DNA of 41,870 nt from the IMG/VR virus record IMGVR_UViG_3300003323_000274, positions 1-41,870 of that record; one strand, 5' to 3'. A program made the translations under genes and the position numbers. The notes under the pieces were generated by a model. That model was not told where the DNA came from. It did not search any database and saw only the letters and a program-made list of their open reading frames with translations. Below are positions 1 through 41,870 of the stretch, in pieces. Source of the stretch: a virus. Numbering within the stretch: the first letter of the stretch is position 1; each line of letters opens with the position of its first letter.

Positions 1-25
1 GTTTTTAACATCGTTAATATTATAA
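1..25. repeat. Terminal direct repeat, copy 1 (identical to 41846..41870)
   Basis: gtttttaacatcgttaatattataa is read at both ends of the window. This implies circular closure or terminal redundancy. Confidence 0.95.
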
Positions 26-40
26 AAAAATGCTTCAGAT

Positions 41-259
41 ATGAAAAAGACTAAAAACTGCCTCAAAAATAGGAGAAGGTTGGTGTGGGAAGGGGCATCT
101 AGTACGATTGATATTTCTGGTTCCTTCTTTTTTAATACGCACCAAGCCTATACTCCTAACAATAACATCCGCCAAGTTTGGATTAATGTTGGAAAGTATT
201 TGGGTAAATCTATCTCCCAAATTGAATCGGAAAATAGAGAATTAATAAATCATGAATGA
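41..259 (+). CDS. hypothetical basic protein (72 aa)
   Basis: Its TGA overlaps the ATG of the next gene (ATGA at 256-259), and it lies on the early-arm strand. The antisense ORF 35..220 is judged spurious. Confidence 0.4.
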   Translation: MKKTKNCLKNRRRLVWEGASSTIDISGSFFFNTHQAYTPNNNIRQVWINVGKYLGKSISQIESENRELINHE

Positions 260-834
260 TGGCAGAAGACCTGCAAGCATTGCCACCCGAGAATATTCCT
301 AACGCAGAGATTGAGAAATTCCTTAAAGAAAAGTCTCCGAAAATTTTTGAGGGTTTATCCAATCAAAAAAAGAATGACATAATAAATGCCGTTAAGGGAA
401 GACTTTCAATTAGAATAAGTAACACTCATATGCACCTGATTCTAAATATGACGATGATATATTGTGAATGTGGAAAAATATCAGAGAACAGAGATACCGG
501 ATTGTGCGGATCATGTTCGCGTGCTGCAAGGAAAGCAGAAACAGACGCATTGAAGGTTAAGAAGATTTATCGAATACCGAAACAGTCCGCTAAAATGAAG
601 GAAGATTTGAAGACTTATTCAAAGCTTCGTACATGGTATTTGAAAGATCATCCGAACTGTGAATTGATGTTAATAGGATGTACTAAAGTTGCTGTTGAAA
701 TCCATCACATCGATTCAAGAGGATCAAATCTTAATAAGATTGAAACCTGGAAAAGTGCTTGCAGACATTGCCATACTATTTTACACGATAAACTATCAGC
801 TAAAAAGGCCCGTGATTTAGGGTTAAAGAAATGA
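256..834 (+). CDS. HNH-family endonuclease-like zinc-finger protein
   Basis: 192 aa. A CECG..CGSC zinc ribbon is followed by an H-N-H-like core, EIHHIDSRGSN..N..W..CRHCHTILH. Confidence 0.55.
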   Translation: MMAEDLQALPPENIPNAEIEKFLKEKSPKIFEGLSNQKKNDIINAVKGRLSIRISNTHMHLILNMTMIYCECGKISENRDTGLCGSCSRAARKAETDALKVKKIYRIPKQSAKMKEDLKTYSKLRTWYLKDHPNCELMLIGCTKVAVEIHHIDSRGSNLNKIETWKSACRHCHTILHDKLSAKKARDLGLKK

Positions 835-1181
835 TTGAGTTCAGATCAACACACAATTTACCATTCGAAGCATGTCCGTGGCCGAGATGTCCTGAAATAC
901 AATTATTCAGAATCGGCACATGTAATGGTCAATGGACTTCATCTAAGGATTGTTATGTGATAATATCGGTGATCAATGAACAACCTGGCAATGGGCATTT
1001 AGAAGATGTCTTTGAATGGTTTGAGAACTCATGTAAACGCGATGGAAAGGCATTAGTTATTACTGATTTCTTTAACAAGCGATTCAAAAAGTATTGCATA
1101 AAAAAGAGAGGATTTGAGGTAATTCCATCAACCAATGATGTAATTAAAGAATTTTCAGAATCAAGACTATCTAAAAAATAA
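831..1181 (+). CDS. hypothetical protein, possible mini-GNAT fold
   Basis: 116 aa, ATGA-coupled to the upstream gene. QPGNGH...NKRFKKYCIKKRGFEV loosely resembles the GNAT acetyl-CoA motif, so the function is tentative. Confidence 0.5.
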   Translation: MIEFRSTHNLPFEACPWPRCPEIQLFRIGTCNGQWTSSKDCYVIISVINEQPGNGHLEDVFEWFENSCKRDGKALVITDFFNKRFKKYCIKKRGFEVIPSTNDVIKEFSESRLSKK

Positions 1182-1185
1182 AACT

Positions 1186-1437
1186 ATGGCATACTTCAGT
1201 AATGGTTCAGAAGGCACTGTATTTGACGATCAATGCGCGCGATGTAAATATGGTACAAAGCCATGTCCTATTGCATTCGTTCAAATGGATGCAAATTATG
1301 ACCAGCACGATGATCCTTCAGGAACAGCAACAAAAATACTTGATCACTTGGTTAAAAATGACGGCACATGCACAGTTTATGAAATGGCTAAGCTTGACTT
1401 TGGAATAGATCCTGATCAACTTAAATTAGAATTATGA
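1186..1437 (+). CDS. hypothetical Cys-containing protein (83 aa)
   Basis: Contains CARCKYGTKPCPIAF and is ATGA-coupled to the next ORF. The alternative-frame ORF 1202..1408 is judged spurious. Confidence 0.55.
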   Translation: MAYFSNGSEGTVFDDQCARCKYGTKPCPIAFVQMDANYDQHDDPSGTATKILDHLVKNDGTCTVYEMAKLDFGIDPDQLKLEL

Positions 1438-1697
1438 CAAACGAGCAATTAATTGAAGAATTACAAAAACTTCCAGAGATTGATTTAAAAGTAGTTATTG
1501 GGGGCTTATTTGATCATATTATTCACAATGGTCAAGACCATTTAATTATTTCAGAGATTGAAGAGCGTGAAATGTTTAATCAGGAAATTGAAGATTTACG
1601 AGATGAAATTATCGATGGTGATTTAACACGAATAATGATGCAGTCTGAAATTGATAAGTTACAAAAGACAATAGAACAATTACAAGAAAAGATATGA
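1434..1697 (+). CDS. hypothetical acidic coiled-coil protein (87 aa)
   Basis: E/D-rich, heptad-like sequence. Both its start and its stop overlap neighbouring genes (ATGA). Confidence 0.55.
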   Translation: MTNEQLIEELQKLPEIDLKVVIGGLFDHIIHNGQDHLIISEIEEREMFNQEIEDLRDEIIDGDLTRIMMQSEIDKLQKTIEQLQEKI

Positions 1698-1903
1698 GTC
1701 ACCAATGCAGTTGTACTGAGCCCTGCGGCATGGACGGTGTCTGTGTATACCAACGCAAGCCTCAAAAAATAAGTAAGCGCATACGGCTTATAAATAGCCT
1801 TATTCGGTTTCATTTAGCGAAAGTCAATGAGACAACCGATTACTATAAGACTGAGAAGGTAAGTAGAGTTTTAACGGGGTTAACTAAAAAGATAAGAAAG
1901 TGA
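1694..1903 (+). CDS. hypothetical protein (69 aa)
   Basis: Translationally coupled at both ends (ATGA upstream, GTGA downstream). Confidence 0.5.
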   Translation: MSHQCSCTEPCGMDGVCVYQRKPQKISKRIRLINSLIRFHLAKVNETTDYYKTEKVSRVLTGLTKKIRK

Positions 1904-2406
1904 GTGCATTATATGAAAAATTAATGGCTGAGGGTTTCATTTTTGATGTGCATATACAATCTAAACCTCTTAAAAAGAAAGCAAATTTTAATCACAAAAG
2001 AACTGATCTTCCTGAACAACCATTACCAATTACAATTGAAAATTTCTTCATCAGAACAAAGGCAGTTTTCCAAAAAATAGATTCTATACCAGCCGGATAT
2101 AAAAGCTTCTTCAAATCAAAAGGAAGCGAATATTTCACAAATGAAGATAAGTCCATTGTAATTCGCGTTTCAGATCATTGGGGTTATAAAATAAGATTCT
2201 GTAATTGGTTCCTAAAAATGGAATATGGGGGTAGTTACGAACAAATTAGTTCATTCAAATGGAGTAAAATCCATAGCAGACAGAAGTTTATAGGCAAATG
2301 CCGAATTGCTGATTTCTCGCCAGCTAAACGAACTCCATTCAAGGGATCATCTTTACAGACAATAGAAAAATTAAGTGGCATCAATAATAGTCGATGGCCT
2401 GAATAA
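1900..2406 (+). CDS. hypothetical protein (168 aa)
   Basis: GTG start overlaps the upstream TGA. It is the last gene before terminator 2505..2566. Confidence 0.5.
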   Translation: MSALYEKLMAEGFIFDVHIQSKPLKKKANFNHKRTDLPEQPLPITIENFFIRTKAVFQKIDSIPAGYKSFFKSKGSEYFTNEDKSIVIRVSDHWGYKIRFCNWFLKMEYGGSYEQISSFKWSKIHSRQKFIGKCRIADFSPAKRTPFKGSSLQTIEKLSGINNSRWPE

Positions 2407-2504
2407 AATTATTTCTATGATTTGTTTTGAGGAAAGGTAGGAAAGAGATTAAATTTGCATAATTGATTCGCCTGCGCTAAATTTGTGTGGATCTGAAGAT
2501 TTTT

Positions 2505-2566
2505 AGGAATCCCTGATGAATGAGAAAGAGTTAGCGCCTTTCGATTTTATCGGGGATTCCTTTTTT
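2505..2566 (+). terminator. Rho-independent terminator (long-loop hairpin plus T6)
   Basis: aggaatccctgat (2505-2517) pairs with atcggggattcct (2549-2561, one G-U) and is followed by tttttt. An inner gaaag/ctttc hairpin sits in the loop. Confidence 0.7.
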
Positions 2567-2792
2567 ATTAAGGTTTCGCGCTAACAGCCTTATTTCGACT
2601 TCTGCCGATCGCATGCCCGACTCAAGGGTTAAAGTCCTCACCTCGACAACCAACGATTTAAAGCGTACTGAGGGGCGGCTAATAGCTCATAAACTATTAC
2701 ATCTGTTAAATGATACCAAGGTGGGTAACTTGTATTCCTGGTATCGGCCTAAGCAAAACGACGAACTAACGTGACGCAATGACTCAGAATAT

Positions 2793-2828
2793 AAGTTGTC
2801 TCTTTGGGAGGGGAGGCAACTTGTTTTT
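2793..2828 (+). terminator. Rho-independent terminator
   Basis: Stem aagttgtctc / gaggcaactt (one G-U) is followed by gttttt. Confidence 0.65.
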
Positions 2829-2915
2829 CTGACCAACTTCACTCTGAATCTTCGTTCTGCAATGTCACTTTAAAAATAAATATAATAATTAATATACAAG
2901 TTATTATACATATTG

Positions 2916-2923
2916 TATATTTG
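2916..2923 (+). promoter_or_regulatory. Bacteroidota-type -7 promoter box (TAnnTTTG)
   Basis: TATATTTG lies 4 nt upstream of ATG 2928, in a very AT-rich tract downstream of a terminator. No clear -33 TTTG was seen. Confidence 0.4.
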
Positions 2924-2927
2924 ATAC

Positions 2928-3242
2928 ATGATAGCAACAGTAAAAGAAATAACAGAAATATATCGCGATTGCGATGCAAAGTTTTTAAAAACAGGTGGGA
3001 GCACAAGACACTTTATTAGAGATCTATTTTTACCTTCATTGGAAGAATCTGGATTCATTATAATAAAAGTATCAGAGACTCCAAAAAAAATTGATTTGGA
3101 TCAATTTGAAGTTAAGAAAGTAATTGCAGCCGATCTTAAATCTAAAGGTTATTCCTATAGACAAATACAGCGTGCACTTGGATACAAATCAGTTCGTTCA
3201 ATTTCACATCTATTAAATCATGGAAGAAAAAATGAATCTTAA
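2928..3242 (+). CDS. HTH DNA-binding protein (104 aa)
   Basis: The C-terminal segment KGYSYRQIQRALGYKSVRSISHLL looks like a helix-turn-helix. It is the first gene after the promoter box. Confidence 0.6.
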   Translation: MIATVKEITEIYRDCDAKFLKTGGSTRHFIRDLFLPSLEESGFIIIKVSETPKKIDLDQFEVKKVIAADLKSKGYSYRQIQRALGYKSVRSISHLLNHGRKNES

Positions 3243-3471
3243 TTACTGGAAATCACAGCTTGATGAGAGGTGGTTAGAAACAATGTCAATGCTCCACAAA
3301 GGCAAAGACATGGATGAAGCTATAGCCCAAAGTTTCGGGTTTTTAATAGCTGACGAGACAAGACTCGAAAACAGCGATGTAAGCGATTTTAAGAGACTTG
3401 TAAATGGGTGGTTGTCTAAGATGCCACGGCCTAAAAAAGTAGCACAGAAATTAAATTTTAATGATCTATGA
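3220..3471 (+). CDS. hypothetical protein (83 aa)
   Basis: Overlaps the upstream gene by 23 nt and is ATGA-coupled downstream. No motif recognised. Confidence 0.5.
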   Translation: MEEKMNLNYWKSQLDERWLETMSMLHKGKDMDEAIAQSFGFLIADETRLENSDVSDFKRLVNGWLSKMPRPKKVAQKLNFNDL

Positions 3472-3668
3472 TAAAATTAAAAAAGGATAAGAATTTAATT
3501 TTAGGATTGAGTGAAGAGAATGTAAAACGCCTTCAGGCAGGACAACCAATTAAATTTAATCTTAATATTTTGCTCCCTGATCAAGATTTTAATGTTTTTA
3601 TCATTGCTGGTAAAACGGAAGAGAGCATGTATTTAAGTCTTAAACAAATAATTGAAATTCAAAATTAA
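3468..3668 (+). CDS. hypothetical protein (66 aa)
   Basis: ATGA-coupled ORF in the early arm. Confidence 0.5.
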   Translation: MIKLKKDKNLILGLSEENVKRLQAGQPIKFNLNILLPDQDFNVFIIAGKTEESMYLSLKQIIEIQN

Positions 3669-3674
3669 AAGACT

Positions 3675-3776
3675 ATGATAACATCAATGCAATTTTTGGA
3701 ATATTGTCTCGCTATATCAATCGCAGTTGTGGTTGCAAAAGTTGGATGGGAGATTATTAATGCATTCAAAAAATGA
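3675..3776 (+). CDS. small membrane protein (33 aa; not in the ORF track)
   Basis: Hand translation gives MITSMQFLEYCLAISIAVVVAKVGWEIINAFKK. It has one TM helix, fills the gap, and its TGA overlaps ATG 3773. Confidence 0.4.
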   Translation: MITSMQFLEYCLAISIAVVVAKVGWEIINAFKK

Positions 3777-3961
3777 CTGAAGAAAGATTTTGGCAATTAG
3801 TTAAAATTAATTGCCCATACGGAAAATATTGGGCTGCTTCAATTACGTGCAGAGGAGGCGATTATTTTGAAGAATCAAATATTGATGATGGGCCACAGTT
3901 AGCCAAGAAACGATTAAGAGATAAACTTGTTAAGCTTGGATATTTAACTGACCTATTCTAA
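3773..3961 (+). CDS. hypothetical protein (62 aa)
   Basis: Coupled ORF with a TAATG overlap to the next gene. Confidence 0.5.
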   Translation: MTEERFWQLVKINCPYGKYWAASITCRGGDYFEESNIDDGPQLAKKRLRDKLVKLGYLTDLF

Positions 3962-4587
3962 TGCGCGAATTTTTCTTCACACTACTAAACAATCTTTATA
4001 AGATGGCAGGCCTACGCCAACTCGAAAAGATATACGAAGAGTTCCCAGATAAGAAAGATCATACCCGGGAGATAAATGCTTTACTTGATGAATTGTGCAA
4101 AGTTTGTGGAATGTTCAGCTACATACCCGAGCTTGATATGCAAAACATAATTCGGGATAAAATATATTCAGATCCAAAATTCATAGGTCTAAACGGTAAG
4201 ATTTTATTCAACTGGTTTGACGGCGTTAAGGGGCCTTACTACTCACGATTTATTGACGAACAAGCAAATAAAGAACAAACTGAAAAAGTTAATGCAGAGC
4301 CACTAACAGGTGAAGCACGCGATAAAGCTATAAAAGAATGGCAGCAAGCTTTAAATAAAGTCGGTCCTGAAAAAGTTGAGCACATTGGAAGCAAATTGAA
4401 AAGTAAATTCAGTCAATTGTCAGATGTTCCGGAAATTAAAGAAAGATACAGGCCTCCATCACTTGAAGAAATAGAAGCGAGAGAACGCCATACCGCATGG
4501 ATACGCGCCAACTTTGACGCTTATACAGGTAATCCACTACCAGGTTTTATAAAAGAAGATGAATGGTTGAAAATTAACTACAAATAA
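3961..4587 (+). CDS. hypothetical protein (208 aa)
   Basis: Largest early-arm ORF. No motif recognised. Confidence 0.6.
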   Translation: MREFFFTLLNNLYKMAGLRQLEKIYEEFPDKKDHTREINALLDELCKVCGMFSYIPELDMQNIIRDKIYSDPKFIGLNGKILFNWFDGVKGPYYSRFIDEQANKEQTEKVNAEPLTGEARDKAIKEWQQALNKVGPEKVEHIGSKLKSKFSQLSDVPEIKERYRPPSLEEIEARERHTAWIRANFDAYTGNPLPGFIKEDEWLKINYK

Positions 4588-4588
4588 T

Positions 4589-4810
4589 ATGAACACGCCA
4601 ATTACAGAACAAGAACTTTCTGATAAATTCAGAGAATTTATTGCAACGTTCAAAACAAGTGAGCAATTCACAGAAGATAGCTGGAAAGAAATAAATCCAT
4701 CTAAAAAGATTACCCGTGAAACTACAATAGGAGAAATTCAAGATTGGGTAAGGACTTTTAGTGAACAGAAACGAAAGCCTATGCAGGTAACTATAATTGA
4801 ACTTGTTTGA
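4589..4810 (+). CDS. hypothetical protein, paralog family A copy 1
   Basis: Shares EFIATF and KKITRETTIGEIQDW with ORF 4838..5035. The two also share a 20-nt identical DNA block, gaatttattgcaacgttcaa. Confidence 0.55.
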   Translation: MNTPITEQELSDKFREFIATFKTSEQFTEDSWKEINPSKKITRETTIGEIQDWVRTFSEQKRKPMQVTIIELV

Positions 4811-4837
4811 ATGGAGACAATTAAACTGTAAATAATT

Positions 4838-5035
4838 ATGGAACAAGAAGAAAAGAAACCAGAATTTATTGCAACGTTCAATCATGGATTTCAAATATCA
4901 AATGATTATTTTGACGTTTGTTCACCCACTAAAAAAGTAACTCGCGAAACTACAATTGGAGAAATACATGATTGGTATAAAAATATAAATAAGACATCAC
5001 TTCTTGAGGTAAAACTAATTCAAATTGAGCCATGA
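4838..5035 (+). CDS. hypothetical protein, paralog family A copy 2
   Basis: Contains EFIATF and KKVTRETTIGEIHDW. It is a tandem duplicate of 4589..4810. Confidence 0.55.
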   Translation: MEQEEKKPEFIATFNHGFQISNDYFDVCSPTKKVTRETTIGEIHDWYKNINKTSLLEVKLIQIEP

Positions 5036-5313
5036 CAGATCAACAGAAATCAGACAGAGAGAAAGCAAAACAGGCTTGGAAAGAACACGCCAACAAAAGA
5101 TTTGATGACATCCACGAAGGAATTAATGGAGCAATAAAAGGCCAATTCCAACTCACAGGAATTAAAGACTTCAAATCATCCCTTAAAAGAGATATTGAAA
5201 AGAGAATAGCGGAGCATAGAAAATATTACAATCTTTTCAATAGACGTGAAGAAGATGCACATATACAAGAATTACAATACATTATTGAACTAATCGAAAC
5301 AGTTGAACCATGA
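5032..5313 (+). CDS. hypothetical protein, paralog family B copy 1
   Basis: FKSSLKRDIEKRIAEH and the C-terminal IIELIETVEP resemble 5548..5772. ATGA-coupled. Confidence 0.55.
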   Translation: MTDQQKSDREKAKQAWKEHANKRFDDIHEGINGAIKGQFQLTGIKDFKSSLKRDIEKRIAEHRKYYNLFNRREEDAHIQELQYIIELIETVEP

Positions 5314-5516
5314 GTTGTTGGACAAAAGAACAATTAGAAGAAATGCTTTTTGATGTGGTTGATCAACTCAACTTATCTGAAGCAATAATGGAGAAACATG
5401 GGCCTATCGGAACTCCACCGGCTGAATTAGTTAGGCTTGTATTGGATCAAAAAGATCAAGAAATTAAGATGCTTAAATTAGGTATGAAATATATCGAAAC
5501 TGATATTAAGCCCTAA
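5310..5516 (+). CDS. hypothetical protein (68 aa)
   Basis: ATGA-coupled ORF. Confidence 0.5.
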   Translation: MSCWTKEQLEEMLFDVVDQLNLSEAIMEKHGPIGTPPAELVRLVLDQKDQEIKMLKLGMKYIETDIKP

Positions 5517-5547
5517 AAACCAAAGTACTCAACATTCTATTAGAACT

Positions 5548-5772
5548 ATGAATATAAATGCTGAATGTGCATGGATTGATTTTTCAAAAAAAGATACTTT
5601 TAATCACGTTTCATATCGAAAAGGAATCAGAAGATTTAAAGCCGCATTGATTCGTGATGTTGAGAAACGAATTAAAGAACTTGAAGAAATATCAAGAATT
5701 TATCCTGTGACACAAACTCACATGAGTGAGCTTAAAAATTTCATTACCATAATAAAAGAATGTAAACCGTGA
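5548..5772 (+). CDS. hypothetical protein, paralog family B copy 2
   Basis: Contains FKAALIRDVEKRIKEL and the C-terminal ITIIKECKP. Confidence 0.5.
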   Translation: MNINAECAWIDFSKKDTFNHVSYRKGIRRFKAALIRDVEKRIKELEEISRIYPVTQTHMSELKNFITIIKECKP

Positions 5773-6236
5773 AAACTTTAACTATTCTATTCGAATCTCC
5801 TAATGTGTTCAAGGTATTGCCTGAGTGGCCTAAAGAGCCAATATATTGTGATTGTCCTTGTACATTTAATTGTACTTGTGAAAAAAATAAAGCCCAATAT
5901 AATATTGCTTGTCAAGAATCCAAAGCTAATGCGATAAGGATTGAGAATCCGGAAATACTTCCAATAGTTACAAACGAATGTGATTTGTGTGATGGTTGTG
6001 GATGGTATGAAGGTGGCCCAACATTAAAGACAGATTGCAATGCATGCAAGGCTACTGGATTGATACAATTCCATAATCATGAGAAGCTTATTTCTGGTGA
6101 TATATTCCAAGTACAGGGATTTGAGTATGAAGTCGAAACTAGATTTACTGATGGATGGATTCCTACTTATAATAATCCTGATAACTCAGGTTGTGATGTT
6201 CCCGCAGAGCCTTATCAAGTAGCCATTCTAAAGTGA
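5769..6236 (+). CDS. Cys-rich protein with DnaJ-type CxxCxGxG zinc-finger motifs
   Basis: 155 aa with CDLCDGCGW and CNACKATG motifs. The GTG start overlaps the upstream TGA. Confidence 0.55.
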   Translation: MKTLTILFESPNVFKVLPEWPKEPIYCDCPCTFNCTCEKNKAQYNIACQESKANAIRIENPEILPIVTNECDLCDGCGWYEGGPTLKTDCNACKATGLIQFHNHEKLISGDIFQVQGFEYEVETRFTDGWIPTYNNPDNSGCDVPAEPYQVAILK

Positions 6237-6317
6237 GTCTGCGAAAATGAAAATGGAGTTTTGGAGAATGAACTTAAAAACTTAGATTTATTTTAAATCC
6301 CAATAGCCAAACCACCA

Positions 6318-6521
6318 ATGAAAAAAGTCACAATAAAATTAGAAATTACAAGTTGTAAACAATGCCCTTTCTTTAAAGAAGGGGATAGGGAAACTACAGA
6401 TGGTTTTGATTCAGGAAATGATTGGTTGTGTACAAAAAAGAATAAACTAATAGCCGGATTTGTGGAGTGGCATGAGGTCTCGAAAATAGAAGTTCCTAAA
6501 TGGTGTCCTATAGCGCAATAA
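6318..6521 (+). CDS. small Cys-containing protein (67 aa)
   Basis: Carries CKQCPFF...C...WCP cysteines. It is the last gene of the plus arm and overlaps the convergent ORF 6508..7092 by 14 nt. Confidence 0.5.
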   Translation: MKKVTIKLEITSCKQCPFFKEGDRETTDGFDSGNDWLCTKKNKLIAGFVEWHEVSKIEVPKWCPIAQ

Positions 6522-7092
6522 ATAAACCTACTATAAAAGCTACACCAATTCCTATTGTCTTTAATCTTCCGATTCGTTTGCGTCTCTTCAAAATCTTATC
6601 CTGATCGGTAATTATTTCATCCTGCTTAACTATTATAGAATCCTGTTTTGATATAGTTGAATCCTGGCTTTCGACTATTGCATTCAAAACTGTTAAGTCT
6701 TCCTGATGATCGGCTTTGAGCACATTTATTTTGTTTTCCTGAGTTAGGTTTAAAGAGTCAAGATCGCCAACGAAAGCCTTCACAACCGCCATTGAATCTA
6801 TTTCCTGCATGACTTGTGGTCTGTTTTCCTGTATTCGCTCTTTAAGCTTTAAAATTGGCTTGTCCGCTAAGGTTTCATTAACGATGTGTTTTTTCTTATT
6901 CGTCAGTATCAAGGATTTTAAGCTATCTGTAATGAGCTTAAAGTGCGTCTCTGAGGCATGTAGTATTTTAACATCGGATTCGAGTCCTTTTATCTTTAGT
7001 TCAGCACTGTTTGAAGTCTCTGTGTGGAGAACGTAAAAGGCTCCGATTAATAAAATCAGGATTATAATGATTATTTCACGATAATATTTCAT
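6508..7092 (-). CDS. double-membrane-anchor coiled-coil protein (194 aa)
   Basis: N-terminal TM (IIIIILILLIGAFYVL), a long coiled coil, and a C-terminal TM (IGIGVAFIVGLFIAL). Confidence 0.6.
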   Translation of the reverse strand: MKYYREIIIIILILLIGAFYVLHTETSNSAELKIKGLESDVKILHASETHFKLITDSLKSLILTNKKKHIVNETLADKPILKLKERIQENRPQVMQEIDSMAVVKAFVGDLDSLNLTQENKINVLKADHQEDLTVLNAIVESQDSTISKQDSIIVKQDEIITDQDKILKRRKRIGRLKTIGIGVAFIVGLFIAL

Positions 7093-7096
7093 AGAT

Positions 7097-7104
7097 TAAA
7101 TATA
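7097..7104 (-). promoter_or_regulatory. near-consensus -7 box (TATATTTA) abutting ATG 7092
   Basis: The minus strand reads cgtTATATTTAatctATG immediately after the bidirectional terminator. The spacing matches the box at 2916. Confidence 0.3.
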
Positions 7105-7107
7105 ACG

Positions 7108-7141
7108 AAAAAAGCCGGCACTAATTATCTACCGGCTTTTT
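7108..7141. terminator. Bidirectional rho-independent terminator
   Basis: Stem agccgg (7113-7118) / ccggct (7132-7137) is flanked by an A-run and a T-run, so each strand gets a U-tract. Confidence 0.7.
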
Positions 7142-7522
7142 CTCCATCATCTGTCATCATTCGAATTTACGCATCGATTAACGGTCGTCACTTATTTTTC
7201 GGGATTCTAAAAAGCGTCCTTATAAAGTTCCCTATGATGATTCGGCATCAACACCTATTCTTCAGCTTAAAGAACCTTCAACGTTATATGGTAAATGCTT
7301 CGCAACATTTGTTTCAAGTGAGCTTATCCATAGAGTTCAAACAGCTAATTTGAACTCCTAAAGGCACTCTTTTGCTAGGTTAAAAACTTCGCACCTTATA
7401 ACTATCCTGAGTTAGTATCTATAAGAAAACCAATCTTCTATTGGCCTTAAAATCTATTCCAAAGTAAATCAAAATTATGTACATTTACAAGTGAGATTTG
7501 ATTATAGTAAGTAGGTTTAAAA

Positions 7523-7549
7523 GGCTGGCAATCGCTGGCCTTTTCTTTT
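7523..7549. terminator. Hairpin plus T-tract next to the tRNA (strand ambiguous)
   Basis: The ggctggc-aatc-gctggcc hairpin has two G-U pairs in plus-strand RNA but two mismatches in minus-strand RNA. ttttctttt follows it on the plus strand. Confidence 0.45.
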
Positions 7550-7553
7550 ATTG

Positions 7554-7626
7554 CACGCCCTGATAGATTCGAACTATCGACCTATGGTTTTGGAGACCAT
7601 CGCTCTACCAACTGAGCTAAAGGCAT
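7554..7626 (-). tRNA. trnW: tRNA-Trp (anticodon CCA)
   Basis: Hand-folded cloverleaf. Acceptor atgcctt/agggcgt has A1-U72 and discriminator G73. D arm is gctc/gagc, anticodon stem atggt/accat with loop cuCCAaa, and T arm gatag-ttcgaat-ctatc. CCA is not encoded. Confidence 0.9.
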
Positions 7627-7629
7627 ATT

Positions 7630-8142
7630 TTACTTATAAACAAATCTATTAACTCTGTTTTTCCATCCATCTATAAAATCTTCCTGCGTTGGATCTTTTT
7701 TAACCAATCCTTCATAATACATAATCCTGGCTTCCTTATAAGAATTAAACAATACTTTTGGATTAGCTGAGTTTATGGCGGCTAATGTTTGAGGGCCTAC
7801 CTTGAAGTCACAATTAACGCCAAGATGCTTCTGAAGTAATTGTATTGCGCGAGCTCCTGAGTTCACAAAGGCATCAAAAACAATATTTGCGAGTTGTTGA
7901 TCTTTCCATTCATTTCCTTTCATCTTCTGCCAGAACTCCTGAAAATAAATTTCCTTGGCATCTTTATAAGAAATGTTTTTGAGCGCCTCAGCTGTTGGTT
8001 CTAAGCCTAATGATTTGGCATATATCTTAAAAAGTTTAAAAGTTATCCCGAATTGAGTTAGGCCACCTTTATCATTCTTATGATTGCTTATGCCTCCTTC
8101 ATTTTTGAGGACTATTTCTATTGCTATACCAAAGTTTGCCAT
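7630..8142 (-). CDS. GH108-family endolysin (lysozyme with PG-binding C-terminal region)
   Basis: 170 aa. The N-terminal EIVLKNEGGISNHKNDKGGLTQFGIT matches the GH108 signature EGG...D.GG.T..GI. Confidence 0.85.
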   Translation of the reverse strand: MANFGIAIEIVLKNEGGISNHKNDKGGLTQFGITFKLFKIYAKSLGLEPTAEALKNISYKDAKEIYFQEFWQKMKGNEWKDQQLANIVFDAFVNSGARAIQLLQKHLGVNCDFKVGPQTLAAINSANPKVLFNSYKEARIMYYEGLVKKDPTQEDFIDGWKNRVNRFVYK

Positions 8143-8276
8143 TAAGAAATGTGAACGTGATTAAATAACCAAATAATACCTTGAACTATATGTACAATGC
8201 CGGTTATTAATCCAATAATAGCAAGTACCATCAATAATTTCCAAAGCCATTCCGGCCCTAAATTTATTGGCCCCAT
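8142..8276 (-). CDS. small membrane protein (44 aa; not in the ORF track), holin-like candidate
   Basis: Hand translation gives MGPINLGPEWLWKLLMVLAIIGLITGIVHIVQGIIWLFNHVHIS. Its TAA overlaps the endolysin ATG (TAATG). Confidence 0.45.
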   Translation of the reverse strand: MGPINLGPEWLWKLLMVLAIIGLITGIVHIVQGIIWLFNHVHIS

Positions 8277-8280
8277 ATTT

Positions 8281-8724
8281 TCATCTTTGATAGATTACAA
8301 TAACTGATAGAATGCAAATCACTAAAGCTAAAGCCTTCATTACAATGTGTAAGTTCGGGCCAACCCAAGCAGCGAAACGATCTAAATATCCTGAATCGAA
8401 TTCTTTATGATCATAGTAAAATAGCGATCTATGTGACCATGCATTTCTAATAAACTCGTAAATAATCCAAAATGATGTTACCTGGAATAAAAGATATGGC
8501 GCCCATACAACGGTAAGCTCCCATGCTGACAAAGTAGTATAGTCTGTTATTTTATCCTGCTTTACCACGAGCATGAAAATGCCGTGAATAATAGCCAGCA
8601 TGCCGCGAATGATGAAGTAAAGAAGATAGTTAGGCTTGCCACCTTTATATGTTGTTTTGTAGTCGTAGTAATTGAATCCGGGGATTACAATAAGAATCCA
8701 GATTAAAATCAGTGCTGTTATCAT
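8281..8724 (-). CDS. multi-pass membrane protein (147 aa)
   Basis: About four hydrophobic helices. It lies in the lysis cassette and overlaps its upstream neighbour. Confidence 0.6.
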   Translation of the reverse strand: MITALILIWILIVIPGFNYYDYKTTYKGGKPNYLLYFIIRGMLAIIHGIFMLVVKQDKITDYTTLSAWELTVVWAPYLLFQVTSFWIIYEFIRNAWSHRSLFYYDHKEFDSGYLDRFAAWVGPNLHIVMKALALVICILSVIVIYQR

Positions 8725-8933
8725 TTGCGCACGCTTTCCGCGATTTCTTTTAATGTATCGATCTCACTCTTAAGAAATAGATTCACCTGAGTAGCTAGCA
8801 ATGTCACCTGATTAGAGAGGTTATCAATAGACTTCTGCATCACTGCTATCTGTTTAGTATGCTGAACGTTTGATAGTCCCAGATATGCTGCAAAAGCCAC
8901 TACAATACCGGCTATAACTTGCCATGCTTCCAT
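8721..8933 (-). CDS. N-terminal TM plus coiled-coil protein (70 aa)
   Basis: TM segment VIAGIVVAFAAYLGL is followed by a heptad-like helix. The architecture is holin- or i-spanin-like. Confidence 0.55.
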   Translation of the reverse strand: MEAWQVIAGIVVAFAAYLGLSNVQHTKQIAVMQKSIDNLSNQVTLLATQVNLFLKSEIDTLKEIAESVRK

Positions 8934-9307
8934 AGAATAATTAATGAAGTATACAAAATTAACTTAATATCGGTGAATTCCACACCATACCAACCAAAAT
9001 GAAATATCGGATGTTCGTAGATAAGTATGAAGTCAATTAACGAACCAACTTCTAAGGTAAAGAATAAGGTGAAAATTAGTGCATATTTAGGCAATTCAAA
9101 CCTACAAAACAGCCAAATAGCCAACATTGCCAGGTGATTTGCAAACATGTAGATATATGATTGTAGATTAATCCCTATATTTTTACCTTGATAAATCAGA
9201 TCGTAAAAAGGAAAAGGATCAAAATATATCCCTGAGAAAATAGGGAAGCTACAGAGCCGATTAATAGCGACACTAAAAAGAATTAGCCATAATCCCCACT
9301 TTCTCAT
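8912..9307 (-). CDS. multi-pass membrane protein (131 aa)
   Basis: Several hydrophobic helices; part of the lysis-region operon. Confidence 0.6.
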   Translation of the reverse strand: MRKWGLWLILFSVAINRLCSFPIFSGIYFDPFPFYDLIYQGKNIGINLQSYIYMFANHLAMLAIWLFCRFELPKYALIFTLFFTLEVGSLIDFILIYEHPIFHFGWYGVEFTDIKLILYTSLIILWKHGKL

Positions 9308-9504
9308 TATTGATGAGGTGGCGGAGGTGGATTCTCTGGGGTTGATGACTCTAACGCAAAATCAATTGTTTCCGAGTCTTGGCCTAAAACATGGGCGTAA
9401 CAAATACCATGCGGATCAATGCTGATGCGTATCTCAGTATGCCTATCTTTTTCCCATTTTGTTTTTAGGAAATCAATTAATCTTTGTTTGTTCTCTTCGC
9501 TCAT
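9307..9504 (-). CDS. hypothetical protein with poly-Pro C-terminus (65 aa)
   Basis: ORF ending in NPPPPPHQ, coupled to its neighbours. Confidence 0.5.
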   Translation of the reverse strand: MSEENKQRLIDFLKTKWEKDRHTEIRISIDPHGICYAHVLGQDSETIDFALESSTPENPPPPPHQ

Positions 9505-9667
9505 AATCTACTATGATTTTTGTCAGTTTTTCAACCTTAAATTTAAGATTTTCTGTTTCATTTTCAAGTCTTTTTATTTCTCGTTTCTGTTTTTGCCGAA
9601 CTGTCATCTGCCATGCAATGTATAACAATCCAATTGTAAAAAGACCTTTCATTGTATCATAGTGCAT
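9473..9667 (-). CDS. N-terminal TM plus coiled-coil protein (64 aa)
   Basis: TM segment LFTIGLLYIAWQMTV is followed by a charged helix. It is the first gene after the intergenic gap 9668..9728. Confidence 0.5.
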   Translation of the reverse strand: MHYDTMKGLFTIGLLYIAWQMTVRQKQKREIKRLENETENLKFKVEKLTKIIVDYERREQTKIN

Positions 9668-9728
9668 TTTAATGTATACACTAAAATACTAATAACTTTA
9701 CTTTAGTTTTACAAAACCTTATTTATAC

Positions 9729-10691
9729 CTAAAGCTTTTCTAAAGCTGCTGCAATTTCATCTTTAACGTATTGCTTACCATCCTCAAAAGTCTGTCCGGT
9801 TGGCTCTGGGCCGAATTGTGAAAGTATCCATTGATAGCACTGATCTTTCCCTGGTATAATACTCATGACTTCATCCCAACCACTATGCCCAGCATTGCGA
9901 ATATCCATAGTAAACACATTTTCCGTTCCTGCATGGGTCTTATTATAGGCATTGAAAAAGTTCATTGCCACCGAGTAGCTAACCTGTGTGTCCAAATTTC
10001 CGTGATAGCAATACCCGGGAATTGAAACCATATTAGGAATAGCGTTAATGCCCCCTGATGGTTTTCCGGATAGCGACACAACCCCTGCAATCAGTTTATA
10101 AGTGTCTTTTGTCATTACATCCAAACTAGCTATTGCACCTAACGAAATGCCACTGACTATAATCTTACTGGGCTTAAATGTCATTTGAACCCAAGGCAGA
10201 AATATTTTATTTGCGCCTGTGTATGAGTTCTGTGGTTGAATCATTACCATATTGAATGGTAAATCGTAGCCAGCCTTAACTAAGCGCGGGAAACCATATT
10301 TGTAAAGTGCTGCAAGATTTCCACCGGCACCGTCCGATAGTTCTCCTGTGCCTGGTAAAAATATTAGCCAATGAGTTGAGTTTAATGGCGATCTATAAAC
10401 TACATAATCAATCTTACCCCCGAAAAAATCACCTTGCGGATGTTCTTCAATTATTCCTTGTTGAATTACTTCTGAAATTACAATGCCTCTGTAGTTAAGG
10501 CTGTCATTAATTTTATATGTTACATTGTTAACCACTGATGTTATCCAATCACATGTTTCTCCGGGAGCATGTATTACGGCGCAGGAAATATTTGGATTAT
10601 GGTTTATAAATTTAGCTAACGATAATGTCCCTGTTTTCTGCCCAAAAGCCAGCGCAGGAAGTAATATAATGAATAATAATAACTTTTTCAT
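9729..10691 (-). CDS. secreted alpha/beta-hydrolase esterase
   Basis: Signal peptide MKKLLLFIILLPALAFG|Q. GxSxG nucleophile elbow in VSGISLGAIAS, with candidate Asp (GNLDTQ) and His (NAGHSGW). Confidence 0.7.
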   Translation of the reverse strand: MKKLLLFIILLPALAFGQKTGTLSLAKFINHNPNISCAVIHAPGETCDWITSVVNNVTYKINDSLNYRGIVISEVIQQGIIEEHPQGDFFGGKIDYVVYRSPLNSTHWLIFLPGTGELSDGAGGNLAALYKYGFPRLVKAGYDLPFNMVMIQPQNSYTGANKIFLPWVQMTFKPSKIIVSGISLGAIASLDVMTKDTYKLIAGVVSLSGKPSGGINAIPNMVSIPGYCYHGNLDTQVSYSVAMNFFNAYNKTHAGTENVFTMDIRNAGHSGWDEVMSIIPGKDQCYQWILSQFGPEPTGQTFEDGKQYVKDEIAAALEKL

Positions 10692-10693
10692 TT

Positions 10694-12694
10694 CTAATAC
10701 CTGTTTAATGTTGCTTCAAATGTATATAAAATATCCTCAAGATTTGATAATTCAGATTGAGAAAGTCCATCAGCAATACCAGCGTAAGAGGCTTTTTGAT
10801 CGGTTGGATAAATACCTCCAAGAATGCAAATGTTTGAACTAAAAGATGCAAATGATGTTGCGGTTTGATCTAACATCAATTGTTTGTATTTATATGATTT
10901 CCAACCAGTTGATGATTGTCGGCTAATATAGTATCGGCCTTTTGAAACTGGATTATTTTTGGTCGTTAATCCTCCTGATTGATTAAACTGTACATACATC
11001 GTTGATCCACCAGGGATGATTGTATAAGCACCTGTAGAATTTGAAGTCTGTGAACACATTATACTTTTTGTTCCGGTACCGGAACTTAATTGAGATGCGA
11101 ATAAGCAAAGATTATCACGATATGTTCCTGATGATGCCGGATTGAAATTCGTGCTCAGGAAATTATTCGCTGCGTTAGTCCCTGTAGCTCCATCACTTGA
11201 AAATGTGACCGTCCCTGTTTGAGTTAATCTATATGAAGCGTCTAAATCTTGAGGGTCTTTAAAATTGAATTTTGATTTATTTAAAGAAGTTCCTAATAAC
11301 CAAAATCCTTTTATTTTTGTCCATAGTGATTGTGCCTTACAGCTTACTATAAATTGGTTATAAGCTGACTTCTCATCGTCCGACAATGTTTCTCCTGTTC
11401 CTGTTATCGCGTTAAATAAAGCTGTCGCATCGCTATCGAAAGAAGATTGTATGTTATTAGTTACTATTTGATCTGTTGCATTCGGAACTTCTAAAGAATA
11501 GTTTCGAACTAAACTTGCGGCATCCCCTGTAGTTTGATCATAAGAATAAGTGACAACATCACCATTGGCTAACGTAGGTACTGTAAATCTTAATTTTGTT
11601 GTTCCACTGCCTGATACCGATGTTGGATTATTGGCACTTCCATTTTTCTTAAAAGTCCATCCCACATTTGTAGCTATGACAGGTACATTATAAGTTACGA
11701 TTATTGATGTTGGCGATGATACTACAATGCTTAACATTGTAGCATAAGTAAGCGGAATACCAGGATTTTCTATTCGATCTGCGAGTGTATATGAGAATTG
11801 TTTATGTTGGGCTGTATTCATGTGAACATTATCACCTGGCACAATGCTATTAGCTATTTCCCAATCCATTGAACTGAAGAAAGGAATTCTTCTATCAGCA
11901 CACAATGATTTGGCAGCATCCCTGAATGTGGCTAATCTTGTTGTATTGGTAGGGCTATTGAATGGGCCCATTACAACAATTCTATTAGATGGCCAACCCG
12001 CTGTAAAAATTGAATAATCGAGCCATGCACTTAATGCCGCCTTATATTGATCAGGAGTTGCATTTGATAAAATAGGCGTTGTTACACCATCATTAACACC
12101 AAAATCATTTATGAGGTAATTGAGTTCCGGTATCTTACTTACCATTTTATTGGCGCCAGTGCTATAAATCCATAAAGAAGTCGGGGGTGATGCTTCAGGA
12201 GTTATCGAATTACCTGGCAATCCTATAATTTCTCCAGCTGCTGGAACAGTCCAATTTTTAGCATAAGCAAACAACCATGCAAATCCAGAAGATAAAGGAG
12301 AAGCAGCCGTTCCATATACCATAGAATCTCCTACAAATTCAGTGCGTGTATCAATGGTGTTGTCTGATATTATTGTATTCAGTGTTAAATTAATCCATGA
12401 GCCTCCATTACTTCGAACTCTATAGAAACAATAGCCAGACATAGCCGCTGTTTCATCATGATAAGACAAATTTGATCCAGAATAAATTGTTATTGCATCT
12501 GAATAATCAGAAAAAAATGCTCTTTGCAATTCGTAATTTCCGGAGGTCTGATAAGTCCAAGAAACATTATTTATGAATCCATAATCATGTTGAGCGTATA
12601 GCGAAAATTGACCCGTAGTAAAAATGCCCTTGTTTTGAGCAAAGGCATTTAATGACAGTAATAAAAGTAGCGTAAGTATTTTTGTAATTCTCAT
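10694..12694 (-). CDS. secreted SGNH/GDSL-type esterase with large C-terminal domain (666 aa)
   Basis: Signal peptide MRITKILTLLLLLSLNAFA|Q. SGNH blocks are FVGDSMVYG, GVNDG and GDNVHMN. Confidence 0.7.
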   Translation of the reverse strand: MRITKILTLLLLLSLNAFAQNKGIFTTGQFSLYAQHDYGFINNVSWTYQTSGNYELQRAFFSDYSDAITIYSGSNLSYHDETAAMSGYCFYRVRSNGGSWINLTLNTIISDNTIDTRTEFVGDSMVYGTAASPLSSGFAWLFAYAKNWTVPAAGEIIGLPGNSITPEASPPTSLWIYSTGANKMVSKIPELNYLINDFGVNDGVTTPILSNATPDQYKAALSAWLDYSIFTAGWPSNRIVVMGPFNSPTNTTRLATFRDAAKSLCADRRIPFFSSMDWEIANSIVPGDNVHMNTAQHKQFSYTLADRIENPGIPLTYATMLSIVVSSPTSIIVTYNVPVIATNVGWTFKKNGSANNPTSVSGSGTTKLRFTVPTLANGDVVTYSYDQTTGDAASLVRNYSLEVPNATDQIVTNNIQSSFDSDATALFNAITGTGETLSDDEKSAYNQFIVSCKAQSLWTKIKGFWLLGTSLNKSKFNFKDPQDLDASYRLTQTGTVTFSSDGATGTNAANNFLSTNFNPASSGTYRDNLCLFASQLSSGTGTKSIMCSQTSNSTGAYTIIPGGSTMYVQFNQSGGLTTKNNPVSKGRYYISRQSSTGWKSYKYKQLMLDQTATSFASFSSNICILGGIYPTDQKASYAGIADGLSQSELSNLEDILYTFEATLNRY

Positions 12695-14937
12695 TGTATG
12701 ATATGATAGCTAAAAAGATAAGTTGTTGAAGCCGTTAAAGCAGTTGTATTCGACTCAATTACAAAAGTAGTAGTAGTTACACCATTTGTTTCACCAGCTG
12801 CTGGAACTAATACTTGATTAACACCAACCAATCCATTTGCATTTCTATTTGCAGGTAAAAGAATAACTTTTGGAGCCGCTCCGTATGCAGTGTTAAAAGT
12901 AATTGTGGCAATGATTGCATTTGTTCCGGTTGGCGTTGTTCCTGTAACAACAGATACTATACCAGCTAAATCTGTACTTCCTGCAACAATTGTAACAGTA
13001 GGACTTGTGCCTGATCCGGCACCGGCAGAAACAGTAGGTGCTGAAGTTCTTCCAATAAGATGATTTGATTTTAAATTACCTCCTATTTCAAGAGCCTCAG
13101 TTGGGCTTGTTACACCAGCTAATCCATTTTTAGAATTTGCATCCTCGTCAACAAAAAATCCATGATTCCCTATAACTGTTCCAATAGTAGGTTTATGTCT
13201 TATGCCTACTCTAAAATGATTTGTTCCACCAGTATCATTTAGATAATCAGGATCAATTAAAATTCCATTATAGGTATGAGTACCGCTTGCGTATTGTGTT
13301 GGTGTTTTAACTTCAAATGTACTTACATCACCCGTCTGTGTTGATGCGTATCTAGCTCTAAATCCAGCAGAGGCAGACCCTTGTAATAGTGCTTCTAGTG
13401 TTGATCCGCTATTATAATTACTTATAGTAGATAAAGACAAAGTTCCTATACTAGACATCCTGGCAACCTCTCCAATAGCGCCCCCATTAATAGAATAAGA
13501 AAAACTCAAATAATTAGTTGGTGTTGCTCCTGGTATTGATTGACTATATAGTAAAAAGTCAGAAACATTGGTGCTTCCTGATGTTGTATTCCAAACATTT
13601 CCGCTAAATCTTAATGGATTTGATATTTGTGTTTGGGTGCCAACCAATGCAACAGTTCCATTTCTAAGTGTTATACCAGAAGTTAATGTTTGTGTAACTG
13701 CAAGACCATCAGTTTCAAATGTGGCTCTGGATAATGGAGAGGCCGTTCCTATTCCAAGATATTTATTTGTAGCATCGAAAAATAAATTAGAATTATCCTG
13801 TGTTAGAATTGATCCATTAGAATACGGAATTGAACCGGATGTATAAGATGTAGTAATCTTCGTAGCCAAATCGATTGAACCGGCAAGCATTGTATTTGTA
13901 ACCTTACCAGCGCCTATTGCAAGTACAGGCGCAAGAGTCGTAGAACCTGTTGTGCTACCTGTCACATCTCCTGTGGGAGACCATGAAATAGTTTGATTAG
14001 CTGAAATTTTGTTATTGAAAGTACTCCAATCTGTTTGAGTCAAATAGCCATCATGCGTTGCATCTGCGGCTGGTAGTGCGGCTGCTGTAATTGCTGCATT
14101 CGCATAAGCAGTAGTTGCCACTTTTGTACTATTATCTCCAGGGCTTTGTGTTGTCGCTGTCGTTCCGTTTGGTAATGCCGGAGTTCCTGAAAGATTGGCT
14201 GCGGTACCTGTTGTATTCTGATTAAGTGTTGGGAAATCACCAGCGACCGCAATTGAAGGAATGCCAGTAGATGTCGTATTTTTTAAGATACCTGTTGCTA
14301 ATCCTGCTAAAGAAGTACCGTTTATTTTCGTTACGGTTGGGCTTGGAAGTGTTCCTGAAAGATCGCCGCCAGCCGTTGAACTAATTGTTGCGGCTGTTCC
14401 CAATCCTAAATTAGTTCGCGCGATTGATGCGTTGGTAAGATCAGATAAATTTGATGCATTGGCTAATTTAGCATCTAAAGCACTTTGTAAATCGGTTTGA
14501 CTCGATAATGTACCTGTAATACTTCCCCATGTTCCGCCGCCACCGGAACCCGAACCGCCTTCCATTACGAAGTTTGTTCCGTTATACCTGAATCTCTTAC
14601 TTTCGCCCGCTGAAATGTCGCCCGCTGAAAGATTAACTAAAGATCCGGAAGAATATTTTTTTAATGTGATTGCGCCCAATGGGTTTGAGCCATCGCTAAT
14701 ATTTAGTGTTGAAGAACCTGTATTTGCATTGGTGAATAGGATTGTATAACCTTTATTAGTGGTTAATGTTGCGCCGATAATTGTAGTTGTATAGGTATCC
14801 GTTCCGGATGCAATTGATGGCATTGTTAAAGCCGTATTTATGTTAGCAACAGAATTGCTGCCGCTTGGATTCATTTGCGTCTGTCCATATCCTGCGATTG
14901 AACAAACTGTTAGTATGAGTATTAATATTTTTTTCAT
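12691..14937 (-). CDS. tail fibre protein with N-terminal signal-peptide-like segment
   Basis: Phage-fibre motifs NLSDLTNASIARTNLGLG and SPGDNSTKVATTAYANAAI, a GGSGSGGGG hinge, and S/T/G/N-rich sequence. Start chosen at ATG 14937 (MKKILILILTVCSIAGYGQ), 1 nt after the upstream stop. The track start at 14967 is also possible. Confidence 0.75.
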   Translation of the reverse strand: MKKILILILTVCSIAGYGQTQMNPSGSNSVANINTALTMPSIASGTDTYTTTIIGATLTTNKGYTILFTNANTGSSTLNISDGSNPLGAITLKKYSSGSLVNLSAGDISAGESKRFRYNGTNFVMEGGSGSGGGGTWGSITGTLSSQTDLQSALDAKLANASNLSDLTNASIARTNLGLGTAATISSTAGGDLSGTLPSPTVTKINGTSLAGLATGILKNTTSTGIPSIAVAGDFPTLNQNTTGTAANLSGTPALPNGTTATTQSPGDNSTKVATTAYANAAITAAALPAADATHDGYLTQTDWSTFNNKISANQTISWSPTGDVTGSTTGSTTLAPVLAIGAGKVTNTMLAGSIDLATKITTSYTSGSIPYSNGSILTQDNSNLFFDATNKYLGIGTASPLSRATFETDGLAVTQTLTSGITLRNGTVALVGTQTQISNPLRFSGNVWNTTSGSTNVSDFLLYSQSIPGATPTNYLSFSYSINGGAIGEVARMSSIGTLSLSTISNYNSGSTLEALLQGSASAGFRARYASTQTGDVSTFEVKTPTQYASGTHTYNGILIDPDYLNDTGGTNHFRVGIRHKPTIGTVIGNHGFFVDEDANSKNGLAGVTSPTEALEIGGNLKSNHLIGRTSAPTVSAGAGSGTSPTVTIVAGSTDLAGIVSVVTGTTPTGTNAIIATITFNTAYGAAPKVILLPANRNANGLVGVNQVLVPAAGETNGVTTTTFVIESNTTALTASTTYLFSYHIIQ

Positions 14938-14938
14938 T

Positions 14939-15211
14939 TTAATTAGTATCAGTTTTTTTGCCGGCAATTTTATCTACTCGATTAAATATTTTTCCAAAGT
15001 ATTCATCAGTCATAAAGACCAAAACGAGGCCAATTATTAAAGGTATTAAGGGCAACCACCATTCATAAGGAATGTCCTGTTTTAAAACTAAGAATGCTGG
15101 TACAATATATTTTACCACATACATTGCAGCGCTGATTATTATAAAAACACCTCCAAGTATTGTGGTTACAGGATTATGTTTCGGGTTAATGTTTGTTCCT
15201 ATGTCTGCCAT
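14939..15211 (-). CDS. two-TM membrane protein (90 aa from internal ATG)
   Basis: Two hydrophobic helices (ILGGVFIIISAAMYVV and LPLIPLIIGLVLVF). Start chosen at ATG 15211, 4 nt after the upstream stop. The track start is 15268. Confidence 0.5.
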   Translation of the reverse strand: MADIGTNINPKHNPVTTILGGVFIIISAAMYVVKYIVPAFLVLKQDIPYEWWLPLIPLIIGLVLVFMTDEYFGKIFNRVDKIAGKKTDTN

Positions 15212-15215
15212 AATT

Positions 15216-15605
15216 TTAGAATATAGTATTTTCAAATATCCAATCGTTAGGATCTGTTGTTGATGCATTCGCTATTTTTGCAATGCCAATCACTTCATCG
15301 GGTAATGGATTACCAGCCTTATCAAGTAAAGTAGACGATCCTGATTTTGTACCATAATATTTTTGCCACTGAGCAGACCCACTAGGGAAAAGATTCGTAG
15401 ACATATCCCACAATGTATAACCAGATGAAACAACGCCAGCCAAAGCAGCAATATTCCCCGAAGTAGTCTTTACACTTTGTCCTGATTGAGTACATTCAAC
15501 TAGCTCAGAACCATCTAAAGCGCCAGCATCAGGCAATTCACTAATTTTTTTTGCCTGAACAAATACATTATTTATAATTCTTACAACTTCACTCTGAAGG
15601 CTCAT
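15216..15605 (-). CDS. virion/tail-fibre-associated protein (129 aa)
   Basis: ISELPDAGALDGSELVECTQSGQSVKTT resembles the N-terminal motif common in phage fibre proteins. Confidence 0.45.
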   Translation of the reverse strand: MSLQSEVVRIINNVFVQAKKISELPDAGALDGSELVECTQSGQSVKTTSGNIAALAGVVSSGYTLWDMSTNLFPSGSAQWQKYYGTKSGSSTLLDKAGNPLPDEVIGIAKIANASTTDPNDWIFENTIF

Positions 15606-15769
15606 GATTCTAATTGTCTAAGTTCTGTATTTTGAGTAATTCTTAATTCCATTTCTTCAGTTTTTCGCAAAACTTCATCAATCGTCCTATAATCATCAAT
15701 TACTTCTGAGTAAAGATAATCAATTTCAATATTTGAGTAAACTTGATCCATAGTCTGTGACGAAATCAT
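15602..15769 (-). CDS. small acidic protein (55 aa; not in the ORF track)
   Basis: Hand translation gives MISSQTMDQVYSNIEIDYLYSEVIDDYRTIDEVLRKTEEMELRITQNTELRQLES. It has ATGA overlaps at both ends and fills the gap. Confidence 0.45.
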   Translation of the reverse strand: MISSQTMDQVYSNIEIDYLYSEVIDDYRTIDEVLRKTEEMELRITQNTELRQLES

Positions 15770-16122
15770 AACACTTTCAAAGTTCCATAACGCAAAGCTT
15801 GCTCATATCCTGCGCGACTATAACCAATTTCATAAAAATAGTTGCCGTTGTCATCAAAAGTCATATCTGAAACGCTTGCATTAGCAATTAAATAGGTTCC
15901 TGATCGCTGCAATGATAAATCTAAAATCAATCTTCCATTACGTTCGTTATAAATTCTAAAATAAGACGAAACATAATCAGGAAAATCAAAATCAATCTCT
16001 TCATAAGGTATCTCGGCACAATCAACTATAGTAAAAAATCTGAATGCCTTATTAATAAGTGCTTGCCCGTTATAAATTGATAATGGGTATTCTTTTGCCT
16101 GATATAGCTTAGTATTGATCAT
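15766..16122 (-). CDS. hypothetical virion morphogenesis protein (118 aa)
   Basis: Lies between the connector-like gene and the fibre genes. No motif recognised. Confidence 0.5.
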   Translation of the reverse strand: MINTKLYQAKEYPLSIYNGQALINKAFRFFTIVDCAEIPYEEIDFDFPDYVSSYFRIYNERNGRLILDLSLQRSGTYLIANASVSDMTFDDNGNYFYEIGYSRAGYEQALRYGTLKVL

Positions 16123-16675
16123 AACAATTTCTGCATCGGCAGTTCGGATCGTGACCTGTTAAACTATTTCGTCTGTGTTTATTTTTAACCGCTGTTATTC
16201 TGAATGAATTCCCACTCAGTTTAGAGTCATTACAACGATTGTGTAATGGATAATCTGTAATGTGATTATCCATAAATTGTATGAAAAGTTCTTTATAATA
16301 TTGACTCTTTTGTTTTGCATCCTTAATGATAGTTGCCATCTGAATATCAGTGGCAATTACACTATTTTCTTCAGTATGAACCCTGAAGCCTCCACGCGTT
16401 GGTTTAAAGTTTGCTTTGATAATCCAAAATTCATTTGCCTGCCATGCAACATATTGCTTTATGTAAGGATTATAAAGTGAGTTATATACTGGAGACATGG
16501 TTTTATTAACGTATGCTGTTTTAAAATCCTGATAGAATCTATCGGACATAAGCATTCTTAAAGTTTCCTGCGCCTGATAAATCTTTCCTTCTAATTCTTC
16601 ATCAGGAATATTATTAGGAATATCGCATTCCTCTTTTAGATAAGCATACGTTATTAATTTGTCTTGTTTAGCCAT
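16109..16675 (-). CDS. putative head-tail connector/adaptor (gp6-like)
   Basis: Sits immediately downstream of the portal. The N-terminal ITYAYLKEECDIPNNIPDEELEGKIYQAQETL resembles the gp6-like connector pattern. Confidence 0.4.
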   Translation of the reverse strand: MAKQDKLITYAYLKEECDIPNNIPDEELEGKIYQAQETLRMLMSDRFYQDFKTAYVNKTMSPVYNSLYNPYIKQYVAWQANEFWIIKANFKPTRGGFRVHTEENSVIATDIQMATIIKDAKQKSQYYKELFIQFMDNHITDYPLHNRCNDSKLSGNSFRITAVKNKHRRNSLTGHDPNCRCRNCYDQY

Positions 16676-18279
16676 TGGTCATACTCTTTAAGCTTTGAAT
16701 CAAGAAAATCAAACATAGCCTTGCCTCCCCAGGCATTGTATAAAACTACTTCGCAGTTCTTTTCGAACGGTGAATTAGCAAACGTATCACGAACCTTTAG
16801 AAAGTTATAAATTCTTTTTAACTGTTTCAATCCCATGTTTTGGTTTTGAACAATCATATTTGAAACTTCAGCGCCAGCTTTACCTCCGCATTTAAGTTGC
16901 ATTTTATCCATATAATCTAAAGCCGTTTGTACGTTTTTAATAACGTTTGGCGGGAAAGATATTGGAATTGCATTTTTAATATTTGTTGGTGGCGTTGGTA
17001 ATATCTGCCCCGGGGTTGATATATCGGTATTTGGATCGGTTAAATCTATCTCGGTATTATCCTGAATCCATTTACGTTGTTCTTCACGTGATAAAGCTGC
17101 CCAAACAAGTGGATTAACCTGGTTTACTTCAGGGTATGGATTATAAGGAACGATGTCTATATCCTGAATATAAGGCTTTGCCATCAACTTTAAAACCTGT
17201 GAATACATATCCGTTAGATTACGCTGGCGTTTTACTACACGCTGTTGCATTAGCTTAACAGCTACCTTTATCTGGTTACCATCACCGCCCAGGCTTACGC
17301 CCTCCTGAATGTTGGCAAGTATCCCAGGTACTTTCCACGCTACTGTAATTTTCTTTGTGGCTTGGTTGTCCAGCGTTACAAATACATCATCATTTGAATT
17401 TGATGGTATCGGTATTACTTCCGGTTTTTCTTCAGATGAATTAACCCATTGAACCCACATGTTACCCACACGTTTAGCGCCCATGAAATTATTGCTAATC
17501 ACTTCGTCAAACTCTTGTCCTACTGTCATAGGCTCTTTTGAATCTGCATACTCCGGATTATTGCTTGGTGCGTTAGGGTCTCCCTTCATTAAAAGAATGA
17601 AGGCCTGCATTAATCCGTTATCAATATTATCTTCATGGTAATTTGACACACCCGCTTCAATCTTCATCCATTTAACCGCCGCATAAGCTTCATTGATTGG
17701 ATAAAAACGGCTCATGGTTGAAGTTGACCCATAAAAAAGAACCTGGCCTTTATATTTATTGCCTTGTTCTTCCATTTGTTTCTTTACAACATCTGGATTA
17801 TATACGTCATAGGTCTTTGTCTTCTTTCTATTCGATTGATACTGAGGTGTACCGAAAAAAGGATTGTAAAATATCTTTGAAATATATCCGTTGTCGTCCG
17901 GCAAATCGAGACGGCAATTTTCGAATGGTAAAACCTCAATTTCTGTAACTTTACCAAGTGAATTATACTTCACAAGCCAATAAAATCCGAAATTCTGTTC
18001 GTATTCCTTAACTGTTTGGTGATGAACATGCCAAAATGTTTCTTTTTTCTTGTTTATGACAAGTTTTTCAAGTGCTTCATCGGAAAATCCGAATCCTTCA
18101 ACGAAATCACAACGTGTAGATAGACAAGATGCAGCGGAAGGGCTTTCAGAAATTATACGTGCCCACTCAATAGGAAAAGAATCACCGTCATGTCCAAAAT
18201 ACGGTATGTACCTGTCAATTGTTTGCTGGTATTTAGGAAATGCCTGCCTCCAAAGATTGTATATTTTCGTCTTGAACAT
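16654..18279 (-). CDS. portal protein (541 aa) with extra C-terminal domain
   Basis: Size, composition and the following connector gene all fit a portal. The C-terminal GG..G...WGG domain is of a type often fused to phage head proteins. Assigned without a search. Confidence 0.6.
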   Translation of the reverse strand: MFKTKIYNLWRQAFPKYQQTIDRYIPYFGHDGDSFPIEWARIISESPSAASCLSTRCDFVEGFGFSDEALEKLVINKKKETFWHVHHQTVKEYEQNFGFYWLVKYNSLGKVTEIEVLPFENCRLDLPDDNGYISKIFYNPFFGTPQYQSNRKKTKTYDVYNPDVVKKQMEEQGNKYKGQVLFYGSTSTMSRFYPINEAYAAVKWMKIEAGVSNYHEDNIDNGLMQAFILLMKGDPNAPSNNPEYADSKEPMTVGQEFDEVISNNFMGAKRVGNMWVQWVNSSEEKPEVIPIPSNSNDDVFVTLDNQATKKITVAWKVPGILANIQEGVSLGGDGNQIKVAVKLMQQRVVKRQRNLTDMYSQVLKLMAKPYIQDIDIVPYNPYPEVNQVNPLVWAALSREEQRKWIQDNTEIDLTDPNTDISTPGQILPTPPTNIKNAIPISFPPNVIKNVQTALDYMDKMQLKCGGKAGAEVSNMIVQNQNMGLKQLKRIYNFLKVRDTFANSPFEKNCEVVLYNAWGGKAMFDFLDSKLKEYDQWLNKTN

Positions 18280-19018
18280 CAGGTATATTGAAATTTACTG
18301 ACGCACGGATCAGTGTCTTACCGTAAAACTTACAAAAATATCCTTCTTTGGCAAGGGCTAAATCTTGCCTTATTGTTGAACGTTCTATATTTGCCCGGGC
18401 GCTTGAGTTCCGAATCTTCTTTTCGAAATCTTTTCGAATCCAGCTATAATGGTGCATTATTATTTTTGACCATTCAACTCCTGTATTTATATTAAGCTGT
18501 CGTGTTGGATCTATCCTTATTTGACGTGTCATTTTATCCCAGGCAAAGGGGAAATTACGATTCATTTCAAATCGCATGTTCGGTTCAAGCTTATGGATAA
18601 ATGTAACCAAAGTTGTATCTAGGCCTATTGTAAGCTTTGTACTTTTGAAATAGGTTTGGCAAGAGCATATAAGGCCTTTCAAATTTGGGTTTAAAAATCT
18701 TTCCTTCTCTTTTTTAAATGGTTCGTGTTCATAGAACTCGTCAGCATCCATCATTAAAAAATGTGTGTATCCTTGTTTTTTTGCCAGCTCAAGACCATAA
18801 TTTCTTTTATCTGTTTCAGATTGCATAGGGTTGGCAGACTTATGAGGCTCCCAGTTATAATAATCACCCCCTTCAGTTATGCCAGGTGAATGTTCTCCAT
18901 AATTACTATACCTTGAAAATATTACAATAACCCCATCAACTAATGGTCTAATGTTTCTTATTGAATGCTCAAGAATATCCCAATCATCCCAAACATTGTA
19001 AATAGCAGCTAATTTCAT
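18233..19018 (-). CDS. GT-A fold glycosyltransferase
   Basis: 261 aa, with a DxD motif in HFLMMDADEFY and an N-terminal Rossmann-like strand AAIYNVWDD. Its 3' end overlaps the portal start by 47 nt. Confidence 0.65.
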   Translation of the reverse strand: MKLAAIYNVWDDWDILEHSIRNIRPLVDGVIVIFSRYSNYGEHSPGITEGGDYYNWEPHKSANPMQSETDKRNYGLELAKKQGYTHFLMMDADEFYEHEPFKKEKERFLNPNLKGLICSCQTYFKSTKLTIGLDTTLVTFIHKLEPNMRFEMNRNFPFAWDKMTRQIRIDPTRQLNINTGVEWSKIIMHHYSWIRKDFEKKIRNSSARANIERSTIRQDLALAKEGYFCKFYGKTLIRASVNFNIPDVQDENIQSLEAGIS

Positions 19019-19087
19019 TGTTTTTAAGATTATTTTTAATAATTTAGCAGTGCGGTAGTGAAGCCAATAATACTATCGAAGACATTG

Positions 19088-19123
19088 AGGCCTGACTTGT
19101 TGGTAATCGGTCAGGCCTTTTTT
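19088..19123 (+). terminator. Plus-oriented intrinsic terminator inside a minus-strand operon
   Basis: A 9-bp stem aggcctgac/gtcaggcct is followed by tttttt on the plus strand. On the minus strand the hairpin has no U-tract. Confidence 0.55.
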
Positions 19124-19128
19124 ATAAT

Positions 19129-19344
19129 TCACCATAATCTGGTATGTTTATGCCAAAGCCCTTTTGGGCATTCCTCTTCTTTTATTTCTACTTTGGCATG
19201 CAACTCACAAAAACATATACCGCAAACAATGCCTTTTCTGAATGGACATTCAAAACAAATTTTTAATCTTTTTTTTGCCATCCATGAACGTTTAGCAAAC
19301 AAAAATAGAAACCACCCTTTGCAAATATTAAATAGCTTTTTCAT
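19129..19344 (-). CDS. small Cys-rich protein (71 aa)
   Basis: Contains CFECPF..CGICFC..H...CPKGLW, a putative zinc-binding pattern. ATGA-coupled within the glyco island. Confidence 0.5.
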   Translation of the reverse strand: MKKLFNICKGWFLFLFAKRSWMAKKRLKICFECPFRKGIVCGICFCELHAKVEIKEEECPKGLWHKHTRLW

Positions 19345-19955
19345 AACATTCCTTGAAGATGAAAAACTGAATTAGGTTCTGGTGTTGAATACCCAGGCCC
19401 AATATAAGACATGTGTTGGCCGCCGCGTTGAAATTTCATTCCCATTTGTTGAGCGATGATTGATCCACACGTCATATCATGCCGATGATTAGACCAATCG
19501 CCTTTAAAATGACCGTCTAAAGCTGATTGTTTCCATTTTGAAAACCACTCCATTGCAGTAGCATTTGTTTTATCAAGGCCCAGGAATCCGGCAGAGAACA
19601 TAATGAAATCAGTTTCTTTTGTGATTCCGAAATATTGCAATGTTTCAGGCTTGCACCAATCGCGCACATAATGCCCCGCTTCCGACATGAAATAACCATC
19701 TTGTTTTATGATGTTTTCAATGATTGATAGATCACCTACGCAATACATTGATGCATCACACCATATGACAATATTATCGCGTTCAAAGGCTTTTTCGATA
19801 GCATGTATCTTAAATTCATAAGGGCTTTCTTGATGTGATGGACTTCCTATTGCTTGATACTTATCGAATAATAAAACCTGATAGCCTCGGATGCTTTTAG
19901 CTAGGCGTTGCTGGCCTGATTGATAAGCGTTTGTTGCGAAGTTTACTATTATCAT
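19341..19955 (-). CDS. putative nucleotide-sugar transferase-like protein
   Basis: 204 aa. The N-terminal strand MIIVNFATN and IVIWCDAS (DxD-like) suggest a GT-A-like fold. Tentative. Confidence 0.45.
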   Translation of the reverse strand: MIIVNFATNAYQSGQQRLAKSIRGYQVLLFDKYQAIGSPSHQESPYEFKIHAIEKAFERDNIVIWCDASMYCVGDLSIIENIIKQDGYFMSEAGHYVRDWCKPETLQYFGITKETDFIMFSAGFLGLDKTNATAMEWFSKWKQSALDGHFKGDWSNHRHDMTCGSIIAQQMGMKFQRGGQHMSYIGPGYSTPEPNSVFHLQGML

Positions 19956-20554
19956 CGTGCAAAAATTAAATTCTCAGCTGAAGTATAAATCAAATTAAAC
20001 CCGAACATGTATTTCTGATAAGCATCCTTCAATTCTGGTTTTGAGTTCCATTCAATGCAGATCATTCTAACTCCCGAAAGATCCATGTCTGGTAAAATAT
20101 TAAGCTCTTCGCCTTCACAATCCATTGATATGAAATCAAATTGCTTAATGGTGAGACGATTTAAAAACGTCTTCCATTTGAAACACTTAACAGTCACTGG
20201 CTTATAGTCAACAGTTGATTTGAATCTATCCATTTCATGTGAGTGAAAAGTAGAAACAAGGCCAATGTCATTAGCTGAGCATAGCGGCCCTGACTCATGT
20301 AATATCGCATTACCATTATGATTTGATAAAGCAAAATCATATAAGTAAAATCCCTTCAGACCTTCATAGTTTTTCTGAAGCATGCTAAAAGCTTTTGGTG
20401 ATGGCTCAACGAATACTCCTTTCCATCCTAGTTCAGCAAGCGCTCTAACATTAGAAAATGTTTTACCATCATTACTACCAATATCTATGAATGATCCTTT
20501 CTGGCCTTTGAAGTAGTCCAATATTACTTCTTCTTCTCTGTTCTGTGAGTACAT
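19952..20554 (-). CDS. FkbM-family SAM-dependent methyltransferase
   Basis: Motif I is FIDIGSNDGKTFSN, and the length of 200 aa is typical of the Methyltransf_21/FkbM type. Confidence 0.75.
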   Translation of the reverse strand: MYSQNREEEVILDYFKGQKGSFIDIGSNDGKTFSNVRALAELGWKGVFVEPSPKAFSMLQKNYEGLKGFYLYDFALSNHNGNAILHESGPLCSANDIGLVSTFHSHEMDRFKSTVDYKPVTVKCFKWKTFLNRLTIKQFDFISMDCEGEELNILPDMDLSGVRMICIEWNSKPELKDAYQKYMFGFNLIYTSAENLIFAR

Positions 20555-20559
20555 ATTTT

Positions 20560-21132
20560 TTATCTTCTTCGTGGAAATACCATCTTGTTTTTGTTCTTAT
20601 AATCGTAGTGATACATATCCTTTTCAATATGCACTTCAGTTTTAAGTAACCCTAAATCACGTATCTTTGTAGCCCAAATGTAATCCTCCTGAATCCATAT
20701 TGGTTCGAATCTAACGTGCTTTACCAAGTCTCTTTTGAATGCGCATAGATGGTTTGGGTATCTGATATACTGGCCTCTTCGCTCTTCGTATCGCTCACCT
20801 AATTTGATTGTAAAATTTGCTCTATTACCGCCATCTGTAGTCATGAATCCTTTGAAGGTGATAACATCAGGGCATTTCTGTATTGCGTTTAATAGTTCTT
20901 TGACATAATAATTAGGCACAATATCATCGGTATCAATCTGGCAAAAATATTGTCCTTGTGCACGATCAATAAGTGCATTACGTTTTGATCCTGTTGGAAC
21001 ATTACGCGGGCTGCAGTCCTCAATTATCTCAACCCCTTCAACAATCTGCGGCGCTAAAAGTCCGCGTAATCTATGAAGATATGCTTGACTTTCCTGGTCA
21101 GGAAGTGTAGGTATGAGTATCGAAAGAATCAT
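20560..21132 (-). CDS. family-2 type glycosyltransferase
   Basis: N-terminal LSILIPTL and the DxD motif QIDTDD. Confidence 0.75.
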   Translation of the reverse strand: MILSILIPTLPDQESQAYLHRLRGLLAPQIVEGVEIIEDCSPRNVPTGSKRNALIDRAQGQYFCQIDTDDIVPNYYVKELLNAIQKCPDVITFKGFMTTDGGNRANFTIKLGERYEERRGQYIRYPNHLCAFKRDLVKHVRFEPIWIQEDYIWATKIRDLGLLKTEVHIEKDMYHYDYKNKNKMVFPRRR

Positions 21133-21815
21133 AGTTTTCCTTTAATCCAATTCAAATATTCAGGACTTTGAATTTTACCAGGAGGGTCAATTAACCCAAA
21201 ATTATTTTTATATCGTTCAATGAAAAGTTTTTCGCCCTGCTCCCATGTTTTATCTGCGCGTTCATTGATGGCATCCTTTTTAGTTCTTCCGGTGCTATAA
21301 TGATCGTGTGAGAATTTTATTGGTAGTTCAATCTTTCTTCCGGTTAGATCAGCTACGCACGTCATTTCTGTATCACAGAACATGTGTCTGTATTCTGGAT
21401 GATATACATATCCGAATCGATTGTAATACTCACGATCCATGATTGGTAACGTGATTATCCATTTCTGAATACCATCGTAAGTTTTAGCTATCCAATCACT
21501 TTTGCCTGTTGTTAATTTTATTAACTGATCACCCCAATTTTCCGGACAATCAAAATCATCTGACATCACTACAATTATTCTGCATGTCGAGATTGCTGCG
21601 GCTGAATTGATGGCATCAATAGCGGATCTGTTTTGACCTGTTAAAATGATATGATCTTTGAACAGACGATCATAATCTTTCAATTTCGGATCATCTATAT
21701 CAACAGAAATAATATATTCAACATCAACCCCAGCTGAGTTAATCCATTTTGTTGCTACTTCGCGCGCGCGTTCAGCGCGGCCCCTTGATGGATGTATCAA
21801 TGATATTATAGACAT
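21129..21815 (-). CDS. GT-A-like glycosyltransferase
   Basis: ISLIHPSRGR strand and VVMSDDFDCPENWG. ATGA-coupled. Confidence 0.55.
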   Translation of the reverse strand: MSIISLIHPSRGRAERAREVATKWINSAGVDVEYIISVDIDDPKLKDYDRLFKDHIILTGQNRSAIDAINSAAAISTCRIIVVMSDDFDCPENWGDQLIKLTTGKSDWIAKTYDGIQKWIITLPIMDREYYNRFGYVYHPEYRHMFCDTEMTCVADLTGRKIELPIKFSHDHYSTGRTKKDAINERADKTWEQGEKLFIERYKNNFGLIDPPGKIQSPEYLNWIKGKL

Positions 21816-22465
21816 GTAATTTTTATATTTTCGTTATGACAATAAATCGAGAATAGCCTTTCAAGCAAGAAAGGAGCCATAGGAAAATATGGAATTCCGA
21901 TTTTACGTTCTAATTCTTCATGCAAAGTCGTGTCATTTGTCAATGTCGAATATTTGCTATCAATCATTGATATTTTATTTAGCTCAGTATCGGTTGACAT
22001 CGCCTCCATGCATGGAGATAGATATCGTTTCACATAATCTTGATATGTTTCACGTGAAGCGCTGAAATGATTTTGATAAATAGGTGTTTTTACTTCGCGC
22101 GGCATTGATATTCCGCATGCATCCAGTATTTTTTTAAGTGATTCCTTAAAATTTGGATGCCATTTGTCAGCAGCAGCCAACATTTGATGGTGTCTTGTGT
22201 TTTTTGTGAAGGAAAGTACCTGATAATCTGAATTCATTACCTCAGGAGTTAATTCGCGCGGACTTCCGATGTAGTATTTCATCTTTTCCTTAAGCCTCCA
22301 TGAACAAACCGCTATTTTTTCAGCCTGCGAGGCCATAACCAACTGCGCAATAATAGTATTTTCAAAGAAAATGGTAAGTTTCTCGTTAAAATATAGATTA
22401 GCAAAAGGATAGCAAGCTTTAATTTGTTCATCCTTATAATAAATTTGTGTTAACTGCGCAGCCAT
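21806..22465 (-). CDS. hypothetical protein of the glyco island (219 aa)
   Basis: Co-oriented with and overlapping both neighbours. No motif recognised. Confidence 0.5.
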   Translation of the reverse strand: MAAQLTQIYYKDEQIKACYPFANLYFNEKLTIFFENTIIAQLVMASQAEKIAVCSWRLKEKMKYYIGSPRELTPEVMNSDYQVLSFTKNTRHHQMLAAADKWHPNFKESLKKILDACGISMPREVKTPIYQNHFSASRETYQDYVKRYLSPCMEAMSTDTELNKISMIDSKYSTLTNDTTLHEELERKIGIPYFPMAPFLLERLFSIYCHNENIKITCL

Positions 22466-22626
22466 CGCAATACTTTATTGTGACATGATCCGCATCCCTG
22501 CTTTGCTGATTTATCCCCGGTTTGTGAATAGTAAAAATCAAACACCTGGTTCCATGCCGGATGCTTTGAGGTATGATTTATCACATGATTATCTTCTAAA
22601 AGCTTAAGTGCTTCTGGCTTTGTCAT
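22450..22626 (-). CDS. small protein (58 aa; not in the ORF track)
   Basis: Hand translation gives MTKPEALKLLEDNHVINHTSKHPAWNQVFDFYYSQTGDKSAKQGCGSCHNKVLRWLRS. ATGA overlap upstream and a 16-nt overlap downstream. Confidence 0.4.
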   Translation of the reverse strand: MTKPEALKLLEDNHVINHTSKHPAWNQVFDFYYSQTGDKSAKQGCGSCHNKVLRWLRS

Positions 22627-22808
22627 AAAGATTGTCGTTTTTCATCATTAACCTTTGAAGCAATTGCCTTGATTAACTTTTCTAATGTTTCATGATGATC
22701 GCCAATAAACGGATTATCATCTGATTGTTTTAAGCCTTTTAAATACCATGCAATATCACAAAGGTTCATTCGATCAATTGCATTTATGTTTTTAAAATAA
22801 TCCTCCAT
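22623..22808 (-). CDS. hypothetical protein (61 aa from internal ATG)
   Basis: The track ORF starts at TTG 22895 but would then run through terminator 22843..22871. ATG 22808 (MEDYFKN...) is the more plausible start. Confidence 0.45.
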   Translation of the reverse strand: MEDYFKNINAIDRMNLCDIAWYLKGLKQSDDNPFIGDHHETLEKLIKAIASKVNDEKRQSL

Positions 22809-22842
22809 GCACGAATTTAAAAAATTCTTTAAAAATAACAAT

Positions 22843-22871
22843 AAAAAACCCGAATCATTTACGATTCGGGT
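22843..22871 (-). terminator. Strong rho-independent terminator after the capsid/tube genes
   Basis: The minus strand has a 9-bp stem acccgaatc/gattcgggt with a 6-nt loop, followed by ttttttattgttattttt. Confidence 0.75.
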
Positions 22872-22896
22872 ATAATTAAAGCTTAAAATATTCAAT

Positions 22897-23451
22897 TTAG
22901 GCTGTCATGGCATCAATATAAGCTTTTGTGGATGCTTGAGAACCACCTATCAATAATCGTTTTGGTAAGAACCTTTCAGTTCCCTTCAAATTGATTACGG
23001 AAGTTGTTGGATCTGTTGCCTGTCGGCCTGCACCTCCTGTGGAAGCATCTGAAGTTAGTCCATTCTCTGCTCCATATATCAGATATTCACCGGCATTAGT
23101 CTTAACAATCACACCGACTTCCGATACGCTAAGATCTTCAATTGTCGCGTCTGCTGTTGGATCGCTGTTGAATGCTCTTAATGTAACCTCCTGAAGATAC
23201 GATTTGTTTCCACCGTCTCCGGTTTGCTCAGTCCATTTTGCCTCATGGCTGTACTTAGCAGATGAAACCCGATACAAACTTTTGTAAGTATTGAATTCTA
23301 AATCCTTCACATAATCTGCTGTCTCAACTGGAATGGCTGTTCGTAAATCAGATAGATTGAAAATCCAAACTTCTTTACCAACGCCACCAGGCTTGCGGAG
23401 ATTGTCGCAATTAGCGTCAATGCCGCTGCTTATTCCGCATTGTATTGGCAT
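22897..23451 (-). CDS. putative major tail (tube) protein (184 aa)
   Basis: Lies immediately after the capsid gene and before a strong terminator. Beta-rich, with GLTSDASTGGAGRQATDPT and GKEVWIFNLSD patterns reminiscent of major tail proteins. Confidence 0.4.
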   Translation of the reverse strand: MPIQCGISSGIDANCDNLRKPGGVGKEVWIFNLSDLRTAIPVETADYVKDLEFNTYKSLYRVSSAKYSHEAKWTEQTGDGGNKSYLQEVTLRAFNSDPTADATIEDLSVSEVGVIVKTNAGEYLIYGAENGLTSDASTGGAGRQATDPTTSVINLKGTERFLPKRLLIGGSQASTKAYIDAMTA

Positions 23452-23452
23452 A

Positions 23453-24511
23453 TTAGTGGTAGATAGCTGTTAAATCACACTGAATAAACTGAACTCCGAA
23501 ACGGCTCTCATATTGTGAGTAAGTCTGTTTCGTTCTCTGATCATAGAACATATCAATACGGTCAAGATCTGAAGCGCTCTCAGTACCCAATACAAAATTG
23601 CTGAACTTAGAACTACCGCGTGTTGTGTAGATCAAGAAGTGACGCATGTTATTGTACCAAGGGTTTGCGGAATCTTCAAAGTAGTTATCCGCAATGTAAA
23701 GCGGCGCTACTTCAATACCTCTGTATGTAAGCTTCTGATTGCCCAGGCCGTCAACAATCAATCTGAACTGCATTTCTGTAGCTCCGTTTGTCTTGCTCTC
23801 GTAAGAGGACAAAAGATTTTCATATACCGAACCAGTAACCCAGAAAATCTTTTCAGAATTAGGAAGTTGTTTCAAAATAATTGAAGCTCCCTGATGAAGG
23901 GCTTTGATTGCGTTGTATGCCTGGTCTGTCGCCAGTACTGAATTGTATTGGTTTGGTAGATCGTTACCAACTGCTTTAACGCAATAAGACGCAAAGGCAT
24001 CCAGCAACTTAACCAACATACCATCAATCACATTGTAATCAGCGTTATTTGATTGGTCATTGGCAAACAAAACAATTCTCCATATATCCCTACGGATAGC
24101 GTCTATTTGCTCATCCATCCAGATGCTTCTGACCTTTGCAGTTACATCATAACCATCAAGTCCATTGGCAACAAAAGATTCATCTTCAGTAAGTGCTGAA
24201 GCAGTTGCCATGAAGTCTGATTTACACCAGGATTGATTTGCTTCGAATTTACCAACAGAAATCTTGCGATCTGAGAAGGTGCCTGCGGTTGTGTAAGTGG
24301 GATTACAACCTGTTGCGGCTTTTAACAGCTTTTCAAGCTGACCAACTAAAACTAGGTATTCATCAGTGCGGATGTTTTGGCGGATAGTAAACATGTCACT
24401 AAGCGCTGGTGTCATGATAGACGGCTTTCTGTATAGCTCAACAGGTAACTTACCTGGGTAGGTATACGATGGGCTGTATGTATATGACGATGCGTTTTTA
24501 AACTTGCTCAT
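23453..24511 (-). CDS. major capsid protein (352 aa)
   Basis: Lies directly downstream of the prohead protease/scaffold gene with a 1-nt spacer. The size fits an HK97-fold capsid protein. Assigned by synteny. Confidence 0.6.
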   Translation of the reverse strand: MSKFKNASSYTYSPSYTYPGKLPVELYRKPSIMTPALSDMFTIRQNIRTDEYLVLVGQLEKLLKAATGCNPTYTTAGTFSDRKISVGKFEANQSWCKSDFMATASALTEDESFVANGLDGYDVTAKVRSIWMDEQIDAIRRDIWRIVLFANDQSNNADYNVIDGMLVKLLDAFASYCVKAVGNDLPNQYNSVLATDQAYNAIKALHQGASIILKQLPNSEKIFWVTGSVYENLLSSYESKTNGATEMQFRLIVDGLGNQKLTYRGIEVAPLYIADNYFEDSANPWYNNMRHFLIYTTRGSSKFSNFVLGTESASDLDRIDMFYDQRTKQTYSQYESRFGVQFIQCDLTAIYH

Positions 24512-24512
24512 C

Positions 24513-25694
24513 TTATTCTTTGTTTTTAAAGTTTGCTGGTCTGCTTGTAAGCCAAGCGTTTCCTAATTCTTCACTCATTGCGTCATATTGACGACCTCCA
24601 TTTTCCGCATTACGGAATGCGTGATCTTTCTCAATTGGATCATCATCACCAAAAGTTTTGGCCGCTGCTTCACTTAAATCTTTGAATTGTTTTTCAAGGA
24701 TTTCAACCTTAGCCATAATTGACTTGTTAGTCACTTCGGCTGTTTCTGCGGCCTTCGCACTGGCTTGACTCGTTGCTAGTGCTGCCGCTAACTGAGCTTC
24801 AAGCTCTTTAATACGTGCGTCTTTTTCCATGTCTTGTGTGTTTGGTTCTCCTTTTTGTGTCGTGTCTGCCGGTTCCGGAGAAGGAACTACAGCGGTAATA
24901 ACCGATCCTACTACAGTAATTGTACTGCCGGAAGCCAGATCATATTCACCATCTGGTAAGGGCTCCCCTGTTTCGAGCATTATTTGTGCATTGGTTAGAT
25001 CACCGTTATTATCCATGATCATAACCTTTCGGCCGTCTGCCAGCGTGTCCTCAGTCTGATTTTTAATCTTCAGTGCCTTGAACAGATTGGTAATTTTGGC
25101 CGACAATTGGTCAAAAAGTGATTTTTCCATGTCGTTCTTAATTTTTGTTATATCTACTTTTGCAACTGCTTTCATCGATTCAACGACTTCATCGGCAAAA
25201 CCATATTGAGTTGCGGCCTGGTCTGCGGTTAGCCATGTCTCGTTATCGTATAACGCCCATAGCTGTTCTTTTGAAATTGATTTTCCGTTACGAGCCGCGC
25301 GGCGACCAGATACGTCAATCAATAAATTTTTTATAGTATCAAGCTGATTGGCAACATTACGTAAGTCGCCAGCATCACCTTTAATTCCGTCTATGTATGG
25401 GTTATGGATCATGAACTCAGATGTTTTGTTCATGATGATCTTATCACCAGCAAATGCAATAAGTGTAGCAATAGAAGCGCAAAGGCCCTCAATACGGGTT
25501 TCAATTGGCTTGTTTAAATTCTTAATAATGTTATAAATTCCGTATCCTTCGAATACATCCCCACCACCAGATACGATGTGGACTATAAAATCTGATGCTT
25601 TAGGATACTGGTTGATTTGTTCACGGACATTATTAATAGAGACTTCTCCTTCTTCAGTTCCAATATAATTATAAATGAAAATGTGTCCCGTCAT
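24513..25694 (-). CDS. ClpP-like (S14/S49) prohead protease fused to a scaffold-like C-terminal region
   Basis: Motifs SGGGDVFEGYGIYN, GLCASIATLIAFAG (Ser) and FMIHNP (His). The C-terminal half is an Ala/Glu-rich coiled coil. Confidence 0.8.
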   Translation of the reverse strand: MTGHIFIYNYIGTEEGEVSINNVREQINQYPKASDFIVHIVSGGGDVFEGYGIYNIIKNLNKPIETRIEGLCASIATLIAFAGDKIIMNKTSEFMIHNPYIDGIKGDAGDLRNVANQLDTIKNLLIDVSGRRAARNGKSISKEQLWALYDNETWLTADQAATQYGFADEVVESMKAVAKVDITKIKNDMEKSLFDQLSAKITNLFKALKIKNQTEDTLADGRKVMIMDNNGDLTNAQIMLETGEPLPDGEYDLASGSTITVVGSVITAVVPSPEPADTTQKGEPNTQDMEKDARIKELEAQLAAALATSQASAKAAETAEVTNKSIMAKVEILEKQFKDLSEAAAKTFGDDDPIEKDHAFRNAENGGRQYDAMSEELGNAWLTSRPANFKNKE

Positions 25695-25733
25695 GGATGC
25701 TAAGTTCCAAAACAGGAATGATTTTTAAAGGTA

Positions 25734-25961
25734 TTAATTTTTACCCATTTGGGCCACTATTTTCTTTATGGTTTCGAAACTCATTTTGAGTTTATCAGCC
25801 ATTTCATAATAGATATCAGTTTTTGTTTTCCCTGATCCTGAATATGTTTTATAAAGATTGTAAACTTCTTCATGGCGCGGATATTTGCATGAAATTACAC
25901 CATCCTTCACCATTTGGTTTACTGTCTCCTGTGGGATTCCATATTTATCTGATAAGCTCAT
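25734..25961 (-). CDS. Mor-like / sigma region-4-like HTH protein (75 aa)
   Basis: [10 protein letters not shown]...[20 protein letters not shown] resembles the C-terminal HTH of the Mor family. Confidence 0.4.
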
Positions 25962-27994
25962 GATCCAAATATTGAGTTAGTTTCTTTTATCTGTAATTGA
26001 TTGGCCTTACGTAAGAACTCTTTAATTGAAATCTGTTGAGGTGGCAAATTCTTAATAGCATTAGCCATAATTATAGCCTGCTGAGTTCCTGATATACTGG
26101 TATTCGTTACAAAACCACCATCAGCATAACCACGCACACGCATTCCTTCCAATGCCGCAATATGAGGTTGCGCTGCTGGAGCATTGACTACATTTTGTGG
26201 AGCAACGTATTCACCTTTATGAACAATCCCAGCAGGCTCATATTTTCCACCGTCACCAGTATAACCACCTTCAGCGAATGTAATCCCATTAATAGCTGCA
26301 ACATTAGCTAGACCGGCAGCAATCGCCGCCGCCGCTGCAATAGCTCCATAAGCCACATTTATTTCAGAACCAGATGCAAAAGCCGCATTAGCAGCTTTAT
26401 AAGTATCAATTAACGCTACTGCGCTGGCGATTAACTTATATTCATTGCTATTTTTATTAACCGCTGCTGCAATATTTGCCAATGATTGGCGTGTGATGTT
26501 TAGGATACTATCTTCAACACTTTGTCTTAATTGTATTTCTTTTTGTGATCGTTCATAGTCTTCTTTAGCTGCCTTATCCTTCATTCCTTTAAGACCTTTT
26601 TGTAAAGTCTCTTCAGATGATAAAGTGAATTTGGCAGTGCCTTCAATTAAATCCTTTGTTCTCTGCTGATCATCTAATTGTTGTTGTGTTTTTTCAGTAT
26701 CAGGTGTTTGTTGTATTGCATTTTGATCCGCCAGGCTGACAACCTCACTTGGATTATTAACTTTTGAAGATCTTCTATTGATATCTGTTACTGCCTTATT
26801 AATCCTATCTTCCTCAGCAGCTTGTTTACGTAATAATTCTAATCTCTTTTGTTCAGCAGACGTTAAATTTTCTTTTAACCTGAGTATTTTTTCGACCTGT
26901 TTAGTCGTATCCTTTTCAATCTTTGATATTTCAAGTTGTTTTTCTAATACTACAGTCTGTAAATCTTCATTTTCCTTATCTAAAGCTAATTGGAATTGAA
27001 GTTCTTGTAATTCATCTTTCTTAACTTTTAAAAGTTCTTCCTCATTAGCTCTAAGATTATCTATGATTTGGCCGCTTTTGAATATTTTATCATCGTATGA
27101 TACCTGGGCATCACCAAGATCTGATAATAATTCCTGATTTGTTTCAAGCCTGTCATTAACTTTATCCCTTACCTGTATTTCAGTTCTGCCAAGATCCTCT
27201 AAAGTTTCTTTTGATTGTGCTGAAGCTTTTGCTAAAATGGCAGTAGTAGTTCCAAAAACTTGTGCTATTCCATAAGTAGCAAGCTTTGAAAATAATCCTT
27301 CTCCATCTTCAGCAGATGATATTAATCCAGCAAATGCATTACTTGTTAATGATATTGCTGATGATAATTCATTTTGTGCAAATTCAAGATCTTTTGCTCC
27401 TATCGTAGATTTAGTATAGGCAATACCTAAAGCCGTAACAAGACCTATTGCTGCCGTTGCAGGATTTGCAAATGAGGCTAATTTTGTTCCAATGTCTCCA
27501 ACTGAAATACCGGCTACATTAATGCCTTTTGCAGCCTCTCCAAACTTCTCAGGATAATTACCAATCTGATCTTTGAATAATCCTGCTGATTTAGAAGTTT
27601 TGGTTATTTGCTCATTTAAAGTAGATAGCTCTTTTTCTAGTTCTTTCTGCCTGGCTAATCCTTTATCTGTTGCTGTATTGAGATTATCATATTCTTTGGC
27701 CAGAATAGAAACTTTTGTCTTTAGTGCATTTCTGCTATTACTCTCAGTGTTTATTAAAGCTGTTAGATTACGAGATTGAGTTTGCTCAGCCTTTAAGTTC
27801 TGCTGAATTCGTAAGCTCTCTTTTACATACTCTTCCTGTGTAATGATCCCCTTTTTATATTCAGCAGTAAGCTTTGTCTGAGCTTCCTTGTTTGAAAGTA
27901 TGGCTTTATTTACTGCAATCAGATCTTTCTCGGCCTTACTATGGTCTATCTCAAATTTTAATATTACCGTTTCGTCAGTTTGCTTTGCCATCAC
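25958..27994 (-). CDS. tape measure protein (678 aa)
   Basis: Long coiled coil with internal hydrophobic Ala/Gly segments. The C-terminal [25 protein letters not shown] motif is typical of tape measure proteins. Confidence 0.75.
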
Positions 27995-30219
27995 TTCGTT
28001 ATTTTAACAAGCTCCAAAATGCAAGGTGTTACGCTATCTTTATAACCAGTTAGTTTATTAGCTATAAAAAGAGAATTAAATTTTTCTGTTTTTAATCTAA
28101 TTGGTTTTGTAAGATCCAGATTTAAAAACACTTGTTCAGGTAATAAGAATTCAACAATTGGATTTATGGGATTGTTCAGTGAATCTCGAATGGCACCATA
28201 ATAAGTATCTGTCATATTCAATGAATCGAATCCATCAATATCACCGAAACTCAATCCCTGCCTAACGATATCAAGTTCGCTGCCATCTTTCGATTTAACA
28301 AATACAGCAACTCCAACATTTTCATGATATACTTCTGGCCATGTGTCTATCCCATTATCAAATAATTGCCATTGACCATTATAATTAATTATTGTTGAAT
28401 CAGATATTTTCCAACATGATGATCGCATAGGATCTACAGATCCAACTGGTGGCACGACGGAGTTATCGCCTCCGACACTAAACCTGATCTTTTGCGGAAG
28501 TGTGACATCTGGGAAATATAAAGCGACAATCTGATCATCAGAAGTATTTAGTTTATATTGCTGAAGTGTTAGTGTTCCTGTTGCATTTCCTACATATGGA
28601 ATATTAAAGAAAGTAAAATTACCTCCTGATGTATGAAATACTGCTAGTCCACCACTATTCGTTACGCTGGTGATTGCATAAGTGACCTCAGAATCTTCTA
28701 TAGTTAGATAATCGGATTCAACCAAGAATGTTTTAAATAGATCATTCCGATAGCAGTATGGAGCTATGAAATCAAGACTTGTGAACTCTTTTAATTTTTT
28801 TAATGATCTATTATTGACATCAAAACTTCCTTGTCCCCATTGTAATACATGTGAATCATTGTAGTTTTTTATCAGATCATTATCAGCAGCTTTATAACTT
28901 ATCGTGTTTATCTGTCCATAATTTGAAATCAGATTATAATTACTCAGTTCATTGATGTTATTAATGTACTCACTTAGATCTTGTTCTGGATAAGATGTAA
29001 TGTCTTTATATAAAACTGTATTGACAACTTTTGAATATTGATTGTAACTAGCAATTACATTGAACATCTTAAAAATATCGCTTAGAAAATCAACGCTATT
29101 GGCATTCGGGCAAAGCGTGGATGCAAATACAAAATCAGTTGCAACAGCACTTATTTTAAGAGTTGCTGTGTTAATATCGTTTGTTCCTGGGCCTGAATCA
29201 ACAAATGAAAACATTTCAAAGTAATCTCCAGCTTTCATAAAAAGATATCCAGAATATTTTACAGGATTTGGGGTACTGCCATTTACAAATGCATTGTATC
29301 TATTAACACCGTTAACATCAAAATGGAAATGTGTTTCTTTGCTGGTATCTGAAACAGATGCTGTAAACTCAACGTGAATTACGCATTGATAAGTAGCTGT
29401 AAATCTGTTAATACTAGTATCCCAATTATTTAATTTAGATTGATATTGCGGTGAAGTGTTAACCAGTTCAAATGATAATTTTGTAGGTGTAACATTCGCA
29501 ACAGTCTGAGGGATTTTACTAGCCACAGAAATATTTTGATTTGCTATCACCTCTAATTTTTTCTGTGAGTTATTGGTAGTAATTAAATTATTATAGTTTG
29601 CGTCTTTTAATAGATCACCAGATATGGTGAGTCCTGCCTTACTCATTATTGCATTTACTATGTGCTTAACAAATAAAAATGGCTGAAATTCATTCTTTAC
29701 TGTTGTTCCCTGTCCAGGTGTTTCAAATGCCTGAATACGTTGATTAAAGTCACATTGTAGAAAATAATCACTTCTACTTTTTAAAACTCCAATATCAATA
29801 AGAGGCCACACCACTCCGGTATTATTGCTCCAGCTTGATATAATAGTATCTTCACGGGTTTCTATATCATAGGCAGATAAATCAAGATCAATACACTTTC
29901 CAGTTATCTTTGAGAAGAAGTTATTATTATCAGAAAAGAATGAGCAATCAATCCCGATTGAGTTGTCAACGTTTATATAACCTATGAATAGAGTAATTCC
30001 GCCATCTGTTTGTATCTGAACGTTTTCAACGAGACATGCATTCTCATTATTTGAAACATTGAGTACATTGAGTAATCTTCTATTCTGTGCTGTTGGTTCT
30101 ACCGTGAATGAATAGGAAAATGTACCGGCGGTAGTAAGCGTAGCGAAACTGAATAATTGTTTTTCAATTACTATATCTCCATTGAATTCCAGATATTCAT
30201 CGCCTACTTTTACAATCAT
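27991..30219 (-). CDS. large virion/tail structural protein (742 aa)
   Basis: Beta-rich, N/S/T-rich, and ATGA-coupled to the tape measure gene. Function unassigned. Confidence 0.5.
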
Positions 30220-30635
30220 AATCTTTGCGCTGGAATATTATCAGTTAACCTAACTCTGAAGGATAGTGAAAAAACTTTGTCATCTTCTGTATACTGTCTA
30301 AATGAGTCTGAATCAACAATAACCGTTATCCGATCATTACGACTATTCATAATCTGAACGATAGGTGAAGTCTTAATCTTGCTCAAAGCCTCCACCTGAT
30401 TAAGTGTTAAATGCTGAGACTTCAGTGTTTGAAACTTCTTACCTGTTTTGAAAGTAGTCTTTTCAATTGTATCAGCCGTATTACCATAAGACTTAGGCCA
30501 ATTTGGCAATAGATTTGTTTTAGTTGTTCCGCTTCCATCAATATCTATTCCATATTCTTGTCTGGCATGAAACAGAAAGTAATCAAATCCACCTAAAGGA
30601 TTTAACCATGTTACGTATGTATTACTCGCTTTCAT
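30216..30635 (-). CDS. hypothetical virion protein (139 aa)
   Basis: Coupled ORF between two large structural genes. Confidence 0.5.
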   Translation of the reverse strand: MKASNTYVTWLNPLGGFDYFLFHARQEYGIDIDGSGTTKTNLLPNWPKSYGNTADTIEKTTFKTGKKFQTLKSQHLTLNQVEALSKIKTSPIVQIMNSRNDRITVIVDSDSFRQYTEDDKVFSLSFRVRLTDNIPAQRL

Positions 30636-32476
30636 TCTAATTCGCGTAAGTTTCCACCCTCAGTTATGCGTAGATCGTCGTTTGTAAATGTTGAATCACA
30701 TTCATCTATAATGTCGATGCAGATTGTTTCAGTTATGTCGTGAGCCGGAATAGCAGGTATTTCAGGCGTAGTCATCATAGCAGTTATTGAACTGATTGTA
30801 ATAACGCTTGTGAAGTCACTACCAAAAGTTGGAGCTGATTTAACACCTTTTACTTTGCATGCGTATTTAACACATGAAGGATTTGCTATAAATGTTATTG
30901 TGTCTGTTCTGCTTGCCCCTGTAGTTACATCAACAGAATAAGAATTAAGTATATTGTTTGATGAGTCTAAGATGTAAATATAAAAAGTAATCGTAATGTT
31001 TAATGCCAGAATATTTGTTCCGCTCCATGTAACACTGATTGAATAAGAATTGCCACTTATAAATGCGAAGTTCTCTGCCCAAATATCAGATAACTTTGTT
31101 ACACCTGCATCACTGGCTAACCATGGTAATGAAACATTAGGCGATGCACCTGTAGCCCAATCTATTCCGGATCCTGCAATATTTACTCCTGAGCTTAAGG
31201 CCGGTAACGTTACGCTAGTTGTTGATTCTGGAATTCCTGGTATAGATGAAGCTGAAGCCTTGATACAATATTGATCGTAAGCAGAGTCAGGAACAAATCC
31301 TACCCTTAATAATCCTTTTCCGGGATCATCGTAGTTTAGGTATTCAGTTATTAAAACTACGCCGTTTAATATTTTGTAAATTGTTATTATAACGTCAATT
31401 CCTTCATACTGATTTAGAAACGAAATGTCAAAATATCGATTAACATAAGCTTGTGGCACATCTATTTGTGTGAGCCATCTTGACAATATAGAATCTGAAT
31501 CTAGGTAATCATCCATGAACCCGCTACCAACATTCTTAAATGCCATTTGTGAATTTATGGCATAACCTTCGAATGAATCTAAAGTTGTGCTTATCTGTGT
31601 TGATGTAACTGCGTTACCGTCTGAAATATCATAGTATTCTGAGAAATCAATATAGAATGCAACCATGAAATCAATATTATTTGGCAGGCTGTCTAAATTT
31701 AAATTATTCCCCATTCTGATGAACCCCTGTAGAATTTCAGCAACAGAGAACTTCATATTGCCGTCTGAATCGGGTATCAGTGGTATTGTTCCTGCTAAAA
31801 CATAAGGCTTTTCTTCTTCCCATCGATGACCATAAGGGAGGCCGGCATATACATTTACTTTGATAAAGTAGTTGTTGTAATACTTTTCAACCTGGTAAAT
31901 ACTAAAGTCATTTGAAGCACTGTAAGCCAGGTTTATTACTATCTTCCAATTACTGATAACTGAAAGTATCTGATAAGGCCCAGCTAAAGATCCGGAACCA
32001 ACTAAGGTTATGTACTCAAGTGCGATAGGATTTGTTAAACCAGTGCTTAAATTAAGGCATGTATAACCATTAACGCTTTCTTGAGAAACAATAGTAATCG
32101 GTGTATATGCTTCAGCGTCTATGTTAACGGGCCAAAGATCGGAGTTAAGTTCATAAACTATTGGCAGATGAACTGATTGAAATCCATGCTCCAGTACAGA
32201 AACGAAATAGCTTATTGATGCATTCTGTTTAAATAGTATGTTACTGCCTGACTCTGAGTTCCGGATCTTAAAATGATCATAAGCAACTGAATCAACGTAT
32301 TTAAACCCGTTGTACGAATCGTAATCAGACTCAATGTAAACGTAGTCACCATCCATGAGGCTATGACCGCCAGGCACATATATAGCCGCATCACCTCCAC
32401 TGCTTGCAATGGTCGCGCTGATCATTGAACTATTAAGCTTATGTCCCTGAGGTCTGCTAATTACTGTTACGGCCAT
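30632..32476 (-). CDS. large virion/tail structural protein (614 aa)
   Basis: Beta-rich and S/T/N-rich, coupled to its neighbours. Function unassigned. Confidence 0.5.
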   Translation of the reverse strand: MAVTVISRPQGHKLNSSMISATIASSGGDAAIYVPGGHSLMDGDYVYIESDYDSYNGFKYVDSVAYDHFKIRNSESGSNILFKQNASISYFVSVLEHGFQSVHLPIVYELNSDLWPVNIDAEAYTPITIVSQESVNGYTCLNLSTGLTNPIALEYITLVGSGSLAGPYQILSVISNWKIVINLAYSASNDFSIYQVEKYYNNYFIKVNVYAGLPYGHRWEEEKPYVLAGTIPLIPDSDGNMKFSVAEILQGFIRMGNNLNLDSLPNNIDFMVAFYIDFSEYYDISDGNAVTSTQISTTLDSFEGYAINSQMAFKNVGSGFMDDYLDSDSILSRWLTQIDVPQAYVNRYFDISFLNQYEGIDVIITIYKILNGVVLITEYLNYDDPGKGLLRVGFVPDSAYDQYCIKASASSIPGIPESTTSVTLPALSSGVNIAGSGIDWATGASPNVSLPWLASDAGVTKLSDIWAENFAFISGNSYSISVTWSGTNILALNITITFYIYILDSSNNILNSYSVDVTTGASRTDTITFIANPSCVKYACKVKGVKSAPTFGSDFTSVITISSITAMMTTPEIPAIPAHDITETICIDIIDECDSTFTNDDLRITEGGNLRELE

Positions 32477-32933
32477 ACATTTCCTTTATGTTGACTACTA
32501 ATAATTTACCGTATGAATCTAAAACACTTTGTGAAATCTTATCGGTTAAAGATTGATTAATGACCGAACTGATAATGTCTTTTCTGCCGCCTTTCTGATG
32601 TAGCTTTGTGCCATGCTGGTGTATTGACTTTGCAATACCATAAGCACTACCTTTCTTTCCTTTGGCCTCCATCCATTCTTTTATCGCAGCTACGAATTCT
32701 TTTGATGGCTTGGTATAATCTGGAGTTGCCTTTCGTCCGGTTTCAACCGTAGCAAAATAAGGCCTTCCGAAGATGGTCATTATTGTTACATCGCCATTCT
32801 CTTTTACTTCGAATCGTAATGAGTTTGCAGTTTTACCCGTGGCGTTTGTTCCTGTCGCCTGAAGGTTGTTTTTAATCTGCTGGATAGTAGACTGGCCGAA
32901 CTGGTTTAGTATGGTTATCAAATTAGCAGTCAC
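32457..32933 (-). CDS. HK97 gp10-like head-tail/tail-completion protein
   Basis: 158 aa. The pattern NATGKTANSLRFEV...GRPYFATVETGR resembles the HK97 gp10 family. Confidence 0.4.
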   Translation of the reverse strand: MTANLITILNQFGQSTIQQIKNNLQATGTNATGKTANSLRFEVKENGDVTIMTIFGRPYFATVETGRKATPDYTKPSKEFVAAIKEWMEAKGKKGSAYGIAKSIHQHGTKLHQKGGRKDIISSVINQSLTDKISQSVLDSYGKLLVVNIKEMYGRNSN

Positions 32934-33378
32934 GGCAATAATCCCAATTATCAGGAACCTGGATTTGAAAATTAAGAAGATGGCCGGTTAAAATGTCGGC
33001 TGTAGCTTTTATGAAAGCTTGCTGATTGATATTGAGTATCAGAATTCCATCCTCATCATTGAGGACATTGTTTATCTTTTGAATAAATTGATCAACTAAC
33101 GTATCAGTATCATCAAGTATAATGGCGTATTCTTCTGAGATTGAATCTTCTTTGTCAAGCATGTAGAATGCCATCGAAGCAGACCAAACTTTAACGTAAT
33201 TAATAACATTATTATCAGTGAATCCAGCAGTACAAGTTAGTGTATCGCATGTGATAAATGGGTATTGCTTATCACGTATTAGATTGAAATCTGAGGTACG
33301 ACCGTATGAAAACTCGATATCATCGCGCAGGCTTTTAGCTGCTTTCTCAATAATGGCCCTAATCCCTTTATGACTCAT
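32923..33378 (-). CDS. hypothetical neck/tail-completion-like protein (151 aa)
   Basis: Placed by position in the morphogenesis operon. No firm motif. Confidence 0.45.
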   Translation of the reverse strand: MSHKGIRAIIEKAAKSLRDDIEFSYGRTSDFNLIRDKQYPFITCDTLTCTAGFTDNNVINYVKVWSASMAFYMLDKEDSISEEYAIILDDTDTLVDQFIQKINNVLNDEDGILILNINQQAFIKATADILTGHLLNFQIQVPDNWDYCRDC

Positions 33379-33393
33379 GGTACCAAAAATAGA

Positions 33394-34169
33394 TTATTTC
33401 CTGTTCATAATCAATTTATTGTACTCGGATTGACAATGTGATTTCCACGATTCATAGATATGCTTATACCAAAATTGTTTAGCAGACCAGTTATTATAAA
33501 GTTCTTCCTCTGATACGTTTATTTGCTTCGATATTTCCGCGATGCTGGCGTACGAGCCAAACGTTTTTTGGAGGTTACCGAATCCTGCTTCTTCTTCTTC
33601 TGGCTCTGGGTAATATTCAGGTAGCTGCTCTGAGTGCCAGTTAATAAGCTCAACAGCTTGACTAAAAAAAAACTTCCTAAGTTTATTACCTGGTAAGCCG
33701 GTAAGTCTTGAATTTCAGTTTCGGCCATTACCATAGCCTTTTCGTAGTTATATTCACCGTCTCTTATCTTCTGTAGATAAATTGCCACATATTTTGCTTG
33801 GGCCTGTAGCAAGCTTATAACTTCAGATTCTCCATTCTGTTTTAACATGACCGATCGTAAATCTTCAAACTGCCCGAGGCTTTCAAACTGGATATTGAAT
33901 TGTTTTTTGTGATTTATTGGCAGATCATAAGGCCCGATCTTTGTAATAATTCCTTCAAATTTTGGTGTCTTCTGAAGGAATGACAGGCATAATAATAGTT
34001 CTTCAAGACCTTCGTATTTAGCGGCTTTAGCGTCAATTCCGGTGAATAAATTGATTAATCCTGCAAGTTTTTCGGTGTTGGTAATGACTCCGATGTACTG
34101 TTTAAAGGTAAGGTCTTCCCATTGTGATGGTATATTGTACTTTTTGCTGTTGATTTTGAAAGGAACCAT
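33394..34169 (-). CDS. -1 frameshift (or homopolymer-corrected) product, 258 aa
   Basis: The hand-translated -1 frame stays open for 92 codons from the T9 run, has no start codon of its own, and ends 15 nt before the next gene, which fills the gap. 776 nt plus 1 gives 777, or 259 codons. Confidence 0.6.
33519..34169 (-). CDS. 0-frame product of the frameshift-prone gene (216 aa)
   Basis: ORF-track ORF. After the T9 run, its last 48 aa are low-complexity and basic (…QKKKKQDSVTSKKRLARTPASRKYRSK). Confidence 0.5.
   Translation of the reverse strand: MVPFKINSKKYNIPSQWEDLTFKQYIGVITNTEKLAGLINLFTGIDAKAAKYEGLEELLLCLSFLQKTPKFEGIITKIGPYDLPINHKKQFNIQFESLGQFEDLRSVMLKQNGESEVISLLQAQAKYVAIYLQKIRDGEYNYEKAMVMAETEIQDLPAYQVINLGSFFLVKLLSLLTGTQSSYLNITQSQKKKKQDSVTSKKRLARTPASRKYRSK
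33664..33672 (-). other. U9 slippery run (agT TTT TTT TTA in the 0 frame)
   Basis: Plus-strand A9 read at 33664..33672. It contains the X XXY YYZ heptamer T TTT TTT. Confidence 0.7.
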
Positions 34170-34226
34170 ATATTATTCTGTTTTGTCTGTCTCTGTACGG
34201 TGACGTGATACCACTTTTGCAAAATA

Positions 34227-35399
34227 TTATTTCGATTTATGGAAACTGTAATGTGATGAAATCTTAGGCTTTTTAAATGAAATTGAGGCATATCTGCCGG
34301 CATCCATCGCATGATCGTTTAGCTTTAGTGGCTCGTCGGTTATTCCGACATGCTTTGTCATGTACTTGTAACTCTTTATTTCCTTTAAAATGTTAGTTGA
34401 TCCTGAATGAATGTATAATTTTCGGCTCTTAATGAAGTCAATGCCTTCTTTTACATTCTTATTTGCCATTATTGCTTTGAATCCTGCGCGTTTTAAGTCT
34501 TCAATCTTGTCAGGGCTGGCAGAATCGCAATAAATTGGATCATGTGATTTGACTATTTGCTTAAGCATTGGTATAAGATCGCTTATCGTTAGCCCGCTTT
34601 GATATATTTCTTCTTTCCAGTATAAATTTTGGTCGTTTTCTATAACTTTAACGAGCGCAGTAGGATTGTTGTACCCAAAATCGAGCCCCCAGCATACTTG
34701 ACCGTTAATATTTTCTGAATATGGCAACCAATGTGTATATATAACACCTGCTGAATGTCCTCGCTCACCCTCTCCATAAATCCTCCAAAAGTTTTCGTCA
34801 ACATTTTTGAGGTTTTCAATTTCTTTGACTTGTTCATTTGGTAGGAATGGATTGTCTAAGTATGTTGATTTGATGAAGTAACAATCCGGCCTTGTGAGAA
34901 TGTTATCGTAAATCCAGTGGAATTCATCAGCGGGATTGAAATCAATAAAGATCGCTTTACTGGTCCGGAGCATGAGTTGCGTAAAAGTGTCAATCTCCGT
35001 GAGATTCGCTTCATTGAAAAATAGAATATCCCTACCAGGGCCACGAACCTTAAGGTTATTATCAGAGCTAAAGAACTCTGTGTAACTACCGTTCGGATAA
35101 TTATAAACCTGTTCTGTACGTACATGCGAGTTCGGATCATAAATTCCTGTGTTTTCCATTATTGTACGCCAATCACGCATTGCACCTCGTCTAAGATGAG
35201 GAAATGCTACTGACGTAACCGAAATTCTTAATTTTTCCTTTAATGCCAGCGCAATCAAAAGCTGATTTAATGTATAAGTCTTACCGGAACGTGTACCTCC
35301 CTGATTTGCAATGATTCTATAACCAGCTTTATATGCTTTATAGGATTCAGTCGCTACTTTTATCTTTGGGATCTTGAATCTTATTATCTCCTGGCTCAT
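34227..35399 (-). CDS. terL: terminase large subunit
   Basis: Walker A QGGTRSGKTYT, and nuclease motifs WGLDFGYNNPTA, YCDSASP and NDHAMDAGRYA. Confidence 0.85.
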   Translation of the reverse strand: MSQEIIRFKIPKIKVATESYKAYKAGYRIIANQGGTRSGKTYTLNQLLIALALKEKLRISVTSVAFPHLRRGAMRDWRTIMENTGIYDPNSHVRTEQVYNYPNGSYTEFFSSDNNLKVRGPGRDILFFNEANLTEIDTFTQLMLRTSKAIFIDFNPADEFHWIYDNILTRPDCYFIKSTYLDNPFLPNEQVKEIENLKNVDENFWRIYGEGERGHSAGVIYTHWLPYSENINGQVCWGLDFGYNNPTALVKVIENDQNLYWKEEIYQSGLTISDLIPMLKQIVKSHDPIYCDSASPDKIEDLKRAGFKAIMANKNVKEGIDFIKSRKLYIHSGSTNILKEIKSYKYMTKHVGITDEPLKLNDHAMDAGRYASISFKKPKISSHYSFHKSK

Positions 35400-35688
35400 T
35401 CCATGTTATTTCTATCCTATGACCTACTTCACCGCTATGTTCTGTTTGAACCGCTGATAGTTTTGGGGCTGCGTAAGGCAATATCTCTGCTATAAACTGT
35501 AGTCTGTCTTTTGGTGTTTTAAGGGCTTTAAAGTCACTCTGAACCTGATCTATGTTGTTCTCCAAAAATTGAACGATAGCCTCTCTAACCTTAACAGAAA
35601 CCTTTACAATAGCTCCTTTTGGCTTACCTGGGTTCCCCAGGGTGAACTTACCTTTCTCATCCCGAATATTTCCGTTGGTTTCGGACAT
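35347..35688 (-). CDS. putative terminase small subunit-like protein
   Basis: Lies immediately upstream of terL and overlaps it. The GKFTLGNPGKPKGA motif is common in small DNA-packaging proteins of Bacteroidota phages. ATG 35688 is preferred over the track TTG at 35697. Confidence 0.45.
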   Translation of the reverse strand: MSETNGNIRDEKGKFTLGNPGKPKGAIVKVSVKVREAIVQFLENNIDQVQSDFKALKTPKDRLQFIAEILPYAAPKLSAVQTEHSGEVGHRIEITWNEPGDNKIQDPKDKSSD

Positions 35689-35699
35689 ATCATTCAAAT

Positions 35700-35910
35700 T
35701 TAAGCATTTTTAACTTCATCTCGTTTAATTTGTCTTTCGTCTATTTCCTCAAAATCTGAGTCTCTATATGATTTTCCAATTCCAGTTATACCCCACGATC
35801 TTCTATTGAAGGAGAATTCCGCTATAATCCTGTTAAGCTGTAAATTAGGTTCTGTAGATGATGAAATCAGATTTTACATCTGGGAATTTAGGTGCGTATG
35901 TTCTCTTCAT
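35700..35910 (-). pseudogene. frame-broken small ORF (21-codon ATG ORF plus 57-codon startless ORF)
   Basis: MKRTYAPKFPDVKSDFIIYRT* overlaps a +1-frame open stretch, ...NLQLNRIIAEFSFNRRSWGITGIGKSYRDSDFEEIDERQIKRDEVKNA*. Removing one A from the A4 run would fuse the two. Confidence 0.3.
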
Positions 35911-35970
35911 AGTCTTTTCAAATAAAAGAAAGTAGCCTGCTTGAACAGGACTACTTCTCCCAGTCCAATT

Positions 35971-36231
35971 TTAAGCGTTATTGAGTTTAATTGTTCTTGT
36001 TTGTACTGCTGTTCCAACTAATTGCCCGTTAGCGTCATAATATTCACAACTTCGCGTTTGTTGTGCATATACAGAACCGGTCATAAAGTCAGTGTAAATG
36101 TTGTTTGTTTGCCATGTATCGCAAGATGGTGCGTGAAAAAATGCTTTTTCATTTACGGTGTTAGCCTCCGTTTGGCCTGAGTTAATCACAACTATTGCAA
36201 TAACTGAGAGGATTAAAATTAACTTTTTCAT
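35971..36231 (-). CDS. small secreted protein (86 aa)
   Basis: Signal peptide MKKLILILSVIAIVVINSG|Q, with two Cys in the mature part. Confidence 0.55.
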   Translation of the reverse strand: MKKLILILSVIAIVVINSGQTEANTVNEKAFFHAPSCDTWQTNNIYTDFMTGSVYAQQTRSCEYYDANGQLVGTAVQTRTIKLNNA

Positions 36232-36234
36232 GGT

Positions 36235-36822
36235 TTATTTTCTGTCAATAGCGTTTGATGCAAAATGATTCTTTAAAATGGTGATTACTTTTGCTCGAAT
36301 ACTGTCGCCTATACGCAAGTCTTTGTCGTTTTCTTGCATGAACTCAATAATTAGGAAATATTCATCACTGAATTCTTTCTTCCACCGACGCAAATCTTCA
36401 AGTTCTTTTCCTAATTTTTGATCTGAGGTTGTTTGTCTTTCAATATAACTGGGTGTTCTTTTAGTGCAAAGACTGGTAGATACATTGTGTATCCTAGTTG
36501 TATGCCGTTTCTTATTCTCGTCATCAATTGATGTGGTGAATTCAAGATCATATGCATAAGGATATTCATCAACAGCACTATGTTTCTTAATAACCTTGCC
36601 AGCGCGTAATTCCATTCCTAATCCTTCTCCAAGCCTTACATCAACATATTCGTTTATAGCAACAAATGAAGATTCAGGATCAGTAATATCTTCAAGCTTT
36701 TCTATTTTGTAGAAATTATCTTGAAATTCTTTAAACCTTTCTTCTAATAGAAGTTGATCATCAATTCTAATCATGTTATGATGAATTGATTCTTTTGCAA
36801 AAAATTCATGTAATATATTCAT
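36235..36822 (-). CDS. hypothetical protein (195 aa), first ORF after the leader terminator
   Basis: ORF-track ORF. No motif recognised. Confidence 0.55.
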   Translation of the reverse strand: MNILHEFFAKESIHHNMIRIDDQLLLEERFKEFQDNFYKIEKLEDITDPESSFVAINEYVDVRLGEGLGMELRAGKVIKKHSAVDEYPYAYDLEFTTSIDDENKKRHTTRIHNVSTSLCTKRTPSYIERQTTSDQKLGKELEDLRRWKKEFSDEYFLIIEFMQENDKDLRIGDSIRAKVITILKNHFASNAIDRK

Positions 36823-36870
36823 AATTTATTTTTACACTGCTTTGCCAGTCTCTGCATTTAGTCTCTTTTC

Positions 36871-36901
36871 AAATAAGGGAGCGACACAATTATCGCTCCC
36901 C
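36871..36901 (-). terminator. Rho-independent terminator upstream of the late operon
   Basis: 8-bp stem gggagcga/tcgctccc (36877-36884 / 36893-36900). The minus-strand RNA is followed by ttatttg. Confidence 0.65.
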
Positions 36902-37241
36902 GTTTCCATTTATACAGGCGGCTCAGTCTGCTACTAATGTTTGATAAGGCTGTCCCTTTTTTATTGTTGTCTCAGTCATCGTTTTTTACATAGCTTCAAA
37001 CAGCGTTTCTAAAACCTTTTACGTTGTTCTGAAAAGGGTTATGTCCTCAATATCAAACACCAACCTTGCCTAATTGATTACGTGTTAAAATGCCGTCTTT
37101 CCGGCTGTCAAACAATTCTGATCCCACGAGATTGTTTGTCGTGCTGATTTGATCCCCATCAGTAGCAGCCAATCTTCAAACCATGTTGGCCAAACGGGTC
37201 TTAAATGTCTTTCAAAGTAGGGGCTAACCAACTGCTAGCCC

Positions 37242-37406
37242 TCAAATTCTTTCTAAAAAATCTTTTGCTAAAATACGCGCCTGATCCATACCTCCTATAT
37301 TATCAATGACACTCCTTTTAGTATAGAAATTAACTTGGACAACCTTTTCCTGTTCAGGAATTGGCTTTCTGCCTCTGTTATCCTTAATTGTTTTCTTCTT
37401 TGACAT
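37242..37406 (-). CDS. small ribbon-helix-helix-like regulator (54 aa; not in the ORF track)
   Basis: Hand translation gives MSKKKTIKDNRGRKPIPEQEKVVQVNFYTKRSVIDNIGGMDQARILAKDFLERI. It has a basic tail, a beta strand and two helices, and is the first gene next to the divergent AT-rich control region. Confidence 0.45.
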   Translation of the reverse strand: MSKKKTIKDNRGRKPIPEQEKVVQVNFYTKRSVIDNIGGMDQARILAKDFLERI

Positions 37407-37541
37407 GTACAAATGTAATAAAGATTCGGTAATTTCAAGTGTTCATAAAAGATATTTTATTTATTTTTAAAATATTTATTTAATGTATTGTTTTATAATT
37501 CTATTATACTTTACTTTGTACAACATTAAACGAAACGGATT
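37407..37541. promoter_or_regulatory. Divergent AT-rich control region between the late and early arms
   Basis: 135 nt, very AT-rich, lying between divergent start codons 37406 (-) and 37542 (+). Contains the inverted repeat ATATTTT (37452-37458) / AAAATAT (37469-37475). Confidence 0.5.
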
Positions 37542-37829
37542 ATGAAAACTTCAAACAATGACACAATAAACCAATTTATTATCCACATTTCTTTAATAGA
37601 TCCAATTGCGAAGATTTCAAATCAATTAATTAATGATGAATTCAGAGATTGCGATATTAAATGGCTGGATTCTAAGCTTGAGGGCTTTACTCAACTAGCT
37701 TGCAAAACTTTAGGCTTAAACATAACCCTTCCCATGCCCACTGAGGGAAGGGTTATGAATGACTATGTGAAAGGCCAATATATATCACGGTTCAATACTT
37801 TACTTAATTATTTTAAAACATTCGCATAA
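37542..37829 (+). CDS. hypothetical protein (95 aa), first early-arm gene
   Basis: ORF-track ORF directly after the divergent control region. Confidence 0.55.
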   Translation: MKTSNNDTINQFIIHISLIDPIAKISNQLINDEFRDCDIKWLDSKLEGFTQLACKTLGLNITLPMPTEGRVMNDYVKGQYISRFNTLLNYFKTFA

Positions 37830-37936
37830 TGAACCTAATCAAAACCGACCGCCTCATCTTACACTCCATGGCTACTACTCCTATGAGTGAGAGAATTAAA
37901 ATGAAACTTACTTTACTTAAAAATAAAAGATCATGA
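37829..37936 (+). CDS. small protein (35 aa; not in the ORF track)
   Basis: Hand translation gives MNLIKTDRLILHSMATTPMSERIKMKLTLLKNKRS. It is bounded by TAATG and ATGA overlaps and fills the gap. Confidence 0.35.
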   Translation: MNLIKTDRLILHSMATTPMSERIKMKLTLLKNKRS

Positions 37937-38451
37937 TAAACTCAAAATTAAACGAACTTAATGCCTGTGAAGCAGCCAAAGAATGGGCTCAAAATAAATC
38001 CTGGCGAGAAATATATAATACTTGTCATCATGGTGATTGGTTATTATGGTTATTTCGAAAAACAAATCCATCAGACATTCAATTAATCACATTAGCGAAA
38101 GCTCACTGTGCAAATACGGTTCGCCATTTAATGAAAGATGATCGATCTAAAAATGCAATTGATATTGCCATAAAATTTGGCAATGGAGAAGCAACGCGCG
38201 AGGAACTAAATGCTGCTTATGCTGCTGCTTATGCTGCTGCTGCTGATGCTGCTGCTGATGCTGCTGATGCTGCTTATGCTGCTGCTGCTGCTTATGCTGC
38301 TGCTTATGCTGCTGCTTATGCTGCTGCTGCTGCTGCTGATGCTGATGCTGATGCTCGAAGAAAGGCGCGCGAAGATAACCAAATGCTTACTGCTAATATT
38401 TGCAGACAGTACCTTCCTTTCGAAATTTGGAATATTAAAGATGAAGATTAA
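37933..38451 (+). CDS. Ala-repeat protein (172 aa)
   Basis: N-terminal ACEAAKEWA...GDWLLWLF domain, a 48-codon A/Y/D repeat core, and a C-terminal RRKAREDNQMLTANICRQYLPFEIW segment. Confidence 0.65.
   Translation: MINSKLNELNACEAAKEWAQNKSWREIYNTCHHGDWLLWLFRKTNPSDIQLITLAKAHCANTVRHLMKDDRSKNAIDIAIKFGNGEATREELNAAYAAAYAAAADAAADAADAAYAAAAAYAAAYAAAYAAAAAADADADARRKAREDNQMLTANICRQYLPFEIWNIKDED
38212..38355 (+). repeat. (GCT)n microsatellite-like coding repeat interrupted by TAT/GAT
   Basis: 144 nt read directly. Every Ala codon is GCT. Confidence 0.9.
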
Positions 38452-38546
38452 AAGCCATTCCCCTAAATTCTCCGGGAAACTGACAGCTTGGTCTTTACTT
38501 GAATTGATTTCAGATAGGGAAATGGGTTTTTTAAACAACTATAATT

Positions 38547-38750
38547 ATGAAACTGAATCAAGAATTACTCACCAAAATACAAGACGGAATCGCACGCAAT
38601 GAACAATATGTTTCATGGTCGGGAACTCCAAATTCATTGCAACGCGATTTATGGCCGGAAGTATGTCGCCGCTATTCCGAACAAATCATAAAATGTACTG
38701 AATGCGAAGGTACGGGAGAACATGAAATCAATGTAGATGGCATGGCCTGA
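38547..38750 (+). CDS. small protein with CxxCxGxG zinc-finger motif (67 aa)
   Basis: CTECEGTGEH near the C-terminus. Confidence 0.5.
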   Translation: MKLNQELLTKIQDGIARNEQYVSWSGTPNSLQRDLWPEVCRRYSEQIIKCTECEGTGEHEINVDGMA

Positions 38751-38871
38751 TCAATACGCAATTTACATTGCAAAAGATGGGATTGATTTATGGTCATTTG
38801 GATCAAGTGATGCTAAAATAACAATGAATGCAGCTTTGAAATACTTGAATAGAATTCAACCCAAACATTAA
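38737..38871 (+). CDS. small protein (44 aa; not in the ORF track)
   Basis: Hand translation gives MAWPDQYAIYIAKDGIDLWSFGSSDAKITMNAALKYLNRIQPKH. Its start overlaps the upstream 3' end. Confidence 0.35.
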   Translation: MAWPDQYAIYIAKDGIDLWSFGSSDAKITMNAALKYLNRIQPKH

Positions 38872-38876
38872 ATACC

Positions 38877-39026
38877 ATGTATTACGAACCCGACCATTAC
38901 CACCACACTGAAGATGAAGAAGCAGATATTTATCTGGATGCTATTCGCGGTAAGCGGGTAATTCGTTGGGTAGTAGGAGCAGTGATTTTGTTTTTAACTA
39001 TACTTTTAACTTATATACTACTATGA
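38877..39026 (+). CDS. small tail-anchored membrane protein (49 aa; not in the ORF track)
   Basis: Hand translation gives MYYEPDHYHHTEDEEADIYLDAIRGKRVIRWVVGAVILFLTILLTYILL. Its TGA overlaps ATG 39023. Confidence 0.4.
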   Translation: MYYEPDHYHHTEDEEADIYLDAIRGKRVIRWVVGAVILFLTILLTYILL

Positions 39027-39160
39027 ACATCGAAATATCAAAAACAAACACCATCGTTATTAAAGACAAGAACGATAAGGTTATCATTAGCTTTACTCCA
39101 CTTGGAATAAGCAAAACAAAAATAGGTGATAATACAATTATAACCATACATACAAAATGA
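39023..39160 (+). CDS. hypothetical protein (45 aa from internal ATG)
   Basis: The ATGA overlap with the upstream ORF favours MNIEISK... over the track start at 38966. Confidence 0.45.
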   Translation: MNIEISKTNTIVIKDKNDKVIISFTPLGISKTKIGDNTIITIHTK

Positions 39161-39453
39161 CACAATCATCTCTAAACTCAATCACAGAACAAGAGCGAAT
39201 GCCGCTGCCAGATCAAAACTTGGTTACGCGACAAGACGCGCTATTAAGTACTGCTAAACAATTACTATTAGAATGGATGGCAGCTTACGAAAAGAAGTTC
39301 GATAGTGACGAGGATCAGCCTATTGATGACATGATCCGGTACATGCATACTTTTGATTTGGTAACAATGCATATCGGACATGAGCCTACACCATGGCAAG
39401 CAAGAATTTTTATTCAGACACAGGCATACGCAGAACATCAAGAATTTATTTGA
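39157..39453 (+). CDS. hypothetical protein (98 aa)
   Basis: ATGA-coupled ORF. Confidence 0.55.
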   Translation: MTQSSLNSITEQERMPLPDQNLVTRQDALLSTAKQLLLEWMAAYEKKFDSDEDQPIDDMIRYMHTFDLVTMHIGHEPTPWQARIFIQTQAYAEHQEFI

Positions 39454-39455
39454 TT

Positions 39456-39737
39456 ATGAAAGAATTTAAATTTAATATATTCAACACGCTTTATCAAATA
39501 ACTTTTAGCTTTAAGGTTACTAAGAGAGTTCCGAAATACGCCACGGTAAAGCCGGAAACAAAATGGATTTACGCGGGATATAAACTTAAGGTTGATTCTG
39601 TTTACACTGAGGCTTATCATAAAGCGCCTGAACGTGGACGTGCATTAAGGTTATCGTTAGAGGGTACTAAGTTCCAAGTTGAGCGTGGTTATAAAAGCAC
39701 TGTGATTGATGAAATTGATTTAATTCTTCATTATTAA
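39456..39737 (+). CDS. hypothetical protein (93 aa from internal ATG)
   Basis: ATG 39456 lies 2 nt after the upstream stop. The track start at 39393 would overlap by 61 nt. Confidence 0.5.
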   Translation: MKEFKFNIFNTLYQITFSFKVTKRVPKYATVKPETKWIYAGYKLKVDSVYTEAYHKAPERGRALRLSLEGTKFQVERGYKSTVIDEIDLILHY

Positions 39738-39787
39738 TTATTTTAGAACATGCCAGAAACACAACAACTAAAACCGATAAACGGAAT

Positions 39788-40180
39788 ATGAAAGCAAAGG
39801 TAACAAAAGTAACTAAGATGGATAAAAAGGATAGCTACGGCAATACCTCTTTTATCATTGAATTTGATAACTCAGATAAAGGTTTTTATACTTGCAAAAC
39901 TGAAGATCAAACTAAATTCATTAGTGGTCAAGAAGCCGAATATTTGATTGAACAAAAACAAGGGAAAAATGGAACAACTTATTATAAAATTTCATTGCCT
40001 GCATCTGAACAATCAAATAGTTGGCAAAAAGGTGGTAAGCCACAAGTTGAGCCACGAGTGCAAATGATATCATTTGCAATGGCTTATACAAAAGACTTGG
40101 TTGTCGCTGGGAAACTTGAGCTTAAAGATCTTCCTGCTCATTTTGATATTCTTTACAATGAAATGATTTCAAAGCTATGA
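39788..40180 (+). CDS. hypothetical protein (130 aa)
   Basis: ORF-track ORF, ATGA-coupled downstream. Confidence 0.55.
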   Translation: MKAKVTKVTKMDKKDSYGNTSFIIEFDNSDKGFYTCKTEDQTKFISGQEAEYLIEQKQGKNGTTYYKISLPASEQSNSWQKGGKPQVEPRVQMISFAMAYTKDLVVAGKLELKDLPAHFDILYNEMISKL

Positions 40181-40659
40181 ATAATCTACCAACAACCGCT
40201 ACTGGTGTATTACAACAATTCAGCACCTCTTTAACAGGTATAAACATAATGTCTGACCAATTGATTGAGGCTGTTAAATCAGGTGAAATTGACCCGCTTG
40301 CAGTCCGCATACAAATCAAAGCTATTGAAATGGTTTTGGAGCGTGTGAACAAAGAAACGATTCAAAATCAATTAACTGCTGCGGCAAAATATCCAGAACA
40401 AAAGTTTGAGTTCCTTGGAGCTTCTATTCAAAAGGCAGAACACGGTACTAAATACAATTACGCTGGCTGTGGTGACACGATTTACGAAGAGCTGGCAAAG
40501 ACAGCTGATAAAGCAAACGAAGCCCTAAAGGTTCGCTGTGAGTTCCTGAAGTCTTTAAAAGAACCTTTACGAGTAGTTGATGAATCTACGGGTGAAATCG
40601 TCCTTATTTATCCACCTGTTAAAACTTCCACTTCAGGTCTTAATGTATCAATACGATGA
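40177..40659 (+). CDS. hypothetical protein (160 aa)
   Basis: Coupled ORF. Confidence 0.55.
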   Translation: MNNLPTTATGVLQQFSTSLTGINIMSDQLIEAVKSGEIDPLAVRIQIKAIEMVLERVNKETIQNQLTAAAKYPEQKFEFLGASIQKAEHGTKYNYAGCGDTIYEELAKTADKANEALKVRCEFLKSLKEPLRVVDESTGEIVLIYPPVKTSTSGLNVSIR

Positions 40660-41015
40660 AAGGTGAAATATTTGCAGCCCAAATTGAGGGCGTTATGACG
40701 CGCAAGGATAGAACCTTGAAGATTACTATAGGCACCCAGGAAATGAATCCTAACAAGGCAGCGCAAATGCTGGGATACATGAATAAGGTAGTTTCAATTT
40801 ATATCTGTGAGTCATCAATTGATAATTCAGAGATTGAGCAAGTTGATAAAATTGATCCTGAATTCAAAGGCAAGACTCAAAGCAAAAGAATTCGCGATGT
40901 TTTATACATCCTTTGGAAGCAAGGCAGTGAAGGTTATAAAACCTTTGAAGCTTATTATCAGGCTAAGACAGAATTGTTTATTGATACTCTCAAATCTAAT
41001 ATTTTAGAGCCATGA
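40656..41015 (+). CDS. hypothetical protein (119 aa)
   Basis: Coupled ORF. The alternative-frame ORF 40807..41007 is judged spurious. Confidence 0.55.
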   Translation: MKGEIFAAQIEGVMTRKDRTLKITIGTQEMNPNKAAQMLGYMNKVVSIYICESSIDNSEIEQVDKIDPEFKGKTQSKRIRDVLYILWKQGSEGYKTFEAYYQAKTELFIDTLKSNILEP

Positions 41016-41179
41016 AACAACCATACACACCCAACAACATACCCCGAGAAATAGTCTACCACATCCAAAGATCATTCATTCAAGACTTATTTTACTTGGG
41101 ATGCATTATTGTTCTGGGCACAGTCTCTTCAATTATCAGCATTATTGTAGTGTTACATCAAATTACGCCGGACTTATGA
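41012..41179 (+). CDS. small membrane protein (55 aa; not in the ORF track)
   Basis: Hand translation gives MKQPYTPNNIPREIVYHIQRSFIQDLFYLGCIIVLGTVSSIISIIVVLHQITPDL. ATGA overlaps at both ends. Confidence 0.4.
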   Translation: MKQPYTPNNIPREIVYHIQRSFIQDLFYLGCIIVLGTVSSIISIIVVLHQITPDL

Positions 41180-41502
41180 AAAATGAAACTGATTGTGAAT
41201 TAATTGAAGAATTTTATATTTCACATGGCGGTAAACCGCACATGAAAGAAGATCTTTGGTTTTATGAATCGGACTGGAATATGCTTATGACAGTAATTGA
41301 AAAAATAGATTCTCTTATGCCACCTATAAAAATTCCTACTGATCTTCCTAAACTTAAAAATGGAACTCACGGGTCAGAACCATTTATTGAGGTAACTGCT
41401 CTTCCTATATCTTGCGGAATATCTGAAGCTTTTGACAAAATAGTCGAATTTATAAAATGGTACAACAGATATGATAAATATAAAGGAACGTTTAAAAGTT
41501 AG
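41176..41502 (+). CDS. hypothetical protein (108 aa from internal ATG)
   Basis: The ATGA overlap with the upstream small ORF favours MKNETDCE... over the track start at 41101. Confidence 0.5.
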   Translation: MKNETDCELIEEFYISHGGKPHMKEDLWFYESDWNMLMTVIEKIDSLMPPIKIPTDLPKLKNGTHGSEPFIEVTALPISCGISEAFDKIVEFIKWYNRYDKYKGTFKS

Positions 41503-41674
41503 GCTGCTTCTAGGCAGCACCGTTACTCAGGCTCAGTGCTTAAAGTGGTGGAATCATTGGCGCTTAGCTGTATTAGTGAACAGACTTCGAAATGAGGGTT
41601 ACAACATTCAAAAGGAAATGATTCGAACAAAATCAGGTCATTCATACGCAAAATATTTTATACCTAAACAATAA
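41471..41674 (+). CDS. winged-helix DNA-binding protein (HTH_39-like)
   Basis: TVTQAQCLKWWNHWRLAVLVNRLRNEGYNIQKEMI...YAKYFI matches the remembered pattern ...rLaarI.eLR..Gy.I.... Confidence 0.5.
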   Translation: MINIKERLKVRLLLGSTVTQAQCLKWWNHWRLAVLVNRLRNEGYNIQKEMIRTKSGHSYAKYFIPKQ

Positions 41675-41679
41675 ACCAC

Positions 41680-41853
41680 ATGATACGAAAAATATTCCAT
41701 AAAGAAAATTTTGTCAAAATTGAAATTGATACAAACGTTGGTTGGTATATTACTTTGAGTAAAGAGCAAGGAAGTGAACTTGACGCTATTCTTTTAAGAG
41801 ATAGTATTCAGGAAAAATTTGGGAATGTAATTGAGTCCATCCGAAGTTTTTAA
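41680..41853 (+). CDS. small protein (57 aa; not in the ORF track)
   Basis: Hand translation gives MIRKIFHKENFVKIEIDTNVGWYITLSKEQGSELDAILLRDSIQEKFGNVIESIRSF. Its stop lies inside the terminal repeat. Confidence 0.4.
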   Translation: MIRKIFHKENFVKIEIDTNVGWYITLSKEQGSELDAILLRDSIQEKFGNVIESIRSF

Positions 41854-41870
41854 CATCGTTAATATTATAA
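41846..41870. repeat. Terminal direct repeat, copy 2 (identical to 1..25)
   Basis: Read directly. Confidence 0.95.

Follow-up and report, generated by a model that had tools for sequence, protein, structure and literature searches.

The window analysed here, a complete circular genome of 41.9 kb (41,870 nucleotides), belongs to a phage of Bacteroidota. On its minus strand, a short stub gene (15216..15605), a small membrane protein (14939..15211), a tail-fibre homolog (12691..14937), an SGNH/GDSL esterase (10694..12694) and an alpha/beta-hydrolase esterase (9729..10691) form one tightly packed late unit, within which the fibre stop codon overlaps the start of the SGNH gene (ATGA). The stub (129 aa) has no signal peptide and carries the canonical N-terminal anchor motif of fibres, AKKISELPDAGALDGSELVECTQSGQSVKTT, at residues ~18-57, followed by a small C-terminal domain. 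The fibre homolog (748 aa) has NLSDLTNASIARTNLGLG and SPGDNSTKVATTAYANAAI as fibre motifs and is without the N-terminal virion anchor that such fibres usually have; its signal peptide is followed by a beta domain of ~105 aa (the GTDTYT domain, 14560..14880) and a Gly-rich linker. Directly downstream of the module, on the same strand, lies a lysis cassette (7630..9667) of small coiled-coil and membrane proteins, the latter recognised by hydrophobic segments in the ORF translations, and then a GH108 endolysin (7630-8142, minus strand; Pfam Glyco_hydro_108 and PG_binding_3); the same cassette follows the module in the related loci L001 and L021. No second long fibre gene was recognised in the complete circular genome. 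Neither its 742-aa nor its 614-aa tail protein is annotated, and the true receptor-binding function might reside in them instead of in the 748-aa fibre.

An n-h-c signal peptide ending in small-x-small followed by Gln starts the fibre (MKKILILILTVCSIAGYG, residues 1-18, 14884..14937, with Gln19 at +1), the SGNH esterase (MRITKILTLLLLLSLNAFA, residues 1-19, 12638-12694) and the alpha/beta-hydrolase (MKKLLLFIILLPALAFG, residues 1-17, 10641-10691) alike. Outside the module, an 86-aa ORF (35971..36231, minus strand) has a signal peptide ending ...VINSG/QTEAN, again with Gln at +1, and two Cys in its mature part; a family search returned no match for it. These ORFs and N-termini, the fibre motifs and the two-TM ORF upstream had all been quoted in a sequence-only reading of the window and were found in the sequence as stated. 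We scanned all ATG ORFs of the window with our own heuristic (positive n-region, uncharged hydrophobic core, small residues at -3 and -1), and only these four secretory-type N-termini and two membrane proteins scored highly. All four have a positively charged n-region, an uncharged h-region within the ~7-15 residues sought and small residues at -3/-1, and the h-regions of the three module proteins, at ~12-14 residues, have the length typical of cleaved signals rather than anchors. By our own estimate, the probability that three of four signal-bearing ORFs would be consecutive among ~62 genes is ~0.006, and the predicted signals on three adjacent proteins are not a matter of chance. In the AF2 model, fibre residues 3-15 form a detached helix of low confidence.

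The fibre ATG at 14937 lies one base past the stop codon of the membrane protein gene (TAA, one base, ATG), and 21 fibre homologs, at identities down to 47%, all share M1, K2 and Q19; we therefore take this ATG as the real fibre start. The Cys within the fibre signal does not mark a lipobox, since its -1 position is V, L or I and the Cys is missing in many homologs. Neither the fibre nor the SGNH protein nor the alpha/beta-hydrolase has a lipobox with Cys at +1, and searches of Pfam and NCBIfam found no Por_Secre_tail or TIGR04183-type T9SS C-terminal domain in the three proteins, which should thus stay in the periplasm. Gln at +1 is a host feature, the Q-rule of Bacteroidota signal peptidase I substrates (PMC5837995); the resulting pyroglutamate stabilises extracytoplasmic proteins of this phylum (PMC10653852), and five phage proteins of unknown function that follow the rule have been reported in P. 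gingivalis phages (PMC10367356).

Relatives of the three proteins keep these N-termini. A signal-like N-terminus is found in 67 of the 120 best fibre homologs, and 65 of these 67 carry [AGSCT]Q in the c-region, compared with 18% of background windows; a signal ending in Gln is likewise kept by six of nine SGNH homologs in A1 and by 8 of 13 alpha/beta-hydrolase homologs. The conservation that the sequence-only reading had asked to see among homologs is thus present, and its description of Bacteroidota-type Sec/signal-peptidase-I signals with Gln at +1 is borne out by both the heuristic and the comparisons. We consider it very probable, judging from these N-termini, that all three are real Sec/signal-peptidase-I signals.

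The signals are also gained and lost together. They occur jointly on fibre, SGNH protein and alpha/beta-hydrolase in the window and in L001, L003, L012 and L013, and are jointly absent in L010 and L011, where stop codons lie upstream. In an independent IMG/VR sample, 12 of 16 downstream neighbours of signal-bearing fibres have a signal with Gln, compared with 1 of 46 for signal-less fibres (Fisher p = 1e-8, a test that ignores shared ancestry). The joint pattern extends to unrelated enzymes: L001 has an unrelated GDSL esterase in the SGNH position that is nevertheless signal-bearing, and L003, L012 and L013 have different alpha/beta-hydrolases in their position with the signal still present. 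L020 is an exception, with a signal-bearing fibre followed by genes that have none. From this strong comparative evidence we infer that the signals are functional and that the module acts as a unit.

Homology identifies the 748-aa protein as a fibre. Although Pfam and PHROG gave no direct match for the window fibre itself, many of its 855 homologs carry tail-fibre or tailspike Pfam domains (Collar, Peptidase_S74, K1-lyase_C, Pectate_lyase_3), residues 181-260 are 63% identical by tblastn to an annotated tail fibre protein, and a PDB search returned a weak match to short tail fiber gp92. Fibre-type homology to shaft and collar motifs is thus found together with modular, variable C-termini. The particle-attachment domain is not on the fibre polypeptide; the signal peptide stands in its place, and the anchor motif is in the stub ORF (15216-15605). 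The GTDTYT domain that follows the signal is predicted by AF2 to be all-beta (pLDDT ~90 over residues 41-126), and a fold search of the PDB returned no match for it. Signal-less fibres carry this domain internally, straight after the anchor, and by BLASTP stub residues 19-57 match residues 4-42 of such long fibres. Three different canonical anchor motifs occur both as stand-alone stubs upstream of signal-bearing fibres and at the N-terminus of signal-less GTDTYT fibres. From these alignments, the fibre looks to have been split into an anchor stub and a distal fibre. Across 1.84 billion representatives, the stub anchor heads fibres of 100-940 aa, the full-length relatives of the stub are all 82-145 aa, and its C-terminal domain is always terminal. 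Stub and fused fibres have only the ~40-aa anchor in common, and the stub could be a complete short fibre and not a docking site.

The 90-aa protein between stub and fibre has the size, two hydrophobic segments and charged C-terminal tail (...GKIFNRVDKIAGKKTDTN) of a holin; the adjacency to an endolysin expected of a holin is not seen, as the endolysin gene lies 6.8 kb downstream with membrane proteins of its own. A family search matched the window protein to neither a holin nor any other family. A small membrane protein is encoded directly upstream of 10 of 14 signal-bearing fibres and of 0 of 44 signal-less ones, a comparison that ignores shared ancestry, and these upstream proteins fall into at least five unrelated families. 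Relatives of one, phrog_9990, lie beside endolysins and carry a holin annotation in Acinetobacter and Aeromonas phages, among others, and the proteins at the corresponding position of L017, L021 and L022 match holin-annotated ones, the annotations themselves being predictions. The ORF at 14939-15211 thus appears to be a positionally conserved, holin-like part of the module.

Both enzymes have support as esterases, as the sequence-only reading had called them. The SGNH protein (666 aa) comprises an FN3-like domain (residues 31-107), the SGNH domain (117-305; 11780-12346), an Ig-like domain (320-412) and a lectin-like jelly roll (461-642). Pfam Lipase_GDSL_2 aligns with residues 120-298 over 1-177 of its 178 positions (E = 4.8e-5), scoring 24.4 bits against a cut-off of 32.9; the same family (PF13472) is in the precomputed annotation of most SGNH homologs, and the window protein is taken as a divergent SGNH/GDSL member. 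S124 (block I), G158 (block II), N201 (block III) and D288 with H291 (the Asp-x-x-His of block V) are invariant in 10 sequences, as is D202. In the AF2 model (mean pLDDT 68.7), strands and helices alternate over residues 117-305, at only moderate pLDDT there, and Foldseek matched the model to the CE2 carbohydrate esterase 2wao, to lectin-like domains (BoNT Hc, CBM40) and to tail chains of phage N4, among others. The alpha/beta-hydrolase (320 aa) has a variable 60-aa insert before its catalytic domain, which scores 28.9 bits with Pfam Abhydrolase_2 (cut-off 23) and shows a G-x-S-x-G nucleophile elbow with downstream acid and His: S183 (in GISLG), D234 and H269 are invariant in 14 sequences. Its family profile matches PDB 4q82, a phospholipase/carboxylesterase (E = 1.4e-5). 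We infer from these conserved residues and domains that both enzymes are active esterases acting on carbohydrate. The two families are rare, with only 12-13 relatives among 5.8 billion proteins, and all contexts looked up were phage-like.

The composition of the proteins offers what appears to be an independent sign of periplasmic exposure. In signal+Gln proteins the periplasmic O-glycosylation motif of Bacteroidota, D[ST][AILMTV] (PMC8550257), reaches 0.39 of its expected frequency; the cytoplasmic proteins encoded at these loci have it at 1.16, a comparison that ignores shared ancestry. Signal-bearing SGNH orthologs contain 2 motifs against 18.4 expected, and GNS replaces GDS in 6 of 7 of them (the window protein retains GDSM); the signal-less orthologs P0123 and P0124 retain 3-4 motifs and GDS. 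The mature window fibre has no motif against 3.3 expected, and no Cys. Fibre-type proteins without a signal are also depleted (0.58), and the alpha/beta-hydrolase family is not (10 observed, 5.8 expected).

The separate anchor gene, the conserved holin-like gene and the joint gain and loss of signals together led us to a reading that the sequence-only one did not contain, periplasmic maturation of a virion fibre. The fibre, SGNH protein and alpha/beta-hydrolase would pass through the host Sec translocon and be cut by signal peptidase I, their signals being tuned to Bacteroidota, so that the distal fibre and two glycan esterases reach the infected cell's periplasm for maturation. There the signal would be removed, the N-terminal Gln cyclised to a pyroglutamate cap by host glutaminyl cyclase, and any disulfides formed in the Cys-containing esterases. 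The virion would meanwhile be assembled in the cytoplasm with the short anchor stub only. At lysis the inner membrane would be opened, possibly by the holin-like protein encoded just upstream of the fibre, and the matured fibre, and maybe the esterases too, would meet the particle and be loaded. Maturation in the periplasm followed by loading at lysis is our favoured reading, with a probability of roughly 45%; the loading step and the role of the membrane protein are speculative, and dilution must compete with loading once the cell lyses. The fully specified version, a side fibre split between two compartments in a lineage of Bacteroidota phages, with the stub in the cytoplasm, the distal fibre and esterases Sec-exported, processed by signal peptidase I and pyroglutamate-capped, and the parts joined only once the inner membrane has been opened by a holin-like protein dedicated to this step, we put forward tentatively, as less likely than not. 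Searches found no prior report of such an exported fibre module and no cultured relative; they also found no precedent for a Sec-exported tailed-phage fibre, and the prior is therefore low.

The main rival, raised in the sequence-only reading as an exported receptor-destroying or receptor-masking unit, holds that the three proteins are exported and never join the virion: the esterases would de-O-acetylate nascent surface polysaccharide while it is in the periplasm, and the fibre-like protein would bind to it, so that the receptor is destroyed or masked and no superinfecting or progeny phages are lost to the dying cell. Phages are well known to encode exported proteins beside their tail-fibre genes (T5 Llp, T1/phi80 Cor, lambda Lom), which counts in favour of such a unit. 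The export evidence fits it equally well, the catalytic residues are kept in both enzymes, the SGNH protein has a lectin-like domain, and Q-rule phage proteins are known (PMC10367356). It is weakened, however, by the missing route across the outer membrane: with neither lipobox nor T9SS domain, the proteins should remain away from surface receptors. It would also leave the virion with 129-aa stubs only, and explains neither why a gene of its own has been retained immediately upstream for each of three anchor families nor why the fibre has the full modular architecture and variable C-termini typical of receptor-binding proteins. Further, in signal-less phages the enzymes still follow the fibre gene, pointing to a role outside the cell. 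We judge the proposal rather unlikely. That the esterases are instead lysis helpers, pre-exported to de-O-acetylate peptidoglycan or loosen another envelope layer for the endolysin in the manner of Ape-type SGNH esterases or mycobacteriophage LysB, would suit a module that sits between a holin-like gene and a cassette with a GH108 muramidase, export signals that direct the enzymes to the peptidoglycan compartment, and SGNH and alpha/beta-hydrolase chemistry. Yet the signal-less enzymes of L010 and L011 lie among tail genes, not lysis genes; in L012 and L013 the module enzymes are paired with CHAP endolysins, which O-acetylation should not block; the FN3, Ig-like and lectin-like domains are similar to domains found in secreted polysaccharide esterases and in the tail proteins of phages; and the fibre is left without a role. 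We regard this explanation as very improbable.

The sequence-only reading had also allowed that the hydrophobic N-termini are uncleaved and serve assembly. They would then act as tethers to the membrane, or as docking helices, and deliver the fibre and enzymes to the tail as it assembles on the cytoplasmic side. The feature is common to all three proteins, which would need a shared route to the particle, and signal-less SGNH orthologs do begin with a short hydrophobic stretch and a Gly-rich linker (MINIIANIIGGGSGSGGGS), a possible docking peptide. A docking helix, however, could do without a positive n-region, without small residues at -3/-1 and without the nearly invariant Gln at +1 (the small-x-small/Gln site in 65 of 67 homologs), and the h-region lengths fit cleaved signals. 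Given an N-terminal Lys-Lys, the bulk of the protein would be translocated rather than retained in the cytoplasm, and depletion of the O-glycosylation motif goes unexplained; we find this alternative highly doubtful. The further suggestion of the sequence-only reading, a host-derived cassette, here a recent capture with no phage-specific role, could draw on the Q-rule signals being a host feature (PMC5837995). We reject it as having almost no likelihood: the enzyme families have very few members, with phage-like contigs as the contexts examined, the arrangement is conserved over many divergent phages, the G+C content of the module region is in line with that of the remaining genome, and the fibre domains are common to ordinary phage fibres.

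Tailed-phage particles are held to be assembled wholly in the cytoplasm, and a conserved, host-phylum-tuned secretion signal on a receptor-binding fibre challenges this view for a whole group of phages that infect an ecologically dominant phylum. The recurrence of the signal-bearing unit in many related phages suggests that host-recognition proteins are matured outside the cytoplasm. If the fibre is loaded after export, this would be a new assembly route that uses host pyroglutamate chemistry and avoids host O-glycosylation; if it is not, a full fibre and esterases are exported to remodel the envelope of the dying cell, a new form of receptor management. Annotation pipelines in which a signal peptide counts against a structural role would get such genes wrong. 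The Gln +1 signature could serve host prediction. When these fibres and esterases are expressed, the signal should be removed or respected.

Like known Q-rule substrates of Bacteroidota (PMC5837995, PMC10653852, PMC10367356), the three proteins have a Sec n-h-c signal, small residues at -3/-1 and Gln at +1, and pyroglutamate capping and protection from aminopeptidases would be expected. Unlike them, the predicted substrates here are a tail-fibre homolog and companion enzymes that co-vary as one module, to which a holin-like gene and an anchor stub in a gene of its own also belong; cleavage is a prediction in this case, and Gln, present in 65 of 67 signal-like homologs, is more frequent than in one host proteome, for which 'more than 60%' was reported. 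A review covers the SGNH deacetylases that tailspikes and tail fibres bring along on the virion (PMC5380687), and an Acinetobacter phage provides an example (PMC8471582). These enzymes share with the module an esterase in the tail-fibre region, accessory domains of carbohydrate-binding type and a presumed O-acetylated surface polysaccharide target. The known enzymes, however, have no signal and are part of, or bound to, tailspikes that assemble in the cytoplasm and bear an N-terminal particle-binding domain, whereas the SGNH esterase here is a separate protein with a cleavable-looking signal in which no particle-binding domain was recognised.

Holins paired with Sec-exported endolysins, of the signal-peptide and SAR types (e.g. 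fOg44 Lys44, P1 Lyz), offer a parallel in which a small membrane protein gene lies directly upstream of late genes for products that Sec exports before lysis and whose activity awaits a membrane event. The cargo here differs, being a fibre and esterases rather than muralytic enzymes, and the GH108 endolysin is signal-less and has its own neighbouring membrane proteins. T5 Llp, T1/phi80 Cor and lambda Lom are likewise exported phage proteins encoded beside tail-fibre genes, and act on the receptor from inside the infected cell; but they are small, either lipoproteins or outer-membrane proteins, and carry sorting signals of their own, while the proteins here are large, soluble and without a lipobox, one of them a full-length fibre. 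The long tail fibres of T4 are separately folded trimers that can join otherwise complete particles last. Such late joining makes attachment after membrane opening physically conceivable, although in T4 both partners are cytoplasmic; to our knowledge, the joining of virion partners made in different compartments is undescribed.

The three N-termini that the sequence-only reading had taken for Bacteroidota-type export signals with Gln at +1, on a tail fibre and two esterases encoded by consecutive minus-strand genes, are present in the window exactly as it described them. The fibre (12691-14937), an SGNH esterase (10694-12694) and an alpha/beta-hydrolase (9729-10691) follow a small membrane protein (14939-15211) and a 129-aa ORF that we call the stub (15216-15605). 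The fibre ATG at 14937 lies one base past the stop codon of the membrane-protein gene, ATGA overlaps join the fibre to the SGNH gene and the SGNH gene to the hydrolase gene, and 4 nt separate the stub from the membrane-protein gene, so that the stretch 15605-9729 holds five genes in one tightly packed unit. A heuristic n-h-c signal scan of all window ORFs returned only the fibre, the two esterases, an 86-aa ORF and two membrane proteins. The 86-aa ORF (35971-36231, minus strand, upstream of the terminase region) encodes a protein with a signal followed by Gln and two Cys in its mature part, and has no family matches.

The 748-aa fibre has 855 detectable homologs, many with tail-fibre or tailspike domains; its residues 181-260 share 63% identity with an annotated tail fibre by tblastn, and it has a weak PDB match to a short tail fibre. 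Searched by tblastn, the three module proteins gave only two short partial matches, to an uncultured phage and to Flavobacterium phage FL-1, neither of which has signal-bearing fibres. The 666-aa protein is a divergent SGNH esterase whose Pfam match spans the whole profile with a score below the cut-off. Residues S124, G158, N201, D288 and H291 are invariant in the family alignment, and an AF2 model (pLDDT 68.7) places in order a signal helix, an FN3-like domain, the SGNH domain, an Ig-like domain and a lectin-like jelly roll; Foldseek matches include a CE2 carbohydrate esterase, lectin domains and phage N4 tail proteins. The SGNH profile found no match among PDB sequences, nor did the SGNH alignment in IMG/VR. 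The 320-aa protein is an Abhydrolase_2 esterase above the Pfam cut-off, with invariant S183, D234 and H269 and a distant PDB relative, 4q82. The sequence-only reading had tied its claim to catalytic residues that align, and those of both enzymes do, so that both very probably have intact active sites.

A 25-bp exact direct repeat at both contig ends (1-25 and 41846-41870) indicates that the window, which spans an entire metagenomic contig of 41,870 bp, is a complete circular assembly. The virus is a tailed phage; its minus strand encodes a large terminase (34227-35399), a tape-measure-like protein (25958-27994), a ClpP-type prohead protease (24513-25694), a portal-like protein matched in PHROG (16654-18279) and a GH108 endolysin (7630-8142), immediately downstream of which lies a tRNA-Trp gene with anticodon CCA (7553-7626). 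The late-gene order across 16654-35399 (minus strand) is unusual: terminase, proteins of 614 and 742 aa without family matches, the tape-measure-like protein, then protease and capsid genes, with the portal match about 16 kb downstream of the terminase. Within this structural block, in the interval that separates the capsid genes from the portal-like gene, PHROG matches mark two glycosyltransferase-like genes (21129-21815 and 20560-21132) and a methyltransferase-like gene (19952-20554), all on the minus strand, whose products might modify virion proteins or host glycans. Three small minus-strand genes in and beside the lysis cassette (6508-7092, 8721-8933 and 9473-9667) each encode a protein with a single membrane segment at the N-terminus and a coiled-coil-like region behind it; homologs follow the module in the related phage loci L001, L015, L021 and L104, and the products could be spanin-like components. 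Megablast of the module region against 50,697 deposited phage records gave no match, leaving the window without a close relative there. The host is probably a member of the Bacteroidota; a genome scan located the signal-bearing type solely on a Cyclobacteriaceae MAG contig.

We judged whether the signals are real from four independent lines, namely conservation, co-variation across the module, the upstream membrane protein and an O-glycosylation motif, and put the probability that the N-termini of fibre, SGNH esterase and hydrolase are working Sec/SPase-I signals at roughly 0.85. Fibre residues M1, K2 and Q19 are invariant in 21 homologs with identity down to 47%. A signal-like n- and h-region is present in 67 of the 120 best fibre homologs (of 855), and in 65 of these 67 the c-region contains a small residue with Gln after it; the background is 18% of segments of that length taken elsewhere in the homologs. 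Most SGNH and hydrolase homologs likewise have a signal ending in a small residue and Gln. Among P. gingivalis SPase-I substrates the Q-rule frequency is "more than 60%" (PMC5837995). The module signals are very probably tuned to the host phylum. If the signal is cleaved and the new N-terminus capped, the mature fibre is predicted to begin pyroGlu-TQMNPSGSNSVANINTALTMPSIASG. Two homologs, P0046 and P0115, have signal-like fibre N-termini that end in Ala-Val and Ala-Ala instead of a small residue and Gln, and signal-bearing fibres may for that reason also occur in phages of hosts outside the Bacteroidota. We rejected a lipobox in the fibre signal, given the wrong -1 residue and a Cys that is not conserved, and NCBIfam and Pfam gave no lipoprotein or T9SS signal in the module proteins. 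Since lipobox and T9SS C-terminal domain are both absent from all three, their default destination would be the periplasm. The mature esterases contain 6 and 4 cysteines, the mature fibre none.

It is the module as a whole, not the single gene, that has or lacks the signal. Fibre, following esterase and following alpha/beta-hydrolase all carry a signal with Gln in the window and in L001, L003, L012 and L013, and the signal is kept where the enzyme family differs (a 466-aa GDSL protein in L001; hydrolases of 260-300 aa in L003, L012 and L013). No signal is present on any of the three proteins in L010, a phage of 120 kb that encodes a Baseplate_J protein, or in L011, a contig that encodes a crAss_MUZ_C domain. 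Wrong start codons do not explain the signal-less homologs, which have stop codons upstream. When IMG/VR was scanned for the N-terminal domain of the fibre and 64 dereplicated loci were kept, the next one or two ORFs carried a signal with Gln in 12/16 cases after signal-bearing fibres versus 1/46 after signal-less ones (Fisher p = 1e-8). L104 is a further concordant locus. The exception is L020 (8001-13720), where a signal-bearing fibre precedes three signal-less proteins, one alpha/beta-hydrolase-like (LHGSGEKS). In L104 an HNH/NUMOD4 homing-endonuclease ORF (14459-15831) starts with an esterase-type signal peptide (MKKLILFLLFPALSFG, then Gln). A DLH/alpha-beta-hydrolase ORF without a signal comes after it, and the endonuclease has apparently been inserted in the hydrolase gene immediately behind that gene's signal. 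In the signal-less SGNH proteins P0123 and P0124 (L011 8001-9977 and L010 8001-9977), a brief hydrophobic run and a Gly-rich linker form the N-terminus (MINIIANIIGGGSGSGGGS and MMSTATILNILLINNTGGGS). This part aligns opposite the signal peptide of other SGNH homologs and might represent either a docking peptide or the remains of a signal.

A small membrane-protein gene lies directly upstream of the fibre in 10/14 signal-bearing loci versus 0/44 signal-less ones (p = 2e-8), overlapping the fibre start by ATGA in most. At least five unrelated families are represented among these proteins; what is conserved is thus their position, not their sequence. Relatives of one family, phrog_9990, adjoin endolysins in Acinetobacter, Aeromonas, Curvibacter and other phages and are annotated as holins. 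The window's own membrane protein combines two hydrophobic segments with a charged C-terminal tail and has no family matches. That the membrane protein is a specific partner of the fibre N-domain was rejected: the window and L001 fibre N-termini are 82% identical, and their membrane proteins are unrelated.

D(S/T)(A/I/L/V/M/T) is the motif at which Bacteroidota attach O-glycans to exported proteins (PMC8550257). In signal-bearing loci, proteins with a signal and Gln contain 34 such motifs versus 88.1 expected by composition, a ratio of 0.39, and non-membrane signal-less proteins of the same loci contain 128 versus 110.3 (1.16); the sequences compared are related to one another. Fibre homologs stand at 0.40 if they have a signal and at 0.58 if they have none, fibre-type proteins being depleted generally; the control tripeptide D[ST] plus any other residue gives 0.73 and 0.64 (Fisher p = 0.003). 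The window fibre has 0 motifs versus 3.3 expected. Seven signal-bearing SGNH proteins (P0122, P0125-P0130) have 2 versus 18.4 expected, and six of the seven align GNS, not GDS, at the catalytic serine (block I); signal-less P0123 and P0124 keep GDS and have 3-4 motifs each. Unlike the GNS orthologs, the window enzyme retains GDSM (block I at residues 122-124), and the motif is not depleted in the hydrolase family. GDS[ILMV] is itself an O-glycosylation motif, of which the catalytic serine would be the target. Avoidance of a periplasmic modification motif would make sense only for periplasm-exposed proteins. Host O-glycosylation as the purpose of export was rejected, the motif being depleted and not enriched.

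The fibre looks split between an anchor stub and the signal-bearing protein. Behind the signal lies a beta domain of about 105 aa (residues 20-126; AF2 pLDDT about 90), for which Foldseek found no significant fold match in PDB and tblastn no cultured relative. It occurs in two architectures, internal in signal-less fibres and behind the signal in signal-bearing ones. In signal-less fibres it directly follows a canonical anchor, at offset 126 past MADxKISALxSAGALAGTEPxPIVQGG or, in others, at offset 58-85 past SQ..F..LYG..FPDNTTG. Signal-bearing fibres have the signal in the anchor's place, and the anchor motif belongs to a small protein of its own, encoded two genes upstream (in the window, by the 129-aa ORF at 15216-15605). 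This arrangement is found in three anchor families (window, L001 and L021; L017; L012). The stub amounts to more than a cut-off anchor: it also carries a small C-terminal domain that is terminal in every case, and its full-length relatives all measure 82-145 aa. We rejected exact fission of a fused fibre, the common part being only the anchor of about 40 aa.

Judged from these comparisons, stub, holin-like membrane protein, exported fibre and exported esterases very probably form a co-inherited unit. More tentatively, we favour periplasmic maturation followed by virion loading: fibre and esterases would be exported and mature in the periplasm and, once the inner membrane is breached, mature fibre would be loaded onto the stub-bearing particle. 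In its main rival, the exported unit would stay off the virion and alter or hide the receptor from inside the cell; exported exclusion proteins encoded next to fibre genes are an established phenomenon. We prefer loading because the fibre keeps a full receptor-binding architecture with variable C-termini, anchors are retained beside it in three families, the module proteins lack a route to the cell surface and a second long fibre was not recognised in the window genome. Pyroglutamate capping, which stabilises extracytoplasmic proteins of Bacteroidota (PMC10653852), also argues for loading. Other explanations rank lower: that the esterases are lysis helpers, which would leave the fibre without a function; that the N-termini are uncleaved docking helices, which would not require a near-constant Gln at the predicted cleavage site; and that the cassette is host-derived, against which stands an arrangement that recurs across divergent phage loci.

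Phages of P. gingivalis encode five proteins of unknown function that obey the Q-rule (PMC10367356), and the supplement of that study does not reveal the position of their genes. Literature searches yielded no relevant account of phage fibres with signal peptides, and no report of a conserved Sec signal on a tailed-phage fibre. That virions carry SGNH deacetylases as tailspike domains is well known. Pairs of a holin and an exported endolysin are established, and we class the module among phage-encoded Sec-exported late proteins, an already known kind; two-compartment assembly, if true, would be a categorically new possibility.

Follow-up and report, generated by a model that had tools for sequence, protein, structure and literature searches.

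A conserved set of soluble enzymes for adding and methylating sugars among the head-assembly genes of an uncultured phage group, with a probable role in virion glycosylation

Among the head-assembly genes of a viral genome from IMG/VR (record IMGVR_UViG_3300003323_000274; the window, which is the whole stretch of 41,870 nucleotides analyzed here) lies a conserved block of soluble enzymes predicted to add sugars and to methylate them. The phage group carrying the block is so far uncultured, and its hosts are probably soil Bacteroidota. We consider it probable that the block is a cassette whose products attach an O-methylated glycan to virion proteins in the cytoplasm, the acceptor being one that we infer. 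Virion glycosylation had already been proposed in a preliminary description of this DNA, and the proposal is now strengthened by homology to gp108 of phage Che8 and gp35 of phage Corndog.

Nine co-oriented ORFs occupy positions 18233..22808 on the minus strand, between a terminator that follows the capsid and 184-aa protein genes and the portal gene. All nine are present as first described, and every motif quoted for them (SILIPT/QIDTDD, MMDADEF, IHPSRGR/VVMSDDFD, VIWCDAS and FIDIGSNDG) was recovered. Six of their junctions are overlaps of 4–47 nt, one is a gap of 5 nt, and one is a gap of 110 nt that precedes w261 and holds a 9-bp G+C-rich hairpin without a T-run (19088..19118, minus strand). 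In its mechanical version the first ORF has a TTG start at 22895 and would cross the terminator; an internal ATG gives a 61-aa product at 22623..22808. The ORFs are real genes: the enzyme genes are all kept in related viral contigs at 35–70% identity, and each of the three genes of the block searched against metagenomes has between 354 and 863 homologues. The G+C content of the block equals that of its flanks.

The downstream boundary of the cassette is the portal gene (16654..18279, minus strand; PHROG 11226, E 1.5e-46). Upstream on the same strand lie two candidate glycan acceptors. The major capsid protein (23453..24511) follows a ClpP-type protease, and is so named for this position and for its homology to gp3 of phage BS-TP3, which is annotated as capsid. 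The conserved 184-aa protein w184 (22897..23451), whose gene comes immediately behind that of the capsid protein and ahead of the terminator, was first labeled a tube protein and is here treated simply as a candidate abundant virion protein; it is represented by 109 ORFs in the fetched loci and matches PHROG 19091 and 21217 (unknown function) and, weakly, PHROG 19979 (virion structural protein), with no sequence match in the PDB. Ser/Thr is weakly enriched in loops of the capsid protein and w184 in phages that carry the island, and phylogeny confounds this signal. The window phage also encodes two esterases, one of them an SGNH esterase domain within a late protein of 666 aa.

Directly 3' of the w184 stop codon is an intrinsic-terminator-like hairpin (22848..22871, minus strand) with a 10-bp stem containing five G-C pairs (ACCCGAATCG-TAAA-TGATTCGGGT), followed by a T-run, which would end the transcription unit of the capsid and 184-aa genes before the cassette begins. 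Terminator-like sites show no enrichment over the whole region (seven found against 6.1 expected). The terminator first claimed ahead of the block is nevertheless positionally conserved, with a hairpin and T-run at the same place after the 184-aa homologue in every island-bearing relative checked, and no equivalent in relatives whose slot holds only a gp5-like gene. Beyond it, an AT-rich stretch (22812..22836, minus strand) is a putative promoter-like element: it includes TAAATTTG, which matches the Bacteroidota -7 box TAnnTTTG, and ends, 3 nt before the first ATG, in TAAATTCG, an imperfect copy of a palindrome, TTTAAAAATTTTTAAATT(TG), that is present at the same spot in relatives.

The enzymes of the block (all on the minus strand) differ in how readily they can be classified. 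The 190-aa w190 (20560..21132), with a DTDD motif, is assigned to the GT2 glycosyltransferases by matches to Pfam GT2 (28.7 bits, above the cut-off), a PHROG glycosyltransferase family (E 1e-26) and GalT1 in the PDB (E 4e-10). The 228-aa w228 (21129..21815) has a DDF motif at the DxD position and is a divergent GT2-like enzyme, matching PHROG 14945 glycosyltransferase at E 7.8e-21, the w190 family by hhalign at E 0.009 and ppGalNAc-transferases in the PDB weakly (E 0.006). These two had been called clear GT-A transferases, and both are supported as glycosyltransferases; the third, w261 (261 aa; 18233..19018, overlapping the portal start by 47 nt), is better regarded as a divergent GT2-like enzyme of a separate family in which the motifs E..KRN and D-x-D-E are invariant. 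Its own Pfam match reaches only E 0.023, and the assignment draws support from weak GT2 matches in 22 of 37 homologues, from the D-x-D-E motif and from the domain fusions of distant relatives. The fourth GT-like protein, w204 (204 aa; 19341..19955), is borne out by its AlphaFold2 model (pLDDT 94.5), from which a retaining-type GT-A fold is predicted: Foldseek matches include GTA/GTB (GT6), the LH3 GT domain, LARGE1, XXT1 and BoGT6a (E about 1e-6, TMq 0.51–0.69), with TM 0.63–0.69 to GT6 enzymes, and D67-x-S69 replaces DxD while HRHD is conserved. The FkbM-family SAM-dependent methyltransferase w200 (200 aa; 19952..20554) was likewise correctly recognized (PF05050, 60.7 bits, E 2.6e-16) and is probably a sugar O-methyltransferase. 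The 219-aa w219 (21806..22465), at first listed as an unknown, lacks a DxD motif and has no match in sequence searches of Pfam and the PDB. Its AlphaFold2 model (pLDDT 91.9) points to a GT-A/DUF4422-like nucleotide-sugar transferase fold, with WbbM (6u4b, E 8e-4) as top PDB match in Foldseek above further GT-A enzymes; in BFVD it matched uncharacterized phage and Hyperionvirus proteins at TM 0.74–0.81 and a DUF4422 protein at E 9e-5.

Three small minus-strand ORFs complete the block. The 61-aa ORF has homologues only in two relatives (L017 and L021, 35–39% identity) and is without conservation across the clade. The 58-aa CxxC protein w58 (22450..22626) is a homologue of the N-terminal part (~50 residues) of the gp5-like protein, 190 aa long, that occupies the cassette slot in island-less relatives (jackhmmer E about 1e-19), and is therefore assigned to the ancestral head module instead of to the island in which it was first placed. 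The Cys-rich w71 (71 aa, seven Cys; 19129..19344), possibly a zinc ribbon, matches PHROG 13558 (E 2e-7) and, weakly, Pfam DUF6171, and accompanies the island in roughly half of the genomes.

Comparison with related phages bears on the age of the block, which had been described as wedged in. Of 50 related genomes, 24 distinct ones have a cassette of 1.8–9.5 kb in the slot that separates the 184-aa gene from the portal gene; in the remaining 26, which are Bacteroides-phage-like, the slot holds a single gp5-like gene (0.4–0.7 kb). The hallmark gene is w219: it is present in 24/24 islands, always as the first enzyme (w200 is in 22), and all 38 IMG/VR loci encoding a homologue share the same genomic context. 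The block is thus an ancient, vertically kept module, not a recent insertion. No equivalent was found among cultured Bacteroidota phages, in agreement with the first account. The rest of the content varies among relatives, which carry extra GT2s, TylF-family methyltransferases, a GDP-mannose 4,6-dehydratase with a cupin, a 6-deoxyhexose pathway and an apparent fucosyltransferase, so that the lack of sugar-nucleotide genes noted initially does not extend to them and a second O-methyltransferase (TylF) is added. Such variation between close relatives is the pattern expected of a surface-exposed glycan. In one relative, L018, the capsid protein is 81% identical to that of the window and the cassette enzymes only 40–66%, and therefore capsid and cassette are not tightly co-inherited, which speaks against a role in virion glycosylation.

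No enzyme-sized membrane protein occurs among the 263 ORFs of the 24 cassettes, and the pathway is therefore soluble. None of the nine window proteins has a hydrophobic segment with a Kyte-Doolittle 19-residue mean of 1.6, and the reported lack of membrane, flippase or Gtr components holds for these nine and across the 24 cassettes. We propose that the cassette is a phage-encoded cytoplasmic glycan-assembly line that would decorate at least one virion protein in late infection, with the capsid protein, the 184-aa protein from the neighboring upstream gene, or both as the most likely acceptors. The soluble GT-A-type transferases w219, w228, w190, w204 and w261 would add sugars singly from host nucleotide-sugars, and w200 would O-methylate one of them. 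Because every cassette has w219 and has it as the first enzyme, it is proposed as the priming step, though it may instead form the donor. The variable enzymes would extend and cap the glycan, which would therefore differ between related phages, while the terminator followed by the promoter-like element may keep the enzymes at lower levels than the structural proteins. The sequence of reactions, the choice of sugars and the benefit to the phage (shielding, stability or adsorption) are conjectural.

Position in a structural operon is not proof of a role, because such operons often harbor unrelated moron genes equipped with a promoter and a terminator, and the cassette is moron-like in having a terminator and promoter-like element of its own. 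Such boundaries would also suit a different cytoplasmic acceptor, either a host protein or a phage protein outside the virion, or the synthesis of a free methylated oligosaccharide or glycolipid, the product acting in host takeover or counter-defense; the proposed priming enzyme comes from a family without a characterized member, and w261 weakly resembles the flagellin O-GlcNAc transferase GmaR (E 0.095). We hold this to be improbable, as it leaves unexplained why the cassette stays so strictly in the capsid-portal slot across deep divergence, the homology to Che8 and Corndog components points to virions, and we know of no precedent for a 5–12-gene glycan cassette in such a role. A somewhat better, if still unlikely, account is that the transferases remodel host envelope glycans by acting on lipid-linked LPS, capsule or glycoprotein precursors at the inner membrane face, as GT2 enzymes without membrane segments can do, with host flippases and ligases exporting the glycan and the altered surface, for example, blocking superinfection or keeping progeny from sticking to debris. 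The PDB enzymes nearest w190 include TarS, TarP, RmlT, PglI and heparosan synthase, which serve the synthesis of wall teichoic acid, N-glycans and heparosan; distant relatives of w261 occur as fusions with RgpF, LicD or GT25 domains, of a kind typical of enzymes that make cell-surface polysaccharides; the variable content resembles O-antigen loci; and the two esterases suggest that the phage deals with an acetylated surface polysaccharide. However, no initiating phosphoglycosyltransferase, flippase, polymerase, ligase or Gtr-type protein was found in the 24 cassettes, late expression within the head operon would allow little time for rebuilding the cell surface, the w190 homologues among phages come from actinophages that glycosylate their virions, and no integrase or lysogeny module was recognized in the window, which makes classical seroconversion unlikely.

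Least probable, in our judgment, is DNA hypermodification, in which the transferases would glycosylate modified phage bases and the methyltransferase trim the sugar, shielding the genome from restriction and other nucleic-acid defenses. Phage DNA glycosylation by multiple transferases is known (bioRxiv 10.1101/2023.12.21.572611; NAR 2026 gkag646). The GenBank-phage homologues of w228 are glycosyltransferases found only in actinobacteriophages (Streptomyces and Arthrobacter phages), and in Streptomyces phage Patelgo, the single record examined, the gene is part of a DNA-metabolism module, beside nucleotidyltransferase, dNMP kinase, phosphatase and replication genes; one w261 homologue faintly matched a TET-associated glycosyltransferase (E 0.12). 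Yet the cassette sits in the head module and not the replication module, the window contains no recognized DNA-modification genes, and its ORFs of at least 100 aa include no recognizable cytosine methyltransferase, TET/JBP dioxygenase, thymidylate-synthase-like hydroxymethylase, base kinase or DNA polymerase. Five transferases, sugar O-methylation and the relatives' 6-deoxyhexose pathway and fucosyltransferase-like protein fit a protein or polysaccharide glycan better.

Virion glycosylation, the reading that we prefer, has its closest parallels in actinobacteriophages. A soluble pathway is shared with chlorovirus PBCV-1 (PMC9614988). For Che8, Corndog and Myrna, glycans on the capsid and tail tube have been reported (Freeman 2023, as cited in PMC12363180, PMC11600133 and PMC11256854). 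In a tblastn search of 50,697 GenBank phage records, w190 matched only 63 records, all from actinobacteriophages and including Che8 gp108 (31.5% identity, E 3e-11); it is homologous to the N-terminal domain of gp108, to LittleE gp15 and to Sixama gp91. The enzymes reported as essential, Che8 gp110 and Corndog gp38, have no detectable homologue in the cassettes, and w190 is the only window enzyme with a homologue in the validated systems, the TylF counterpart being found only in relatives. The w190-family HMM scores 99 bits on gp108 residues 9–184, and the relatives' TylF-family methyltransferase scores 48 bits on residues 238–356 and 44.7 bits on the O-methyltransferase gp35 of Corndog, the TylF matches being confirmed by reverse phmmer search. 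For 10 of 14 distinct TylF genes the gene lies directly behind a w190-type GT2 gene, a pair that mirrors the domain order of gp108. Placement is of the same kind as well: the w190 homologue of LittleE is directly behind the capsid gene and that of Sixama between the adaptor and major tail protein genes. Part of the block is thus homologous to the cassette by which mycobacteriophages coat their own capsids with glycans, and glycosylation of the phage's own particle is therefore its most likely function.

The nine co-oriented minus-strand ORFs of the cassette are all present between 22808 and 18233, as the preliminary description had it. They comprise a 61-aa ORF that starts at its own ATG (22623..22808) and, named here by their length in amino acids, w58 (22450..22626), w219 (21806..22465), w228 (21129..21815), w190 (20560..21132), w200 (19952..20554), w204 (19341..19955), w71 (19129..19344) and w261 (18233..19018), with overlaps of 4-47 nt at most junctions; w261 also overlaps the portal gene (16654..18279, minus strand; PHROG 11226, E 1.5e-46). 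Upstream of the cassette are the genes for a ClpP-type protease/scaffold (24513..25694), the capsid (23453..24511) and a 184-aa protein (22897..23451), and after the last of these lies a 10-bp G+C-rich hairpin with a T-run (22871..22848). The G+C content of the cassette, 0.36-0.37, equals that of the remaining window, and a megablast search of the region against GenBank phages returned no match. A hydrophobic stretch of the membrane-helix type is absent from all nine proteins, in agreement with the earlier remark that the cassette has no transmembrane segment.

Several sequence elements accompany this arrangement. An AT palindrome, TTTAAAAATTTTTAAATT(TG), lies between the terminator of the 184-aa gene and the first cassette ORF and is conserved in several relatives (L003 2796, L019 10617, L018 3327, L020 3884 and L041 3644, L numbers denoting loci of relatives), being unique within about 20 kb at each locus. 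At its 3' end the palindrome reads TAAATTTG, which agrees with TAnnTTTG, the -7 promoter box of Bacteroidota, and stands only 3-6 nt ahead of the start codon, so that a messenger begun there would be nearly leaderless. The window holds a degenerate copy, TAAATTCG, at 22812..22836 (minus strand), and a similar sequence is found at 35695..35714 (minus strand), ahead of ORF 35347..35697, which is the one before the terminase. Within the cassette, a 9-bp G+C-rich hairpin, GGCCTGACC...GGTCAGGCC on the transcribed strand (19088..19118, minus strand) and with no T-run after it, sits in the sole sizeable intergenic gap (110 nt, before w261), a gap mostly absent in the relatives.

Profile matches identify w190 as a GT2 glycosyltransferase, a member of an inverting family with the GT-A fold. 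It scores 28.7 bits against Pfam GT2 (PF00535; cut-off 23.3) and E 1e-26 against a PHROG glycosyltransferase, its family profile finds GalT1 (5hea, E 4.3e-10) in the PDB, followed by heparosan synthase, TarS, PglI, RmlT and TarP, and a DxD-type motif follows the fourth strand, with D67 and D69 invariant (QIDTDD). By the same kind of evidence w200 is assigned to the FkbM methyltransferases (PF05050, 60.7 bits against a cut-off of 22.7, E 2.6e-16, with 152 of 173 profile positions covered), and G26, N28 and G30 of its SAM motif FIDIGSNDG are invariant. The match of w228 to a PHROG glycosyltransferase family has E 8e-21, its score against Pfam GT2 (15.0 bits) lies under the cut-off, and hhalign relates it to the w190 family (E 0.009) with alignment at the DxD and ED..W motifs; D86-D87-F88 is invariant at the DxD position, and its best PDB matches, polypeptide GalNAc-transferases at E 0.006, are weak and give a hint only. 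For w261, which had been called a clear GT-A enzyme, the evidence is weaker than that wording, since its own GT2 match (15.1 bits, E 0.023) is under the cut-off; of its homologues, 22 of 37 match GT2 weakly (best 5e-4). An hhalign comparison of w261 gives E 0.07 at the KRN/DxD region, the motif D91-x-D93-E94 is invariant, and the large family to which it belongs (1191 cluster representatives at E <= 0.001) has distant members that either match GT2 (7 of 40) or are fused to RgpF, LicD or GT25 domains.

Two of the enzymes are recognised through predicted structure. No sequence family matches w204, and its earlier description as a fourth glycosyltransferase-like protein is supported by an AlphaFold2 model (pLDDT 94.5) with 295 PDB matches at E <= 0.001, best to the blood-group enzymes GTA/GTB (TMq 0.63-0.69) and then to LH3, LARGE1, XXT1 and BoGT6a. 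The DxD position is occupied by D67-A-S69, with D and S invariant; because it reads DxS in place of DxD, we class w204 as GT-A fold, retaining-like, and not as a member of GT6. The protein formerly listed as a 219-aa unknown, w219, now has a predicted GT-A-like fold (pLDDT 91.9). The best solved match to the model is WbbM (6u4b, E 8e-4, probability 0.99, TMq 0.45), followed solely by GT-A-type enzymes and a few weakly matching nucleotidyltransferases of the IspD type, while among viral models (BFVD) it strongly matches uncharacterised phage and Hyperionvirus proteins (TM 0.74-0.81) and weakly a DUF4422 phage protein (E 9e-5, TMq 0.52). We file w219 as a putative nucleotide-sugar transferase with a GT-A/DUF4422-like fold. 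The N-terminal domain of WbbM is likewise a DUF4422 domain, which we take to be a GT111 galactofuranosyltransferase domain. The structural matches of w219 reach a TM of only 0.45-0.52 here, and w219 has no sequence-level match in Pfam or PDB.

No consistent family emerged when 49 homologues of w219 and 47 of w204 were scanned with Pfam; an isolated match of w219 to a SPOUT methyltransferase and one of w204 to a protein kinase were rejected as chance. Profile searches of the PDB with w219, w204, w261 and the 184-aa protein returned nothing significant, and hhalign found no relation of the w219 and w204 profiles to that of w190. A pattern-based scan of limited sensitivity, with the w219 profile against 185,579 species genomes, found no cellular homologue and three short phage-like contigs in Bacteroidota MAGs.

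The distribution of the cassette among related phages was examined by scans of IMG/VR in which the portal, the 184-aa protein and w219 served as queries and from which we assembled 50 distinct genomes with the 184-aa and portal genes both in the fetched locus. The cassette is present in 24 of these and absent from 26. The latter, many of which appear to be gut-derived, resemble the Bacteroides salyersiae temperate phage BS-TP3, and 0.4-0.7 kb, holding one gp5-like gene, separates their 184-aa and portal genes, whereas in the 24 cassette genomes sugar-related genes occupy a gap of 1.8-9.5 kb. The hairpin with T-run follows the 184-aa gene in the island-bearing genomes, and none occurs where the gp5-like gene follows at once. 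In all 24 cassettes w219 is the first enzyme, and every IMG/VR locus that encodes a w219 homologue (38 of 38) has the identical context. A w190-type GT2 is present in 23 of the 24, an FkbM methyltransferase in 22, w228, w204 and w261 in 12 each, a GDP-mannose 4,6-dehydratase (a very strong Pfam match, E 7e-118) in 11, two of these genomes with an FdtA-like cupin beside it, and a TylF methyltransferase (E about 1e-24 to 1e-30) in six. Cassettes range from 2 to about 12 genes; an example of a minimal one is w58-w219-GT2-w71 in L109. Among the 263 cassette ORFs of the 24 genomes there is no flippase, polymerase, initiating transferase or enzyme-sized hydrophobic protein; the hydrophobic ORFs are small (51-104 aa), apart from two GT2 ORFs that pass the threshold owing to N-terminal residues of the mechanically called ORF.

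Recent horizontal acquisition was considered and rejected, as the G+C content is that of the flanks and divergence among the cassette enzymes is similar to that of the portal and capsid proteins. The preliminary description of an island wedged into the head genes was right about position; the comparison of relatives speaks for an old module and against a recent insertion. The cassette is an old, vertically kept and compositionally fluid module of the head cluster. The homology of w58 to the first ~50 residues of the gp5-like protein assigns it to the ancestral head module.

The relatives show further variation. Homing-endonuclease genes lie inside the cassettes of L019 (14061..14630), L020 (8400..8975) and L122 (12372..13046), two being of HNH/NUMOD4 or HNH/AP2 type by Pfam and one GIY-YIG-like by eye only. 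Dehydratase-type cassettes also hold clusters of unannotated ORFs with motifs recognised by eye alone (L037 4272..5087 and eight other loci; L111 14670..15461; L037 8205..9041; L033 5106..5894; L124 11276..11836): HVRRGDY and SSFSWWAAWL, typical of GT11 alpha-1,2-fucosyltransferases, in nine genomes, an N-terminus resembling GT25, a C-terminus resembling exostosin, the radical-SAM motif CxxxCxxC and a P-loop of sulfotransferase appearance. In one sub-lineage (L111, L113, L114, L117, L119, L120 and L122) the protease/scaffold and capsid are fused in a single ORF of 747-780 aa. The L018 capsid (1671..2708) is 81% identical to that of the window (23453..24511), whereas identity falls to 40-66% for the portal, the 184-aa protein and the cassette enzymes of L018, which indicates recombination that swapped the capsid gene independently of its neighbours.

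The window itself looks like a whole phage genome, the related contigs being 42-44 kb. Its nearest cultured relatives, BS-TP3 and Tenacibaculum phage Larrie, are very distant, with portals about 27% identical. Soil MAGs of Cyclobacteriaceae, Chitinophagaceae and Ohtaekwangia include contigs that encode w219 homologues, and one homologue is labelled Bacteroidota. The host is likely to be a member of the Bacteroidota. The late genes (16654..35399, minus strand) have an unusual order, in which the large terminase (34227..35399, minus strand) is followed by several large proteins of unknown function (614 aa, 742 aa), a 678-aa protein with tape-measure-like PHROG matches, the protease/scaffold, the capsid, the 184-aa protein and the cassette, with the portal only last; the order protease, capsid, 184-aa protein, X, portal is common to BS-TP3 and about 50 IMG/VR contigs. 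Just downstream of a GH108 endolysin gene (7630..8142, minus strand) and on the same strand is a tRNA-Trp with anticodon CCA (7553..7626). A 666-aa late protein (10694..12694, minus strand) has a GDSL/SGNH esterase domain (E 5e-5) and the next gene (9729..10691, minus strand) encodes a carboxylesterase-like protein (E 1e-6), a pair whose domains suggest a deacetylating receptor-binding or receptor-destroying activity on host polysaccharide; BS-TP3 likewise has an SGNH-domain protein. Pfam scans recognised no integrase, DNA methyltransferase, TET/JBP enzyme, thymidylate-synthase-like enzyme or polymerase in the window.

We consider it rather probable that the cassette enzymes assemble a glycan in the cytoplasm and attach it to virion proteins, and that this product contains an O-methylated sugar; w219 is the candidate priming enzyme. 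The data establish the enzymology, the conservation, the solubility of the pathway and a partial homology to validated systems, and from these we infer the acceptor, the priming by w219, the sugars and the benefit. As possible acceptors, the capsid and the 184-aa protein have a higher density of Ser/Thr in their loops in island-bearing than in island-less genomes (0.29 vs 0.08 and 0.37 vs 0.17, respectively), a difference confounded by phylogeny, and island-specific conserved Ser/Thr positions, two in the capsid and none in the 184-aa protein, are too weak to name sites. A Ser/Thr-rich C-terminal tail of the 184-aa protein was dropped as an island-specific feature when a larger alignment showed a comparable tail in island-less relatives. 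Certain observations temper the virion-protein reading: the cassette boundaries resemble those of moron genes, the enzymes reported essential in mycobacteriophages (gp110 of Che8 and gp38 of Corndog) have no homologue here, the link to TylF is seen in the relatives and not in the window, and L018 combines an 81%-identical capsid with such divergent cassette enzymes.

Remodelling of the host envelope, which we think unlikely, would liken the cassette to the seroconversion systems (GtrABC, the O-antigen glycosyltransferases of temperate phages and TarP of S. aureus prophages), in which phage GT2 enzymes also alter a surface glycan. Those systems belong to temperate phages, act through the GtrA flippase and GtrC membrane proteins or on wall teichoic acid, and lie near attachment or lysogeny modules; here we found no such location, no Gtr-type component, membrane flippase or polytopic transferase, and no sign of lysogeny, with no integrase recognised in the window. 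That these soluble enzymes serve some other cytoplasmic acceptor seems to us decidedly improbable. Glycosylation of DNA, to which we give a slim chance, draws on w228, whose phage homologues are glycosyltransferases of Streptomyces and Arthrobacter phages: in Streptomyces phage Patelgo (L135 5357..7090), the sole record inspected, the homologue belongs to a group of two glycosyltransferases and a nucleotidyltransferase among genes for replication and nucleotide metabolism (dNMP kinase, phosphatase, MazG), a context that would fit a DNA-modification role there and that also counts as a caveat to glycosylation of virion proteins. Against it, Pfam scans of the 30 non-cassette ORFs of at least 100 aa in the window, several large ones of which are without annotation, detected nothing that would hydroxylate or hydroxymethylate a base: neither a DNA methyltransferase nor a TET/JBP enzyme, and neither a thymidylate-synthase-like enzyme nor a base kinase.

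Methyltransferase-containing self-glycosylation cassettes are already known from actinobacteriophages, and as far as the searched literature shows self-glycosylation of phage particles has been demonstrated in a few mycobacteriophages only. New here are a partly homologous, larger and differently composed cassette, in another slot of the head module and in an uncultured lineage of probable Bacteroidota phages, and a hallmark family, w219, without a characterised member; neither the literature nor GenBank phage searches yielded a described equivalent in Bacteroidota phages, which bears out the preliminary description. Glycosylation of mycobacteriophage virions shields the particles from antibodies. 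If our reading is true, the trait extends to uncultured Bacteroidota phages of an abundant soil lineage, whose cassette is partly homologous, much larger and more variable. This would point to a longer history and a broader distribution of virion glycosylation than is apparent from the actinophages, and to purposes beyond evading mammalian immunity; w219 would be a candidate new family of priming glycosyltransferases, cassettes that naturally vary between 2 and about 12 genes could relate gene content to glycan structure, and virome glycosyltransferase genes, often labelled 'auxiliary metabolic genes', may be morphogenesis genes. We advance only tentatively a fuller and more doubtful picture, in which tailed phages of Gram-negative Bacteroidota carry self-contained, virus-encoded protein glycosylation, w219 is a new protein-priming family that certain giant viruses have as well, an O-methylated glycan containing 6-deoxyhexose coats the capsid and/or the 184-aa protein, and O-antigen-like diversification among close relatives sets a 'virion serotype' that may affect adsorption, stability or recognition by soil predators or defences.

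Homology to the actinobacteriophage systems was assessed by tblastn against 50,697 GenBank phage records (INPHARED) and with HMMs built here for the w190 family and, from the relatives' cassettes, for TylF. Among these records w219 and w204 have no match, w261 matches Lak megaphages only and w200 three uncultured huge phages, while w190 matches 63 records, all of them actinobacteriophages (39 Mycobacterium, 22 Gordonia and 2 Actinoplanes). The cassette shares with the actinobacteriophage type its tandem soluble phage glycosyltransferases, with or without an O-methyltransferase. In Che8, Corndog and Myrna, glycans are placed on capsid and tail-tube subunits by the phages' own transferases, according to Freeman 2023 as relayed in PMC12363180, PMC11600133, PMC11256854 and PMC12619734.

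The resemblance to Che8 (cluster F1, gp108-110) lies in gp108. Its N-terminal GT2 domain is homologous to w190 (31.5% identity, E 3e-11; residues 9-184 score 99 bits with the w190-family HMM) and its C-terminal domain matches the relatives' TylF (residues 238-356, 48 bits), reverse searches agree, and in 10 of 14 distinct cases a w190-type gene stands directly ahead of a TylF gene, reproducing the domain order of gp108. Both have clusters of tandem soluble glycosyltransferase genes, and the Che8 capsid and tail tube are glycosylated (Freeman 2023, as relayed in PMC12363180 and PMC11256854). The Che8 genes are at the right genome end and not in the head module, its gp109 and gp110 match no cassette protein, w219, w204, w228 and w261 have no Che8 counterpart, the methyltransferase of the window is FkbM and not TylF, and the host of Che8 is a mycobacterium where ours would be a Gram-negative member of the Bacteroidota.

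Corndog likewise has a methyltransferase-plus-glycosyltransferase cassette within its head-assembly genes (PMC4351075), whose enzymes modify capsid and tail tube as far as PMC11600133 relates, and its O-methyltransferase gp35 is homologous to the relatives' TylF (44.7 bits). Its slot, however, is portal-to-protease and not capsid/184-aa-to-portal, its gp36-38 have no detectable homology to the cassette proteins, and the cassette here, which has five glycosyltransferase-like genes and in relatives reaches about 12 genes, is larger. In sequence, w190 comes nearest (34-37% identity, E about 1e-19, 108-109 bits) to proteins from glycosyltransferase clusters in the structural modules of cluster J mycobacteriophages (Omega, LittleE) and Gordonia phages (Sixama, Ronaldo): in LittleE, gp15 (109 bits) is encoded immediately behind the capsid, with another three glycosyltransferases after it, and Sixama gp91-92 (gp91, 108 bits) lie between the adaptor and major tail protein genes. 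These clusters differ in including a kinase and in having no w219-, w204- or w261-type genes.

A functional parallel is provided by chlorovirus PBCV-1 (A064R, A061L, A111/114R, A118R), a eukaryotic giant virus whose genes are scattered and expressed early and whose glycans are N-linked. Its capsid glycan is made by GT-A enzymes that are soluble, by a GDP-mannose dehydratase of the virus and by two O-methyltransferases acting on rhamnose (PMC9614988). As proposed for our cassettes, the pathway is soluble, cytoplasmic and virus-encoded; retaining and inverting GT-A transferases act stepwise, and two methyltransferases O-methylate a terminal 6-deoxyhexose. PBCV-1 encodes a GDP-mannose 4,6-dehydratase, A118R (PMC9614988), as do relatives of the window, and w204 resembles GT34/GT6-type retaining enzymes, as does domain A064R-D1 of PBCV-1.
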